The notes under the pieces were generated by a model. It had not been told where the DNA came from, searched no databases, and saw only the letters and a program-made list of their open reading frames with translations. A program made the translations under genes and the position numbers. Of a stretch of 64,000 bases of DNA, positions 1-64,000 are shown one piece after another (within the stretch, counting starts at the first letter, position 1; every line of letters begins with the position of its first letter). The DNA is from an uncultured Gammaproteobacteria bacterium (GTDB lineage Bacteria; Pseudomonadota; Gammaproteobacteria; GCA-002705445; GCA-002716945): NCBI GenBank assembly GCA_902535975.1, contig CACAVP010000004.1:1719-65718 (forward strand), given 5' to 3'.

Positions 1-2
1 AA

Positions 3-440
3 GTGCCTGCAATGGCAAAAGCGACGGCTGACAAGGAGCCAGGCCCAGCTGCAATAGGGAAGTATGTTGCCCCCTTAGCTTTATTGTGGTTTAGGTGGGG
101 TGCAGTTGTCACATGGTTAACAGGTGCAGCATATTTAGGTCATCATGGCCAGTTTATAGATGCATTCACTTTTGCCGGAGGCTATAGCTCTGTAATTGGT
201 GCAGGAGCATGGTTAGGAACAATTATGCTGTTTAATGTTTGGGTACTCATTTGGCCTAATCAACAGAAGGTATTAGGTATGGTAGAGGCTTCAGCTGATG
301 AGATTGCTCAAGCCAAGAAAACAGCTTTGTTGGCCTCTAGGACCAACACTGTGCTTAGTATCCCTATGTTACTTTTCATGGGTGGAGCACATCATCCCGG
401 ATTAGTCTCACTAGCAGCATTACTAACATACACTGTCTAA
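3..440 (+). CDS. Integral membrane protein, probably the C-terminal part of a gene running off the left edge (DUF989/PuuD-like membrane domain?)
   Basis: The frame is open to the window edge. It has hydrophobic helices (LALLWFRWGAVVTWLTGAAYL, GAWLGTIMLFNVWVLIW, VLSIPMLLFMGGAHH) and is followed by a strong hairpin terminator. The family guess comes from motif memory only. Confidence 0.55.
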   Translation: MPAMAKATADKEPGPAAIGKYVAPLALLWFRWGAVVTWLTGAAYLGHHGQFIDAFTFAGGYSSVIGAGAWLGTIMLFNVWVLIWPNQQKVLGMVEASADEIAQAKKTALLASRTNTVLSIPMLLFMGGAHHPGLVSLAALLTYTV

Positions 441-441
441 T

Positions 442-478
442 AAAAAAACCTAGCTTGATAAATTCAAGCTAGGTTTTT
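442..478. terminator. Bidirectional rho-independent terminator between convergent genes
   Basis: A perfect 10-bp stem, cctagcttga (449-458) with tcaagctagg (464-473), has a 5-nt loop. It is flanked by an A-run (442-448) and a T-run (474-478). Confidence 0.8.
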
Positions 479-494
479 ATTTCGTTTTATTGAA

Positions 495-1586
495 CTAGAA
501 CTTATGTGTTAGTCCTATTCCTCTAGTAGTTATATCATCACCAGTTGAATCAAAGTCTTGTTTGATGTAACCAATTGTTAAATCGGAGGACTTACTTAGA
601 TTCATTTGTGCTGAGACTCCAAGTGTCTTGTAGTCGTTTGTAGCAGCACCATCAGAATCACCTTTGGCATAAACAACCTGCCAATCTGTCATACCCATTT
701 TGTAATGAGTCCCGATCGTTGTGATATCACCTTTAGTTGATGAGTTGTATGATCCTGGGATAGATAGATCCTCAAGTGAAACAAAAACTCCCATGTTTGG
801 CATAACTTTCATGGATGCATGGAATCTATCATTACTCTCTCCAGAACCACCACTAACGGCCTGAACATGAGTACGTGAATATCCAAATGAAAGTCCATGG
901 ACTAACATGTCTTTAAAGAGTAAACCCAGTGCGTAATCACCTTGGTCAGTATTAGTGTTGTCATTAGCTGCTCTGTCATCAGATACTGCGTATGTATATG
1001 ACAAAGTTGCAGGACCCATTGTTGCAGAATATGCAAGGACGCTCTCAACATTTCCTGCCATTCCACTAGCACCTTGACTTGTTCCACCATGTTCATTTAA
1101 AGCTATGGCCGTATCCATATTATTGTCATATTGCCCCATAGTTTTATACGGTGTTTCGAATGTACCAGCACCAAAATAACCATATGGTGTTTTAAAGCCT
1201 AAGTTGCCGACATGTAAATCGAATGTTCTACAGCTCGTGGCTTCACTTGTGGATGCACATGACGTTTCATTTGTGGAAGTGCCATCGCCTATATCGAATT
1301 TATATTCCAGATTTCCAACAAGCTGGATTCCACTACTTATAGTCTCCGTGAATTTTAGGCCCAATCTACTTTTATTTCCTCCATCATCTAAGTTTTCAAC
1401 ATCAGCTGCGGAACCCGTTTGCTTGTCATCATATCCAACATACATTCTTCCATAGAAATGAACTCCTGAAGATGATTTTCCTGATGACATTGCATTGTGC
1501 CCTTGATGAGAGCCCATTTGTGCTCCACCAGCAAATGCTGTAGATGAGAAAGCGAGTATGAAGGCCATACTTAAAATATTTTTCAT
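495..1586 (-). CDS. Outer-membrane general porin (Gram-negative porin family)
   Basis: The 363-aa product has the signal peptide MKNILSMAFILAFSSTAFA. Its composition is Gly/Ser/Thr/Asp-rich with alternating beta-strand patterns. The C-terminus ends ...GIGLTHKF, with the terminal Phe typical of OM beta-barrels. Confidence 0.85.
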   Translation of the reverse strand: MKNILSMAFILAFSSTAFAGGAQMGSHQGHNAMSSGKSSSGVHFYGRMYVGYDDKQTGSAADVENLDDGGNKSRLGLKFTETISSGIQLVGNLEYKFDIGDGTSTNETSCASTSEATSCRTFDLHVGNLGFKTPYGYFGAGTFETPYKTMGQYDNNMDTAIALNEHGGTSQGASGMAGNVESVLAYSATMGPATLSYTYAVSDDRAANDNTNTDQGDYALGLLFKDMLVHGLSFGYSRTHVQAVSGGSGESNDRFHASMKVMPNMGVFVSLEDLSIPGSYNSSTKGDITTIGTHYKMGMTDWQVVYAKGDSDGAATNDYKTLGVSAQMNLSKSSDLTIGYIKQDFDSTGDDITTRGIGLTHKF

Positions 1587-1739
1587 CTTTACCCCTATTT
1601 ATTTAACGTTAACACACTTATATTAGGGGATTTTGCACCAAAAATACACACAAATGTGCTATAAATGTAACATAATCTAACAGCTGGCTTTATTTACAAT
1701 TTGATATAGAATTATCCTTTTCGTGCGAGAATGTAAACT

Positions 1740-2912
1740 ATGACTAGCAAAATCATGCCCACTTACAACAGGAAGCCGGTTACCTTTACAAGGGGTGAAG
1801 GCATCTATTTATATGATTCTGAGGGAAAGCAGTATCTTGATGCACTCTGCGGGTTAGCAGTCACAAGCTTAGGTCATTCTCATCCGCTCATAGCAGAAAC
1901 AGTTAGTAAACAGTCTGCAAAATTAATTCACACTTCCAATGCATTTCATATTGAGAGCCAAGAAAAACTGGCAAAAAGATTATGTCAACTAACTGGAATG
2001 GAGAATGTATTTTTCTGTAACTCGGGCGCAGAATCTGTAGAAGCAGCAATTAAAATTGCAAGAAAATATGGTCATGATAAGGATTATAAAAATCCAAAAA
2101 TTATAGTTATGTCTAATAGTTTTCATGGAAGAACTATGGGAGCAATGAGCGCAACATCTAGCACACTCTCTCATGACGCATTTGGACCTATCTTAGACGG
2201 TCTCATCAGAGTAGAATTTAATAAAATTGAAGCCATAAAGAATGTTTTAAGCAATCATGATGACGTATCTGCAATTCTTCTAGAACCAGTTCAGGGCGAG
2301 GGCGGAATAGTTCCATGTGACAAAACATATCTTCAAGAAGTAAGAGATATCTGTAATCAGCAAAATATTTTGCTAATGATAGATGAGGTTCAATCAGGTT
2401 TCTGTAGAACTGGCAGATGGTTTGGCTATCAACACAGTGGGATCTCACCAGATGTTGTTATGGTAGCAAAGGCTCTTGGTAATGGAGTTCCAATTGGAGC
2501 ATGTCTTGCTAGAGGAAGTGCTGCAAATGTTCTCACTGCAGGAATGCATGGTTCGACATTCGGTGGTAATTTCCTATCTACATCTGTTGGATTAAAAGTC
2601 CTTGACATAATGAGAGATAAACAGTTATGTCAGCATGTAATTACTATTAGCAAAGCAATGAAGGAATACATGGAAACAAAGCTTAAAAATCTAAAAGCCG
2701 TCAATGAGATTAGAGTTTGCGGGCTTATGATAGGTATTGAGCTTAAAGAAAATTGCACTGAACTTGTTAAGAAAGCATTAGACAAAGGATTAGTAATTAA
2801 TGTTACTAAACACAAGACTATAAGATTACTTCCACCTTTGATATGCAAAGAAAAAGACCTTTTAAAGATTGTTGATATAATAGAAGAGCTTATAACTGAA
2901 AATTATGAATAA
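1740..2912 (+). CDS. argD: Acetylornithine aminotransferase (class III PLP aminotransferase)
   Basis: The 390-aa product starts IMPTYNRKPVTFTRGEG. Class III motifs are present: FFCNSGAESVEAAIKIAR, DEVQSGFCRTG and the PLP-Lys region VVMVAKALGNG. It overlaps the downstream argF by 8 nt. Confidence 0.9.
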   Translation: MTSKIMPTYNRKPVTFTRGEGIYLYDSEGKQYLDALCGLAVTSLGHSHPLIAETVSKQSAKLIHTSNAFHIESQEKLAKRLCQLTGMENVFFCNSGAESVEAAIKIARKYGHDKDYKNPKIIVMSNSFHGRTMGAMSATSSTLSHDAFGPILDGLIRVEFNKIEAIKNVLSNHDDVSAILLEPVQGEGGIVPCDKTYLQEVRDICNQQNILLMIDEVQSGFCRTGRWFGYQHSGISPDVVMVAKALGNGVPIGACLARGSAANVLTAGMHGSTFGGNFLSTSVGLKVLDIMRDKQLCQHVITISKAMKEYMETKLKNLKAVNEIRVCGLMIGIELKENCTELVKKALDKGLVINVTKHKTIRLLPPLICKEKDLLKIVDIIEELITENYE

Positions 2913-3822
2913 GAGAGATTTCAAGTCACTGATTGATATAAATACCCAAGAATTTAAAAGAATCATACAACAAGCTATTGAGTATAAAGAATTAGATAAA
3001 AAACACTCTATACCAAGGACATATGTTAATAGGACTTTGGCTATGATTTTTAAAAAGAATTCAACTAGAACGAGAGTCTCGTTTGAAACCGCAATGTATA
3101 AACTAGGAGGCCATGCAATTTTTTTATCTGAGAGTTCAACTCAACTAAATAGAGGAGAAGATATATCTGACACGGCCAGAGTACTCTCAGGAATGGTCGA
3201 TCTGATAATGATGAGAACCAACACGCATGAAGAGATAAAGACTTTGGCAGAGAATTCATCTGTTCCAGTAATTAATGGTTTATGCAACCTGTTTCATCCG
3301 TGTCAATTATTAGCAGATATGCAAACTATCGTAGAGACAAAGGGAGATGATTTCAGCAAGTTAACAGTTGCTTGGATTGGTGATGGTAACAACATGTGTA
3401 ACTCATACATAAATGCATCAAAATTACTTAATTTCAGACTTAAAATATCCGTTCCAAATGGATACGAACCAGATAAATATACACTTGATAAATTTGGTGA
3501 AAATGTTGAATTATGTGAGATACCTGGTTCTGCCGTGGATGGAGCCGATGTTGTAACAACAGATGTTTGGGCTAGTATGGGCGATGAACATGAAAATGAA
3601 GAGAGAAAAAAAGTATTTAAGAGCTTCCAGGTTAATATGAATTTAATGTCAAAAGCTACAAAAAATGCCATATTTCTTCATTGTTTGCCTGCTCACAGAG
3701 GTGAGGAAATTGATGACACAATAATTGATTCTTCATACAGTGTCGTGTGGCAGCAAGCTCACAATAGGCTCTACAGCTCTATGGCACTTATAGATTTTTT
3801 ACTGTCTTCAAGCAAAAACTAG
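2905..3822 (+). CDS. argF: Ornithine carbamoyltransferase
   Basis: The 305-aa product has the carbamoyl-phosphate motif STRTR, plus HPCQ, DVWASMG and HCLPAHRGEE. Confidence 0.9.
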   Translation: MNKRDFKSLIDINTQEFKRIIQQAIEYKELDKKHSIPRTYVNRTLAMIFKKNSTRTRVSFETAMYKLGGHAIFLSESSTQLNRGEDISDTARVLSGMVDLIMMRTNTHEEIKTLAENSSVPVINGLCNLFHPCQLLADMQTIVETKGDDFSKLTVAWIGDGNNMCNSYINASKLLNFRLKISVPNGYEPDKYTLDKFGENVELCEIPGSAVDGADVVTTDVWASMGDEHENEERKKVFKSFQVNMNLMSKATKNAIFLHCLPAHRGEEIDDTIIDSSYSVVWQQAHNRLYSSMALIDFLLSSSKN

Positions 3823-5537
3823 AGAGATTCAATCAAATGTAATCTCTTCTGATAGTCATTACATTTAAGAATAGCATTTATTTTTATTTTGAGTGCTTTG
3901 GTATCAGATTGCATTATAAGATTTTTAATCTCAGGAATTGCTTGTGGGTGCATGCTAAAGGATGTCAGACCAAGACCCAACAGAAGTTTAGTATACATCT
4001 TCTCACCTGCCATCTCACCACACACAGTGACGTCTATTTTTGATTTATCGCATGTCTCGATAACTTGTTTTATCAATTGCAGCACAGCTGGGTTTGTTGG
4101 ATCATATAAACTTGTTACCTCATCATCAATTCTATCGATAGCAAGAATATACTGAACAAGATCATTAGTCCCAATTGACATAAAATCAACGTGTTTTGAT
4201 AGTACATTTGACTGAATTGCACTTGCGGGTACTTCAATCATAATACCAACTTCATATTTATGACTGAAAGATTTTTTCTCTTTGATAAGTTCAACTCTAG
4301 CCTCGTCTATTAGTTCTTTCGCTTGATTAATCTCGTCAAGCGTCGTGATCATTGGAATTAATATTCTAAGCCTCCCATTTTTTGCAGCTCTCAACATTGC
4401 CTTGATTTGGACTTTAAAAAGATTTTTTTCATACAAGCTATATCTAATACCTCTTAAGCCTAGCGCGGGATTTTTCACGATTTGGCCAACTTTCATATTT
4501 TCTGATACTTCTTTATCAGAGCCAATATCTAGCGTCCTTAGTGTTACAGGCTTATCTTTTACTTTATTAAAAACTTTGCTGTAAGCTTGGAATTGTTCTT
4601 GTTCCGTAGGTAAATCATTTCGATTCATATATAGATACTCGGTTCTAAACAAACCTACTCCATCAGAACTATCATTTAAAAGCTTTACTTCTTCTGAAAG
4701 CTCAAGATTACACATTACATCTATTTTTATTCTATCCTTGGTAACCGCTTTCTTGTTTGTTGTTTTTTTAAAAGATTTTATTAATGAGTTATTTTCTGAT
4801 TGAATTTTTTTGAAATGCATTAGTTCAATTTCATCAGGATTAACTATGATTATTTGGTTCTCTGGATCCATAATCAGTTTATCGCCATTTTTAATGATAT
4901 TGATTGAAGATTCTACCTTTACTAACATAGGAAGAGCTAAACTTTTGCTCAAGATCGCGCTATGAGAAGAACGACTTCCATGTGATGTTATAACCCCTAG
5001 ACCCTTGCTGTGATGAATATCAATAATATCCTTAGGTGTGATTTCATCAGTTATAATTATTTTATTTTTGATATTATCATTACTGAAAATATCCAATTCT
5101 TTTCTAGACTGAATAAGTTCTAATAGACTGATAATCATTTGTTTAATATCAATTAACCTCTCTTTGATGTATTTGTCTTCAATGTCCTCGAAGGACTTTT
5201 TCATACTGTAGTACTCAGAGGATATAGCCCAACTTGCACTAAATTGATGCTTATTAATTTTTTTAAGAACACTCTCTCTGAAACTTTTATCATCAACAAA
5301 ACTTAGTTGCATATTCATCAGTTTTGTTATCGCAGGATTATTTTTGATTTTTGAGGATGATTTTTTATATTCTGTTTTAAGTTTATTTATTACATCTAAA
5401 CATTTTTTTGCTTCCTTTCTAACCTGATTCTTACTTACAAAAGATGGTGCTTGATCAATATTATCCTTATATATGACGATTGCTTGACCAATGCATATGC
5501 CACGTGAAACACCATCACCTGTGATAATAATACTCAT
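3819..5537 (-). CDS. ptsI: PEP-protein phosphotransferase (PTS Enzyme I), with no N-terminal GAF domain
   Basis: The 572-aa product has the phospho-His region GVITSHGSRSSHSAILSKSLALP. Other EI motifs are GLFRTEYLYM, NPALGLRGIR, MIEVP, SIGTNDLVQY and CGEMAG. It overlaps the upstream HPr gene by 4 nt. Confidence 0.9.
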   Translation of the reverse strand: MSIIITGDGVSRGICIGQAIVIYKDNIDQAPSFVSKNQVRKEAKKCLDVINKLKTEYKKSSSKIKNNPAITKLMNMQLSFVDDKSFRESVLKKINKHQFSASWAISSEYYSMKKSFEDIEDKYIKERLIDIKQMIISLLELIQSRKELDIFSNDNIKNKIIITDEITPKDIIDIHHSKGLGVITSHGSRSSHSAILSKSLALPMLVKVESSINIIKNGDKLIMDPENQIIIVNPDEIELMHFKKIQSENNSLIKSFKKTTNKKAVTKDRIKIDVMCNLELSEEVKLLNDSSDGVGLFRTEYLYMNRNDLPTEQEQFQAYSKVFNKVKDKPVTLRTLDIGSDKEVSENMKVGQIVKNPALGLRGIRYSLYEKNLFKVQIKAMLRAAKNGRLRILIPMITTLDEINQAKELIDEARVELIKEKKSFSHKYEVGIMIEVPASAIQSNVLSKHVDFMSIGTNDLVQYILAIDRIDDEVTSLYDPTNPAVLQLIKQVIETCDKSKIDVTVCGEMAGEKMYTKLLLGLGLTSFSMHPQAIPEIKNLIMQSDTKALKIKINAILKCNDYQKRLHLIESL

Positions 5538-5803
5538 TTTTGTTCATCAAATTTATTGTTAAATAGTTTCTCAATTGATTTCATTGCATCCTTTTGATCA
5601 GCACCATCAACCTCAATACATATTCTTGAACCTTGAGAGGCCGATAACATAAGTAGCTTCATTATACTTCTAGCATCAGCATTTTTTCCATCCTTAGTGA
5701 TTATGATTGTCGATTCAAACTCATTTGCTATTGATACAACTTTAGCTGCAGCTCTGGCGTGAAGTCCTAATTTATTTAGAATCGTAAGCTTTTTTGTGAT
5801 CAT
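5534..5803 (-). CDS. ptsO: HPr-family phosphocarrier (NPr-like)
   Basis: The 89-aa product has the His15 motif NKLGLHARAA and a Ser46-like region DARSIMKLL. It lies in the rpoN-ptsN operon. Confidence 0.85.
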   Translation of the reverse strand: MITKKLTILNKLGLHARAAAKVVSIANEFESTIIITKDGKNADARSIMKLLMLSASQGSRICIEVDGADQKDAMKSIEKLFNNKFDEQK

Positions 5804-6184
5804 CTATATTTTTGAAACCCCTTGAATGCCACCTTCTAGAGCCTTGATTGATAGTTGATCAAGTGTCTTCTCAGGATAGTTGAATACATTGAGAATCATA
5901 GAAAGGTTCAATCCTGCAACAACTTTTATTTTGCCATGATTTATCGAGGACGCGATATTAGATGGAGTAGTTCCAATAATGTCTGTCAATACTAGAACAC
6001 CTGCTCCATTATCAAGGAATTTCACATATTTTTCTGCAAGCTCTTTTACATCATTTGGCTGATCATAATTGTCAACAGACAACAACTCAACTTGAAATGG
6101 ATTTTTTCCAAAGACTGAGGTTGCAGTCAGTAATAATTGTTTTCCAATGTCACTGTGTGTCACTAATAAAATACCAACTTTCAT
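5804..6184 (-). CDS. PTS EIIA component, mannose/fructose (EIIA-Man) family
   Basis: I moved the start to ATG 6184 (MKVGILLVTHSDIGKQLL...), which has the active-site His in the VTHS context typical of EIIA-Man. There is no EIIB, EIIC or EIID gene nearby. Confidence 0.75.
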   Translation of the reverse strand: MKVGILLVTHSDIGKQLLLTATSVFGKNPFQVELLSVDNYDQPNDVKELAEKYVKFLDNGAGVLVLTDIIGTTPSNIASSINHGKIKVVAGLNLSMILNVFNYPEKTLDQLSIKALEGGIQGVSKI

Positions 6185-6185
6185 A

Positions 6186-6644
6186 TTAGATATACTCCAA
6201 GTCATCCGATTGAAAATTATTTATAATTTGAGAACTATTTCTTGCTTGTCTTAATTCTTTTCTTACAGAGGAATTATCAAGCTTGCTGCTCAAACAAGCT
6301 AGTAACTCTAGATGATCATTGTAATTTTTTTCAGGAACAATAATAGAGACAATTATATCTACATCTAGGCTATCTATGTTATCAAATTCCACTGGCTCAT
6401 CCAATATTATAATTGATAGGAATGGGTATTCGATATCCTCAATTCGTGCATGAGGTATCGCAACTCCTTTCCCAATAGATGTTGAACCCAGTTTCTCTCG
6501 CTCATAAAGCTTTTTAAAAATATGATCTCTACTCACACCTGATGGCCTACTTAGGAGATCAGAAATTTTTTCCAATATACTTTTTTTTGTCTTACAGCTA
6601 TCATTCACAGATACATGCGAGTCGTCTAATTTGATTTTAATCAT
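6186..6644 (-). CDS. ptsN: Nitrogen-regulatory PTS EIIA(Ntr)
   Basis: The 152-aa product has the motif GKGVAIPHARIE. It lies immediately downstream of rpoN with an 8-nt overlap. Confidence 0.85.
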   Translation of the reverse strand: MIKIKLDDSHVSVNDSCKTKKSILEKISDLLSRPSGVSRDHIFKKLYEREKLGSTSIGKGVAIPHARIEDIEYPFLSIIILDEPVEFDNIDSLDVDIIVSIIVPEKNYNDHLELLACLSSKLDNSSVRKELRQARNSSQIINNFQSDDLEYI

Positions 6645-7968
6645 CAGTATTTTTTTTTCTCTGCGTTGAATTTGGTATATTTATTCTCTCTCTATATTTT
6701 GTAATTGTTCGTCTTGCCACAGAAACGCCTTTCGCCGTAAAATATTTTGAAATCTCATTATCACTCAAAGGCTTATTTATATTTTCTTCTTTTATGCACT
6801 CTTCAATCATCTTCATAATCACTTTTGATGAGATCATTTTTCCAGTATCAGTAAAAAGTTCAGATGAGAAAAAATATTTTAATTCAAATACTCCTCTTGG
6901 AGTTTGAACAAATTTGTTACTTGTAGCCCTAGACACAGTTGACTCATGAATACCAAGGGACTCAGCAATATCTTTTAGTGTCATTGGTTTCATACCAATA
7001 TCACCATTATTCAGAAAATTTATTTGTCTTTTAAAAATTTCTTTGCATACATTGAGTATTGTTATGCTTCTATTTTTGATAGATTTAATAATGAATTTTG
7101 CCTCATTATAATTTTTCCGAAGGTAATTTAAATCGGTCTTAATCTTGCTCTGTCTCATTAATGAGACATATTCTGCATTTAACTTTAATAATGGTTTATT
7201 TTTGACTAGTTCAGTTACCCATTTACCGTCTCTTTTAAAGATAATTATTTCAGGTGAAATATGATAGGAATCCAATTTTTTTGACACCTCGAGACCAGGT
7301 TTAGGGTTGAGCTTTTTAATAAGCCCAAGTGCGTTCTCATCAAAATCACTACTTTTGTTAAGCTCTGATAAAATGTTACTAAATTTCGAACTATCAATTT
7401 TTTTTAAATGTTGAATTATTTCTGTTGCTTTCTCATATAAGGGTGATTCCTTATATGAGTGATCTAACTGTATGGATAATGAGTCACATAAATCTATTGC
7501 ACATGTTCCAATAGGATCAAATCTCTGAAGAGTGTGCAATACATAAAATATTTCCTGAAACGAGACTTCGATTTCCCTATTGGCCTGAATAAAAATATCT
7601 TTGAGATCTTCTGTTAAATACCCATTATCATTTACACAATCGATTAGTATAGAGGCGATTATTTTTTCATTTACTGAAAATGAAGACATATCTACCTGTC
7701 TATTCAGAGACTCCTGTAAGCTCTCACTCTTTTTATGATATTTTAGAATATCATCAGCGTCTACATTAAGCGCATTGATCAATGATCCTTCATCATAATT
7801 AGATTCGACCTCCTCATCTTTTTCTAAAAGTGGATTTTCTAAAATTAAACTATCTACCTCTTTTTCAAGATCATACGAATTTAGCTGAAGAAGCCTAATA
7901 GCTTGTCTTGTCTGTTGAGATAAGACCTTCCTCTGAGATAATGTTGTTGTTTGTTTTAATTTATTCAC
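6637..7968 (-). CDS. rpoN: RNA polymerase sigma-54 factor
   Basis: The 443-aa product has an N-terminal Q/L-rich region, the HTH LKDIAESLGIHESTVSRA and the RpoN box ARRTITKYRE. Confidence 0.95.
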   Translation of the reverse strand: MNKLKQTTTLSQRKVLSQQTRQAIRLLQLNSYDLEKEVDSLILENPLLEKDEEVESNYDEGSLINALNVDADDILKYHKKSESLQESLNRQVDMSSFSVNEKIIASILIDCVNDNGYLTEDLKDIFIQANREIEVSFQEIFYVLHTLQRFDPIGTCAIDLCDSLSIQLDHSYKESPLYEKATEIIQHLKKIDSSKFSNILSELNKSSDFDENALGLIKKLNPKPGLEVSKKLDSYHISPEIIIFKRDGKWVTELVKNKPLLKLNAEYVSLMRQSKIKTDLNYLRKNYNEAKFIIKSIKNRSITILNVCKEIFKRQINFLNNGDIGMKPMTLKDIAESLGIHESTVSRATSNKFVQTPRGVFELKYFFSSELFTDTGKMISSKVIMKMIEECIKEENINKPLSDNEISKYFTAKGVSVARRTITKYRERINIPNSTQRKKNTDD

Positions 7969-8690
7969 AATTTAAAAGATTCACCTAAATAGACTTTCTT
8001 GACAATTTCATTTTTGACCAGATCCTTAGACTTTCCAGATGCCAGAACTTTACCTGAATTGATAACGTATGATTTATCACATATTTTTAGTGTCTCCCTG
8101 ACATTATGATCGGTAATTAATATTCCTATATCTTCTTTTGCGAGCAGTTTAATAATTTTCTGTATATCTAGTACGGATATTGGATCAATCCCTGCAAATG
8201 GCTCATCAAGTAAAAGGAACTTTGGTTTTAGTGCTAATGCCCTTGCGATTTCAACTCTTCTTCGCTCTCCTCCCGACAATTGAATACCTTTAGTGTTGAT
8301 GAATTTACTTAAATCAAATTTTTCCACTAGATGTTCAAGAATGTCGGATTTTTCTGTTCTACTAAGACTTTTATCAACTTCAAGAATTGCTTCAATATTA
8401 TCTTTTGCTGTCATGTCTCTGAATACTGAAGGCTCTTGTGGTAGATAGCTGATACCTTGTTCAAATCTTTTATGAATTGGCTCGAAAGTGATATTCTCAT
8501 CATTGATGTGAATGCTTCCTTCATCTGATTTCACCAAACCAACTATCATATAGAATGTTGTAGTTTTGCCAGCACCGTTTGGACCTAAAAGGCCTACAAT
8601 CTCTCCAGAGTTGACTTCAAGTGAAACATCATGAACGACTGTCTTACTTTCAAACGATTTTTTTAGACCAACTGATATAAGTGTAGACAT
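7965..8690 (-). CDS. lptB: LPS export ABC transporter ATPase
   Basis: The 241-aa product has Walker A GPNGAGKTT, the signature LSGGERRR and Walker B LLLDEP. Its position between lptC/A and rpoN is conserved. Confidence 0.95.
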   Translation of the reverse strand: MSTLISVGLKKSFESKTVVHDVSLEVNSGEIVGLLGPNGAGKTTTFYMIVGLVKSDEGSIHINDENITFEPIHKRFEQGISYLPQEPSVFRDMTAKDNIEAILEVDKSLSRTEKSDILEHLVEKFDLSKFINTKGIQLSGGERRRVEIARALALKPKFLLLDEPFAGIDPISVLDIQKIIKLLAKEDIGILITDHNVRETLKICDKSYVINSGKVLASGKSKDLVKNEIVKKVYLGESFKL

Positions 8691-8691
8691 A

Positions 8692-9360
8692 TTAATTCAA
8701 ATTGAAAGTAGTTGTTACTTTATTTTTTATACTTTTTTTCAAGTTACTTGCAGGCTTATTTTTAACAATCCACTCGTCAGTTTTAGTATTATATATCATT
8801 TGATTACCTTTTATCTTCTGCAACTGATCACCCTCTCTGACTGTCCTTTCTGCATCACTTAATATTGTAATTAGGCCTATATCAAGATCGGCAGATAAGC
8901 CATTTCCTGTTGTAGTTGAATCAGATGTTATTATTGTTACATCCTGATCTGTCTCAATTAAGTCCTTCGATAGGTAAAATATAGCATATGATGTATATAA
9001 TTTTATGACATTACCATTGGAAGAGTTTTTTCTATTTACTGAGACATTGCTTTTCAGATATATCTCACTCATTTCCCCAGTAGGATCAATAGCTGTTTCA
9101 GAGCTTATATTAGTTATCAAATTAGTATTAAACATTTTTAATTTTGGATTTTTTATAAATGTATAGTTGTCATCATACTTTTCCAAATATAATCCAGCCA
9201 AACTCCATTTAGTTGACATATCAGTATCTATATTTTTTGATGAGAAGTTGTGTATCTTATTTTTTAATTTTCTCTGTTCAGTTACGTCACTCGCCAGCAC
9301 ATATAAATTAGTAGTTAGCAACAGACAGAAAAAACAATAAATTAAATTAAACTTTTTCAT
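8692..9360 (-). CDS. OstA-like LPS-transport periplasmic protein: LptC-like body with an LptA-like C-terminal tail
   Basis: I moved the start to ATG 9360 (MKKFNLIYCFFCLLLTTNLYVLA..., an anchor or signal peptide). The LptC-like core includes IYLKSNVSV and DVTIITSDSTTTGNGLSADLDIGLITILSD. The tail IKGNQMIYNTKTDEW...NKVTTTF resembles the E. coli LptA C-terminus as I remember it. It is the only gene between kdsC and lptB. Confidence 0.65.
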   Translation of the reverse strand: MKKFNLIYCFFCLLLTTNLYVLASDVTEQRKLKNKIHNFSSKNIDTDMSTKWSLAGLYLEKYDDNYTFIKNPKLKMFNTNLITNISSETAIDPTGEMSEIYLKSNVSVNRKNSSNGNVIKLYTSYAIFYLSKDLIETDQDVTIITSDSTTTGNGLSADLDIGLITILSDAERTVREGDQLQKIKGNQMIYNTKTDEWIVKNKPASNLKKSIKNKVTTTFNLN

Positions 9361-9886
9361 TGAGTGTCTTTGAGAAATATATGAGATCACATACATCTCT
9401 TATTGCCCCATAACCACCATGCCTTTTAGTTACCCAATCGAATTTTTTGATATCGATTGTAGGATTAGTATTTGGAACTACCACTGACATCCCAACGCTA
9501 CTAAGAATTTCAACATCCACTGTATCATCCCCAACAAAACATACTTTTTCTAGAGGAATAGATATCTTCTGATCATAAAACGACTTAAGTTTATTCCTGC
9601 TGCCCTGAATAACATACTTGATATCTAATTCCTTTGCACGGTGATTCACAGACGCAGATTGTCTTCCTGAGATAATCATTATTTCTATTCCTATTGACTG
9701 AAGTATTTTTATGCCATGGCCATCTTGAGCAAAAAACTTCTTGAGTTCATTGCCTTCATGATCATAATATAGCCCACCATCTGTTAGCACCCCATCTACA
9801 TCAAAAGCTAGTAACTCTATCTGTTTAGCTTTTTTTATTAAATCATCAGGATAATTTGATTTTAAAAAATTTTGATCTCTAGTCAT
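9347..9886 (-). CDS. kdsC: 3-deoxy-D-manno-octulosonate 8-phosphate phosphatase (HAD family)
   Basis: The 179-aa product has the HAD motif I FDVDGVLTDG and the C-terminal motif GDDTVD. Its kdsD-kdsC position is conserved. Confidence 0.9.
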   Translation of the reverse strand: MTRDQNFLKSNYPDDLIKKAKQIELLAFDVDGVLTDGGLYYDHEGNELKKFFAQDGHGIKILQSIGIEIMIISGRQSASVNHRAKELDIKYVIQGSRNKLKSFYDQKISIPLEKVCFVGDDTVDVEILSSVGMSVVVPNTNPTIDIKKFDWVTKRHGGYGAIRDVCDLIYFSKTLNEKV

Positions 9887-9887
9887 G

Positions 9888-10850
9888 TTAGTTAATTGAT
9901 TTGATTATATCTTTGAGCGTGAGTATTCCTATTACTTTATTTTTATCGACGACTGGTAAAGCATTTATACTATTATCCTCCATTACAGAGAGCGCTTCTG
10001 CGGCTAACATGGTAGGACCTACTATGACAGGTGTTTTGGTCATTACTGATTTAATCTCAATAGATTCAGAACTTTTATTTTCTTTCATGATTCTTTTAAT
10101 GTCACCATCAGAAATAACACCTATCAATTTTTTTTTGTCGTCTATTATTATCGCTAGACCAAGATTACATTTTGATGTTTTTTCTAGCAATTTTGAAAAC
10201 TTCGAGCTTATGCTTATAATTGGTATATTTTTCTTTATCATTATGTTCGAAACAGTCACCATTAACCTTTTTCCTAATGCACCTTCTGGATGAGTTTTTG
10301 CAAAATCCTTTATTGTAAAGTTATTCTGAGAGGAAATTGCTAATGCTAGGGCATCTGATATAGCCAGAGCACAAATGATACTGGATGTAGGTGCTAAATT
10401 ATGTGGACATGCTTCTCTTGTGACTGATGCATCAAGAGAAATTTTAGAGTACCGAGCTAAAGATGAAGATAAATTGCCAGTTATTGATATTATGCAGCAC
10501 TTCAATAATTTCAACAAAGGTAATAGTTTAATAATTTCTTGAGTTTCGCCTGAATTAGAATAGATTATAACTATGTCATTCTTTTTTATTACTCCAACAT
10601 CTCCATGCAGAGCATCCAGTGGATGAAGAAATAGTGCTGCAGTACCTGTGCTACTTAATGTAGCTGCCATCTTCATTGCAATAAAACTAGATTTCCCGAC
10701 ACCTAATGTGATTACTTTACCCTTATTTAATAGAATAGCTTCACACGCTCTCTCAAAATTACTGTCTAATAATTTAGCTGTTCTTTTAAGTGCAGCAATT
10801 TCTCTGTTTAAGATGTCCTTAGCGAGCTGTGTATTTGATTTTTTATTCAT
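9888..10850 (-). CDS. kdsD: Arabinose-5-phosphate isomerase (SIS plus tandem CBS domains)
   Basis: The 320-aa product has the SIS motifs GVGKSSFIAMKMAATLSSTG and YSNSGET, followed by C-terminal CBS repeats. Confidence 0.9.
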   Translation of the reverse strand: MNKKSNTQLAKDILNREIAALKRTAKLLDSNFERACEAILLNKGKVITLGVGKSSFIAMKMAATLSSTGTAALFLHPLDALHGDVGVIKKNDIVIIYSNSGETQEIIKLLPLLKLLKCCIISITGNLSSSLARYSKISLDASVTREACPHNLAPTSSIICALAISDALALAISSQNNFTIKDFAKTHPEGALGKRLMVTVSNIMIKKNIPIISISSKFSKLLEKTSKCNLGLAIIIDDKKKLIGVISDGDIKRIMKENKSSESIEIKSVMTKTPVIVGPTMLAAEALSVMEDNSINALPVVDKNKVIGILTLKDIIKSIN

Positions 10851-10852
10851 AT

Positions 10853-11788
10853 CTACTGAAATATAAAAAATATATATACGATGTATGTTATTACTAATAT
10901 GCTGGAGTATAAAGTTTTTATGAGTGTTTTATCAGATTTAATTATTATGAAGAAAAAAATAGACACTATCAGTAAAAGTACAATATCTCTAATAAATTCT
11001 GTTTCGTTTACAACAGCTGAATTTATAAGTCCTGCTAGACTTGCTGCGATTGCTATATTGAAAATATTTGAACCAATTATGTTACCTATGATGAAGTCAG
11101 TTCTACCTTTTCTAGCGGACTGAATACTGGTTGCAAGTTCAGGCAGACTAGTTCCCAATGCTGTGAGCGTTAATCCAATAGTATAGCTACTTATACCAAA
11201 GAGAACTGCTACTTGAGTTGCTCCATCAATAAAATAAATTGAACCATAAATTAACATTAAAAATCCAGATATCGACAATAGACTAATCCTTAGTACACTT
11301 AATTTCTTAGAATTTTCTTCATGGTATAAATCTGTGTGATGCTCTTCTTTGTCTAAGAAAAATAATATTACTAAAAATACTATAAGCAAGATTAGCGCAT
11401 CAATAGCATCAAATAAATTATCAAACAAAATAAGTATAAATAAACTTAACGTCAAGATAATCATACCAGTGTATATATTTTTAGGTAAAACCATCACTCT
11501 ATCTTTTTGTTTAATAAAAAAAACAGATAAACAAAAAACCAGAGCAATATTAGATATATTCGAACCAATTGAATTACCAATAGCAATGATAGCCTTATTT
11601 TGAAGAGCAGACTCAATGGAAATAAATATTTCAGGTGCAGATGTTGCAACGCCGATCATAAAAAAACTAGCAATCAATCCGGAGATTGAATATGCAGACG
11701 AAAATCGCTCAGTTGCTGTGACTAGTAGATTTGATCCAAATAATAGTAGCGCCAATCCCAGAACTAAAAATAATGCGGATCCTATCAT
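10853..11788 (-). CDS. yrbG: Ca2+/Na+ antiporter family (CaCA) inner-membrane protein
   Basis: The 311-aa polytopic product has duplicated alpha-repeat motifs (GVATSAPEIF... and GTSLPELATS...GNIIGSNIFN). It sits at the same position as E. coli yrbG, upstream of kdsD. Confidence 0.8.
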   Translation of the reverse strand: MIGSALFLVLGLALLLFGSNLLVTATERFSSAYSISGLIASFFMIGVATSAPEIFISIESALQNKAIIAIGNSIGSNISNIALVFCLSVFFIKQKDRVMVLPKNIYTGMIILTLSLFILILFDNLFDAIDALILLIVFLVILFFLDKEEHHTDLYHEENSKKLSVLRISLLSISGFLMLIYGSIYFIDGATQVAVLFGISSYTIGLTLTALGTSLPELATSIQSARKGRTDFIIGNIIGSNIFNIAIAASLAGLINSAVVNETEFIRDIVLLLIVSIFFFIIIKSDKTLIKTLYSSILVITYIVYIFFIFQ

Positions 11789-11821
11789 GATAGATCGATG
11801 TTAAATGAAATATCTCTGGAT

Positions 11822-12583
11822 TTAATAATTGATTTCAAGAACGTCAATTTCAAAGTCTTGCACGTCTTTGCCATCGGAAACCATTTTTGCTCTTCTCTGC
11901 AGATATGATTCTCTCAAAAAGATATATTTATCTTTGGCAGCTGTATCCAGAATTTTTGTAGCTTTAAGTAGATTCGCCCTTGTATCGATTACATTAGTTG
12001 CTTGAATCGCTTGCCTCTCTTCATGATGTAACTCAGTATGAATAGGTGAAATATCTTTTTCTATCATCACATCAACATAGAAGCCCGGGGCATCTCTAAA
12101 AGAGCTTGGTCCAAAAAAAGGTAAAACTAGATATGGACCAGGTGAGAATCCGTAGTATCCCAGTGTTTGACCGAAATCTTCGCGATGTCTTTGTATGCCC
12201 AGAGTGGTCGCAACATCAAATAAGCCTAAAACTCCAACAGATGAGTTGATAACAAATCTGCTCGTTGATGATATGGTTTTATCGAGTTTCATTTGCAGTG
12301 CACTGTTTATAATTGTGTTGATCTCTCCAAGATTGTTAAAAAAATTACTTACACTATCCTCAACGGGATCAGGTGTGATAAATCTGTAACCCTCAGCTAC
12401 TGGCTCTAGGATGTTATCATCTACCACTTCATTGAAGCCGAAAATGACCCTATTCATAGGCTCTAGGGGATCGTCTTCTGATGCATGTGAAGGGCTTACG
12501 CTCAATAATACGACTAGAGTAATTACAAGTGCTTGCTGCATAGTTGAAAATATAAAAGATTTATTTGATTTACCCTGTAACAT
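11822..12583 (-). CDS. mlaA: MlaA/VacJ-family outer-membrane lipid-asymmetry protein, without a lipobox cysteine
   Basis: The product has DPLEPMNRVIFGFNEVVDDNILEPVAEGYRFITP and the conserved block GPYLVLPFFGPSSFRD. The N-terminal signal ends ...SPSHA/SED and has no Cys. An alternative start is ATG 12541 (MQQALV...). Confidence 0.8.
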   Translation of the reverse strand: MLQGKSNKSFIFSTMQQALVITLVVLLSVSPSHASEDDPLEPMNRVIFGFNEVVDDNILEPVAEGYRFITPDPVEDSVSNFFNNLGEINTIINSALQMKLDKTISSTSRFVINSSVGVLGLFDVATTLGIQRHREDFGQTLGYYGFSPGPYLVLPFFGPSSFRDAPGFYVDVMIEKDISPIHTELHHEERQAIQATNVIDTRANLLKATKILDTAAKDKYIFLRESYLQRRAKMVSDGKDVQDFEIDVLEINY

Positions 12584-12613
12584 AATTGTTGATTATATAC
12601 TAAAATAGACCTC

Positions 12614-13195
12614 ATGATTAAAAAAACATCACTTTTGCTGGCATTTTTATTAATTACAAATGTTGCGTTTTCAAATGATACGCCTGATGGATTTTTAAAA
12701 GATTCTGTTGAAGAGATTTCTCTTCTTGTTAGCAAATATAAAGATAGATTTGAGAATGATGAGGAATTTCTTAGAGATAAAATGAATTCATCTGTAATGC
12801 CAAAACTTGACATTAAACTTATGTCAAAAATTATACTCGGTAAAAAAATATGGACAAACTTAACAACAAGCCAAAAAGACGACTTCGTTGAAGCATTTAA
12901 ATATAGGATGACTAGTACATATATGAAATCTATCACAGCATTCGATGGAGAAAAGGTCGTTTTTTTGCCTTATGAGCCAGGTAAAAAAGAAAATATCGCG
13001 TATGTAAAGTCAAAGTATTTAATTCCTGGAGGGGACATTGCCGTTGATTACAGATTGATAAAAAAAACTGATGGTTGGAAAGTTTATGATATTATTTTTG
13101 ATGGTATAAGCCTGATGAAAAATTACAGAGCAGACTTTCGAGAACATATATCACAAAGTGGCATTGACTCATTAATAACCTCGCTCAAGGAATAG
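12614..13195 (+). CDS. mlaC: MlaC/Ttg2D-family periplasmic phospholipid-binding protein
   Basis: The 193-aa product has the signal peptide MIKKTSLLLAFLLITNVAFS. Family pattern: LDIKLMSKIILGKKIW..LT..QK.DF..AF, then WKVYDIIFDGISLMKNYRADF. Confidence 0.8.
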   Translation: MIKKTSLLLAFLLITNVAFSNDTPDGFLKDSVEEISLLVSKYKDRFENDEEFLRDKMNSSVMPKLDIKLMSKIILGKKIWTNLTTSQKDDFVEAFKYRMTSTYMKSITAFDGEKVVFLPYEPGKKENIAYVKSKYLIPGGDIAVDYRLIKKTDGWKVYDIIFDGISLMKNYRADFREHISQSGIDSLITSLKE

Positions 13196-13204
13196 CAAGT
13201 TTCA

Positions 13205-15658
13205 CTAAAGAGGTTTCATAGAAATTAGTAACCTAGGGAGTAAAGTTAGCACCAGTAGAAGTGCTACAAGCATTGCGAGTCCTGTTAAAGTCCCAAATAT
13301 GATTGTTGGTATGAAATTTGACAGGATAAGAATAGAGAAACCAAATATCACTGTAATACCTGTAAAGAATATTGCTCTTCCGATGCTTGAATGACATATT
13401 TTTACTGTATCTTCATAAGTCTCAACGCTTTGAAATTCCTCTTTAAAGCGATATAAGTAGTGAATACTATTATCTACCGCAATTCCAACCGTAATTGCAG
13501 CGATTGTGATAGTCATCATATCTAATGGTAAATTTATAATGCCCATTATTCCAAGAACTAGCAGTGCAGATAGAAGATTAGGAATTATACCGATAACCAT
13601 TAGCTTGAAAGATCTGAATAATATTAAAAACATTGATGCAATAATAAGCATCACAAAGCCAAGAGATTTTATTTGAGAATCAAATAGGCTTTGAAGCATA
13701 TTGTTGTAGAGCAATAGTATTCCAGTGATTGTTATAGTCTCTGATTTGAGATAAGCATCATTTGTAAGATCAGTCCTAATCTTTTCAATAAGATCAGCCC
13801 GTCTCAAATTTTGATTTGAATCCAATATTCTTACATTAATTCTTGCCTCGTTATCTTTGATAGATAAGTATGGATTCACCGCAATATCCTTTACTTCTGC
13901 GGGGAGTTGTTTGTAAAGAAGGGACATCTCTAGACTATTAAGTTCTTTATCATCATTGACAATTTCAGCAACTCGTATTGATGAAGCGAGAGATAAAACT
14001 TTACCTATATACTCATTATCATTTAGATAATCATGCACATACTTAATTTTGTTAATTTTTTCAGTTGTAAACCAATTCGACTCATTCGACTCCTCAGTAT
14101 CTCCTAATAATTCATTAAACTCCTCCTCATCCTCGCTAGCTTCGGAGTCAGGAAATTTTATTATAATATCCATTGGTGTAGTTCCACCCAGTTGATTATC
14201 AATGAGCTTCATGCCCTTGTGTATTTCAGTGTCTGACCTGAAATAATTAATAAAGCTATTCTCAACTTTGAGATGAGTTAAGCCATATAAAGTGATGACA
14301 GATATCACAGCAACAATAGCATAAATATGTTTACCAAACTTAAGTGCAACATTTGATAGTGAATCAACAATGTAACTTTTTGTTTGTTCATTGTTTACAA
14401 TAGAATTATCATTATTTGAGAAAAGTAGTATAAAACAGGGCAGTAACGTGAATGAAGTTAAAAATAACGAAGTAAGACCTATGACCATCATATAACCAAA
14501 ATCTATAACAGGCTTGATATCACTAAATACTAATGATGCAAAGGCCACTATAGTTGTAAGCGCAGTATATAAGCATGGCCATATCATTTTCTTTGTGGTT
14601 TCATGGATTGAATAAAACTTATCACCATCTCCTGAAGAGAAAATCTGTCTGTACCTGACGATTATGTGAATGTTCATGGATAAAGTAAGAATCAACATTA
14701 GCGAGATGAAATTAGATGATATTACTGTTACTTTCCAGTCCAAATATCCAAGTAATCCAATCATGAACAATACAGCATAAAGGCAATTAACTATTGGCGC
14801 TGTAACCCAAATAAACTTTCTAAAGATTATAACTAAAGTAACAAGAATAAATAAAAGAACCCCGAAACCAAAGTTTATTAAATCATTTTTTATGAAAGTA
14901 ATCATGTCATCAGTGATCATTGGAATTCCACCCAACCTTATTTCATATCTATCATCTGAATAAGAGCTTTGAACTTTTCGGATTTCTTCAATCAAAAGTT
15001 TTATCTTTAGTTTTTCTTTCTCAGCCAGATTTTGATATTTGATTTTTGCTAATGAATACTGGTTCTCAAAACTTTGATCTTCTCTATATTTTTCAAAAAG
15101 TAAATTCCTTTGCTTTAATGCATTTAGCAAGCTCTCGTTTTTTTTGATTACAAGCTGCATAGCAGTGGTTTTAGCATCAGAACTAATGATCAGATCTTTA
15201 TATATCGGACTTGTGAGTATTTCCTCTTTAGCACGACTTCTATCTATATCTGCACTTAGAATATTTGGAATATCATTTATCAATTCAGTAAGTGGCTTTT
15301 CAGAACTTGTTACTAAAGGAATATTTGTTATGGATGTAACAGAATCTATATTCTCAATTGTTCTTATTTCTTTAGAAAGTGTATCTATCAATCGAAGCGT
15401 ATCAGAAGAAAATATATTTTTGTTTTTATCAGTGAGAGTCAAGATCATGAAATCTGATGACTGATATCTTTCAGATACATCACGAAAAATTTTTAGATCG
15501 CGGTCATCTTCCAGGATGAGCGTGTCCGCGGATGCATCTAATGTAAAATTTTTAATATTAATTGCGGATATCGCGAGTATAATAGCTAAAAAAAATAGTA
15601 CTATAACTGGATGACCAAGTAAGTATTGCCCATAAATAGATGATATTTTTTTAATCAT
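13205..15658 (-). CDS. RND-superfamily exporter, MMPL/COG1033 (HpnN-like) type
   Basis: The 817-aa product has an N-terminal TM helix and a ~230-aa soluble loop, then a hydrophobic block at about aa 250-420. A second soluble loop is followed by a second hydrophobic block at about aa 640-815. This is the 2x(1+5 TM) RND architecture. It is convergent with mlaC across a 9-bp gap and divergent from murA. Confidence 0.8.
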   Translation of the reverse strand: MIKKISSIYGQYLLGHPVIVLFFLAIILAISAINIKNFTLDASADTLILEDDRDLKIFRDVSERYQSSDFMILTLTDKNKNIFSSDTLRLIDTLSKEIRTIENIDSVTSITNIPLVTSSEKPLTELINDIPNILSADIDRSRAKEEILTSPIYKDLIISSDAKTTAMQLVIKKNESLLNALKQRNLLFEKYREDQSFENQYSLAKIKYQNLAEKEKLKIKLLIEEIRKVQSSYSDDRYEIRLGGIPMITDDMITFIKNDLINFGFGVLLFILVTLVIIFRKFIWVTAPIVNCLYAVLFMIGLLGYLDWKVTVISSNFISLMLILTLSMNIHIIVRYRQIFSSGDGDKFYSIHETTKKMIWPCLYTALTTIVAFASLVFSDIKPVIDFGYMMVIGLTSLFLTSFTLLPCFILLFSNNDNSIVNNEQTKSYIVDSLSNVALKFGKHIYAIVAVISVITLYGLTHLKVENSFINYFRSDTEIHKGMKLIDNQLGGTTPMDIIIKFPDSEASEDEEEFNELLGDTEESNESNWFTTEKINKIKYVHDYLNDNEYIGKVLSLASSIRVAEIVNDDKELNSLEMSLLYKQLPAEVKDIAVNPYLSIKDNEARINVRILDSNQNLRRADLIEKIRTDLTNDAYLKSETITITGILLLYNNMLQSLFDSQIKSLGFVMLIIASMFLILFRSFKLMVIGIIPNLLSALLVLGIMGIINLPLDMMTITIAAITVGIAVDNSIHYLYRFKEEFQSVETYEDTVKICHSSIGRAIFFTGITVIFGFSILILSNFIPTIIFGTLTGLAMLVALLLVLTLLPRLLISMKPL

Positions 15659-15711
15659 AGCATTATTGAGTATAAACTTTTAAAATACCGAAACAAACTT
15701 AAAAAATATCT

Positions 15712-16971
15712 ATGGATAAACTATTAATAGATGGGCAACAACCACTATCTGGCTCAGTTAGAATTTCTGGGGCAAAGAACTCTGTCCTACCTATGTTATG
15801 TGCCTCAGTAATGGTTTCTGATGGCCAAGTTGAACTTGAGAATGTTCCTCATCTTCAAGACGTCACCACCACAACGAGACTATTAACTCAAATGGGCATC
15901 AGTGTCACTATGGACGAGTTTATGGATATTAGTTTGGATCCATCAACTATTCATAATTTATATGCACCTTATGAACTTGTAAAAACAATGCGATCCTCAA
16001 TTCTTGTTCTTGGTCCACTATTGGCTAAGTATGGCGAGGCCAAAGTGTCTTTACCTGGCGGATGTGCGATTGGAATGAGACCAGTCGATATGCACTTAGA
16101 TGCTCTCCAAAGGATGGGAGCAAGCGTGTCTGTTGAGAATGGTTACATTACAGCAAAGGTGAAAAAATTAAAAGGTGCTGAGATTATTTTCCCGCGTAAG
16201 TCTGTAACTGGAACGGAGAATATTATTATGGCTGCAACGCTGGCAAAAGGTACAACTACAATTAAAAATGCTGCCAGTGAGCCTGAGATCTCAGATTTGT
16301 GTCTCTTTTTAAATAAAATGGGGGCTAAAGTAAGTGGCTTTGGTAGTGATGAAGTTACAATTCATGGCGTGAATTCGCTCAAGGGTACTAGACATAAACC
16401 ATTGCCTGACAGAATTGAAGCTGGGACATTTATGGTGGCGGCGGCAATTACACGAGGTGACATCGAAATAAATAATATTGTACCTGAGCATAGTAGAGCT
16501 GTCATAGACAAACTGATCCAGTCAGGTGCTGAGATAAAAATACTTAAAGATTCTGTTAGGGTAAAGATGAAAAAAAGACCAAAGGCGATAAACATTGAAA
16601 CGAATGCATATCCTTTTTTTCCCACAGATATGCAAGCTCAAATGACCGCATTAAATTGCATTGCAGACGGAGACAGCTCTGTGAAAGAAAATATTTTTGA
16701 AAATAGATTTATGCATGCACAAGAACTCGTAAGAATGGGAGCAAAAATAAGAGTTCATGACAATATTGCAGAGATATCTGGTAGCAAAGAGTTACTCGGT
16801 GCACCTGTCATGGCAACTGATCTGAGGGCTTCTGCGAGTTTAATTTTAGCAGGTCTTGCTGCAAAAGGTACGACAGAGATTGGTCGGGTTTATCATATCG
16901 ATAGAGGGTATGACTGTATTGAAGAAAAACTTCAGTTAATTGGTGCTAGGATTTCAAGAAAACCTATGTAA
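15712..16971 (+). CDS. murA: UDP-N-acetylglucosamine 1-carboxyvinyltransferase
   Basis: The 419-aa product has ISGAKNSVLPML, the active-site Cys in LPGGCAIGMRPVD, and HIDRGY near the C-terminus. Confidence 0.95.
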   Translation: MDKLLIDGQQPLSGSVRISGAKNSVLPMLCASVMVSDGQVELENVPHLQDVTTTTRLLTQMGISVTMDEFMDISLDPSTIHNLYAPYELVKTMRSSILVLGPLLAKYGEAKVSLPGGCAIGMRPVDMHLDALQRMGASVSVENGYITAKVKKLKGAEIIFPRKSVTGTENIIMAATLAKGTTTIKNAASEPEISDLCLFLNKMGAKVSGFGSDEVTIHGVNSLKGTRHKPLPDRIEAGTFMVAAAITRGDIEINNIVPEHSRAVIDKLIQSGAEIKILKDSVRVKMKKRPKAINIETNAYPFFPTDMQAQMTALNCIADGDSSVKENIFENRFMHAQELVRMGAKIRVHDNIAEISGSKELLGAPVMATDLRASASLILAGLAAKGTTEIGRVYHIDRGYDCIEEKLQLIGARISRKPM

Positions 16972-16982
16972 AATGCATATCC

Positions 16983-17591
16983 ATGATTAGATTAGCTATA
17001 TCCAAAGGAAGAATCTTAGAGGAAGCGGTAAAGATACTCGAAAAAGTGAATATTTTGTGCCAAGTAGACCCCTTGAATACTCGTAAGTTGATTATTCCCA
17101 CAAATATAGACAATTTAGAGGTAATTGTTGTTAAAGCTTCTGACGTGCCAGTATATATTGACTCCGGAAAAATTGATCTAGGAATTGTCGGTGTAGACAC
17201 CTTGATGGAAGATGATAAGAACAATCATTTTCGCTTGTGTGACATGACTATCTCAAAATGTAAATTAGTTGTAGCTGGAAAGGCTAAAACCAAATATTTC
17301 AACAATATGAAAGTTGCTACAAAATACCCAAATATTGCGAAAAAATATTTTGAGCATGTTGGTCTTCAGTGTTCAATTTTAGAATTGTATGGCTCAATTG
17401 AATTAGCTCCCGTTTTAGGATTATCTGATTTTATTGTTGATATTGTGGAGACCGGAAAGACACTAAAAGAGAACGGGCTAAGAGAGCATGATATGATAGC
17501 AAATGTATCATCTTTATTAATAGCAAATAAAGTCTCCTATAAACTCAAAAGAAAAGAAATTGAATCAATTATCGGTAGAATAAAATTATGA
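16983..17591 (+). CDS. hisG: ATP phosphoribosyltransferase, short form
   Basis: The 202-aa product starts MIRLAISKGRILEEA and has DLGIVG.D, ATKYPNIAKKYF and DIVETGKTLKENGL. It lacks the C-terminal regulatory domain. Confidence 0.9.
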   Translation: MIRLAISKGRILEEAVKILEKVNILCQVDPLNTRKLIIPTNIDNLEVIVVKASDVPVYIDSGKIDLGIVGVDTLMEDDKNNHFRLCDMTISKCKLVVAGKAKTKYFNNMKVATKYPNIAKKYFEHVGLQCSILELYGSIELAPVLGLSDFIVDIVETGKTLKENGLREHDMIANVSSLLIANKVSYKLKRKEIESIIGRIKL

Positions 17592-18646
17592 AAAATAAAA
17601 CTGATGATCTTCGGATAATTAATACCCAAGAGCTTATTAGCCCGCGGGAGATAATTGATTCTATTTCACCATCGGAAAAAGGATTTGCTACTATTATTAA
17701 CGCTCGGAATCAGATAAAAAATATTCTTAGTAAATCAATTAATAAATTTATGATCATTGTTGGCCCATGCTCAATCCATGATGTAGACGCAGCCATAGAG
17801 TATGCAACTAGATTAAAAAATCTCTCATCTTCACTATCAAGTAATTGTTTGGTAGTTATGAGAGTTTATTTTGAAAAACCAAGAACAGTAATAGGTTGGA
17901 AGGGCCTAATAAATGATCCTGATCTAGATGGATCTTTTAAAATTAATAAGGGAATAAGAATAGCAAGGAAGTTGTTAATAGATTTAGCTGAAATGGAGAT
18001 ACCATGCGGGCACGAATTTTTAGACTTAGTCAGCCCACAGTATGTATCTGATCTCATAAGTTGGGGTGCAATAGGAGCAAGAACAACCGAGAGCCAGAGC
18101 CATAGAGAGTTAGCCTCAGGTTTATCATGTCCGGTAGGTTTTAAAAATGGTACAGATGGAAGTTTACAAATAGCAATTGATGCTATGAATGCCGCCAGAC
18201 ACTCACACAGCTTTTTATCTGTCACAAAGGAAGGAAAATCGGCAATATTTAATACCGCAGGAAATGAGGATTGCCACATAATACATAGAGGAGGCAACAA
18301 TAAATCTAATTTTGGATCAGAAGATGTGAAAAATTCTGTCAGAATATTGGAGCAAAATGGTATGAAGCCAAACGTAATGATTGACGCAAGCCATGCTAAC
18401 AGCAATAAAGATTTTAAAATGCAATCTAAAGTCGTTGATGATGTTAAAAATCAACTGCTATCAGGAGAGAAAAATATAATTGGCATTATGCTTGAAAGTA
18501 ATCTAGTAGAGGGAAACCAAAAAATTAGTAGCAGAGATAATCTCAAATATGGTCAAAGTATAACCGATTCATGCATTGGGTGGGAAGAAACAGAAAATAT
18601 TATTTTGGATTTAGATGATACACTCAAAAAAGCCTATGAAAATTAA
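17588..18646 (+). CDS. 3-deoxy-7-phosphoheptulonate (DAHP) synthase, class I
   Basis: The 352-aa product has DLRIINTQELISP, IVGPCSIHD, RVYFEKPRT..GWKGLINDP and GARTTESQSHRELASG. Its start overlaps the hisG stop (ATGA) and its end overlaps the hisD start. Confidence 0.9.
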   Translation: MKNKTDDLRIINTQELISPREIIDSISPSEKGFATIINARNQIKNILSKSINKFMIIVGPCSIHDVDAAIEYATRLKNLSSSLSSNCLVVMRVYFEKPRTVIGWKGLINDPDLDGSFKINKGIRIARKLLIDLAEMEIPCGHEFLDLVSPQYVSDLISWGAIGARTTESQSHRELASGLSCPVGFKNGTDGSLQIAIDAMNAARHSHSFLSVTKEGKSAIFNTAGNEDCHIIHRGGNNKSNFGSEDVKNSVRILEQNGMKPNVMIDASHANSNKDFKMQSKVVDDVKNQLLSGEKNIIGIMLESNLVEGNQKISSRDNLKYGQSITDSCIGWEETENIILDLDDTLKKAYEN

Positions 18647-19925
18647 ACTACTAAATACATCTCAAGCTAATTTCAACAGGAGGCTAAATGATCATTTATC
18701 TTTAAAACAGGAGAACTTCGAGTCTGTCGAGAAGACAGTAGATAAAATTTTGAAAATAATTGAAGATAATGGAGATAGCGGCTTAAGGCTATTAATTAAG
18801 AAATACGATAAGACCTCTTATACAAAAATTTCTGATTCTATAGTCACTAAAGAGGAAATCAGTGAGGCATACTCAAAAACACCAAAGAATATCATAGTAA
18901 ATCTGAGAAAAGCTATGCGCAACATAAAAGCTTTTTCAAAACAACAAAAACTTAAAAGTTGGTCTATTAGAGTTAAAGGATCAAAATTAGGAGAAAAAGT
19001 TACACCGATAAATACTGTAGGGATCTATGTTCCGGGAGGTAAGGCAAGCTATCCGTCAACTGTTTTGATGAATGCCATCCCTGCACAAGTTGCGGGAGTA
19101 AAGGATATCATAATGGTCTGCCCACCCTTAGCAGGAAAACTAAATCCACTTGTATTGATTGCGGCTGATTTGTGTGGTGTGAATAAAATTTATAAATTCG
19201 GGGGCGCGCATGCCATTGCTGCCCTTGCTTTTGGCACCGAGACTATCAAACCAGTTGATAAAATTGTTGGACCAGGGAATATTTATGTTGCGACTGCAAA
19301 AAAGAAGGTTTACGGGAGAGTTGGGATAGACAGTTTTGCAGGCCCATCAGAGGTTTTGATTATTGCAGATCAAAACGCAAACCCTGAACTAGTTACAATT
19401 GATATGTTTGCCCAAGCCGAACATGACGAACTAGCACAAGCGATACTCTTGACGTCAAGTAAGAAGCTAATAAATTCTGTCAGTTTAAAAATTAGTAGCT
19501 TAATAAGAAATCAACCTAGAAAAAAGATTATTGATAAATCTCTTAGCACTAGAGGTTTATTTATCAAAGTTAAAAACATAAAAGAAATTATAAGTATCGC
19601 AAATCGAATTGCTCCCGAACATTTAGAAATATTTGGTTATGAAGAGATGAAATTAGAGACAAAAATCGATAATGCTGGTGCTATATTCATAGGAAAAAAT
19701 AGCCCTGAAGTTTTTGGGGACTATTGCGCCGGACCTAATCATGTCTTACCGACCAGTGGGTCAGCTAAGTACGCTTCGCCTCTTGGTGTTTATGATTTTT
19801 TAAAAAGAACCAGCTTAATGAAGATATCCTCATCTCACTCCAGAGAACTATCGAGTACAGCATCATTGTTGGCAGACTGTGAGGGATTAACTGCGCATTC
19901 TCAATCAGCTAAGCTCAGAAAATAA
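18636..19925 (+). CDS. hisD: Histidinol dehydrogenase
   Basis: I moved the start to ATG 18636 (MKIKLLNTS...). Motifs are YVPGGKASYPSTVLM, AGPSEVLIIAD, QAEHDE and GDYCAGPNHVLPT. Confidence 0.9.
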   Translation: MKIKLLNTSQANFNRRLNDHLSLKQENFESVEKTVDKILKIIEDNGDSGLRLLIKKYDKTSYTKISDSIVTKEEISEAYSKTPKNIIVNLRKAMRNIKAFSKQQKLKSWSIRVKGSKLGEKVTPINTVGIYVPGGKASYPSTVLMNAIPAQVAGVKDIIMVCPPLAGKLNPLVLIAADLCGVNKIYKFGGAHAIAALAFGTETIKPVDKIVGPGNIYVATAKKKVYGRVGIDSFAGPSEVLIIADQNANPELVTIDMFAQAEHDELAQAILLTSSKKLINSVSLKISSLIRNQPRKKIIDKSLSTRGLFIKVKNIKEIISIANRIAPEHLEIFGYEEMKLETKIDNAGAIFIGKNSPEVFGDYCAGPNHVLPTSGSAKYASPLGVYDFLKRTSLMKISSSHSRELSSTASLLADCEGLTAHSQSAKLRK

Positions 19926-20921
19926 CTACCTTTTAATTGTTTTGTGTGTTTCAGGCATAGCTGCAACCTTTATCGTAGACTGTATAAGTTCGCCATTTCT
20001 TCTAAAAGTCACACTTATTTCTTCTTCAACCTCTAAAGACGCAACAATTTTGACAACTTCTCTGATGTTATTAATCTCCCTATTATTTATACTTATTATT
20101 ACATCATTATTTTTTAAACCAGATGAATATGCTGGACCACCGTCGACAACATTTGTAATCAGCACACCATCAGATGTATCGAGTGCAGATAGACCAACAT
20201 ATCCTCTTACTGCTCTTCCGTATTTTATGATTTGTTCTGTAATTTTTCTAACCAGGTTGGATGGCACTGCTAAACCTATACCATCACTTCCACCACCAAT
20301 TGATAGATTCATTGTATTTATGCCAATTAAATTTCCAGACAAATTTACCATTGCACCGCCAGAGTTACCTGGATTTATTGCAGCATCAGATTGAAGAAAC
20401 TCATCTAAAGGGTTCGCGGTAATGTGCCCGCTATTTGTTCTTGATATAATACCCTGTGTTAGAGTCTGACCGACACCAAAAGGATTGCCTATTGCCAGAA
20501 CTATATCCCCTATCTTAACTTTCGATGAATCTGAAAAGGTAAGCGCTTTACCAATATAACTGCTTTTTAGTAATGCTATATCAGTTATTTTGTCAACTCC
20601 AACTATGCTCGCAGGGTAAGAAATATTATCAGATGTTATAATCCGAATTTTTTTAGCACCATTTATCACATGTTCGTTTGTGACAATGTGACCTTGATCT
20701 GTGATAATCACACCAGAACCTCTCCCTCTATCAGTGTTGATAGTTACAACAGAATCTTTAACGGATCTATATATTTCGTTATATGAATTGCTAGCAGTTA
20801 TGACTTCTTTTTGATTACTATTAGCTACATTGATTGATACGGATTCTTTAGCTGTAAAAAGGTATGCAACTATTCCAGCAGCGATTCCAATTACCACATA
20901 TTTTGAGAGTTCTTTTAACAT
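19926..20921 (-). CDS. Membrane-anchored trypsin-like serine protease with one PDZ domain (DegS-like)
   Basis: The 331-aa product has the N-terminal anchor YVVIGIAAGIVAYLF. Catalytic triad contexts are TNEHV, DIALL and GNSGG. A single C-terminal PDZ-like region is present. Its stop codon directly abuts the hisD stop. Confidence 0.75.
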   Translation of the reverse strand: MLKELSKYVVIGIAAGIVAYLFTAKESVSINVANSNQKEVITASNSYNEIYRSVKDSVVTINTDRGRGSGVIITDQGHIVTNEHVINGAKKIRIITSDNISYPASIVGVDKITDIALLKSSYIGKALTFSDSSKVKIGDIVLAIGNPFGVGQTLTQGIISRTNSGHITANPLDEFLQSDAAINPGNSGGAMVNLSGNLIGINTMNLSIGGGSDGIGLAVPSNLVRKITEQIIKYGRAVRGYVGLSALDTSDGVLITNVVDGGPAYSSGLKNNDVIISINNREINNIREVVKIVASLEVEEEISVTFRRNGELIQSTIKVAAMPETHKTIKR

Positions 20922-21006
20922 AATTTCAATAACTATGTCTAAAAGTATATATTAGAGAATGATTATATGATATATTACGCACAGAATTTAAACATGGTTA
21001 ACAGGG

Positions 21007-21594
21007 ATGAAAAACGATAACGATTCACTAAAAAGAAGAAATTTTCTTACAAATCTCACTAAGGTAGTCGGTGGTATCGGAGCAGTTTTTGCGTTAATAC
21101 CTTTTCTTTCCACAATGTCACCTAGCGAGAAAACTAAAATGGCTGGTGCACCTATAGAAATAGATATATCCGCTATCACACCAGGGACTTTTAAGATCGT
21201 AGAATGGAGAGGAAAGCCTGTTTGGGTGGTTCACAGGACTGCTGAAATGCTAGACATCATAGATGGCAAAGTTGATTATTTAGCTGACCCGGAATCCAGC
21301 ACTGAGATGCAGCCTATTTACGCTCAAAATAAATACAGGTCTGTAAAACCGGAATTTTTGGTATTAGTTGGCGTATGCACACATCTTGGATGTTCGCCAC
21401 TATACAAACCAGGCGAGAATAAAGAGTTAGGGCTGGAATGGAAAGGAGGATTTTTTTGCCCATGTCATGGCTCAAAATTTGATTTATCAGGAAGAGTCTT
21501 TAAAGGTATGCCAGCAGGAACTAATCTTGAGGTACCTCCTTATTACTTTGCTAGCGATACTAAACTTATCGTAGGGCAGGACAGAGCATCATGA
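21007..21594 (+). CDS. petA: Ubiquinol-cytochrome c reductase Rieske iron-sulfur subunit
   Basis: The 195-aa product has the twin-arginine signal KRRNFLT and the Rieske boxes CTHLGC and CPCHGS. Confidence 0.9.
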   Translation: MKNDNDSLKRRNFLTNLTKVVGGIGAVFALIPFLSTMSPSEKTKMAGAPIEIDISAITPGTFKIVEWRGKPVWVVHRTAEMLDIIDGKVDYLADPESSTEMQPIYAQNKYRSVKPEFLVLVGVCTHLGCSPLYKPGENKELGLEWKGGFFCPCHGSKFDLSGRVFKGMPAGTNLEVPPYYFASDTKLIVGQDRAS

Positions 21595-22808
21595 GTAAAT
21601 TTGTAGCATGGATTGATCAAAGACTGCCAGTCAGTAAATTTGTAAAGAATCATCTATCGGAATATTACGCCCCTAAAAATTTTAATTTCTTTTATTTTTT
21701 TGGAAGTCTCGCCCTGTTTGTATTTATATTACAGATAATTACGGGAATATTCCTCACTATAAATTATAAACCAGACGCTGCATCTGCTTTCGCGTCAGTA
21801 GAGTATATCATGAGGGATGTAGAGTGGGGCTGGCTAATCAGATACATGCATTCTACGGGAGCATCATTCTTTTTTATAATAATCTATCTGCATATGCTCA
21901 GAGCCTTGATGTACGGTTCATACAAAAAACCAAGAGAGCTTTTGTGGCTATTTGGAATGTTTATATTTGTGCTACTCATGGCAGAAGCATTCATGGGGTA
22001 TTTATTGCCATGGGGTCAAATGTCTTACTGGGGGGCGCAAGTCATTATCTCACTGTTCGGCGCAATTCCTCTCATCGGTGAGTCCTTAGCTTTGTGGATA
22101 AGGGGTGACTATGTAATATCAGATGCTACATTGAATAGATTTTTCGCATTCCATGTAATAGCACTACCGTTATTGCTATTCGCCGTCATCTACTTACATA
22201 TTGCTGCATTGCACACAGTAGGATCTAACAATCCAGACGGTGTTGAAATAAAAGCAAACAAGAATCCTGATGGTACTCCTGTTGATGGTATACCATTTCA
22301 TCCTTATTACACTGTCAAAGATATATTTGGTCTTGCTGTTTTCCTAACAATTTTTATGTTTGTGGTATTTTTCATGCCTGAGTTCGGGGGCTTTTTCTTA
22401 GAAAAAGACAATTTTGTTCCAGCTGATCCGCTCAAGACACCTGAACACATTGTCCCTGTTTGGTATTTTACTCCTTTCTACGCAATACTACGTGCTATAC
22501 CCGATAAATTAGGAGGTGTCATTGCAATGGGACTCGCTATTTTCGTTCTATTCTTAATGCCTTGGATTGATAGATGTAAAGTTAAGTCCATCAGATATAG
22601 ATCTTCTACCTATAAAATACTTCTTGCATCATTTGTTATAAGTTTCGTTGGACTTGGATATATTGGTATGCAAGCGCCAACACCTATTTTGACTGCTTTA
22701 GGCCGAACTTTCACATTAATCTACTTTGCATTTTTTGTTGTCCTGTATTTTACCAGTAAGAATGAAAAAACAAAGCCAGTGCCAGAGCGAGTAACAATGC
22801 ATGAATAA
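21591..22808 (+). CDS. petB: Cytochrome b
   Basis: The 405-aa product has WGWLIRYMHSTGASFFF, GYLLPWGQMSYWGA and the PEWYF-like motif PVWYFTPFYAILR. Confidence 0.95.
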   Translation: MSKFVAWIDQRLPVSKFVKNHLSEYYAPKNFNFFYFFGSLALFVFILQIITGIFLTINYKPDAASAFASVEYIMRDVEWGWLIRYMHSTGASFFFIIIYLHMLRALMYGSYKKPRELLWLFGMFIFVLLMAEAFMGYLLPWGQMSYWGAQVIISLFGAIPLIGESLALWIRGDYVISDATLNRFFAFHVIALPLLLFAVIYLHIAALHTVGSNNPDGVEIKANKNPDGTPVDGIPFHPYYTVKDIFGLAVFLTIFMFVVFFMPEFGGFFLEKDNFVPADPLKTPEHIVPVWYFTPFYAILRAIPDKLGGVIAMGLAIFVLFLMPWIDRCKVKSIRYRSSTYKILLASFVISFVGLGYIGMQAPTPILTALGRTFTLIYFAFFVVLYFTSKNEKTKPVPERVTMHE

Positions 22809-23523
22809 AGCTTACATATTTTTTTTATTAGGCTTCATTTTATCATCTCCGGTTTTTGGCGCATCAAGTTCAGTTGAACTTAAACCTGTTTTCATTGATT
22901 TGGGCAACAAGGCATCATTGCAGAGAGGAGCACAAATTTTTTTCAATAACTGCTCAGGCTGTCATACGCTACAATATCACCGTTACAGTAAATTTGTGAA
23001 TGATCTGGGTGTATCAGAAGCGATGGTGAAATCAAATTTAATACTTACCTCACAAAAGAGTGGCGAACCAACAAAACTAGGTTCAACAATTACGAACTCA
23101 ATAAATCACGACTCTATCAAAGAGGCATTTGGTGTGGTCCCACCTGACCTAACCCTGACCGCTAGATCTAGAGGTCCTGAGTGGATATATACTTTCCTTA
23201 CTTCATTTTATGAGGATGATTCTAGGCCTATGGGCGTTAATAACAAATTATACCCGAACGTAAATATGCCTCATGTCCTATGGTACAAAGAAGGTCTGAA
23301 AACATATGATGAAAATAATCAACTAATTTTGAAGGTGAATGGTCAGTTATCTCAAAAAGAATATGAACAAGAAATTACAGACCTGGTCAACTTTTTAACA
23401 TATGTTTCAGAGCCTGCTCAACTTGAAAGATATACAATTGGGTTTTGGGTGATGATATTCCTTGTATTTTTTGCTTTTATTACTTATCTTCTTAAGATTG
23501 AATATTGGCGAGATATTAAATAA
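22801..23523 (+). CDS. petC: Cytochrome c1
   Basis: The 240-aa product has a signal peptide, the heme motif CSGCH, PPDLTL and a C-terminal TM anchor. Confidence 0.85.
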   Translation: MNKAYIFFLLGFILSSPVFGASSSVELKPVFIDLGNKASLQRGAQIFFNNCSGCHTLQYHRYSKFVNDLGVSEAMVKSNLILTSQKSGEPTKLGSTITNSINHDSIKEAFGVVPPDLTLTARSRGPEWIYTFLTSFYEDDSRPMGVNNKLYPNVNMPHVLWYKEGLKTYDENNQLILKVNGQLSQKEYEQEITDLVNFLTYVSEPAQLERYTIGFWVMIFLVFFAFITYLLKIEYWRDIK

Positions 23524-24140
23524 TGACATTACTGGCTAATCGCAGATCAGCGATATTACTTTTCTCTCATCCAAATTGTTTAGAAAGCCATCGCACTCGG
23601 ATAGTTATAAAAGAAAAGGAAATTTCAGCAGAAATACATGAGGTTGACTTAAATAACATACCGGAAGAGATAAAAATTTTGAGCCCATATGATGAATATC
23701 CTTCACTAGTTGACAGAGAGCTAGTCTTGCAAAATTCAAGGGTAATTATTGAGTATTTAGATGAGCGTTTCCCCCATCCACCTTTGCTCCCTGTTGACCC
23801 GATATCAAGAGCTAAATTTAGACTCGCGTTGAATGAAATAGAGCATAACTGGTACACAAAATATGCTGAAGCATACAATGATGAGGTTCTTGACGATAAA
23901 TTTGTAACAGAAATCAAAACCTATTTCCTCGAAATTGCACCATTAATCAAAAGAAAATTCTTTATGAGTGATGATTTTGGATTAGTCGATTGCAGTATTG
24001 CGCCCTTACTATGGAGACTAAAATCTCTAGATTTTGATTTAGCTGAGAACAATAAAGTCATAGGTGATTACTCAGAGAGGATATTTGAAAGAGAAGCTTT
24101 TCAGGACAGTTTAACTGAAACAGAAAAAGAACTTTTTTAA
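23523..24140 (+). CDS. sspA: Stringent starvation protein A (GST-like)
   Basis: The 205-aa product has LVDRELVLQNSRVIIEYLDERFPHPPLLP, nearly identical in pattern to E. coli SspA. Its start overlaps the petC stop (TAATG). Confidence 0.9.
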   Translation: MTLLANRRSAILLFSHPNCLESHRTRIVIKEKEISAEIHEVDLNNIPEEIKILSPYDEYPSLVDRELVLQNSRVIIEYLDERFPHPPLLPVDPISRAKFRLALNEIEHNWYTKYAEAYNDEVLDDKFVTEIKTYFLEIAPLIKRKFFMSDDFGLVDCSIAPLLWRLKSLDFDLAENNKVIGDYSERIFEREAFQDSLTETEKELF

Positions 24141-24201
24141 TTTTATTTTTTAACTCGATCCTGAGCTCTAAAAGATTGTGAGATATGCTAGAGTTACTGA
24201 T

Positions 24202-25029
24202 ATGTACGGTAATTTATACTTGGTATCAACGCCCATTGGAAATCTAGAAGACTTAACCTTCAGGGCGGTTAAAATTTTAAGCAGTGTTGATATAATTCTC
24301 GCCGAGAGTGTTGAAAGGACAAAAAAATTATTATCTCATTATGACATTGACGCAAAAGTTATCTCATTTAACAAAGACAATGAAAAAAGAAAAACTAATG
24401 ATGCCATCGCTTATTTACAAAACTCAAAAAATATTGCCCTTGTAAGTGACGCAGGAACACCATCTATATCCGATCCAGGCTTTTATCTACTATCTAATAT
24501 TAGTGAGAAGATTAAGATAATTCCAATTCCTGGTGTGTCGTCACTAACATGCGCGCTATCTGTATCCAAAATTCCGATGAATGGGTTTACGTTTCTTGGA
24601 TTTCTCCCCAAAAAAGAAAATGATCGAAAGAATAAACTATTAAAATCATCTTCTACAGAATTGCCTATATGTTTATTTGAGAGTAAACATCGAATATTGG
24701 ATTTGTTTGAAGATATAAGTTCAATCTTTGGGGAGGATACAATGGTTGGCTTGTTTCGTGAGATGACAAAAATCTATGAGACAATAACTCATAAAAGGGT
24801 TAAAGAACACATATCTGATTTGAAAACTAAGATACCGAAAGGTGAATATGTTGTAATTGTCGCACCAAATCGTCATGTAGAATTAGAAAAACCATATATA
24901 TCAATCATAAAGAGATTGATTCTAAAAAATTTTTCTAATAAAGATATTGTCGATCTTATAAAGCCCATTTCAGTAGATTCAAAAAAAGAAATATATAAAA
25001 TTGTATTATCTATTAGACAAGGTGAGTAG
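24202..25029 (+). CDS. rsmI: 16S rRNA (cytidine1402-2'-O)-methyltransferase
   Basis: I chose the start at ATG 24202 (MYGNLYLVSTPIGNLEDLTFRAVKIL..VD.ILAE). The SAM-MTase tetrapyrrole-methylase fold motif SDAGTPSISDPG is present. An in-frame GTG at 24178 is an alternative start. Confidence 0.85.
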   Translation: MYGNLYLVSTPIGNLEDLTFRAVKILSSVDIILAESVERTKKLLSHYDIDAKVISFNKDNEKRKTNDAIAYLQNSKNIALVSDAGTPSISDPGFYLLSNISEKIKIIPIPGVSSLTCALSVSKIPMNGFTFLGFLPKKENDRKNKLLKSSSTELPICLFESKHRILDLFEDISSIFGEDTMVGLFREMTKIYETITHKRVKEHISDLKTKIPKGEYVVIVAPNRHVELEKPYISIIKRLILKNFSNKDIVDLIKPISVDSKKEIYKIVLSIRQGE

Positions 25030-25073
25030 TTTTGTCGTATCATTTAGTTTTAGTGAAACTTACTAAAAATAAT

Positions 25074-25109
25074 AAAAGATGACTCATTTCGAGACATCTT
25101 TTTTTTTAT
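25074..25109 (+). terminator. Rho-independent terminator after rsmI
   Basis: The stem aaaagatgactc (25074-25085) pairs with gagacatctttt (25091-25102) with one internal mismatch. The loop is atttc, followed by a T-run to about 25109. Confidence 0.7.
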
Positions 25110-25128
25110 TTAAATACAAGGATTCTAA

Positions 25129-26253
25129 TTGAAATCGGCAGCTATATTAATCGATGACGGTACAGTTATACCAGCTAGATCGATTGGTAGTAATAAAATA
25201 AGCGTTGGCGAAATAGTCTTTAATACATCAATGACAGGCTATCAAGAAATCATAACTGACCCGTCTTATGACAGACAAATCATAACGTTTACAAATCCCC
25301 ATATCGGTAATACTGGGATAAATTTTGATGATTATGAGTCTAATGAAAATGGATGTTCTGGCATCATCATGAGAAATCATCCTACACATGATAGTAGTTG
25401 GAGAAAACAGCATAGTTTATTGGATTTTTTACTCGATAAATCTATTCCGGCTCTGTGCTCAGTAGACACTAGATTTTTAACATCACTTTTAAGAAAAAAA
25501 GGCTCTCTTAATGGATGCCTTGTACCAGACATTAAAAAATTAGATGATGCTAAATTAGAGTTATCGAAATTTTCTGGACTCAGCGGGCTAGATCTGGCAA
25601 AAAAAGTTACAACAGAAAAAATATATACCTGGAACGAGGGAACTCATACGTTAGTAAGTAACTTATCACGAAAAAGCACTGAAAGGTTCAGTGTTTATGC
25701 TTATGATTTCGGAATTAAGAAAAATATTCTTAGAATCTTATACGATCTTGGATGTGACATAACAGTTGTTCCTGCAGACTATCCTTTCCATGAACTAAAA
25801 GCAAAAAAGCCCGACGGTGTATTCTTGTCTAATGGCCCCGGAGATCCATCAGCATGCAACTATGCAATAGATAATATTAGTAAATTAATTTCGCATAAAA
25901 TACCAGTTTTTGGAATTTGCTTGGGATTTCAACTAATGTGTTTAGCAAGTGAGGCTAAAACTTATAAGATGAAATTTGGTCATCATGGCGCTAATCACCC
26001 AGTGATTGATGTTGAAACAAAAAAGGTATCTATCACTAGCCAAAATCACGGTTTTGCTGTTGACTCATCATCACTTAATAAAAACCATAAAATAACTCAC
26101 AAGTCATTATTCGATGATTCCTTGCAGGGAGTTGAGCTCATTGATTCACCTGCTTATGGTTTTCAAGGTCATCCTGAGGCAAGCCCTGGGCCGCAAGATA
26201 TTTATTATCTTTTTGAGAAGTTTATTAGATTCATGTCAGGTAATAATGCCTAA
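25129..26253 (+). CDS. carA: Carbamoyl-phosphate synthase small (glutaminase) subunit
   Basis: The 374-aa product starts at TTG, preceded by aagga. Motifs are MTGYQE..TDPSY, the catalytic Cys in GICLGFQ, and HHGANHP. Confidence 0.9.
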
Positions 26254-29200
26254 GAATAATGACATAAGCAGCATTCTTGTGATAGGTGCTGGACCAATTA
26301 TTATTGGTCAAGCATGTGAATTTGATTACTCAGGTGTTCAAGCGTGCAAGGCGCTAAAGGAAGAGGGCATTAAAACAATTCTAGTAAATTCGAACCCAGC
26401 AACTATCATGACTGACCCTGAAATGGCTGACAAAATTTACATAGAGCCTATACATTGGAGAAATATAGAAAAGATCATAGCAATCGAAAAACCCGATGCA
26501 ATTCTTCCAACGATGGGAGGTCAAACTGCATTGAACACAACTCTAGACCTTAATAGACACAAGATTCTTCAGAAATATGGCGTCAAAATCATTGGGGCTA
26601 GTGTCAACTCAATTGATATGGCTGAAGACAGAGAACTGTTTAAAAAAGCAATGGAGGATATTGGCCTCTTAACTCCCAGGGCCCAAGTTGCAAAAGATTT
26701 CGATAAAGCATTAGTCATTCAGAAAGATATCGGTTATCCAATAATTATCAGACCTTCATTTACATTGGGTGGGTCAGGTGGCGGAATAGCTTACAACAAG
26801 CAGGATTTTGAAAAAATAGTCAAAAGAGGGTTAGATCTATCACCTACAAATGAGGTGTTATTAGAGGAGTCAGTGATCGGTTGGAAAGAATTTGAAATGG
26901 AAGTGGTCAGGGATAAAAATGATAACTGTATCATTGTTTGTTCTATTGAAAACTTCGATGCAATGGGCGTTCATACAGGAGATTCTATCACAGTAGCCCC
27001 CGCTCAAACTCTTACTGATAAGGAGTATCAAAATCTGAGGAATCAATCAATACAAGTTCTCAGAAAAATTGGTGTAGATACAGGAGGCTCAAATGTTCAG
27101 TTTGCTGTAAATCCACAAGATGGGAAAATTTATGTCATTGAGATGAATCCAAGAGTGTCTAGGTCATCTGCACTAGCATCAAAAGCTACAGGATTTCCGA
27201 TTGCTAAAGTTGCAGCCAAACTGGCAATTGGATACACACTCGATGAATTGAGAAATGATATAACAGGAGGTATTATTCCATCCTCATTTGAGCCAAGTAT
27301 TGATTATGTCGTAACAAAAATACCCAGATTTGCATTCGAGAAATTCAAAGAAGCTGACCCACATTTAACAACTCAAATGAAATCTGTTGGTGAGGTAATG
27401 GCAATTGGAGGTAGTTTTAAAGAATCTCTTCAAAAGGCTTTAAGGGGTCTTGAGATAGGAATTGATGGCTTATCAGAAATCCAATTTGAAGATTCGCTAT
27501 CATCAAAGGAGATACGTGATCTGATTTTCAAAGAGATATCAACTCCATCCGCTAACAGAATTCTATATATCGCTCAGGCATTTAGAGCGGGCATGTCTAT
27601 TGATGAGGTTTTTAATTTATGTTTTATTGATAGATGGTTTTTACTGCAAATTAAAGAGCTTGTTGATTCTGAGATAAGTCTTAAAAATAAGTCGCTAGAG
27701 TCAATATCAGATAGTCTGAGGGATCTTAAGTCTGATGGCTTTTCTGATAAAAGATTAGCAAATATTTTAACAACAACAGAGAGTGAAGTCAGAGATTTCA
27801 GGCGCAGGAAGTCTATAAGCCCTGTTTTCAAAAGAATAGATACATGTGCAGCTGAGTTCGAATCCTCCACAGCTTATATGTACTCTACATATTCAGATTT
27901 TTGTGAATCCCATCCTACAAAGAATAAAAAGGTAGTTATTCTTGGTGGCGGTCCTAATAGAATTGGGCAAGGTATTGAATTTGATTACTGTTGTGTCCAT
28001 GCATCAATGGCACTAAGAAATGCTGGATATGAAACAATAATGATTAACTGTAATCCAGAGACTGTCTCAACCGATTATGACACTTCAGATCGCCTGTATT
28101 TTGAGCCACTTACAGTTGAAGATGTATTATCTGTTATCGATATTGAGAAACCATGGGGAGTAATAGTTCAATATGGAGGACAGACACCTCTTAAGCTTGC
28201 GAGCGAACTTGAAGAATGCGGCGTTAATATAATCGGCACATCTCCTGATTCTATTGATCTAGCAGAGGACAGAGAGAGATTTAAAGTTTTAATAGAATCG
28301 CTCTCTCTTAAACAACCTTTAAATAAAACTGTCATAACAGTCCAAGAGGCAAAGGAATCTGCTGAGAGCATTGGCTATCCAATTGTTGTTAGGCCTTCAT
28401 ATGTTCTGGGCGGAAGAGCAATGGAAATTGTCACCAATACATCTGATCTCGAGAAATATATGAAGGAGGCTGTAGATGTATCAGATGACTCACCAATCCT
28501 TCTAGATAAGTTTTTAAACGATGCAATTGAAGTTGATATTGATTTACTCTCTGACGGAGAGGAGGTTTATGTTGCTGGCATAATGGAGCATATAGAAGAA
28601 GCAGGGATTCACTCAGGTGATTCAGGATGTTCACTTCCACCTTATACTCTGAGTAATGACATAGTTGCTGAACTTAAACAACAAGCCTCTAGACTTGCTA
28701 TCGCTCTGAAAGTGATCGGATTGATGAACGCGCAGTTTGCAATTAAGGAAAATGAAATATTTCTCCTCGAGGCAAATCCAAGGGCGTCAAGAACAGCTCC
28801 ATTTGTTTCAAAAGCTGTAGGCATACAGTTAGCCAAGCTTGGAGCGTTGGTCATGTCTGGAATGAAAATTAAAGACTTAGATTTACCAAACATGTCTAAC
28901 AACCGACCCTATTTCTCTGTAAAAGAAGCAGTCTTTCCGTTTTCTAAATTTCCTGAAGTAGATGTTCTACTTGGACCAGAGATGAAATCAACTGGCGAAG
29001 TCATGGGATTTGGGAAAACTTTTGGAGAGGCATACTTTAAGGCTCAAAGAGCTGCTGGAGTGATTTTGCCAAAAGAGGGTAATGTTTTTATAAGCGTGAG
29101 AGATCATGACAAAGAACCAATTTGTGAAGTTGCATCAGAATTAATAGATATGGGTTTTAAAATTTATGCAACATCAGGCACATTCTTTTATCTAGCAGAT

Positions 29201-29473
29201 GCCGGGATTGTTTGTTCCAAAATAAATAAAGTAAAAGACGGTCATCCGCACATTGTAGATATGATAAAAAATAACGAGGTTCATTTAATTATTAACACTA
29301 CCGAGGGAGCGAGATCTATTAAAGATTCTTTTTCAATTCGAAAAGAGGCTCAAAATCATAAAATATCACTAACAACTACAGTTTCTGGAGCGAAAGCTTT
29401 TTGTAAAGCTATAAAATTTATCGATGACTTTGGGGCACAAGATTTAAAACAAAGGCACAAATCAATCTCATAA
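26246..29473 (+). CDS. carB: Carbamoyl-phosphate synthase large subunit
   Basis: The true start is ATG 26246 ([30 protein letters not shown]). Duplicated ATP-grasp halves are present; the second begins [19 protein letters not shown]. An MGS-like C-terminal domain follows. It overlaps carA by 8 nt. Confidence 0.95.
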
Positions 29474-29476
29474 AGT

Positions 29477-30697
29477 TCAAGAGTTGAAAATTTTCTCATT
29501 TATTTTTCTCTCGCTTGATGCAATAACACAACTAATGCAAATGTCACCGCTTACATTGACAGATGTCCTCATCATGTCTAGAAGCCTATCTACACCCAGT
29601 AAAAGCGTAATTCCCTCAAGCGGTATTCCTATCTGAGTAAATATTACAGTCAGCATGATAATACCCGCGCTTGGAATTCCTGCTGTGCCTATTGAGGCAA
29701 TCGTTGCTGTAATGACAATCGTAACTATTTCATTTATTCCAAGATCAATTCCATAAAGGCTAGCCAAGAAAAAAGTAGCGCATCCTTGCATGATGGCAGT
29801 ACCATCCATATTAATTGTTGCTCCCAGAGGAACCGTGAAAGTACTTATCGACTTATCTATCCCATACTTTTTCTCAGCAACCCTCAGTGTAAATGGTATT
29901 GATGCGCTACTGCTAGACGTACTAAAAGTAAAAATAACTACATCTTTTAAGTTTTGAAAAAACTTAACTGGATTTAAAGCGGTAAAAAATTTGATTAAGA
30001 TTGAAAAAGTGAAAAAGAAATGAAATAAGAGTACAAAAACAACAGTAAAAAAGTATCCGGCTAACGACATTATAGTTTCTATACCTTGTGTTGAAAAAGT
30101 TTTTGCTAGAATGCAGAATACCGCTATTGGTGTGAATGATATTATTAATTTTATAAGTTCATTGATAACATCGTTAAAATCATAGAAGTACTGAATAAAT
30201 GTTTTAATTCTGTTTTTTATTCTTGCAGCTGATATTCCTATCAATACTGCAAAAATGAGTAAATGAATTATATTGCCATCAGATAAAGACTTAAAAATAT
30301 TATTAGGAAAAATGTTTCCATCAGTTTCAATGTTTTCAATGTTTATAACGTTATCTAAGTTTTTCATCTCAATTGGTTCATAATTTATAAAAGATGAAAA
30401 CAATAGACCAAGTGAAATTGCGATTACAGTCGTAGTTGTGTATAGCAACAATGTTTTTATACCTAATCTTGATATAGACACATCATCTGATAAGGATACA
30501 ATGCCGCAGACTATCGAGAAAAATATTAGAGGAACTATAACTAGTTTTAGTGATGATAAGAAGAGGTAAGAGACTAAATCTAATAAATTAACTACATAGG
30601 TGCCCAAGGAAGATTCAATTAAACTAGTAAGATTAAAAGTAACGCCAATCAAAATACCCAAAATCATTGAGACAATGATCTTCTTTGTAAATGACAT
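29477..30697 (-). CDS. Dicarboxylate/amino acid:cation symporter (DAACS family)
   Basis: The 406-aa polytopic product has the family motifs GATINMDGTA and GVDRLLDMMRTSVNVSGD. Confidence 0.8.
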   Translation of the reverse strand: MSFTKKIIVSMILGILIGVTFNLTSLIESSLGTYVVNLLDLVSYLFLSSLKLVIVPLIFFSIVCGIVSLSDDVSISRLGIKTLLLYTTTTVIAISLGLLFSSFINYEPIEMKNLDNVINIENIETDGNIFPNNIFKSLSDGNIIHLLIFAVLIGISAARIKNRIKTFIQYFYDFNDVINELIKLIISFTPIAVFCILAKTFSTQGIETIMSLAGYFFTVVFVLLFHFFFTFSILIKFFTALNPVKFFQNLKDVVIFTFSTSSSSASIPFTLRVAEKKYGIDKSISTFTVPLGATINMDGTAIMQGCATFFLASLYGIDLGINEIVTIVITATIASIGTAGIPSAGIIMLTVIFTQIGIPLEGITLLLGVDRLLDMMRTSVNVSGDICISCVIASSERKINEKIFNS

Positions 30698-31206
30698 TAT
30701 TGATCTAGGGAGTCTAAAGCGGCTTGATAGTCTGGTTCGTTAGCAATTTCCGAGACAAGCTCTGAATGAAGTATTTTATTTTCAGGTGATATTGTAACAA
30801 CTGCTCTGGAGGTTATGCCAGATAAAGGACCATCAATAAGGAGTACCCCATAGTCCTTTGCAAAATTACGCGATCGCATCATGGAAACTGGTATAACATT
30901 ATCCAGTGACTCAGAGGTACAGAACCGCTTCATAGCAAAAGGAAGGTCGCTTGAAACGATCAACATGACAGTGTTGTTAAGTTTTGATACTTTTTCGTTA
31001 AATATTAGTGTTGATTTTTGACACACTGGTGTATCTAAGCTGGGCACGATACTTAAAATCTTATTTTTACCCTCATAACTAGCAAGGCTTACATCGTTAA
31101 GATCAGAATTAACTAAAATAAAATCTGGTGCAGATTCTCCAGCTTTAACTATTTCTGAATTAGTGTTAACTTCATTTCCTTTCAGTGTTACTTTAGCCAT
31201 TGACAT
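30697..31206 (-). CDS. tpx: Thiol peroxidase
   Basis: The 169-aa product has the peroxidatic Cys in SLDTPVCQ and the resolving Cys in MKRFCTSE. Confidence 0.9.
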   Translation of the reverse strand: MSMAKVTLKGNEVNTNSEIVKAGESAPDFILVNSDLNDVSLASYEGKNKILSIVPSLDTPVCQKSTLIFNEKVSKLNNTVMLIVSSDLPFAMKRFCTSESLDNVIPVSMMRSRNFAKDYGVLLIDGPLSGITSRAVVTISPENKILHSELVSEIANEPDYQAALDSLDQ

Positions 31207-31219
31207 AGATTATAACGTA

Positions 31220-31831
31220 ATGACAAAAAAGAAAAGTACAAAAAATTGGCTCAAGAAACACACAAAAGATAAATATGTTAGAATGTCTATGACATCTCGC
31301 TATAGATCAAGAGCATTCTATAAACTCCAAGAAATTGACGAAAAGTACAAGGTTATTAAGTCTGCAAACAGCATTATTGATCTTGGATCATCACCTGGAT
31401 CTTGGTCGGAGTACATATCACGCAATTATAGGCATAAAAAACTTATTGCCGTTGACCAGATAGTTATGGAGCCAATTGAAGGTGTTAGATTTATTCATGG
31501 TGACATCAATAACTCTGAGCATAGAGATAAAATCAGGCAAATTATAACAAATACTGACCTTGTTTTATCAGATATTGCCCCTAACATTACTGGTATAGAA
31601 GATGTTGATCAGGCTCATTTTTTTGAGATATTTGAATCAATTTCAAGTATTTGTTCAGATTTTCTTAATAAAAAAGGAATTTTAGTTATGAAGTTTTTTA
31701 ATGGATTATCGTGTGATTTAGTAAAAAAGAGATTGAAAAAGCTATTTAATGAAGTAAATACTTATAAACCTGATTCGTCTAGATCCAGAAGTAATGAGAT
31801 TTTCTTTATTTGTATTGGCTATAAAGACTGA
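31220..31831 (+). CDS. rlmE: 23S rRNA (uridine2552-2'-O)-methyltransferase
   Basis: I moved the start to ATG 31220 (MTKKKSTKNWLKKH...). Motifs are YRSRAFYKL.EID, the SAM motif DLGSSPGSWS, and VLSDIAPN. Its position upstream of ftsH is conserved. Confidence 0.9.
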   Translation: MTKKKSTKNWLKKHTKDKYVRMSMTSRYRSRAFYKLQEIDEKYKVIKSANSIIDLGSSPGSWSEYISRNYRHKKLIAVDQIVMEPIEGVRFIHGDINNSEHRDKIRQIITNTDLVLSDIAPNITGIEDVDQAHFFEIFESISSICSDFLNKKGILVMKFFNGLSCDLVKKRLKKLFNEVNTYKPDSSRSRSNEIFFICIGYKD

Positions 31832-31892
31832 TATGATTGAAATTAATGTTTAATAATGTCAAACTTAGAATGATTCTAAAAAAGGAGTACTA

Positions 31893-33803
31893 ATGGGAGA
31901 TTTAGTTAAAAATTTAGTTATATGGACTATAATTGCCGTGGTGATTATGTCACTATTTTCCGGTGTCGGCGGAAGAAATGCCACATCACAAGAATTTAAT
32001 TACACTGATTTTATGCAACAGGTCCAGACAGGACAAGTTGAAGAAGTCACGATATCAGGTCGAGAAATCATCGGTACTTTCAAATCAGGCGAAACTTTCA
32101 TGACCTACAGTCCGGAGACTAATAACTCTGCACTAATAGGTGAGCTAATCAAAGGTAAAGTTCGCATAAATGGAAAAGCACCAGAGAAACAGTCTTTCTT
32201 AGCACAGATATTCATACACTGGTTCCCATTTCTATTGCTCATTGGCGTTTGGATATTCTTCATGAGGCAAATGCAAGGTGGCGGTGGCGGCCGTGGCGCG
32301 ATGTCTTTTGGCAAAAGTAAAGCTAAAATGCAAACTGAGGATCAAGTCAAAGTTACATTCAAAGACGTTGCTGGAGTTGAAGAGGCTAAAGAGGAAGTAA
32401 AAGAGCTAGTGGATTTTCTAAGAGATCCTGCAAAATTTCAGAATTTGGGTGGAAACATTCCTCGCGGTGTCTTGATGTCTGGTTCACCTGGAACGGGTAA
32501 AACCTTATTAGCTAGAGCAATCGCTGGTGAAGCTAAAGTACCATTTTTTACTATCTCGGGTTCTGATTTCGTTGAGATGTTTGTCGGTGTTGGTGCATCG
32601 AGAGTAAGGGACATGTTTGAACAAGCAAAAAAACATTCTCCATGCATTATTTTCATTGATGAGATCGATGCTGTTGGACGACACAGAGGAGCTGGTCTAG
32701 GCGGCGGTCATGATGAACGTGAACAAACACTTAACCAACTTCTAGTTGAGATGGATGGTTTTGAGGGCAATGAGGGAGTTATTGTGATTGCAGCAACAAA
32801 CAGACCAGATGTACTCGATCCAGCTTTACTTCGTCCTGGAAGATTCGATAGACAAGTTACAGTTCCTCTTCCTGATATACGCGGAAGGGAGCAAATCTTA
32901 AAGGTGCACATGAGGAAAACTCCTATCGCTAACGATGTAAATCCAAAAATACTTGCGAGAGGTACCCCCGGTTTCTCTGGAGCTGATCTTGCAAATCTTG
33001 TAAATGAAGCAGCGCTGTTTGCTGCAAGAGCCAACAAAAAAATTGTAGACATGGATGATTTTGAAAAAGCTAAAGACAAAATCCTCATGGGAGGAGAGAG
33101 AAAGTCTATGGTAATGAATGATGATGAAAAAAAACTCACTGCTTATCATGAAGCAGGTCATGCTGTAGTTGGAAGACTTGTACCGGATCATGATCCTGTA
33201 TATAAAGTTAGTATCATTCCAAGAGGAAGAGCGCTCGGTGTAACAATGTTTTTACCTGAAGAAGATAGGTACAGCAACAGTAGGCAACGTATTAATAGCA
33301 TGATAGCTGCACTTTTCGGCGGAAGAGTCGCAGAAGAATTAATCTTCGGTGATGATGCAGTTACTACTGGTGCATCCAATGATATTGAGCGAGCAACTGA
33401 TCTAGCAAGAAATATGGTTACAAAGTGGGGACTGTCAGATAAAATGGGCCCACTTGCTTACGGAGAGGAACAACAAGAAGTCTTTCTTGGTAAATCTGCA
33501 TCTCAAAACAACAAGAATATTTCTAATGAAACTGCAAGCTCTATTGATGGTGAGATAAGAAAAATAATTGATACTCAATACTCAAGAGCTACGAAACTTA
33601 TTAAAGATAATCTTGATAAAATGCACCTAATGGCAGATGCCTTGATGAAGTATGAAACTATTGACTCAGATCAAATAGATCAAATTATGGAAGGTAAAGT
33701 TCCTGATGCCCCTGACAGCTGGTCAGATGATGATAGTAGTTCATCAGGCAAAAACGCTGATGTTGCATCAAAAGACAGCCCTTCAGCATCACCAGCATCA
33801 TAA
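31893..33803 (+). CDS. ftsH: ATP-dependent zinc metalloprotease FtsH
   Basis: The 636-aa product has an aaggag RBS, two N-terminal TM helices, Walker A GSPGTGKT, Walker B IIFIDEID, the SRH region and the Zn site HEAGHA. Confidence 0.97.
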
Positions 33804-33816
33804 GACATAAAATCCA

Positions 33817-33853
33817 GTTCATGTTAGTATGTTAGAAGACTACTAACATGGAC
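33817..33853 (+). other. Stem-loop between ftsH and the nuclease gene (possible terminator or attenuator, no T-tract)
   Basis: The arm gttcatgttagta (33817-33829) pairs with tactaacatggac (33841-33853). This gives 13 bp including one G-U pair, and the inner 10 bp are perfect. The loop is 11 nt. Confidence 0.5.
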
Positions 33854-33860
33854 TATATTC

Positions 33861-34562
33861 TTGTTACACCTTTGGAATAAAAGATTTCATTATAACAATC
33901 TGAAAAGAGTTACTGATAGATCAGGCGCAAGACACTATAGCCTTGATGGCCATAGAGTCCCATCTGTTACAACAATTCTTGAAAAAACAAAATCTCAAAA
34001 AGAAAAAGATTCATTAAGCGCATGGAAAGCAAGAGTCGGATATACCGAGGCTAGTAGAATATCTAAAGAGTCAACAAGCAGAGGAGATAAGATGCACAAG
34101 CATCTTGAGGATGCCCTTCATGGAAAGCAGCACCTTGATTTTGTTGAAATTAGTGATGTTGAAAAGAAAATGTCAGAGGTGATTATTAATCAAGCGCTTG
34201 AAAAAAAACTTAATGAAATATGGGGCTGCGAGACTCCTTTGTATTATCCACATTCTCATGCTGGCACTACTGATCTTTGTGGAGTTTATGATAATAATGA
34301 ATCTATAATAGATTTTAAATCATCGAATAGAATAAAAAAAAGAGAATGGATAACAGATTATTTTTTACAAACATGTGCTTACGCATTAGCTCATAACCTT
34401 CAGCATAAAACTAATATTAGACAAGGAGTTATTTTGATTTGTACATCTAAATTTGAATTCCAAGAGTTTATAATTAAGGATAATGAGTTTTTGTGGTATC
34501 AAAAAAAGTTTGAAGATAGAGTTAGAAAGTATCAAGATCTAATGAGATTAGAAGATGAATAA
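33861..34562 (+). CDS. PD-(D/E)XK (RecB/Cas4-like fold, no Fe-S cysteines) nuclease-family protein, phage-exonuclease-like
   Basis: The 233-aa product has a putative TTG start; there is no in-frame ATG until codon 78. Motifs in order are PSVTTIL, HKHLED, GTTDL, IIDFKSS (D-x-K) and LQTCAYALA (Q..Y). Its stop overlaps the folP start by 8 nt. Confidence 0.6.
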   Translation: MLHLWNKRFHYNNLKRVTDRSGARHYSLDGHRVPSVTTILEKTKSQKEKDSLSAWKARVGYTEASRISKESTSRGDKMHKHLEDALHGKQHLDFVEISDVEKKMSEVIINQALEKKLNEIWGCETPLYYPHSHAGTTDLCGVYDNNESIIDFKSSNRIKKREWITDYFLQTCAYALAHNLQHKTNIRQGVILICTSKFEFQEFIIKDNEFLWYQKKFEDRVRKYQDLMRLEDE

Positions 34563-35352
34563 AATTGAAATCATGGGCGTCTTAAATATCACAGATAATT
34601 CATTTCATGATGGCGGTAAATACAACTCTTTTAAAGAGTCTTTCCAACATGCAAAAGAGATAATTCATGAAGGTGCTGATATCATAGATATTGGAGCAGA
34701 GTCGTCTAAACCAGGGTCTGAACCCGTATCAAGTAAAGTACAAATAAAAAAAATCGAGCCTGTAGTAGAGGCCATCAGAGAAATTTCTGATATACCAATC
34801 TCAATTGATACTCGGAGTTCTGATGTAATTAAAAAATTAACTAAATATAGGATAAACATTGTTAATGATATTTCAGCTTTACAAGATATGGGACTAATTG
34901 ATCTTATAAAAGAAAATAATTTAATGGTTTCATTGATGCATATGCAAGGTGTTCCTAAGAATATGCAAGACAATCCAGTTTATGGTGATGTCGTAGCTGA
35001 TGTATATGATTATCTAGAAAAAAAAGTACAATTGTGCGTTGATTCTGGCATTAATAAAAGCGATATAATTATTGACCCTGGATTCGGCTTCGGTAAAACT
35101 CTTGATCATAACTATTTGTTATTAAATAGTCTGAAGAAATATACTAAATTAGGGTGCCGTATTTTATCGGGAATTTCTAGAAAAAGTATGATAGGTAATG
35201 TAATAAATAAACCTCCATCAGAGAGATTGTATGGCTCTTTGGCTGCAACAGTGCTAGCTATAATAAATAAAGCCAGTATTTTACGCGTTCATGATGTCAG
35301 ACAAACCAGAGTATTACTGAATTTTAAAGATTTGATGATAGAAAAAACATGA
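34555..35352 (+). CDS. folP: Dihydropteroate synthase
   Basis: The 265-aa product has IMGVLNITDNSFHDGG, DIGAESSKPG, DPGFGFGKT and RVHDV. Confidence 0.9.
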   Translation: MNKIEIMGVLNITDNSFHDGGKYNSFKESFQHAKEIIHEGADIIDIGAESSKPGSEPVSSKVQIKKIEPVVEAIREISDIPISIDTRSSDVIKKLTKYRINIVNDISALQDMGLIDLIKENNLMVSLMHMQGVPKNMQDNPVYGDVVADVYDYLEKKVQLCVDSGINKSDIIIDPGFGFGKTLDHNYLLLNSLKKYTKLGCRILSGISRKSMIGNVINKPPSERLYGSLAATVLAIINKASILRVHDVRQTRVLLNFKDLMIEKT

Positions 35353-36680
35353 TCTTATTTGGCACTGATGGCATTAGAGGAAGGTATGGCGATTTCCCAC
35401 TTGACGATTCAACTATTAAAAAAATTGGGTGCTCAATTGCAAAATCATTTGGCAACACTGTTGAGAAAGTTATTATTGGACATGATGGAAGGGAGTCATG
35501 TGGCGCAATTCTAGATAGTCTAACTGATGGAATAAACTTCATTAATAATTACGATATAATCAACCTAGAGTTATTTCCAACACCCTCTCTACCTTTAATT
35601 CTCTCCGAAAATGATTCCGAAGATGCTATCGGGATTGAAATAACTGCTTCACATAATCCATATTTTGACAATGGCATAAAAATATTCAATAAAAATGGTT
35701 ATAAAATTTCGTCAGAATTAGAGAGAAAAATTGAGGAGACAGTTGCTGCTCAAGATGATATCAACAAAACTTCAAGTACTAAATTCATAAATAGCAGCCC
35801 AATGAAATCAGTCTATATAGATTTTATATCTGGACTACTAGCGTCAATAAAAAAATGCCCAACCCATCTAAATGTTGCAGTTGATTGTGCAAATGGCGCT
35901 ACATCACGTGTGATAAATGACATTACGTTTCCAGATAATATATCTTTGAATATATTTAATAATTCTCCTAATGGTGTAAATATAAACGATAAATGTGGAG
36001 CAGTTTATCCTGAATATTTATCTAATCTAATATCAAAAATAAACAAAAAAAACGATGAGGAGTATGTTGATTTTGGTATTTGTTTTGATGGTGATGGAGA
36101 TAGAGCAATATTAATTGACAGCTCAGGAAATATTTTAGATGGTGACGATCTTCTATATATTTTCTCCTCCGACCCTAAGATAAGCAATAAAGTAGTGGGT
36201 ACAGTTATGACAAACTTCGGGATAAGGAGAAGTCTGAAAGAAAATGGAATAGATTTTATAGAATCTGATGTTGGGGACAAAAATGTGCTCGAAGCTATGA
36301 TTACACATGATGCATTTTTGGGCGCTGAATCATCAGGACATATTATACAAAGCGGTTTAGCGAGTATACCGATTGGAGATGGTCTAATAACTATGACTAA
36401 AATTATTGATCTATTATGTACTAGAAACAAAAAAATCGAGGAACTTTATCCTGTAAATCTCAAAATACCGTCTAAACTAATAAACATACATACCTCATCA
36501 CCTGATCAACTTCTCAAGGACAATAATTTAATATTTTCTAATGTTGAAGAAATTATTGGAAATAGTGGTAGAATCTTTGTAAGAAAATCAGGAACACAGT
36601 CATTAATCAGAATTCTTATAGAGCATGAATCAAATGAAGTTTTGGAATTAGCAGAACAAAAAATTAAATTGATAAGATAA
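35349..36680 (+). CDS. glmM: Phosphoglucosamine mutase
   Basis: The 443-aa product has FGTDGIRG, the phosphoserine loop ITASHNPYFDNGIK, FDGDGDR and GAESSGH. Confidence 0.93.
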   Translation: MILFGTDGIRGRYGDFPLDDSTIKKIGCSIAKSFGNTVEKVIIGHDGRESCGAILDSLTDGINFINNYDIINLELFPTPSLPLILSENDSEDAIGIEITASHNPYFDNGIKIFNKNGYKISSELERKIEETVAAQDDINKTSSTKFINSSPMKSVYIDFISGLLASIKKCPTHLNVAVDCANGATSRVINDITFPDNISLNIFNNSPNGVNINDKCGAVYPEYLSNLISKINKKNDEEYVDFGICFDGDGDRAILIDSSGNILDGDDLLYIFSSDPKISNKVVGTVMTNFGIRRSLKENGIDFIESDVGDKNVLEAMITHDAFLGAESSGHIIQSGLASIPIGDGLITMTKIIDLLCTRNKKIEELYPVNLKIPSKLINIHTSSPDQLLKDNNLIFSNVEEIIGNSGRIFVRKSGTQSLIRILIEHESNEVLELAEQKIKLIR

Positions 36681-37438
36681 TGTCAAAAAAGATTATAGCA
36701 GGAAATTGGAAACAAAATGGAACCCTGAAAAGCTCCATCAGTCTTACTAAAAAAGTTCTTCAAGCTGTAAAGAAGGAAAAATATAACCACGAAATCATCA
36801 TTATTCCTCCCTCTATATTTCTGTTACCTGTCAAAGATTTAATTCACAAGACTCCAATAAAATTAGGAGCTCAGAATGTGTCTGCTTTTAACGATGGCGC
36901 ATATACTGGTGAAATATCTGGCTCAATGTTAAAAGACTCTAGAGTAGATTATTGTTTAGTCGGACACTCAGAGAGACGGCATATACTTAATGAAGATGAA
37001 TCTGTCTTTTCTAGTAAAGTAAGTCGTTTAATCGATAATGATATCGCAGTTATTTATTGTTTTGGGGAAACACTAAATGACTATAAAAATAAAAAAACAA
37101 AGTTAATAATAAAGAGGCAATTGAAAAAGTTATTATTGAATAACGAAAATAATTTAAAAAAACATCCAAGCAAATTAATTTTAGCATATGAACCAGTTTG
37201 GGCTATTGGCACAGGACTAGTACCCTCGCCAGAAGAATTAGTAAGCATTTTTAAATATATAAGAGATACAGTAAATAATTTGGACAAGAAGTACGCATCC
37301 ATAAAACTTCTCTATGGTGGAAGTGTTACACCAGATAATGCATCATCTTTGATGGGTACTGAGCACATAGATGGACTTCTGATTGGTGGTGCATCATTAA
37401 TAGCAAAAAAATTTATTGATATTTGCTCTACAATTTGA
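36680..37438 (+). CDS. tpiA: Triosephosphate isomerase
   Basis: The 252-aa product has IAGNWKQNG, VGHSERR, AYEPVWAIGTG and YGGSV. Confidence 0.93.
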   Translation: MSKKIIAGNWKQNGTLKSSISLTKKVLQAVKKEKYNHEIIIIPPSIFLLPVKDLIHKTPIKLGAQNVSAFNDGAYTGEISGSMLKDSRVDYCLVGHSERRHILNEDESVFSSKVSRLIDNDIAVIYCFGETLNDYKNKKTKLIIKRQLKKLLLNNENNLKKHPSKLILAYEPVWAIGTGLVPSPEELVSIFKYIRDTVNNLDKKYASIKLLYGGSVTPDNASSLMGTEHIDGLLIGGASLIAKKFIDICSTI

Positions 37439-37450
37439 GATAAATACACA

Positions 37451-37762
37451 ATGCAAACAGCGCTATTAACTATACACATAATTCTCGCAGTAATCCTTGT
37501 AGTTCTCGTTCTCGTGCAACAAGGAAAAGGAGCTGATGCTGGGGCAGCTTTCGGTTCAGGAGCCTCTTCTACTGTTTTTGGCGCTAGAGGAAACGCAACT
37601 TTTCTTAATAAATTGACAACAATAGTTGCACTGAGTTTCTTTGTTACAAGTTTGAGTCTTGCATACATATCTTCAAATAAAAGTCAGACATCAAAAAGCC
37701 TTATAAATGAGACGGTCAAAGAAGAGATAGTTGACGATCAAGAAAAATTTGATAAACCCTAA
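37451..37762 (+). CDS. secG: Preprotein translocase subunit SecG
   Basis: The 103-aa product has two TM helices flanking the Gly-rich loop [24 protein letters not shown]. The tpiA-secG-tRNA-Leu order is conserved. Confidence 0.85.
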
Positions 37763-37844
37763 GCCGATGTGGTGGAATTGGTAGACACGCTGTCTTGAGG
37801 GGGCAGTGGCGAGAGTCGTGCCGGTTCGAGTCCGGCCATCGGCA
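37763..37844 (+). tRNA. leuU: tRNA-Leu (anticodon GAG), class II long variable arm, CCA not encoded
   Basis: I folded the cloverleaf by hand. The acceptor is gccgatg/catcggc, the anticodon stem is ctgtc/ggcag with loop ttGAGgg, and the T-arm is gccgg-ttcgagt-ccggc. The variable arm is 13 nt. It starts at the base right after the secG stop codon. Confidence 0.9.
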
Positions 37845-37849
37845 TGCGT

Positions 37850-38422
37850 CTAGGGGCTAACCCATGTATCTTTGGCTGATTCCTTAACAAAAATGTTTGC
37901 ACGCCTGTGTCCCTCTCTCTTAAGGTACAGCCAATCAATCTTGTCAATTTCTACATCGATTACTGAAAAAGCCTCACTTTCTTTATCAATTATTTCTTTT
38001 GAGAAGTCATTGTAACTGTCCATAATTTTTCCTGGACTAGGTACTTGAAAATAACATTCTTTTGACATATCACTCATGTTGGCCCATGCATGTGAAGATC
38101 TATCATTATCGTAATTCACTACTGCTCGACCAAAACATCTAATCTGTATTTTCATTCCTTTACTATAAAAAACACAACAAACATTCGGGTTTATATTTAA
38201 GTCTTTTATCTTATCAGCATGATAATTTGAGTGGAGAGTAATAATACCATTTTCTGAATTATAACCACGAAGAACTACTGTTCTACCTGTAGGGAACTTT
38301 CCCGATGTGCAAAATGTAAAAGTTCTGAAATCTGACCTCCTATTTTTAACCCCTTCAGTGAGGCTACTCGATATATTTTCTCTTACATTTTCTAATGTTT
38401 CTAACGTATTTTTTGCGCTCAT
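37850..38422 (-). CDS. Pyridoxamine 5'-phosphate oxidase-like FMN-binding family protein
   Basis: The 190-aa product has the split-barrel pattern FRTFTFCT....PTGRTVVLRGY.....I.LHSNYHADKIKDL..NP.V. Its stop lies 5 nt from the tRNA-Leu 3' end. The family call is from pattern memory. Confidence 0.6.
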   Translation of the reverse strand: MSAKNTLETLENVRENISSSLTEGVKNRRSDFRTFTFCTSGKFPTGRTVVLRGYNSENGIITLHSNYHADKIKDLNINPNVCCVFYSKGMKIQIRCFGRAVVNYDNDRSSHAWANMSDMSKECYFQVPSPGKIMDSYNDFSKEIIDKESEAFSVIDVEIDKIDWLYLKREGHRRANIFVKESAKDTWVSP

Positions 38423-38473
38423 AATTAATGTAATGCTAATTAGTATTTGAGTATATATAGGATATAATAAGAC

Positions 38474-38830
38474 ATGCTATATGAATACCTGCCAATATTA
38501 ATTTTTTTAGCTTTAGCGCTGCTATTCGCGTCAGTGATGCTATCTGCTGGCTTTATATTTGGAGGCAGTAACCCTGATGACGAAAAAAACTCGCCATATG
38601 AATGTGGCTTTGAACCCTTTGAAGATTCTCGAATGAAATTTGATGTAAGATTTTACCTTGTTGCAATTCTATTTATTATTTTCGATTTAGAAATTGCATT
38701 TTTATTTCCATGGGCAGTTGTTTTAGATCATATAGGACTTGAAGGTTATCTAGCAATGGCAATATTTATTCTTATACTTCTAGTTGGATTTATTTATGAA
38801 TGGAAGAAAGGAGCTTTGGAATGGGATTAG
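38474..38830 (+). CDS. nuoA: NADH-quinone oxidoreductase subunit A
   Basis: The 118-aa product has 3 TM helices and the motif PYECGFEPF. Confidence 0.9.
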
Positions 38831-39300
38831 AAAATATACAAAGAGACGGCTTCGTTCTTGCAGATTCCGAGAGTCTGTTTGATTGGGCAAGAACTGGATC
38901 ACTATGGCCAATGACTTTTGGCTTAGCATGTTGTGCAGTTGAAATGATGCATGCGGGCGCTTCCCGTTATGATTTAGATAGATTCGGTATGTTATTTAGA
39001 CCTAGTCCTAGACAATCAGATGTTATGATTGTTGCTGGAACTTTAGTAAATAAAATGGCTCCTGCGTTAAGGAAGGTATATGATCAAATGGCAGATCCAA
39101 AATGGGTTATATCAATGGGGTCGTGTGCAAATGGTGGAGGCTATTATCATTATTCATACTCAGTTGTTCGTGGTTGCGATAGAATAGTTCCTGTTGATGT
39201 TTATGTTCCTGGTTGTCCACCAACTGCAGAAGCTTTGCTGTATGGAATTCTTCAACTGCAAAATAAAATTAGAAATAAAAATAGAATTAAAATTAAGTAA
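38821..39300 (+). CDS. nuoB: NADH-quinone oxidoreductase subunit B
   Basis: I moved the start to ATG 38821 ([11 protein letters not shown]...). Motifs are [26 protein letters not shown] and PGCPP, the N2 cluster ligands. Confidence 0.95.
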
Positions 39301-39306
39301 TTAGTT

Positions 39307-39948
39307 ATGAATAAAATCAGGGAATTACTTGACGGCCATATTGTTGATTACATTGAATCAGATATGACTACAATTACAGTTGATAAATCTAAGTTAAAAA
39401 AAGTACTGTCAATACTGAAAGAAGATATAGATTTAAAATTTACACAACTCGTTGATCTTTGTGCTGTAGATTATGTCGAATATGGTGATTCTGAATGGCA
39501 AACAAAAGAGGCAACAAGTACTGGCTACAACAGAGGAATAAGACCGTCTTCACATAGTAGAATAGATTTCTCAAATGAAACAAATGAAGATGAGTATGAT
39601 TTATGCGTGACTTACCATTTACTATCGATTACTCAGAATCAAAGAATTAGAGTTAAATGTTTTCTCGATGATGACTCTTTAGTAATACCATCGGTCACTG
39701 ATTTGTTTGCATCTGCTGATTGGTATGAAAGAGAGGCATACGACTTATTTGGTGTTCTATTCGAGGGACACAACGATCTCAGAAGAATTCTCACAGACTA
39801 TGGCTTTATTGGACATCCTTTTAGAAAGAAATTTCCTTTAGTGGGAAATACTCAAGTAAGGTATGATCCCGAGCAAAGAAAAGTTGTGAATGAGCCGGTT
39901 GACATAGAACCAAGAACGCTAGTTCCAAAGGTTATTAGGAAGAAATAA
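39307..39948 (+). CDS. nuoC: NADH-quinone oxidoreductase subunit C
   Basis: The 213-aa product has the 30-kDa subunit motif [25 protein letters not shown]. It is a separate gene, not fused to nuoD. Confidence 0.9.
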
Positions 39949-41201
39949 TGAGTGATTATAAAAACTTTACTATGAATTTTGGTCCTCAACATCCTGCAGC
40001 ACATGGGGTGCTTAGACTAATTTTGGAAATGGATGGAGAAGTGATTCGAAGTGCAGATCCGCATATTGGTCTTCTTCATAGAGCAACAGAGAAGCTTGCA
40101 GAATCAAAACCTTATAATCAAAATATAGGTTACATGGATCGTTTAGATTATGTATCAATGATGTGTAATGAGCATGCGTATGTTTTAGCAATTGAAGACA
40201 TGATGAAGCTCGATATACCTGAGAGATCAAAATATATTCGAGTTATGTTTGATGAAATTACGCGTATATTAAATCATCTACTGTGGTTAGGTGCTCATGC
40301 ACTGGACATAGGGGCAATGTCTGTATTTTTGTACGCATTTCGAGAAAGAGAAGACTTAATGGATTGTTATGAGGCTGTATCTGGAACCAGGATGCATGCA
40401 ACGTATTACCGTCCAGGCGGTGTTGCAAAAGATTTACCGAACATCATGCCTAAATACATGCTCAATAAGAATCAGAACCTCGATCAAGTTGAAAAACTTA
40501 ACTATAACCGCGAAGGATCTCTTTTAGATTTCATAGATAGCTTTATTGATAGATTTCCAAAAAATGTTGACGAATATGAAAATCTATTGACTGATAATAG
40601 AATTTGGAAACAAAGAACAGTAGGCATTGGAGTAGTTTCTCCTGATCGAGCAATTGATCTTGGTTTTACAGGACCTATGTTGAGAGGCTCAGGGGTCCAA
40701 TGGGATCTAAGGAAGAAGGAGCCGTATGAAGTATATAAAAACCTTGAATTTGACATTCCTGTAGGCACAGAAGGTGACTCATATGATCGATATCTTGTAA
40801 GGATGCAAGAAATGCGGGAATCCGCCAAGATCATAAAACAATGCTGCGACTGGTTAAAAAATGATAATGGAGATTTTATATCATCAAATAATAAGATAGC
40901 ACCGCCCGATAGAGACGCTATGAAAGAAAACATGGAATCTTTAATCCATCATTTCAAGTTGTTTAGTGAGGGTTATTGTTTGCCAGTTGGTGAAACATAT
41001 AAATGTGTAGAGGCACCAAAAGGTGAATTTGGAATTTATATGATTTCTGACGGTGCCAATAAACCTTATAGGCTAAAAATAAGGGCGCCCGGATTTCCTC
41101 ATCTAGCCTCACTGGATGAGATGGCAAAAGGGCATATGTTATCTGATGTGGTGACAATTATAGGAACACAAGATATTGTATTTGGAGAGATTGATCGATG
41201 A
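39948..41201 (+). CDS. nuoD: NADH-quinone oxidoreductase subunit D
   Basis: The 417-aa product has [15 protein letters not shown] and [10 protein letters not shown], and ends DIVFGEIDR. Confidence 0.95.
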
Positions 41202-41692
41202 TACATGACATTCTATCAGAAAATGTTAGAAAAGAGATAGATTCTATAAGATCTAAATTTCCGCATGATAAAAATAAATCATCCATAATAGAATCATTAC
41301 TTATTATTCAACATGAAAACCGCGGATACCTAAATGAAGAATTAATTGGAGCTCTTGCAGAGTATTTGAATGTTCAAAAAATTGATGTATATGAAGTAGC
41401 AACCTTCTACTCCATGTTCAATCTTAAACCTGTTGGTAAAAATACTATATCGGTTTGTACGAATGTATCCTGTATGTTGAGAAATTCTGATCAGATAGTT
41501 GAGTATATAGAAAAGAAATTAAAAATAAAAATTGGTCAGTCTACCAAAGATAATAAATTTTATCTTAAAGATGAAATGGAATGTTTAGCTGCATGTAATG
41601 GAGCGCCAATGATGCAAGTAAATCATGTAAATTATGAGAATTTAACTTTTGAGAAAATTGATAAAATTTTAGATGGAATAAAAGATGATTAA
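41198..41692 (+). CDS. nuoE: NADH-quinone oxidoreductase subunit E
   Basis: The 164-aa product has the 2Fe-2S ligand contexts SVCTNVSC and [12 protein letters not shown]. Confidence 0.9.
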
Positions 41693-42950
41693 GGTGTGTA
41701 CTCAGACATTTGACCATAAAGATCCATCAAGTATTCAAACTTACACTAAACTCGGTGGATATTCTGCATGGAGGGAGATATTAAATCAGCAAACTCCAAA
41801 GTCTCAGGTAATAGGAGTAATCAAAGACTCTCAGTTAAAAGGCAAAGGTGGTGCCGGATTTCTTACAGGCTTAAAGTGGTCATTTATATCACCAAATGAA
41901 TCACAAAAATATTTGGTCTGTAATTCAGATGAGAGTGAACCAGGAACTTGTAAAGATAGAGACATATTAAGATATAATCCTCATTCTGTTATCGAAGGAA
42001 TGTTAATTGCTTGTTACGCCATTGGGGCATCGGTTGGTTATAATTACCTTAGGGGTGAATTTATTGGCGATCAATGGAAAGTAACAAATAATGCAATAAA
42101 GGAGGCATACGAGCATAACTTTATTGGAGATAATATTTTGGGTTCAAATGTCTCTATAGACATCATTCCATTAATAGGGGCTGGTGCCTATATAGTTGGA
42201 GAAGAGACTGCTATGCTTGAATCTATTGAGGGGAAAAGAGGTATGCCTAGGATTAAACCGCCATTTCCAGCAGTTCAAGGACTTTATGGTAAGCCTACGA
42301 TAATCAACAATACAGAAACTATAGCATCCGTTCCATATATCATAAAAAATGGAATAGATTGGTACAAAAATTTAGGTGAAGGTGACGCTCATGGAGTAAA
42401 AATGTTTTGCATGAGTGGGCATCTCAACAAACCAAAAGTTATAGAGGCGCCACTGGGAACACCATTTTCAAAATTATTGGATGAGTGCAATGGAATACTA
42501 AATAATAAAAAACTAAAAGCTGTTATACCTGGGGGATCTTCTGTACCTGTTGTTAAGGGTGAGGTTATAATGGACACCCCAATGGATTATGAGCCTCTAA
42601 TGAAAATTGGCACTATGCTAGGGTCTGGCGGTGTAATTGTAATGGATGAAACAACATGCATGGTATCTGTTCTCGAACGCATATCTAGATTTTATTACGC
42701 TGAATCGTGTGGTCAATGTACGCCATGTCGTGAGGGAACTGGCTGGCTTTATAAAACACTTGTAAAAATAAGAGCGGGTCAAGGAAACCAATCAGATCTA
42801 GACTTACTTAACAGAGTTGCTAATCAAATTGAAGGACATTGCATATGTGCTCTGGGTGATGCTGCAGCTATGCCCGTCAAAAGCTTTCTCACAAACTTTT
42901 GGGATGAGTTCGAGTACTATGTTGAAAAAAAACAATCAATGATTATTTAA
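41685..42950 (+). CDS. nuoF: NADH-quinone oxidoreductase subunit F
   Basis: The 421-aa product has the FMN/NADH site LKGKGGAGFLTGLKW, plus CNSDESEPGTCKDR and the 4Fe-4S motif ESCGQCTPCREG. Confidence 0.95.
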   Translation: MIKVCTQTFDHKDPSSIQTYTKLGGYSAWREILNQQTPKSQVIGVIKDSQLKGKGGAGFLTGLKWSFISPNESQKYLVCNSDESEPGTCKDRDILRYNPHSVIEGMLIACYAIGASVGYNYLRGEFIGDQWKVTNNAIKEAYEHNFIGDNILGSNVSIDIIPLIGAGAYIVGEETAMLESIEGKRGMPRIKPPFPAVQGLYGKPTIINNTETIASVPYIIKNGIDWYKNLGEGDAHGVKMFCMSGHLNKPKVIEAPLGTPFSKLLDECNGILNNKKLKAVIPGGSSVPVVKGEVIMDTPMDYEPLMKIGTMLGSGGVIVMDETTCMVSVLERISRFYYAESCGQCTPCREGTGWLYKTLVKIRAGQGNQSDLDLLNRVANQIEGHCICALGDAAAMPVKSFLTNFWDEFEYYVEKKQSMII

Positions 42951-45185
42951 ATGCACATATACATTAATGATATAAAATTCGACGTAAATGAAAATGATAC
43001 TATCATTCAGGTAGCAGATCGTAATGATATTCATATTCCGAGATTTTGTTATCACAAAAGGTTAAGCATAGTAGCAAGTTGTAGAATGTGTCTTGTCGAC
43101 ATTGAAAATATGAAATATCCTCAGCCAGCATGTTCCACGATTGTTAAAGAAGGGATGAGAGTAAATACTAATAATAGATCCGCAGAGGAAGCTCAAAAAA
43201 ATACAATGGAGTTTTTACTAATTAATCACCCTCTTGACTGCCCTGTATGTGATCAAGCCGGAGAGTGTGAGCTTCAAGATGTTTCTCTTGAGCATGGTGA
43301 TTATAAGTCTGCATACAAAGAATTAAAGCGAACAGTTATTGATAAAAATATTGGCGAACTAGTTAGTACTGAAATGACCAGGTGTATACATTGCAGCAGA
43401 TGTGTTAGATTTGGCGAGGAGGTTGCTGGAATAAAAGAACTAGGAATGACTGGTAGGGGTGAAGACACTAAGATTGAGACTTTCATTAATGAAGGTCTAT
43501 CATCTCAACTTTCTGGTAATGTTATTGACCTATGTCCTGTTGGCGCGCTTAATAATAGTTTATACAAATATAGTGCTCGCACATGGGATTTGAAGCAAAT
43601 GTCCTCAATTTCCTCAAATGACTGTCTTGGTTCTAATATTTTTTACCATACATACAATGATGAGATAAAGCGTTGTATCCCAAAAGAAGATGAAGAGATA
43701 AACTTATCTTGGTTGTCCGATAATGATCGTTTTGGTTACGAGGGGATCAAATCCGAAGAGAGAATTTTACATCCTTTGATTAGACATAACGAAAATCTAG
43801 AGAAAACTGATTTTAATTCTTTATCAGATAAATTTATTGAATACTTGGAGAAATACTCATCCGGATCATGTGCCATAATGTCAGCACAATCATCTTGTGA
43901 GGAAATGTTCCTTTTTCAAGATTTACTCCGAAATAAAAATGTAAGAAAAATTGATCATAGATCTAAGGAATGTGATTTTAGGTATCAAAAAAATTTTCCT
44001 GCAATTCCATCATTTGATATTAAACTTGCTGACATACAATCTCTAGACAATATTATAATTGTTGGTGCTAATATTTCAAAAGAGTTTCCTATTTTGTCTA
44101 TATATTTTAGAGATGCATCCAAAAATAATTCTACAAATATATTTTCGCTATCAACATACGAATTTGAGGAGAACTTCCCTTTAGAAAAATCTGATACTTT
44201 AAACAGTCAAGAGCTAGAAAATTATTTCACTGATTCAAATAATAAGTCGAATATTAATCTTGATAAAAGTAAAAAAAATCTTATATTGATTGGACCAGCT
44301 ATTTCATATCTCTCTAACTACTCAAATATTCTCAATAATTTCAGTGAATATGCTAAATCGATCAATGCAAATTTTGCACTATTGGGTGATCAGGCAAACA
44401 CATCTGGTGCATGGGCGATGGGAATATTGCCTCATAGACTGCCTGGAGGTGTTTCTATTGACGACCATGATGACAGCTATGAGCTATTGAGCAATAAAGA
44501 TGACCTACTGATACTCTATAATCTTGAGCCAGAATATGATTTTTCAGATGACAATAGAATTGTAGATAAATTAAAGGAATCAAAAGTTAACATATTCTTC
44601 TCTTCTTATATGACAGAATCAATAAAAAAATATGCTGATATTGTTTTTCCATTATCAACGCAAGTTGAATCAAGTGGCTCTTATTTGAATACAAATAAAA
44701 AGCTGCAGCACTATAATAAAATTATCAATCCACTTGGGGATAGCCGAGAAGGAGCAGATATCCTGCTAGGTTTGTGTAATACAATAGGCAAGGGTTATAC
44801 TCATGATTCAATTAGAGAGAAGATTAAAAAAATATTAGCTGAGATTAATATTAGTAATAATTATGTTCAAATTAAAAATTTAATGAAAAATAATAGTTCT
44901 GATTACCTAGAGAAGATGATTATAAGAAATCCTAATTCAAGTAATCCGACACTCAGAAGATGTAATTCTATAATAAAAACCCACGACAACGATGATTACT
45001 TTAGTCTGCCATCAAATAAAGACGTAAGTAGTGATGATAAATTTATATTTAATGAAAAAAATAATAAATTTAAACTCACCATTAAACAGAAAACTCATAC
45101 TAAACCGATTAATGCAGTTTTGGTAAAAATAGGTGGAACACATAAACAAAAGATAGGCGCCTACAGTACTGAAATAGACTTATAA
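42951..45185 (+). CDS. nuoG: NADH-quinone oxidoreductase subunit G
   Basis: The 744-aa product has the Fe-S motifs [29 protein letters not shown] and [10 protein letters not shown], then a molybdopterin-like domain. The C-terminal part is very Asn/Lys/Ile-rich. Confidence 0.9.
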
Positions 45186-45187
45186 TC

Positions 45188-46201
45188 ATGGATATTATTT
45201 TTTATATTATTAACACACTTGTGTCGATATTGATGGTTGTTGCGCCCTTGTTTTTAATCGTAGCATACGTCACATATTCAGAAAGAAAAATTATTGGTTT
45301 TATGCAATCAAGGATGGGTCCAACAAGAGTAGGACCTTCTGGTCTACTTCAACCCATAGCGGATGTTTTAAAATTAGTTTCTAAAGAAATAATAATCCCT
45401 ACTAATGCAAATAAAGGTATTTTTCTCACAGCACCAATGTTAATGCTTGTCCCATCGTTGCTGGTTTGGGCTGTGATCCCATTGTCTGAATTTTTCATCA
45501 TCTCAAATATTAATGCAGGTTTGTTATTTATCTTAGCCCTTACTTCACTGAGTGTGTATGGGGTAATTCTTGCGGGATGGGCCTCTAACTCAAAGTATGC
45601 ATTTCTTGGTTCTATGAGATCAGCAGCTCAAATTATTGCATACGAGATAGCTATGGGTTTTGCTCTAGTTGGCGTGTTAATGCTCTCCGGGAGTTTAAAT
45701 TTACAAGTTATAATTCAAGAGCAGTCAGGATCAATACTCAACTGGTTCTGGATCCCCTTATTCCCTCTTTTCTTGATTTATTTTATTGCTGGAGTTGCTG
45801 AGACAAACAGAGCACCATTTGATGTATCGGAAGGTGAATCAGAGATTGTGGCTGGCTTTCATGTTGAATACTCTGGTATGGCATTTGCGATGTTTTTCCT
45901 CGCAGAATACATGAATTTAATACTTATAAGTATACTATCCAGTATCATGTTTTTTGGAGGTTGGTTATCGCCTTTTCAAGGAACGTTTTTAGATGCTTAT
46001 TTCTCCTTTGTCCCAGGCTTTGTGTGGCTATCACTCAAAACACTCATTTTTATTTTTATATTTTTATGGTTGAGAGCAACTCTACCGAGATATAGATACG
46101 ATCAAATCATGCGTTTGGGATGGAAGGTTTTTTTACCAATAACATTCTTTTGGCTTACGGTTATAGGTATACTAATATATCTTAAATATTTACCATTATA
46201 A
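45188..46201 (+). CDS. nuoH: NADH-quinone oxidoreductase subunit H
   Basis: The 337-aa polytopic product has [26 protein letters not shown] and [15 protein letters not shown]. Confidence 0.95.
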
Positions 46202-46203
46202 TT

Positions 46204-46686
46204 ATGAATAAGATTATCAAGTTTATAAAAAGTTTATTCTTTCTTGAGATACTGAAAGGACTCAAAATAACAGGTCGTAAATTATCTAAGAAACCAATAA
46301 CAATCCAGTACCCTGAGGAAAAAACGCCACTATCATCAAGATTTAGAGGGTTACATGCTCTAAGAAAATATCCTAATGGTGAAGAAAGATGCATTGGTTG
46401 TAAGCTATGTGAGGCTGTATGTCCTGCATTAGCTATTTCAATGGATACCGAGGTGAGGAGTGATAACACTAGAAGAACTACTAAATATGAAATTGATTTA
46501 TTTAAGTGCATTTACTGTGGCTTCTGTGAAGAGGCATGTCCAGTAGACGCAATTGTTGAAACAAGTATATTTGAGTATCATTTTGAGCGCAGGAAAGATA
46601 GTGTGATGAATAAAATTGATCTTCTCAAAATAGGTGATATGTATGAGAAAGAAGAGCTTAAAGATAGAGAAAAAAATAAATTATGA
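46204..46686 (+). CDS. nuoI: NADH-quinone oxidoreductase subunit I
   Basis: The 160-aa product has two 4Fe-4S ferredoxin motifs, [12 protein letters not shown] and [12 protein letters not shown]. Confidence 0.95.
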
Positions 46687-47279
46687 ATATTGAACTTATA
46701 ACTTTTTTTATTTTTAGTTTTTTACTAATTGTCACATCTATTAAAGTAATTACATCTCCAAATCCTGTTTTATCTGCAATTTATTTAGTTTTTTCATTTT
46801 TTTTATCTGCAGTATTGTGGCTTTTGTTAGGCGCTGAATTTTTATCAATCATACTCATTCTGGTATACGTAGGTGCTGTAATGGTGTTATTTTTGTTTGT
46901 TGTTATGATGCTTGATATCAATATTGCAAAAAAGAGTGCAGCATACATTAAGTATCTACCAGTCGGTGTTGGAGTCTTTATAATATTTAATGTACTGATA
47001 ATATTCTTCTTTATTAATACTTTTGAGAATATTAATTATAATGCGATCAATAGCATCAATGTCATAAGCGAGAGTAACACTGAAAATCTTGGTTATGTTT
47101 TGTTTACTGATTATATTGTTGAATTTGAGATTGCGGGTTTAATTCTTTTACTTGGTATTTTGTCTGCAATCGTTCTTACTTATCGAAAAAATCCAAATAA
47201 TAAATATCAAAATCCAACAGAACAAATTGACGTAGAAAAAAAGGATAGATTGAAAATTATAAAAGGTTTAAAAGAGTAG
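46683..47279 (+). CDS. nuoJ: NADH-quinone oxidoreductase subunit J
   Basis: The 198-aa product is hydrophobic and has the motif [17 protein letters not shown]. Its position in the operon supports the call. Confidence 0.85.
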
Positions 47280-47280
47280 T

Positions 47281-47586
47281 ATGATACCAATAAGCTATTA
47301 TCTTATATTAAGCACTATTATATTCACTTTGTCTATTGCAGGGATATTTCTAAATAGAAAGAATATATTAGTCCTTCTAATGTCATTAGAGTTGATGTTT
47401 CTATCGGTCAATTTTAATCTAATTACATTAGGCAACTACCTTGGGGATCTTACAGGACAAGTTTTTGTCTTTTTTGTTCTCACTGTTGTAGCTGCTGAGT
47501 CTGCTATTGGCCTTGCACTACTAATTGTGCTTTTCAGAAATAAAAAAACTATAGATGTTGATGATCTATCGGAGCTTAAGGGTTGA
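47281..47586 (+). CDS. nuoK: NADH-quinone oxidoreductase subunit K
   Basis: The 101-aa product has 3 TM helices and the motifs LMSLELM and [13 protein letters not shown]. Confidence 0.9.
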
Positions 47587-49511
47587 TAGCATTAACTCTT
47601 ATATTATTGTTGTCACCACTAATTGGAACTCTACTTTTATTGTTTTGTCAAAACTCATCTAAAGATTTAACCATACTCATTTCAAATATTTCTATTTTGA
47701 TTGCTTTCTTGTTATCGTTATTTCTCCTTTATCTTTTTTACTCGGCCAACCCAGGGCCTATATCAGCTAATTTTTTAACATTCGCTGATACAAGTCTTTT
47801 TTCTTTACATTTTGGCATCTACATAGATTCCTTAGCATTAATTATGAGCAGTGTAGTTACATCAGTGTCGCTATTAGTTCATTATTATTCAATCTCTTAT
47901 ATGAAGGACGATACATCATTTAATAGATTTTTTATTTATACTAACTTTTTTACATTTTCCATGCTCTTGATAGTTTTTGCTAATAACTTTTTACAGCTTT
48001 TCATCGGTTGGGAGCTAGTAGGTTTATCATCATACTTACTAATAGGTTTTTGGATAAAAAAAGAATCTGCTATTAAAGCGAACTATAAAGCCTTTCTAGT
48101 TAACAGAGTGGGTGATATTGGATTGCTGTTAGGCTTATGTTTAATACTACTCTCATACAATACAACTGATTATAATCAAATATTTCAAATTAAAAATTCA
48201 ATTAATATTGATAGTGTTAGTATATTTGGATTTACATTTAATGCATTGAGCGCAATTTGCTTACTTTTATTTATTGGAGCTATGGCAAAATCTGCACAAG
48301 TGCCTTTACAATTTTGGTTACCTGACTCAATGGAAGGGCCTACTCCAATCTCAGCATTAATTCATGCAGCAACTATGGTTACTGCTGGTATTTATATGGT
48401 CGCGCGTCTCTCTCCATTGTATGAACTCACAGATGGGGTTTTAATTTTCATACTTTATGTTGGGTCAATTACAGCATTTTTCCTAGGATTAGTTGCTCTA
48501 GTTCAAAATGATATAAAAAGAATAATTGCCTACTCTACCATATCTCAATTAGGATATATGACCGCTGCTTTAGGTGCATCATTATACTCACTAGCAATGT
48601 TTCACTTAATCACACACGCTTTTTTCAAAGCCCTTCTATTTTTATGTGCGGGATCAATCATTATTAAATGTCACCATGAGCAAGATATTAGAAAAATAGG
48701 AGGCCTGAGAAAATATATGCCAATAACATATCTCGCTTTTATGTACGCATCTCTATCATTGATAGGATTCCCTATAACATCTGGTTTCTACTCAAAAGAA
48801 TCAATCATCGATGCAATAGGATATTTTGGACACACAATACCATATCTAATGTTGCTATTATCGATATTTACAACAACATTATATACTTCCAAAATATTCT
48901 TCAAAGTTTTCTTTGGCGAATCTACTTTACCTAAAGAAGAGCAGAATGAAAATCCTAGTAATGAAAATGATAGGCAAATGCTACTTCCGTTATTCATTCT
49001 AACAGCTCCATCTGTATTTCTGGGACTTTTTATTTATGATCCACTTATGATAGGAATTCTTTTTCAAAACTCACTTGCAGCAAATGAGCTTATTATGTCT
49101 TTTTATAACGGTTATGTTATTAACTCCTTCAAATTCTTCCTGCATTCGTTTACGACTATAAATTTTCTAATTTTACTCATAGGTTTAATTTTCAGTTACT
49201 TATACTATTATAAAAAAGCATTCAGTATAAACGTACCGCACTTTATTAGAACAACTCTTACAAAAGAATATGGATTCGAGAGTTTATCTTCATACTTAAT
49301 ACCTAAAGTCCAGAATATTTTTACAAAATATCTGTGGAGGAAGATTGATATTTCTACAATCGATAATGGATTAATCAATAATACATCAAGTTTTATTAAT
49401 AATCTTTCTAGTAAAATGAAAAAACTTCAAACTGGATTTATTTATCACTATTCTCTGATAATTATATCTGCATTAATCTTTTTGTTGATACTTATGAGGT
49501 TAACTTACTGA
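47583..49511 (+). CDS. nuoL: NADH-quinone oxidoreductase subunit L
   Basis: The 642-aa product has a TTG start overlapping the nuoK TGA. It has antiporter-like motifs [18 protein letters not shown] and [22 protein letters not shown]. Confidence 0.93.
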
Positions 49512-51014
49512 ATGTTTGACTATCCAATACTCAGTACTTTGATTTGGCTGCCCATTTTCGTTGGACTAATATTAGTCGCATCAAATGATATAGGGAAGTC
49601 ATTATCAACAACAATTACTTTATTAACCACTCTAATTATCTTAATTATCTCTATAAAGCTTTTTCAATCTTATGATCATTCAGTAGGAAATTTACAATTT
49701 ATAGAGAAGTTTGTATGGATATCTGGTTTGAATATTTTTTACTATCTTGCAGTTGACGGTATCTCTGTATCATTAGTACTTTTAACATCATTTATAAATT
49801 TCTTGATCGCAATTTATGCTTCTTCTGAAGACTATAATAATAAGTCATCATATTTAGGTTATTTTCTAATACTTGAAGGTTTACTGATGGGAACTTTTTC
49901 TGCTTTTGACAGTATCCTGTTTTATATATTTTTTGAAAGTTTATTAATACCGCTTTTTTTAATAATAGGAATATGGGGAGGTGAGAATAGAAAGTATGCA
50001 ACTATTAAATTTTTCCTTTATACATTTTTTGGGTCAGTACTAATGCTGATATCAATAATTTACTTAGCAAACTTAGCCGACTCATTCGCTATTGAAGATT
50101 TCTATTATTTAACCCTATCATTTGAGGAGGAAATTTTTCTTTTACTAGCTTTTCTTATCGGTTTTGGTATAAAAGTTCCTATGTGGCCAGTCCATACATG
50201 GTTGCCAGATGCCCATGTGGAGGCACCGACAAGTGGATCTGTCATATTGGCCTCTGTTCTTCTAAAAGTTGGTGGATATGGAATGATTAGATTCTTACTG
50301 CCGATCACAACTGAAGCTGGAATTTATCTGAGTGATTACATGATATACCTGTCACTTATTGCAATAATCTACATCAGCTTTGTTGCATTTGCTCAAGAGG
50401 ATATGAAAAAACTTATTGCCTATTCTTCTGTTGCTCATATGGGCTTTGTAACAATGGGCATATTTCTAGTTTTTAATCTTATGGGAAATAATCCAACTGC
50501 AGCAGCAATTGGTCTTGAGGGAGCCATGGTCCAAATGATATCTCACGGACTAATTTCTGCAGCGTTATTTTTTTGTATCGGTATTATGTATAAACACTCC
50601 CATTCCAGGTTAATAAAAGATAATTTTGGGGTTGCACAGTTTATGCCAATATTCTCTTTTATGATGGTTTTTTTCTTAATGGCTAATTCAGGCTTGCCAG
50701 GCACTTCCGGATTCGTCGGAGAATTTCTAGTTATAACATCCTCTCTTGGCTCAAGTTTTCTTTTTGGCTTCCTTGCAGCACTTTCACTAATATTGTCTGC
50801 ATCCTATTCACTTAAATTAGGAAAAAATGTTTTATTTGGGGACAATCAGAAAAATTCTCAAGGCTACTTGGAGTGTAAAAGTAATGAGAAAATAGTTTTA
50901 GGCAGTTTAGTCATCTTCGTACTCTATTTGGGGATAAGTCCAGATGTATTATTTAACCTCTTGGATAAATCAGTCAGTGATATTATCTCGTCAATATCTC
51001 TAGGGAGGGCCTGA
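49512..51014 (+). CDS. nuoM: NADH-quinone oxidoreductase subunit M
   Basis: The 500-aa product has FFESLLIPLFLIIGIWGG and HTWLPDAHVEAPTSGSVILA. Confidence 0.93.
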   Translation: MFDYPILSTLIWLPIFVGLILVASNDIGKSLSTTITLLTTLIILIISIKLFQSYDHSVGNLQFIEKFVWISGLNIFYYLAVDGISVSLVLLTSFINFLIAIYASSEDYNNKSSYLGYFLILEGLLMGTFSAFDSILFYIFFESLLIPLFLIIGIWGGENRKYATIKFFLYTFFGSVLMLISIIYLANLADSFAIEDFYYLTLSFEEEIFLLLAFLIGFGIKVPMWPVHTWLPDAHVEAPTSGSVILASVLLKVGGYGMIRFLLPITTEAGIYLSDYMIYLSLIAIIYISFVAFAQEDMKKLIAYSSVAHMGFVTMGIFLVFNLMGNNPTAAAIGLEGAMVQMISHGLISAALFFCIGIMYKHSHSRLIKDNFGVAQFMPIFSFMMVFFLMANSGLPGTSGFVGEFLVITSSLGSSFLFGFLAALSLILSASYSLKLGKNVLFGDNQKNSQGYLECKSNEKIVLGSLVIFVLYLGISPDVLFNLLDKSVSDIISSISLGRA

Positions 51015-52444
51015 TGATTGAGTTATTTTATATTCCCGAGGTTATACTCTCTATTGGAGTTCTTCTTATAATTATACTTGATCTATATCTACAGAAACAT
51101 AAGTATATTTCATTTTCCTTAATACAGCTTTTGTTAGTAATTGCATCACTGTACGCATTAACTGAAGTTCCACAACAAAACTATAGTTCCTACGAATTTA
51201 GTGAGTTTACTAGCTTGATCAAATTTCTACTTATCTTAGGAGCGATAATTATTTTTCAATATACTTACAGTCATCTAAATCATTTAAATAGTCTTAAGAT
51301 TGAGTATTTCACTATTTCTATTTTAGGATTAGTTGGCACTATGGTGATGATTTCAGCGTACAGTTTATTAATGCTTTATCTAGGAATAGAGCTTTTATCT
51401 CTAGCACTATATGCGCTTATTGGTTTTAACAAACACTCTGGATTATCCTCCGAGGCAGCAATAAAGTACTATGTTTTAGGTGCAATGTCATCGGGTATCC
51501 TATTGTTCGGAATATCATTAATTTATGGATTCACTGGCTCAATTAATTATTTTGATATTGCTGATCAAATTAGAAATATTAACAGTAACTCCGTTCAGTA
51601 TTTAGGCATCATTTTTGGGATAATATTTATCACTGCAAGTTTATGCTTTAAGTTTGGTGCAGCACCATTTCACATCTGGGTACCAGATATTTATCAAGGT
51701 TCATTAATAAGCACCACTATTCTTCTTAGTACTCTTCCCAAAATAGCAGTATTCATCGTTTTTCTAAAATTATACTTTATCCCATTTATGGCATTAGAAT
51801 ATGTCTGGTCAGATATTTTAATCTTCATCGGTATCGCATCAATTATTATAGGTAGCATATTCGCCCTTACTCAAGAAAATATTAAAAGACTTCTAGCCTA
51901 TTCTGCTATATCAAATATAGGTTTCATAATTTTAGCTATGGCACTGGTGTCTAATGATGGTCTTCATGCATCATTATATTATACAATTGTTTACTCATTT
52001 ACTGCTCTAGCTTCATTTGGAGTTGTGACACATATCACCTCTAATAGTCATGGAATTGAGGACATTTCAGATTTAGCTGGACTGTCAAAAACTCATCCAT
52101 ATTATGCAATACTTATCCTTATAACGATGTTATCCTCGGCAGGGATACCACCTTTAATTGGTTTTCACGCAAAGTTGATGGTTATTCAAGCGTTGATCAA
52201 TAATAGTTATATTCTTCTTTCGATAATTGTGGTTCTGATGACTGTTGTTTCTGCATATTACTATTTAAGAGTAATTAAAACCGTTTACTTCGAGGAGCGA
52301 GAGAACTTAATCTCCACATACACAAGTAGCAATATTCTTTTATCAATAAATGTAATTTTGCTATTAGGTTTGGGGATTTTTCCTTTTATATTGTTTGATA
52401 CTACAAACTTTCTTGTTAATCTACTTACAGTTATTTCTATTTAA
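51014..52444 (+). CDS. nuoN: NADH-quinone oxidoreductase subunit N
   Basis: The 476-aa product starts at an ATG sharing 1 nt with the nuoM TGA. Motifs are GIELLSLALYALIGF and PFHIWVPDIYQGS. Confidence 0.93.
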   Translation: MIELFYIPEVILSIGVLLIIILDLYLQKHKYISFSLIQLLLVIASLYALTEVPQQNYSSYEFSEFTSLIKFLLILGAIIIFQYTYSHLNHLNSLKIEYFTISILGLVGTMVMISAYSLLMLYLGIELLSLALYALIGFNKHSGLSSEAAIKYYVLGAMSSGILLFGISLIYGFTGSINYFDIADQIRNINSNSVQYLGIIFGIIFITASLCFKFGAAPFHIWVPDIYQGSLISTTILLSTLPKIAVFIVFLKLYFIPFMALEYVWSDILIFIGIASIIIGSIFALTQENIKRLLAYSAISNIGFIILAMALVSNDGLHASLYYTIVYSFTALASFGVVTHITSNSHGIEDISDLAGLSKTHPYYAILILITMLSSAGIPPLIGFHAKLMVIQALINNSYILLSIIVVLMTVVSAYYYLRVIKTVYFEERENLISTYTSSNILLSINVILLLGLGIFPFILFDTTNFLVNLLTVISI

Positions 52445-52483
52445 CTTGAAAATAAATCACATAAACTATAGACTTCGAATCAG

Positions 52484-52560
<77 letters not shown>

Positions 52561-52646
52561 AGAATCTGTAAATTTCTTTCGCATTCATTGCATTTTGATA
52601 TACAATACAACCACGGCTCCATTTGGGGCCATTTTAATGCGTATTT

Positions 52647-53102
52647 ATGAATGATACTGAAGAAAAACTTATGAAAAGACTCAATAATATTCTCGAGAGT
52701 GATCTCGAAGCAATAAATGTAAAAATATTTGGAGCTCGAAATCAAAAATCTATCGAAATTATGATTGAATCTAACCAAGGAGTCACTATTAACACGTGTG
52801 CGGATGTAACAAAGCTAGCGCAGAATATTATCAAACTCGATAGCTTAGTTGATAGTGATTATAGTATTGAGGTATCCTCACCAGGGATTAATAGACCTTT
52901 GTTTAACATAAGGGATTTTATAAAATATCAAGGTGAAAAAGCATTTATTGAGCTTAAAAGAAGCGTTAATAATCAAAAACGTTTTACCGGAGAATATAAA
53001 GTAATTAATAAAAAAATAACTTTTCCTAATCAAGATAATACCATTGAGATATCAATAGATGATATAAAAAAAGCTAACCTAATTAGGGAGATTAAAGTAT
53101 GA
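52647..53102 (+). CDS. rimP: Ribosome maturation factor RimP
   Basis: The 151-aa product has the motif EVSSPGINRPL. Its position between metY and nusA is conserved. Confidence 0.85.
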   Translation: MNDTEEKLMKRLNNILESDLEAINVKIFGARNQKSIEIMIESNQGVTINTCADVTKLAQNIIKLDSLVDSDYSIEVSSPGINRPLFNIRDFIKYQGEKAFIELKRSVNNQKRFTGEYKVINKKITFPNQDNTIEISIDDIKKANLIREIKV

Positions 53103-54619
53103 ATAAAGAGATTCTTCTCATAATCGATACTGTTTCAAACGAAAAAAATGTAGATAGAGAAATTATTATTGATGCCATGGAGCATGCTCTAGCATCAGCT
53201 GTCAAAAAGAAATATAAACTTGATAATAAAACTCAAGATGAGATAGATGTAGAGGTAACGATTAATCAAGATGACGGGTCATACAAAACATTACGAAGAT
53301 GGGAAGTAGTGGATGAAATGTTAGTCGATGACGAATACGAGATGAAAATGTTACTAGACTTAGCAAAAGAGAAAGATCCTAAAATAGAAGTCGGAGACTT
53401 TATTACTGAAGAAATTGAATCGGTTGAATTTGGAAGAATTGTTGCGCAAACTGCCAAACAAAATATTGTATCACGATTAAAAGCTGCAGAAAGAAACAGA
53501 ATTGTTGATCTATACTCTCCCAAAATAGGTGAACTATTATTTGGTATTGTAAGGAGAGTCGATAAGAATAATGTTTTTTTAGATCTAAGTTCAAATGAAA
53601 GTGGAAGTATATCTGATGAGGCGATGATTTTAAAAGATAATTTAATCCCTAGAGAAATTATAAAGCCAGGCGATAGAATAAGAGGATATTTGATGGATGT
53701 TCAATCTGAGTCCAGAGGACCACAACTTTATATTTCAAGAAAATGCTCTGAGTTCTTAATTGAACTTTTCCGATTAGAAGTTCCTGAAGTAGGTCAGGGT
53801 ATTATTGAAATACTCGGTGCTTCAAGGGACCCTGGCGTAAGAGCAAAAATAGCAGTTAAATCTAATGATCCGAAGTTAGATGCTATCGGCGCGTGCGTTG
53901 GAATGAGGGGATCTCGGGTACAATCAGTTTCAAATGAACTAGCGGGTGAGAGAATTGATATTATTCCTTGGGACGATGATCCTGCAAAATTTGTAATAAA
54001 TGCTATGTCACCTGCAGAGGTTTTATCAATAGTAGTAGATGAAACAAGTAAAACAATGGATATTGCTGTAGCTGAGGAGCAATTATCTCAAGCAATTGGA
54101 AGAGGCGGGCAGAATGTCAGACTTGCAAGCGAGCTTACAGGTTGGAATTTAAATGTAATGAGTAAAGATGAAGCTGATGATAAGAACACGAGAGAAGAGG
54201 AAGAAACTGCTGCACAATTTCAAAAAAATCTTAATGTCGATAATGATGTGGCAAAGATTCTTGCTGAGGAGGGATTCACAAGCATAGAAGAGATCGCATT
54301 GTGTGAAATTGAGGAGCTTGAGGATATTAATGGCTTTGATAAAGAACTCGTTGTTGAATTAAGAAAAAGAGCGATTGATGAATACGAAAAGCAACAAAAA
54401 GAGATTGATGATAAGAATTCATTAACTAATTTAGATGATTTAACCGATGATCAAGTCATTTTACTTAGAAATAGTGATATATTAACTATTAACGATATAG
54501 CTGACTTATCGATTGATGAATTGCTGGATATTATTGATATTTCGAATGAGACTGCTGGTAAAATAATTATGCAAGCTAGAGAAAGCTGGTTTGATGAGGA
54601 AAATGACGGACAAAGATAA
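53099..54619 (+). CDS. nusA: Transcription termination/antitermination factor NusA
   Basis: The 506-aa product has an S1 and KH1/KH2 core (RGPQLYISR, GACVGMRGSRVQSV, AIGRGGQNVRLASELTGW) and acidic C-terminal HhH repeats. Confidence 0.95.
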   Translation: MNKEILLIIDTVSNEKNVDREIIIDAMEHALASAVKKKYKLDNKTQDEIDVEVTINQDDGSYKTLRRWEVVDEMLVDDEYEMKMLLDLAKEKDPKIEVGDFITEEIESVEFGRIVAQTAKQNIVSRLKAAERNRIVDLYSPKIGELLFGIVRRVDKNNVFLDLSSNESGSISDEAMILKDNLIPREIIKPGDRIRGYLMDVQSESRGPQLYISRKCSEFLIELFRLEVPEVGQGIIEILGASRDPGVRAKIAVKSNDPKLDAIGACVGMRGSRVQSVSNELAGERIDIIPWDDDPAKFVINAMSPAEVLSIVVDETSKTMDIAVAEEQLSQAIGRGGQNVRLASELTGWNLNVMSKDEADDKNTREEEETAAQFQKNLNVDNDVAKILAEEGFTSIEEIALCEIEELEDINGFDKELVVELRKRAIDEYEKQQKEIDDKNSLTNLDDLTDDQVILLRNSDILTINDIADLSIDELLDIIDISNETAGKIIMQARESWFDEENDGQR

Positions 54620-56765
54620 CATAAAACTTAAGACAGATACTCTATCGCCAAGAAAAAGCAGTTCATCTGTAGGAGTGCATGTTAAAAGAAAAAGGAAAAT
54701 TATAGCGAAGCCATCAAGCAGCCAAACACCTCACTCATCACGACCCACAAAAAAAGAGGAAAAAAAAGAAATTATAAAAGAGAGTCTCCCACAAGAAATC
54801 ACAATTTCAAAAGTATCTACTCCTAAGGAAGTTACACCCCTAGATTCCAAACCTGCTAAGAAGCATAAAATAGATAAAGATGAAAAAATAGAAAAAATGG
54901 AAAATAAGGAGCTGCATTTAAAATCTCCAAGTTATAAAAAAGATAAAAACAAAAAAAATAAAGTACAACTGCATGATATACAAGCCACACATAAATTTGA
55001 GAAACCAACTGAGCCAGTTGTAAGAGATGTAAAAATTACGCAATCTATGACAGTAGCTGAATTAGCCAATCAAATGGCACTTAAGCACACGGATTTAATC
55101 GCTAAAATGATGAGTCTAGGGGTTATGGCTACTGTAAATCAATCATTGGATCAAGACACTGCAGTACTTATTACAGAGGAGCTCGGTCATAAACCTATAA
55201 TAGTTCAAGATTCTGAGGATGAAATAGCTCCTTTGGAGAAAATTAAGGTTACGGATGGAAAAACAAGAGCACCAATTGTTACAATAATGGGTCATGTTGA
55301 TCATGGCAAAACATCTCTCCTAGATTACATAAGAAAGTCGAAAATTACTGAATCTGAATCAGGAGGAATTACACAACATATAGGCGCATATCGTGTCAAG
55401 ACTAACAATGGTGAAATTGCTTTTCTTGATACGCCTGGTCACGCAGCTTTCACAAGTATGAGAGCAAGAGGCGCTAAAGTAACTGATATAGTTATTTTAG
55501 TAGTTTCTGCAGATGACGGAGTAATGCCTCAAACTAAAGAAGCTATAGAGCATGCTAAAGCTGCAGAAGTACCTCTAATAATTGCAATTAATAAAATTGA
55601 TAAAGAAAATGCTGATCAAGAAAAAGTGAAAAATGATCTTGCCGCTAATAATGTTGTTCCAGAAGAGTGGGGAGGTGATACAATTTTCGTACCAATTTCT
55701 GCTCTAACAGGAGAAGGAGTTGATAAACTACTTGACTCTGTTGTTCTACAGGCAGAAATCCTAGAGCTTAAGGCAAATGACAGCGGGCCCGCAACTGGCG
55801 TAGTGATTGAATCATCATTGGATAAAGGAAAAGGCCCAGTAGCAACAGTGCTCATACAGAATGGCATACTGAATCAGAAAGATTTTGTATTAGTTGGTCA
55901 GACTTTTGGAAGAGTAAGAGCCCTATTCAATGAATACAATAAGCCTGTAAAAAGTGCAGGACCAAGCACTCCGGTCGTCCTTACTGGACTGTCAGCTACC
56001 CCAAATGTAGGGGATCAATTAATATCAACTGATGATGAGAAAAAGGTTAAAGATATCGCATCATCTCGAGAAAAAAAACAAAAAGAAATCGAGATGCAGT
56101 CTAAACAGAAAAATTTCTCAATTGAATCATTTGGTGACGACTCAAACAATAAAAAAATTATTAATTATCTTGTAAAAACAGATGTGCAAGGAAGCTGTGA
56201 GGCTATAATCAATAGTCTACAAAGTATTGATAACCCTGACGTTGGGCTTGAGGTAATTTACAGTGGAGTTGGAGGCATTACTGAGTCAGACATAAATTTA
56301 GCAATCAGTGCTGGAGCACATATCATAGGATTCAATGTTAGAGCTGATAGTAAAGCAAAAAAATTAATTGAAATGCATGATTTACCATTAAAATATTTCA
56401 GTATTATTTATGACCTTATTGATAATGTTAAATTTGATTTATCTGGTGAATTAGAGCCAGAAATCAAAGAGGAAATCATAGGGATTGCCACAGTCAAAGA
56501 TGTTTTTCGTTCCTCGAAGCTTGGCGCTATAGCAGGATCTATTGTATCTGAAGGCACCATTCAAAAAGATCAACCTATCAGGGTTTTACGTGATAATACA
56601 GTCATTTATGAGGGAGAACTAGAATCTCTTAGAAGATTCAAAGAGGATGTAAAAGAAGTTAAAAGTGGTACCGAGTGTGGCATAGGGGTAAAAGATTACA
56701 ATGACATTAAGTCTGGTGATCAGATAGAAGTATATAAAAGAACAGAAATAAAACGCTCTATATAA
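54594..56765 (+). CDS. infB: Translation initiation factor IF-2
   Basis: It has a Lys-rich N-terminal region. The G domain has IMGHVDHGKTSLLD, DTPGH and NKID, and C-terminal domains follow. The start is uncertain: TTG 54591, ATG 54594 and ATG 54603 are all in frame. Confidence 0.95.
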   Translation: MRKMTDKDNIKLKTDTLSPRKSSSSVGVHVKRKRKIIAKPSSSQTPHSSRPTKKEEKKEIIKESLPQEITISKVSTPKEVTPLDSKPAKKHKIDKDEKIEKMENKELHLKSPSYKKDKNKKNKVQLHDIQATHKFEKPTEPVVRDVKITQSMTVAELANQMALKHTDLIAKMMSLGVMATVNQSLDQDTAVLITEELGHKPIIVQDSEDEIAPLEKIKVTDGKTRAPIVTIMGHVDHGKTSLLDYIRKSKITESESGGITQHIGAYRVKTNNGEIAFLDTPGHAAFTSMRARGAKVTDIVILVVSADDGVMPQTKEAIEHAKAAEVPLIIAINKIDKENADQEKVKNDLAANNVVPEEWGGDTIFVPISALTGEGVDKLLDSVVLQAEILELKANDSGPATGVVIESSLDKGKGPVATVLIQNGILNQKDFVLVGQTFGRVRALFNEYNKPVKSAGPSTPVVLTGLSATPNVGDQLISTDDEKKVKDIASSREKKQKEIEMQSKQKNFSIESFGDDSNNKKIINYLVKTDVQGSCEAIINSLQSIDNPDVGLEVIYSGVGGITESDINLAISAGAHIIGFNVRADSKAKKLIEMHDLPLKYFSIIYDLIDNVKFDLSGELEPEIKEEIIGIATVKDVFRSSKLGAIAGSIVSEGTIQKDQPIRVLRDNTVIYEGELESLRRFKEDVKEVKSGTECGIGVKDYNDIKSGDQIEVYKRTEIKRSI

Positions 56766-56771
56766 TCTACT

Positions 56772-57101
56772 ATGAGTAGAATGAATAAAATTGAAGATCT
56801 ACTTCATAAAGAAATTGCAAACATAATTGTAACTCGTATAGATAATCCTCAAATTAAAAATACCGTCACTATTACAGACATAAAGGTCAGTAAAGATATA
56901 AGGAGCGCTATTGTCTATTTCGTAACATTAGACAAAAATTTTAAAAAAGTAGAAAAAATAATCAATGAACTTAAACCAACTATAAAATTCTATTTGTCAA
57001 AAAATGTACATCTAAAAAGAATACCAGATATCAAATTCATCTTTGATGATACGATTATCAAAGGACAGCGAATAAATAAACTCTTAGATTCTCTAAGATA
57101 A
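56772..57101 (+). CDS. rbfA: Ribosome-binding factor A
   Basis: The 109-aa product has a KH-like pattern (IEDLLHKEIANII....VTITDIKVSKD...A.VYF). Its position after infB is conserved. Confidence 0.85.
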   Translation: MSRMNKIEDLLHKEIANIIVTRIDNPQIKNTVTITDIKVSKDIRSAIVYFVTLDKNFKKVEKIINELKPTIKFYLSKNVHLKRIPDIKFIFDDTIIKGQRINKLLDSLR

Positions 57102-57108
57102 TTTCAAA

Positions 57109-57987
57109 ATGAATAACGGAGTTTATTTGATTGATAAGAAAAAATTTATTACTTCAAGCAAAACGCTTGCTATCTTTAAAAATAAAACAGAGATTAAAAA
57201 AGCTGGAATTTTTGGTATTTTAGATCCTTTAGCAACAGGAATTCTTCCTATAGTAGTGGGGGAAGCGACAAAATTCATAAATTACATTCCTCACAATAAA
57301 AAGACATATGAAGTAAAGTGCAAACTAGGTGTTTTTAGTCAGTGCGGTGATTACGAGACCGAACCTGTAACTTTTGAAAACGAGATTGAAATTATTAATA
57401 ATCTCTCGATAGAAGTAATCGAGAGCACACTCAAAAAGTTTCTTGGCAAATATCCTCAAATGCCTCCGATGTATAGTGCTAGCAAATATAAAGGAAAACC
57501 TCTATACACATATGCAAGAAAAAATATAACAGTAAAAAGAGAATTAAAAGAGAGATTTATTGATGATTTAAAATTTATTTCGTTAGAGGGGGATGTTTTG
57601 ACTTTTAAAGTAACATGTTCTCCAGGTACCTATATACGAACACTTATCCAGGATATTTCAAGACTTTGGAATTTACATTCATGCCTTTTTGAACTAAACA
57701 GATGCAGGGTAGAGCCTTTTGAGGAATACTCGCCCATTGATTTAAATGACATTAGTAAAGACAACTTACACACTTACAATATTAGTATCTCTGACATGCT
57801 CAAGAATATCCCTTGCATGAATTGTAATTCTAAAGAGATCGATAAGTTATATAAGGGAATTAGCATTGAAAAGCAGAATTCAGCTAATGTGTCAATCTAT
57901 AGGCTCATGGATGATGAAAATATCTTTCATGGGATCGGATATTTTAGAGAAAATGTTTTGTATCCTAAAAGATTGATGAAAAAGTAA
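57109..57987 (+). CDS. truB: tRNA pseudouridine-55 synthase
   Basis: The 292-aa product has the catalytic Asp motif GILDPLATGILPIVVGEATK, plus PPMYSA.K..GKPLY.YAR. Confidence 0.9.
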   Translation: MNNGVYLIDKKKFITSSKTLAIFKNKTEIKKAGIFGILDPLATGILPIVVGEATKFINYIPHNKKTYEVKCKLGVFSQCGDYETEPVTFENEIEIINNLSIEVIESTLKKFLGKYPQMPPMYSASKYKGKPLYTYARKNITVKRELKERFIDDLKFISLEGDVLTFKVTCSPGTYIRTLIQDISRLWNLHSCLFELNRCRVEPFEEYSPIDLNDISKDNLHTYNISISDMLKNIPCMNCNSKEIDKLYKGISIEKQNSANVSIYRLMDDENIFHGIGYFRENVLYPKRLMKK

Positions 57988-58050
57988 TATTTCATTGGTA
58001 TTACCAGTTGGACATGATAAAATCCTCTCGTTAAGTAATTAGAAAAAATA

Positions 58051-58320
58051 ATGGCATTGAATAGCGATAAAAAAGTTGAAATCATACAAAAATTCAAAAA
58101 ATCTGATAAAGATTGCGGATCTAGTTCAGTTCAAATAGCTCTTCTCACAGAAAACATTAACAAACTTTCTGACCACTTTAATAAAAATAAAAAGGATAAT
58201 CATTCGAGACAAGGACTCCTAAAAATGATTATGAAGAGAAGATCTCTCATGAAATATCTCAAGAAAACAGATATGAGTACTTATGAGAACCTAATAAAAG
58301 AACTAGGACTAAGAAAATAA
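58051..58320 (+). CDS. rpsO: 30S ribosomal protein S15
   Basis: The 89-aa product has [21 protein letters not shown] and [11 protein letters not shown]...RRSLMKYL. Confidence 0.95.
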
Positions 58321-60395
58321 TGTACACAAAAATTTTTGATCTTGGCACTCAATCTGTCAAAATTGAGACTGGCCTTATAGCGAAACAGGCTAATGCCTCA
58401 GCAACTGTCGATATTAATGGTACTGTTATTTTGGCAACAATTGTAGCTTCATCAGAACCGAATGACAGAGATTTTTTCCCTTTGACCGTAAACTATAATG
58501 AAAAAACATACGCTGCTGGGAAAATACCTGGCGGTTTTTTCAAACGTGAGGGTAGACCTACAGAAAAGGAAACTTTGATAAGTCGTTTGATAGACAGACC
58601 CCTAAGACCTTTATTCGCATCCACATACAATCAAGAAGTACAAATAATCCTAACACTAGTCTCTCTGAATCCAGAGATAGATCCAGAGATTCCTGCATTA
58701 ATAGCTGCCTCAACTGTTGTAAAACTTGCTGGGCTTCCTTTCAATGGAACACTTGGTGCAGTTAAAGTTGGGTTTGATAATGATCAATACATACTCAACC
58801 CCACATCTACTCAATTAGCTACTTCAAAATTAGATTTAACTGTCGCAGGTACAAGTAACGCAGTACTCATGGTTGAATCTGAAGCTGATCAGCTTACTGA
58901 AAAACAGATGTTGGATGCAGTTAATTTCGGACATGACAACATGCAAATAATTATTAAAGCTATAGATGAACTCATAGCTGAGGTAGGGATCTCTCAACAA
59001 GAAGCTAAAGAACCTGAGGATAATTCTGACTTGTATAATTTAATTAAAACTTCCTATGGTGAAAAGATATCATCTGTCTATCAGATCATCGAAAAACAAG
59101 AAAGATATGAAAAGTTATCTCTTCTAAAAGATGAAGTCATAAAAAATGAACTAAATGAAGAAGAAGATAATTCTGAAATGATTTCAAAAGTTTTTGATAA
59201 TCTTAAAAAAGACATTGTTAGAGAACGTATTCTATCCGGGGAAAAAAGAATTGACGGAAGAGATTCTAAGACAGTCAGACCAATAAGCATTCAAACTGGT
59301 GTCTTACCAAGAACTCATGGTTCGGCATTATTCACGCGAGGAGAAACTCAGGCTTTAGTTGTTACTACCCTTGGAACTAATAAAGACGCACAAATTATTG
59401 ATTCTCTAAGTGGTAGAGTAGAGGATTCATTTATCTTTCATTACAATTTCCCTCCATATTCTGTTGGTGAGATAGGAATGATTGGTTCGCCAAAGAGAAG
59501 AGAAATTGGTCATGGAAAACTTGCTCGAAGAGGTGTTCAAGCAGTAATGCCTACTCAAGAGGACTTTCCTTATACAGTTAGAGTTGTATCTGAAATCACT
59601 GAATCAAATGGATCTAGTTCAATGGCATCAGTTTGTGGCTCAAGCTTATCTATGATGGATGCAGGAGTGCCATTAAAAGCCCCTGTTGCAGGAATTGCTA
59701 TGGGATTAGTAAAAGAGGGTGACAGACACGTTGTTTTGACTGATATTCTTGGAGACGAAGACCATCTTGGTGATATGGATTTCAAGGTAGCTGGGACAGC
59801 TACTGGTATTAATGCTTTACAAATGGATATCAAAATTGACGGTATCACATCAGATATAATGGAGACGGCACTTAATCAGGCGAAAGAGGCGAGACTACAT
59901 ATTTTAGATGAGATGAACAAAGAGCTCAGTACTGCACGTGAGGATGTATCAGAATTTGCCCCAAGATATACGCATATGAAGATCGATCAATCAAAAATTG
60001 CGGAGGTTATTGGTAAGGGTGGCGCTGTGATTAAGTCAATTGTCGAGCAAACTGGCGCAGTCATTGATATCAATGATGACGGAGTGATCAAGATAGCTGC
60101 ATCTGACCAATCGAAAAGCGATCATGCTAAATCTATTATTGAGGAGATAACAGCTGGCCCTCAGGTTGATAAGGTCTATGAAGGCAAAGTAGCAAAAATA
60201 ATGGACTTTGGTGCCTTTGTAGCAATTACCCCAAATAAAGACGGCTTGGTTCATATATCACAAATAAGTGAAGAGAGAGTGAAAGATGTTAAGGACGTTC
60301 TATCCGAAGGTGATGTGGTTAAAGTAAAAGTCTTGGAAGTTGATAAGCAGGGTCGCGTCAAGCTTACAATGAAGGGCGTAGATCAAAATACCTAA
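58320..60395 (+). CDS. pnp: Polyribonucleotide nucleotidyltransferase (PNPase)
   Basis: The 691-aa product has two RNase PH-like domains ([17 protein letters not shown]), then KH ([10 protein letters not shown]) and S1 domains. Its ATG shares 1 nt with the rpsO TAA. Confidence 0.97.
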
Positions 60396-60823
60396 TCAAT
60401 TTGAGTTTTTTCCATTTTCTCATGACGTTCTTGTGCTTCGATTGACAGTGTCGCAATTGGTCTTGCCTCTAATCGTTTAATACCTATCGGTTCACCAGTA
60501 TCCTCACAGTAACCATATGATCCATCATCAATTCTACTTAGAGCTTGATCAATTTTTGATATTAATTTCCTCTCTCTATCTCTAGTTCTTAGCTCAAGTC
60601 TAAATTCTTCTTCTTGAGTAGCGGCATCATTAGGATCTGATAGTTTTGAAGAATCCTGCTTCATATGGTCCATAGTTTTTTCTGCTTCAGTCATCAGCAT
60701 CTTTTTCCATGAGAATAAGATATTCTTGAAGTGTTCTGTTTGTTGAGGGGACATGTATTCTTCCCCTTTTTTTGGCTTATATGGTTTGAAATCAAGGTAT
60801 TTTTGGAGATTCGTTGATGCCAT
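60392..60823 (-). CDS. dksA: RNA polymerase-binding transcription factor DksA, variant without a Cys4 zinc finger
   Basis: The 143-aa product has the coiled-coil tip [12 protein letters not shown] (DxxDxA). The C-terminal region [29 protein letters not shown] aligns to E. coli CxxC-x17-CxxC but reads CxxT-x17-SxxA. Confidence 0.85.
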
Positions 60824-60968
60824 ATTGATAGATCATTTTGCTACTAGTTTAATACTATATCAAGTCTTTTTTTTCTTTCTATACACATCAACATACCCAT
60901 CAGCCATCTCAATTTTTAAATGATCATTATTTTTAGCAAGTACAGAATTTTTAATGATTCTATATTTT

Positions 60969-61835
60969 TTATCTCAATAAAAATATTCTTGATGCATCAA
61001 TAATTTTCAATTGAATGTTTAATGATTTTGTTATTTTTTTTACTTCATTCACCTCATTCTTTCTAAGAAGCCCTGTATCAATAAAGATACATGTCAATTG
61101 TTTTCCGATTGCTTTGCTGAGAATCGCAGCAACTACTGAAGAATCGACGCCACCAGATAGTGCAAGAATTACTTTTTCTTTTGCTATTTCTTGTTTAGCT
61201 TTTTCTATTAGGCTTTTACTAATACTACTTGCCGTCCATGATTTTTTACAATCACATATTTTACTAAAGTTATCGAGTATTTTCCTCCCTATTTTTGTAT
61301 GAGTCACCTCGGGATGGAACTGAAGTCCAAAAATATTCATTTTACTAGAGTAAATCGCCGCAATTTTTGAGTTAGTGCTGCTACCTACAGCTATAAATCC
61401 CTTTGGTAACTTATCAACTTTATCTGCATGACTCATCCAAACACTACATTGCTTAAGATTATTATTACATCCATTAAATAAATTTATTTTTTTATTTATT
61501 TTAAATATAGAGTGCCCGAATTCTTTTTTTACAGACTTTACTACGGTGCCTCCAAATTCTTTTGCTATCAATTGCATCCCATAGCATATGCCTAGAATTG
61601 GGATCTTAAGGTTGAATATGTCCTTCCTGGGCCTCAGAGTTTTACTAAAATTGACTGAATTTGGACCTCCGCTTAATACTATACCTTTGGGATTCAACTC
61701 TCTAATTTTACTTACAGAAATGTTATATGGCTCTACTAAACTATAAATACCAAGCTCTCTAATTCTTCTGGCAATAAGTTGAGTGTATTGTGACCCGAAA
61801 TCTAAAATGAGTATTAAATCTCTATTTCTTGTCAT
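60969..61835 (-). pseudogene. guaA: GMP synthase (glutamine-hydrolysing), 3'-truncated: GATase domain plus only the start of the ATP-pyrophosphatase domain
   Basis: The ORF is 288 aa, against about 525 aa for bacterial GuaA. The GATase triad contexts (ILGICYGMQ, FHPEV) and the P-loop LALSGGVDSSV are intact. The ORF stops at ...IDASRIFLLR*, at about the E. coli RFLSAL position. Only 145 bp remain before dksA. Confidence 0.8.
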
Positions 61836-63325
61836 TATCTAGACTGATAGTTCGGAGGCTCTTTAACAATAGCTACATCGTGTGTATGGCTCTCAATTTT
61901 TGATGAGCTGGATACTTTGATGAAATTCGTTTTCGTTTTCATTAATTTAATATTTTTACATCCCAAATAGCCCATACTTGATTTCAGCCCTCCTGTTAAC
62001 TGATGAAGAATAGATTTCATGGTGCCTTTATACGGAACTCGACCCTCTATCCCTTCTGGGATAAGTTTTTTACTTTCATTTTGGTGTTCTTGAAAATATC
62101 TATCTTTTGACCCACTTTGCATGGCACCAATTGAGCCCATACCTCTGTATGATTTATAAGTCCTTCCCTCAAACATTTCAACTTCACCGGGCGCTTCATC
62201 TGTGCCAGCTAACAGTCCTCCCAACATAACTGTATCAGACCCAGCAGCAATTGCTTTAGCTATGTCTCCGGAGTAACGTACACCTCCATCTGCAATGAGT
62301 GGTATTTTGAATTTTTTAGAAATTTTTGCACACTCATATATTGCAGATAATTGAGGAACTCCAACGCCTGCAACTATCCTAGTAGTGCAAATGGATCCGG
62401 GTCCAATCCCAACTTTAATGGCATCTGCACCATTTTTTATAAGTGATTCTGCAGCATCGGCTGTAGCAATGTTCCCGGCAATTACTTGTTGAGATGGATA
62501 ATTTTTCTTAATAAATTTCAGCATATCTATAACAGACTTTGAATGGCCGTGTGCGGTATCGATTGTTATGACATCGACATTTTCGTTTATTAGCGCATGA
62601 ATACGATCGATAGACTCTGAATTAGTACTAACTGCTGCTCCAACAATCAAGCTGCCATTATTATCCTTCGATGCATTAGGATAGGTAGATGATTTTTGAA
62701 TATCTTTAAACGTAATCATCCCTTTTAGTTGATTCTTCTTGTTTACAATGAGTATCTTTTCAATTCTATTAGTTCGCAGTAGTTGTATGACTCGCTTTTT
62801 TGAATAATTTTCATTGACAGTCACCAGTCTTTCTTTAGGTGTCATTATTGATGTCACTTTAGTGTTGATATTCTCAACAAATCTTAGATCTCTATTTGTG
62901 ACAATCCCAATTAGCTTGTCTTTATCTACGATTGGTACACCAGAAATTCCATATTTTTCAGTAATATTATTTATCTCTTGTACGGTAGATTCGGCCGATG
63001 CAGTTATGGGGTCATTAATCACTCCACTCTCATATTTTTTTACAAACCTTACTTGCTTTGCCTGATCTTCAACAGATAAATTTTTATGGATAATACCAAC
63101 CCCGCCCTCGCTTGCTAGACTAATCGCCATTTGTGACTCAGTCACTGTATCCATCGCAGCAGATAAAATAGGGATTTTAAGGCCTATCTCTCTGGTAAGC
63201 TGGGTAGATAAATCAACGTTGACTGGAAGTATATCGGAATAAGCTGGAACAAGTAGAACGTCATCAAACGCTAGAGCTTCATCGGAAAATACTTTAGATC
63301 TCGATTGATGTGATCTTGCTACCAT
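61835..63325 (-). CDS. guaB: IMP dehydrogenase
   Basis: The 496-aa product has [10 protein letters not shown], an inserted tandem CBS pair, the catalytic Cys loop [11 protein letters not shown], and [12 protein letters not shown]. Confidence 0.95.
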
Positions 63326-63367
63326 TCTATATTATACATATAAAAACATTATCCGAAAAGTACAAAG

Positions 63368-64000
63368 ATGAAAATATATACAGTATCTGAATTAAACTTA
63401 GAAGCAAGAGAAGCAATGTTACTTGCTTTTGAGTATCCCATATCTGTTAAAGGTGAGATTACTGACTATAGAACCTCTAAGGGACATCAATATTTTAGAT
63501 TAAGAGATCAGAATGGAAAATACACAGTTGATTGTGTAATTTGGAAAAATGAACATCTAAATATAAAAGTCTCAGACTATATAGATATGCAAGTCATAGC
63601 TAATGCTAAAGTTGATTTCTACTCAGGATTCGGAAAATTTCAATTGAATGTCTCCGATATATCAGAATTTGGTGATGGTTTTTTAAAAAAAGAAATTGAA
63701 AGATTAAAATCAAAACTCTCTAAAGAAGGAATTTTCGATCTTAAAAAAAATATACCTATGTTTCCAGAGAACATTGGTGTTCTCACTGCGAAGGATAGTC
63801 ATGCTCTAAAGGATGTATGCTCAAAATTGCAGGAAAAATATCCTCTTGCTAGAGTATACGTATACCCATCAACAGTTCAGGGAGCAACAGCCCCAATGAG
63901 CTTGATAAAAATGCTAAACAAAATTAATAAAGATAATATTGCAGATGTACTACTTATTGTGCGTGGCGGAGGATCATTACAAGATTTAATGGCTTTTAAT
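63368..64000 (+). CDS. xseA: Exodeoxyribonuclease VII large subunit, 5' part (runs off the right edge)
   Basis: This ORF is not in the supplied track because it has no stop in the window. My own translation from ATG 63368 reads MKIYTVSELNLEAREAMLLAFEYPISVKGEITDYRTSKGHQYFRLRD...VLLIVRGGGSLQDLMAFN. It has an OB-fold N-terminus and the RGGGS motif. It is divergent from guaB, as in E. coli. Confidence 0.85.
   Translation, partial: MKIYTVSELNLEAREAMLLAFEYPISVKGEITDYRTSKGHQYFRLRDQNGKYTVDCVIWKNEHLNIKVSDYIDMQVIANAKVDFYSGFGKFQLNVSDISEFGDGFLKKEIERLKSKLSKEGIFDLKKNIPMFPENIGVLTAKDSHALKDVCSKLQEKYPLARVYVYPSTVQGATAPMSLIKMLNKINKDNIADVLLIVRGGGSLQDLMAFN

Follow-up and report, generated by a model that had tools for sequence, protein, structure and literature searches.

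An RND-superfamily transporter at the mla site beside mlaC and mlaA: a probable, little-studied inter-membrane lipid route

Phospholipid transport coupled to an RND-superfamily protein was proposed in a 2026 preprint for the Campylobacter jejuni operon Cj1371 (MlaA)-Cj1372 (MlaC)-Cj1373 (RND), in which a lipid/H+ RND transporter would pass lipid to MlaC, which in turn would bring it to MlaA and the outer membrane (bioRxiv 10.64898/2026.08.28.747810). Hopanoid trafficking by HpnN, HpnM and HpnS was proposed in a 2025 preprint (PMC12324291). Both precedents are hypotheses, and the literature holds no experimental demonstration of an RND-MlaC interaction. RND-coupled Mla-type transport has therefore already been put forward as an idea, and what the locus described here adds is replacement within a syntenic slot. 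The first-pass annotation of this DNA had not taken the C. jejuni precedent into account, and its proposal is to that extent less novel.

The locus lies in a 64-kb stretch of DNA from a marine bacterium, all of which was analyzed and is hereafter called the window. Three genes make up the candidate module, and two flanking genes outside the module serve as synteny anchors:

10853..11788, minus strand: yrbG, Na+/Ca2+ exchanger family (Na_Ca_ex, PF01699), flanking anchor
11822..12583, minus strand: mlaA/vacJ homologue, 253 aa (PF04333)
12614..13195, plus strand: mlaC homologue, 193 aa (PF05494)
13205..15658, minus strand: RND-superfamily transporter of the MMPL/HAE3-like lipid-transporter type, 817 aa (PF03176)
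15712..16971, plus strand: murA (PF00275), flanking anchor

Pfam searches upheld the coordinates and family calls first given for all three module genes. With E. coli proteins as tblastn queries, yrbG, kdsD, kdsC, lptB, rpoN, ptsN, npr, mlaC and murA were recovered in the expected order (YrbG at E 7e-27; MurA at 51% identity, E 1e-134). The trio sits between yrbG and murA, the site of E. coli mlaFEDCB-ibaG, and the orientation of mlaC relative to both anchors is ancestral. The E. coli map had been quoted correctly in the first-pass annotation and most of its genes are placed as expected, but lptA, hpf and rapZ were not found at this locus by tblastn. The same searches returned no match to MlaB, MlaD, MlaE or IbaG in the 64-kb window, and LptB was the sole match within the window to MlaF. 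Pfam, run on essentially every window ORF, detected no MCE, MlaE, STAS or squalene-hopene cyclase domain; on the lack of MlaD, MlaE, MlaF and MlaB genes in the 64 kb, both methods thus agree with the earlier reading.

The mlaA gene is the first of the minus-strand string continuing through yrbG-kdsD-kdsC-lptC-lptB-rpoN and lies 33 nt upstream of yrbG; it is divergent from mlaC (30 nt apart), mlaC is convergent with the RND gene (9 nt), and the RND gene is divergent from murA (53 nt). Gaps of these sizes leave no hidden small gene around the trio. Because the three genes alternate in strand (-, +, -), they do not form one operon; in this lineage they are three separate transcription units, which tells against the earlier description of the cluster as a single module.

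The MlaA homologue matches PF04333 with 249.8 bits (E 2e-74) and, among solved structures, MlaA chains 5nuo, 5nuq and 8i8r (E 5e-30 to 1e-26); its score on the NCBIfam MlaA equivalog model is 127 bits against a cut-off of 375. As had been noticed at the outset, it carries a signal peptide and lacks a lipobox Cys, the signal-peptidase-I type site falling between SHA and SEDD. In a comparison of N-termini, the lipobox Cys is lost in the window protein and in that of relative L001, but the sister lineage L005 (‘ISSC’) and other phyla still have it.

The MlaC homologue (PF05494, 142.8 bits, E 1e-41) has a signal peptide ending in VAFS, directly before NDT, and is assigned from its sequence as a periplasmic lipid carrier. 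Its NCBIfam scores are 72.9 bits for HpnM (cut-off 160.1) and 57.1 bits for MlaC (cut-off 195), and its PDB sequence matches are, in order, 11hy, 2qgu and then E. coli MlaC. In a neighbor-joining tree, the window MlaC clusters with other proteobacterial MlaCs, that of E. coli included, and the tree tracks taxonomy, which fits retention of an ancestral mlaC and exchange of its inner-membrane partner. Compared with a relative whose RND protein is 73% identical, the window MlaC is 79% identical and MlaA matches at E 1e-140.

The 817-aa RND protein matches PF03176 (MMPL, 119 bits) and scores 168.9 on the NCBIfam HAE3 model (cut-off 351.9). Its AlphaFold2 model (pLDDT 91.2, pTM 0.88) agrees with the architecture first read from the letters, with 12 TM helices and two periplasmic domains (residues ~38–244 and ~461–646), and contains a helical hairpin at residues ~175–233. 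The best Foldseek matches are all lipid-handling proteins, namely MmpL5/4/3, HpnN and NPC1/NCR1/NPC1L1 (TM 0.62–0.72), and HpnN is the top sequence match among solved structures. An alignment of 109 sequences shows conservation of D729 and H733 (TM10) and of H331 (TM4). A drug or metal pump of the HAE1/HME (AcrB-like) type is ruled out by profile and by fold matches to lipid RNDs, which also rule out SecDF, whose NCBIfam models score ≤39. By the curated cut-offs the protein is not HpnN itself either (113.4 against 751.85 for TIGR03480; 74.2 against 1100 for NF052374). Profile and modeled fold together identify the protein as a lipid-type (MmpL/HpnN/NPC1-like) transporter, the family assignment on which the first-pass proposal had depended.

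The same arrangement is found in relatives with 58–93% RND identity; the locus is identical in L001–L003 (73%) and L005 (58%). A genome scan with the RND protein yielded 80 loci, of which ~34 are not from SAR11. MlaC lies within a few hundred bases on either side of the RND gene in 21 of these ~34, and MlaA is also present in nine of the 21. At least four distinct gene orders occur, the alternating-strand form of the window being one: RND-MlaC-ibaG-murA in Gammaproteobacteria, MlaA-MlaC-RND in Nitrospirota and Thermodesulfobacteriota, and MlaC-RND-MlaA in Planctomycetota and Desulfobacterales. The MlaA-MlaC-RND or MlaC-RND-MlaA clusters of Nitrospirota, Desulfobacterota and Planctomycetota are on one strand. 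Adjacency of the RND gene to MlaC, with or without MlaA, found in several gene orders and at least four phyla, is far beyond chance, and the linkage first noted here is conserved well beyond this lineage.

Ten other gammaproteobacterial lineages, SUP05 and Acidiferrobacteraceae among them, carry RND-mlaC-(ibaG)-murA, with the RND gene on the same strand and directly upstream of mlaC. This is the exact mlaFED position, and mlaB is gone as well, which bears out the earlier claim that an RND gene fills the mla slot. In these loci kdsD or yrbG, RND, mlaC, ibaG and murA are consecutive, with no space for mlaFED or mlaB; a single rearrangement, or a small number of them, may lie behind all ten, which would then not be independent events. 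No MlaD or MlaE homologue was found in 84 loci of ~20 kb, and in nine non-proteobacterial loci the trio has no further gene family as a recurrent neighbor. The same RND family also occurs without adjoining MlaC or MlaA in SAR11 (rplI-dnaB-RND-cvpA-purF), Marinobacter, Kangiella and several alphaproteobacterial MAGs. The RND protein therefore needs no MlaC neighbor, and the family may have an MlaC-independent function.

Taken together, the MlaA-MlaC-RND trio probably forms a little-studied inter-membrane lipid route. In the reading that we prefer (probability roughly 0.6), the RND transporter would take the role of the E. coli MlaFEDB ABC complex as the energized inner-membrane partner, powered by the proton-motive force instead of ATP, with MlaC as the soluble carrier in the periplasm and MlaA located in the outer membrane. 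Lipid would be handed over directly between the RND protein and MlaC, and proton coupling might proceed via the conserved Asp and His of TM10 and the His of TM4. Since bacterial lipid RNDs, MmpL3 and HpnN among them, pull lipids outward from the inner membrane, we lean, weakly and at little better than even odds, toward export over retrograde transport, with lipid passing from the inner membrane to MlaC and on to MlaA and the outer membrane. If the lineage belongs to SAR86, as only its GC content and genome size suggest, a pmf-driven route would be in keeping with that group's very small set of ABC transporters and its noted pmf-dependent transport (PMC3358033).

A quite possible alternative, to which we give somewhat less than an even chance, is that the RND protein is a second arm added to Mla. 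A complete mlaFED(B) would then lie elsewhere in the genome, no swap from ATP to pmf would have taken place, and MlaC and MlaA would be shared by two arms, one ATP-driven and retrograde, the other RND-driven and probably anterograde. RND homologues do occur in Marinobacter and Kangiella, which as ordinary Gammaproteobacteria presumably carry mlaFEDCB. C. jejuni, with its trio operon, keeps MlaEFD at a separate locus (bioRxiv 10.64898/2026.08.28.747810). However, mlaFED and mlaB are gone from the conserved position while mlaC stays, here and in the ten gammaproteobacterial lineages, and relocation of the ABC genes and mlaB but not mlaC is less parsimonious than loss. The lack of MlaD/MlaE homologues in all 84 loci, the ~1 Mb lineage genome and, if the lineage is SAR86, the scarcity of ABC transporters in that group (PMC3358033) argue in the same direction. 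It is unlikely that the RND protein lacks any functional link to MlaC, being an HAE3 exporter of hydrophobes or solvents (AmeD-like) or a mover of another envelope lipid, with MlaC and MlaA as remnants of a degraded Mla system, passive or working with another partner. The separate transcription units, the frequent location of the family away from MlaC, as in SAR11, and the fact that HpnN and the monoterpene-tolerance pump AmeD are the only characterized HAE3 members (PMC6394551) would suit such a reading, but the genes lie side by side, in varied orders, in at least four phyla, for the most part closely spaced and in the same orientation. In addition, mlaC and mlaA are conserved and intact, and DUF1302/DUF1329-type partners of AmeD-type pumps are absent here.

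Two further readings give the trio a different cargo or direction. Nutritional import, modeled on the NPC2-to-NPC1 hand-over of cholesterol, would pass exogenous or outer-membrane-captured lipids via MlaA, MlaC and the RND protein to the inner membrane, where they would feed beta-oxidation; the fold matches include NPC1-type proteins, and SAR86, if the lineage belongs there, is specialized in lipid catabolism (PMC11582366, PMC3358033). We consider this improbable, as chemoautotrophs and anaerobes of quite different lifestyle (SUP05, Acidiferrobacteraceae, Nitrospirota, Desulfobacterota) also carry the trio or pair, and the neighboring genes serve envelope biogenesis (kds, lpt, murA) and not catabolism. 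Least probable of all is an ordinary hopanoid export set of HpnN (RND), HpnM (MlaC-like) and HpnS (MlaA-like) with its biosynthesis genes elsewhere. Its composition matches the published proposal (PMC12324291), HpnN is the solved structure closest in sequence to the RND protein, and MlaC scores slightly higher on the HpnM model than on the E. coli-type MlaC model. Yet the RND and MlaC scores stay well short of the cut-offs for HpnN and HpnM, the HpnN alignment is limited to the TM bundles at 12–14% identity, and mlaC holds its canonical mla position. Squalene-hopene cyclase and hpn genes are absent from the window and do not recur beside the trio in the nine other loci, and the trio is also present in Campylobacterota, a phylum reported to be without SHC (PMC12324291).

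Compared with known systems, the locus shares with E. coli Mla (MlaA-OmpC/F, MlaC, MlaFEDB) homologous MlaA and MlaC and the flanking genes yrbG-kdsD-kdsC-lptC-lptB-rpoN-ptsN-npr and, at the opposite end, murA. It differs in having an RND gene instead of MlaD (MCE), MlaE, MlaF, MlaB and IbaG in the 64 kb, in an MlaA that is not a lipoprotein, and in an energy source that would be pmf, not ATP. C. jejuni Cj1371-1373 has the same three components adjoining, in a phylum without hopanoid synthesis, Cj1373 being likened to the window RND by description and not by sequence; there the genes form a single operon with overlapping mlaC and RND genes and MlaEFD at another locus, whereas here three transcription units on alternating strands occupy the ancestral mlaFEDCB site. 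HpnN-HpnM-HpnS likewise combines an HAE3-type RND with MlaC-family periplasmic and MlaA-family outer-membrane proteins, and among solved structures HpnN (5KHN, 6WU0) comes closest in sequence; the differences are the low scores and identity given above and a canonical mla site unlinked to shc/hpn genes.

MmpL3, MmpL4 and MmpL5, which are mycobacterial lipid and siderophore exporters, are the best structural matches (TM 0.64–0.71), with PF03176, 12 TM helices and two periplasmic domains in common, and the periplasmic coiled-coil insertion of MmpL4/MmpL5 resembles the hairpin at residues 175–233; however, identity is only 12–14%, and these exporters work with other partners (MmpS, AcpM) in a mycomembrane envelope. 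In the eukaryotic sterol hand-over from the soluble carrier NPC2 to NPC1, an RND-fold membrane protein also exchanges lipid with a small soluble carrier, but there the carrier has an unrelated fold, sterol is the cargo, transport is into the membrane, and homology is limited to the RND core. AmeABCD of Castellaniella defragrans, an HAE3 RND system with monoterpenes as cargo (PMC6394551), and BstABC of Methylococcus, with sterols as cargo (PMC11713862), are similar in pairing Gram-negative HAE3/MmpL-like RNDs with dedicated periplasmic and outer-membrane partners for hydrophobic molecules; those partners belong to unrelated families, DUF1302, LolA-like and COG4447 proteins in AmeABCD and PhnD-like and TatT-like proteins in BstABC.

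Between yrbG and murA, the window carries an MlaA homologue, an MlaC homologue and an RND-superfamily protein, and the coordinates and families that the first-pass annotation had given this trio were borne out by Pfam:

10853-11788, minus strand, yrbG, left flank of the trio
11822-12583, minus strand, mlaA, intact open reading frame (ORF) of 253 aa, PF04333
12614-13195, plus strand, mlaC, intact ORF of 193 aa, PF05494
13205-15658, minus strand, RND gene, intact ORF of 817 aa, PF03176 (MMPL)
15712-16971, plus strand, murA, right flank of the trio

The intergenic gaps from yrbG through mlaA, mlaC and the RND gene to murA measure only 33, 30, 9 and 53 nt, leaving no room for an overlooked small gene around the trio. 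The clustering is real, but the three genes cannot constitute a single operon because their strands alternate (mlaA minus, mlaC plus, RND minus); mlaA is the first gene of the yrbG-kds-lpt-rpoN string on the minus strand, whereas mlaC is a unit of its own, as is the RND gene. A promoter and terminator consensus scan of positions 11500-16000 returned counts equal to shuffled expectation and, in DNA this AT-rich (window GC, 33-34%), says nothing about transcription units. Scans for tRNAs and Rfam families located a tRNA-Leu and a tRNA-Met, both far from the trio, and found no regulatory RNA in the window.

The E. coli map against which the locus had been read, murA-ibaG-mlaBCDEF divergent from yrbG-kdsD-kdsC-lptC-lptA-lptB-rpoN-hpf-ptsN-rapZ-npr, matches the E. 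coli K-12 record. Using E. coli queries, tblastn recovered yrbG, kdsD, kdsC, lptB, rpoN, ptsN, npr, mlaC and murA, arranged and oriented as in E. coli; the resemblance of the surrounding block thus holds, except that lptA, hpf and rapZ are absent from the cluster. The same searches gave no match in the 64 kb for MlaB, MlaD, MlaE, IbaG, LptA, Hpf or RapZ, and the MlaF query matched only LptB. A Pfam survey of essentially every ORF of the window, conducted directly or via identical genes on the contigs of relatives, found no MCE, MlaE, STAS or squalene-hopene cyclase domain. Together, the two approaches uphold the earlier statement that the 64 kb holds no mlaD, mlaE, mlaF or mlaB gene. The rest of the window is, by Pfam, housekeeping in nature, comprising a porin, arg and his genes, cytochrome bc1, carAB, ftsH, the nuo operon, nusA-infB and pnp.

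At the lpt genes, a 234-aa lptC ORF (8692-9396, minus strand) abuts lptB (7965-8690, minus strand), with lptA gone from between them; tblastn detected no LptA/OstA-like sequence anywhere in the 64 kb. The lptC-lptB arrangement without lptA also occurs in relatives with 73% RND identity, and one RND-bearing locus, L054, has two ORFs of 174 and 188 aa at the lptC/lptA position. The rpoN-linked PTS-Ntr cluster (3819-6644, minus strand), from which hpf and rapZ are missing relative to E. coli, is composed as follows:

6186-6644, minus strand, ptsN
5804-6205, minus strand, EIIA-Man-type gene between ptsN and npr
5534-5803, minus strand, npr
3819-5537, minus strand, Enzyme I/PtsP-like gene, after npr

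Downstream of murA, a DAHP synthase gene (17588-18646, plus strand) lies between hisG and hisD (16983-19925) and, as a longest-ORF call, overlaps hisD by ~30 nt. A 233-aa ORF between ftsH and folP (33861-34562, plus strand) has no Pfam match, nor has the same gene as called on L085, a contig of a relative (11969-12670). On long-read ENA contigs labelled ‘pilon’, yrbG, TP_methylase, cytochrome c1, GST and carB, all intact in the window, are in two to three pieces; these splits most likely represent residual frameshift errors and not real pseudogenes:

L002 (relative at 73% RND identity), 13869-14803
L003 (relative at 73% RND identity), 626-1449 and 2131-2952
L085, 1626-2504 and 4353-7595

The MlaA homologue scores 249.8 bits against PF04333 (cut-off 25) and aligns over its full length with solved MlaA structures (E 5e-30); at 127 bits, it lies under the NCBIfam equivalog cut-off of 375, which marks it as a divergent MlaA. 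Its signal peptide lacks a lipobox Cys, as had been noticed from the sequence, and carries a predicted signal peptidase I (SPase I) site, SHA↓SEDD. The lipobox Cys is also absent from the MlaA of L001, a further relative at 73% RND identity (13074-13835; SPase-I-type site AKA↓S), and is kept in L005, a sister lineage at 58% RND identity (13139-13882; ‘ISSC’), as well as in homologues from other phyla, a distribution which points to recent loss within the clade. In E. coli, the porins OmpC and OmpF form a complex with MlaA; in the window, a porin gene (495-1586, minus strand; Porin_4, E 7.5e-17) is found at a distance of 10 kb from mlaA. The MlaC homologue scores 142.8 bits against PF05494 (cut-off 26) and matches solved MlaC-family structures; it remains below cut-off for both the E. 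coli-type NCBIfam MlaC model (57 bits versus 195) and the HpnM model TIGR03481 (72.9 bits versus 160.1).

The RND protein matches PF03176 in two stretches (119 bits). Its best NCBIfam model is HAE3 (TIGR00921), and the score of 168.9 bits against a cut-off of 351.9 identifies the protein as a distinct branch. Apart from HpnN and the monoterpene pump AmeD, HAE3 RNDs are almost uncharacterised (PMC6394551). By curated cut-offs, the sequence is not classed as HpnN (TIGR03480, 113.4 versus 751.85 bits; NF052374, 74.2 versus 1100 bits). Assignment to a drug or metal RND family or to SecDF, named in the first-pass annotation as evidence against its proposal, was not found either: Pfam reported no ACR_tran match, and SecD and SecF models gave at most 39 bits where cut-offs are at least 148. 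An AlphaFold2 model built on 109 homologues (pLDDT 91.2, pTM 0.88) agrees with the 12 transmembrane (TM) helices and two periplasmic regions described from sequence, placing the predicted periplasmic domains at residues ~38-244 and ~461-646 and a predicted helical hairpin at ~175-233. The best 50 Foldseek matches in the PDB are all lipid-handling RNDs, namely MmpL5, MmpL4, MmpL3, HpnN and NPC1/NCR1/NPC1L1, with TM-scores of 0.62-0.72 at 11-14% identity; the top sequence match among solved proteins is HpnN, in an alignment confined to the TM bundles. The predicted fold is thus of the MmpL/HAE3-like, lipid type, and not of the AcrB-type HAE1/HME or SecDF type. At least 90% of the 109 homologues retain residues D729, H733 and Y734 on TM10 and H331 on TM4, which is compatible with a candidate proton relay; these residues may or may not correspond to the Asp-Tyr pairs of MmpL3 or to HpnN D344.

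The RND family is large, with homologues in 3,397 clusters of a 50%-identity library at E ≤1e-30, and the relatives at 72-93% identity all derive from uncultured marine bacteria. Where a 73%-identical RND occurs on long-read contigs of up to 1.04 Mb, gene order is the same over 22 kb. Scanning one genome per GTDB species with a profile yielded 80 further loci at 42-58% identity, each spanning ±10 kb, in which ORFs were called and characterized by phmmer and iterated HMM searches. About 46 of the 80 belong to SAR11; among the roughly 34 others, MlaC directly adjoins the RND in 21, of which 9 have MlaA too. L005, the closest lineage, shares the alternating-strand layout of the window. The first-pass annotation would have yielded to a complete mlaFEDB operon elsewhere in the genome combined with an unconserved linkage of the RND gene to mlaC and mlaA; as this linkage is conserved in the 72-93% relatives, in L005 and in other phyla, that combination cannot arise.

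In ten gammaproteobacterial lineages, hereafter slot lineages, the RND gene occupies exactly the mlaFED position: it lies immediately upstream of mlaC on the same strand, followed in most by ibaG and then by murA, with kdsD or yrbG divergent on its other side. These lineages include an Acidiferrobacteraceae metagenome-assembled genome (MAG), Thiotrichaceae UBA973, a SUP05/Thioglobus MAG and several other MAGs that have contigs of up to 3.9 Mb. None of the ten has an mlaB-like ORF in the mlaC-ibaG interval; additional small ORFs at slot loci are a glutaredoxin and one with a weak DUF72 match. An ORF upstream of the RND gene in three gammaproteobacterial loci, considered as a conserved partner, was set aside, having only the weak DUF72 match. 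Beyond Gammaproteobacteria, the order is MlaA-MlaC-RND in Nitrospirota and Thermodesulfobacteriota and MlaC-RND-MlaA in Planctomycetota and Desulfobacterales; in one deltaproteobacterial MAG, RND-MlaC is accompanied by MlaA on the other strand. The 4-nt gene overlaps seen in other lineages are longest-ORF calls, and we read them as closely spaced genes on the same strand. No MlaD or MlaE homologue was detected in 84 loci, and no further family recurs beside the trio across nine non-proteobacterial loci. The MlaE motif itself varies, with LSSM in E. coli at the place of IDAL in others.

The RND gene also occurs without MlaC or MlaA neighbours, in SAR11, Marinobacter, Kangiella and some alphaproteobacterial MAGs. 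In SAR11 (Pelagibacteraceae), its context is fixed as rplI-dnaB-RND-cvpA-purF with no MlaC or MlaA nearby, and the RND is 47-51% identical to that of the window (L016, L020, L021, L023, L025, L034, L048 and about 40 more loci; RND at ~10001-12380). In quick neighbour-joining trees, computed without support values, the RND proteins of the slot Gammaproteobacteria group together, as do those of the non-proteobacterial operon type, and the window clade groups with SAR11 proteins. The last grouping could reflect horizontal transfer among streamlined marine bacteria or attraction due to low-GC composition. The MlaC tree follows taxonomy: the window and slot MlaCs fall together with that of E. coli and with the proteobacterial-looking structures PDB 11hy and 2qgu, and the non-proteobacterial RND-linked MlaCs lie apart. 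This pattern fits an ancestral mlaC that held its position as its partner in the inner membrane was replaced; arrival as a foreign three-gene cassette would not fit it.

Taken together, the evidence best supports a putative, functionally linked intermembrane lipid route made up of MlaA, MlaC and the RND protein, in which the RND would serve MlaC as its energised partner in the inner membrane. Three observations argue for the link: i) the adjacency recurs in at least four gene orders and at least four phyla, ii) the RND gene replaces mlaFED positionally, with mlaB lost, in a very conserved gammaproteobacterial neighbourhood, and iii) the predicted fold is shared with lipid-moving proteins. Its single-operon reading aside, the first-pass interpretation is therefore largely sound, the trio being real and non-random. 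Beyond the link itself, we infer that the RND directly contacts MlaC and is coupled to protons, and the same holds for what is carried and which way. As to direction, we lean toward export, in which lipid would be taken from the inner membrane outward, because bacterial lipid RNDs such as MmpL3 and HpnN extract lipid in this manner. Retrograde transport has a precedent in NPC1-type proteins, RNDs to which a soluble carrier can likewise deliver lipid, and is only slightly less probable here.

A stronger proposal, that in the slot lineages and in the ~1-Mb genome of the window the RND has fully displaced MlaFEDB so that MlaC-dependent lipid traffic would run on the proton motive force (pmf) only, is one that we hold as doubtful, at something like one chance in three. 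Judged by 33-34% GC, contigs of ~1.03 Mb and presence in Tara ocean samples, compared with PMC11582366, the organism is probably a SAR86 relative of the small-genome CHAB-I-7 type; SAR86 bacteria have few ABC transporters and rely on pmf-driven transport (PMC3358033). The trio can also coexist with MlaEFD encoded elsewhere in a genome, as in C. jejuni, which has the trio plus MlaEFD at another locus (bioRxiv 10.64898/2026.08.28.747810). The HpnN-HpnM-VacJ precedent named at first pass is real and has since been extended, with HpnM (MlaC-like) and HpnS (MlaA-like) named as candidate partners of the hopanoid RND HpnN in a 2025 preprint (PMC12324291). The sub-cut-off HpnN and HpnM scores and the genomic context weaken a hopanoid export set of this kind as an explanation, as does the presence of the trio in Campylobacterota, a phylum reported to be without squalene-hopene cyclase (SHC; PMC12324291). 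The linked MlaA-MlaC-RND route remains our preferred account, and the slot-replacement synteny evidence appears to be new; our literature searches found no paper on an RND in the mlaFED slot of Gammaproteobacteria and nothing on Mla in SAR86, SAR11 or SUP05.

How phospholipids travel between Gram-negative membranes, and in which direction Mla operates, is still debated. The recurrence of MlaA and MlaC beside a lipid RND provides comparative evidence that a periplasmic shuttle can couple to a proton-driven pump. The hypothesis, raised so far only for C. jejuni and hopanoid producers, extends to abundant ocean bacteria, namely a probable SAR86 relative and SUP05; slot replacement makes it sharper and testable, and small genomes of this sort would allow an RND-only Mla pathway to be cleanly studied. 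Full displacement of MlaFEDB, if true, would be a naturally occurring non-orthologous replacement, with an RND in the place of an ABC/MCE machine, would make MlaA and MlaC energy-source-agnostic adaptors, and would offer a minimal system for settling which way Mla-type transport runs and, possibly, the question of bulk anterograde export of phospholipid.

The trio, which here occurs in a marine lineage of high abundance, is best filed under a type of system, recognised only recently and as yet unproven by experiment, that pairs an MlaA/MlaC shuttle with a lipid-type RND. With E. coli Mla it shares an MlaA-family outer-membrane component and an MlaC-family periplasmic carrier; it differs in that E. 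coli MlaA is a lipoprotein whereas the window MlaA has no lipobox Cys, and in that MlaFEDB, encoded with mlaC in E. coli, is found neither at the trio locus nor in the 64 kb. From HpnN/HpnM/HpnS it is set apart by an RND and an MlaC that both miss the HpnN and HpnM model cut-offs, with no shc or hpn gene in the 64 kb or recurring near the trio in nine other loci. It resembles C. jejuni Cj1371-1373, where, as in the window (gaps of 30 and 9 nt), genes for MlaA, MlaC and an MmpL-like RND adjoin, and for which RND-driven, probably anterograde, transport of phospholipid or lysophospholipid has been proposed (bioRxiv 10.64898/2026.08.28.747810). In C. jejuni, mlaA (Cj1371), mlaC (Cj1372) and the RND gene (Cj1373) form one operon in which mlaC and the RND gene overlap (bioRxiv 10.64898/2026.08.28.747810), whereas strands alternate in the window; same-strand, tightly spaced arrangements are seen in relatives from other lineages.
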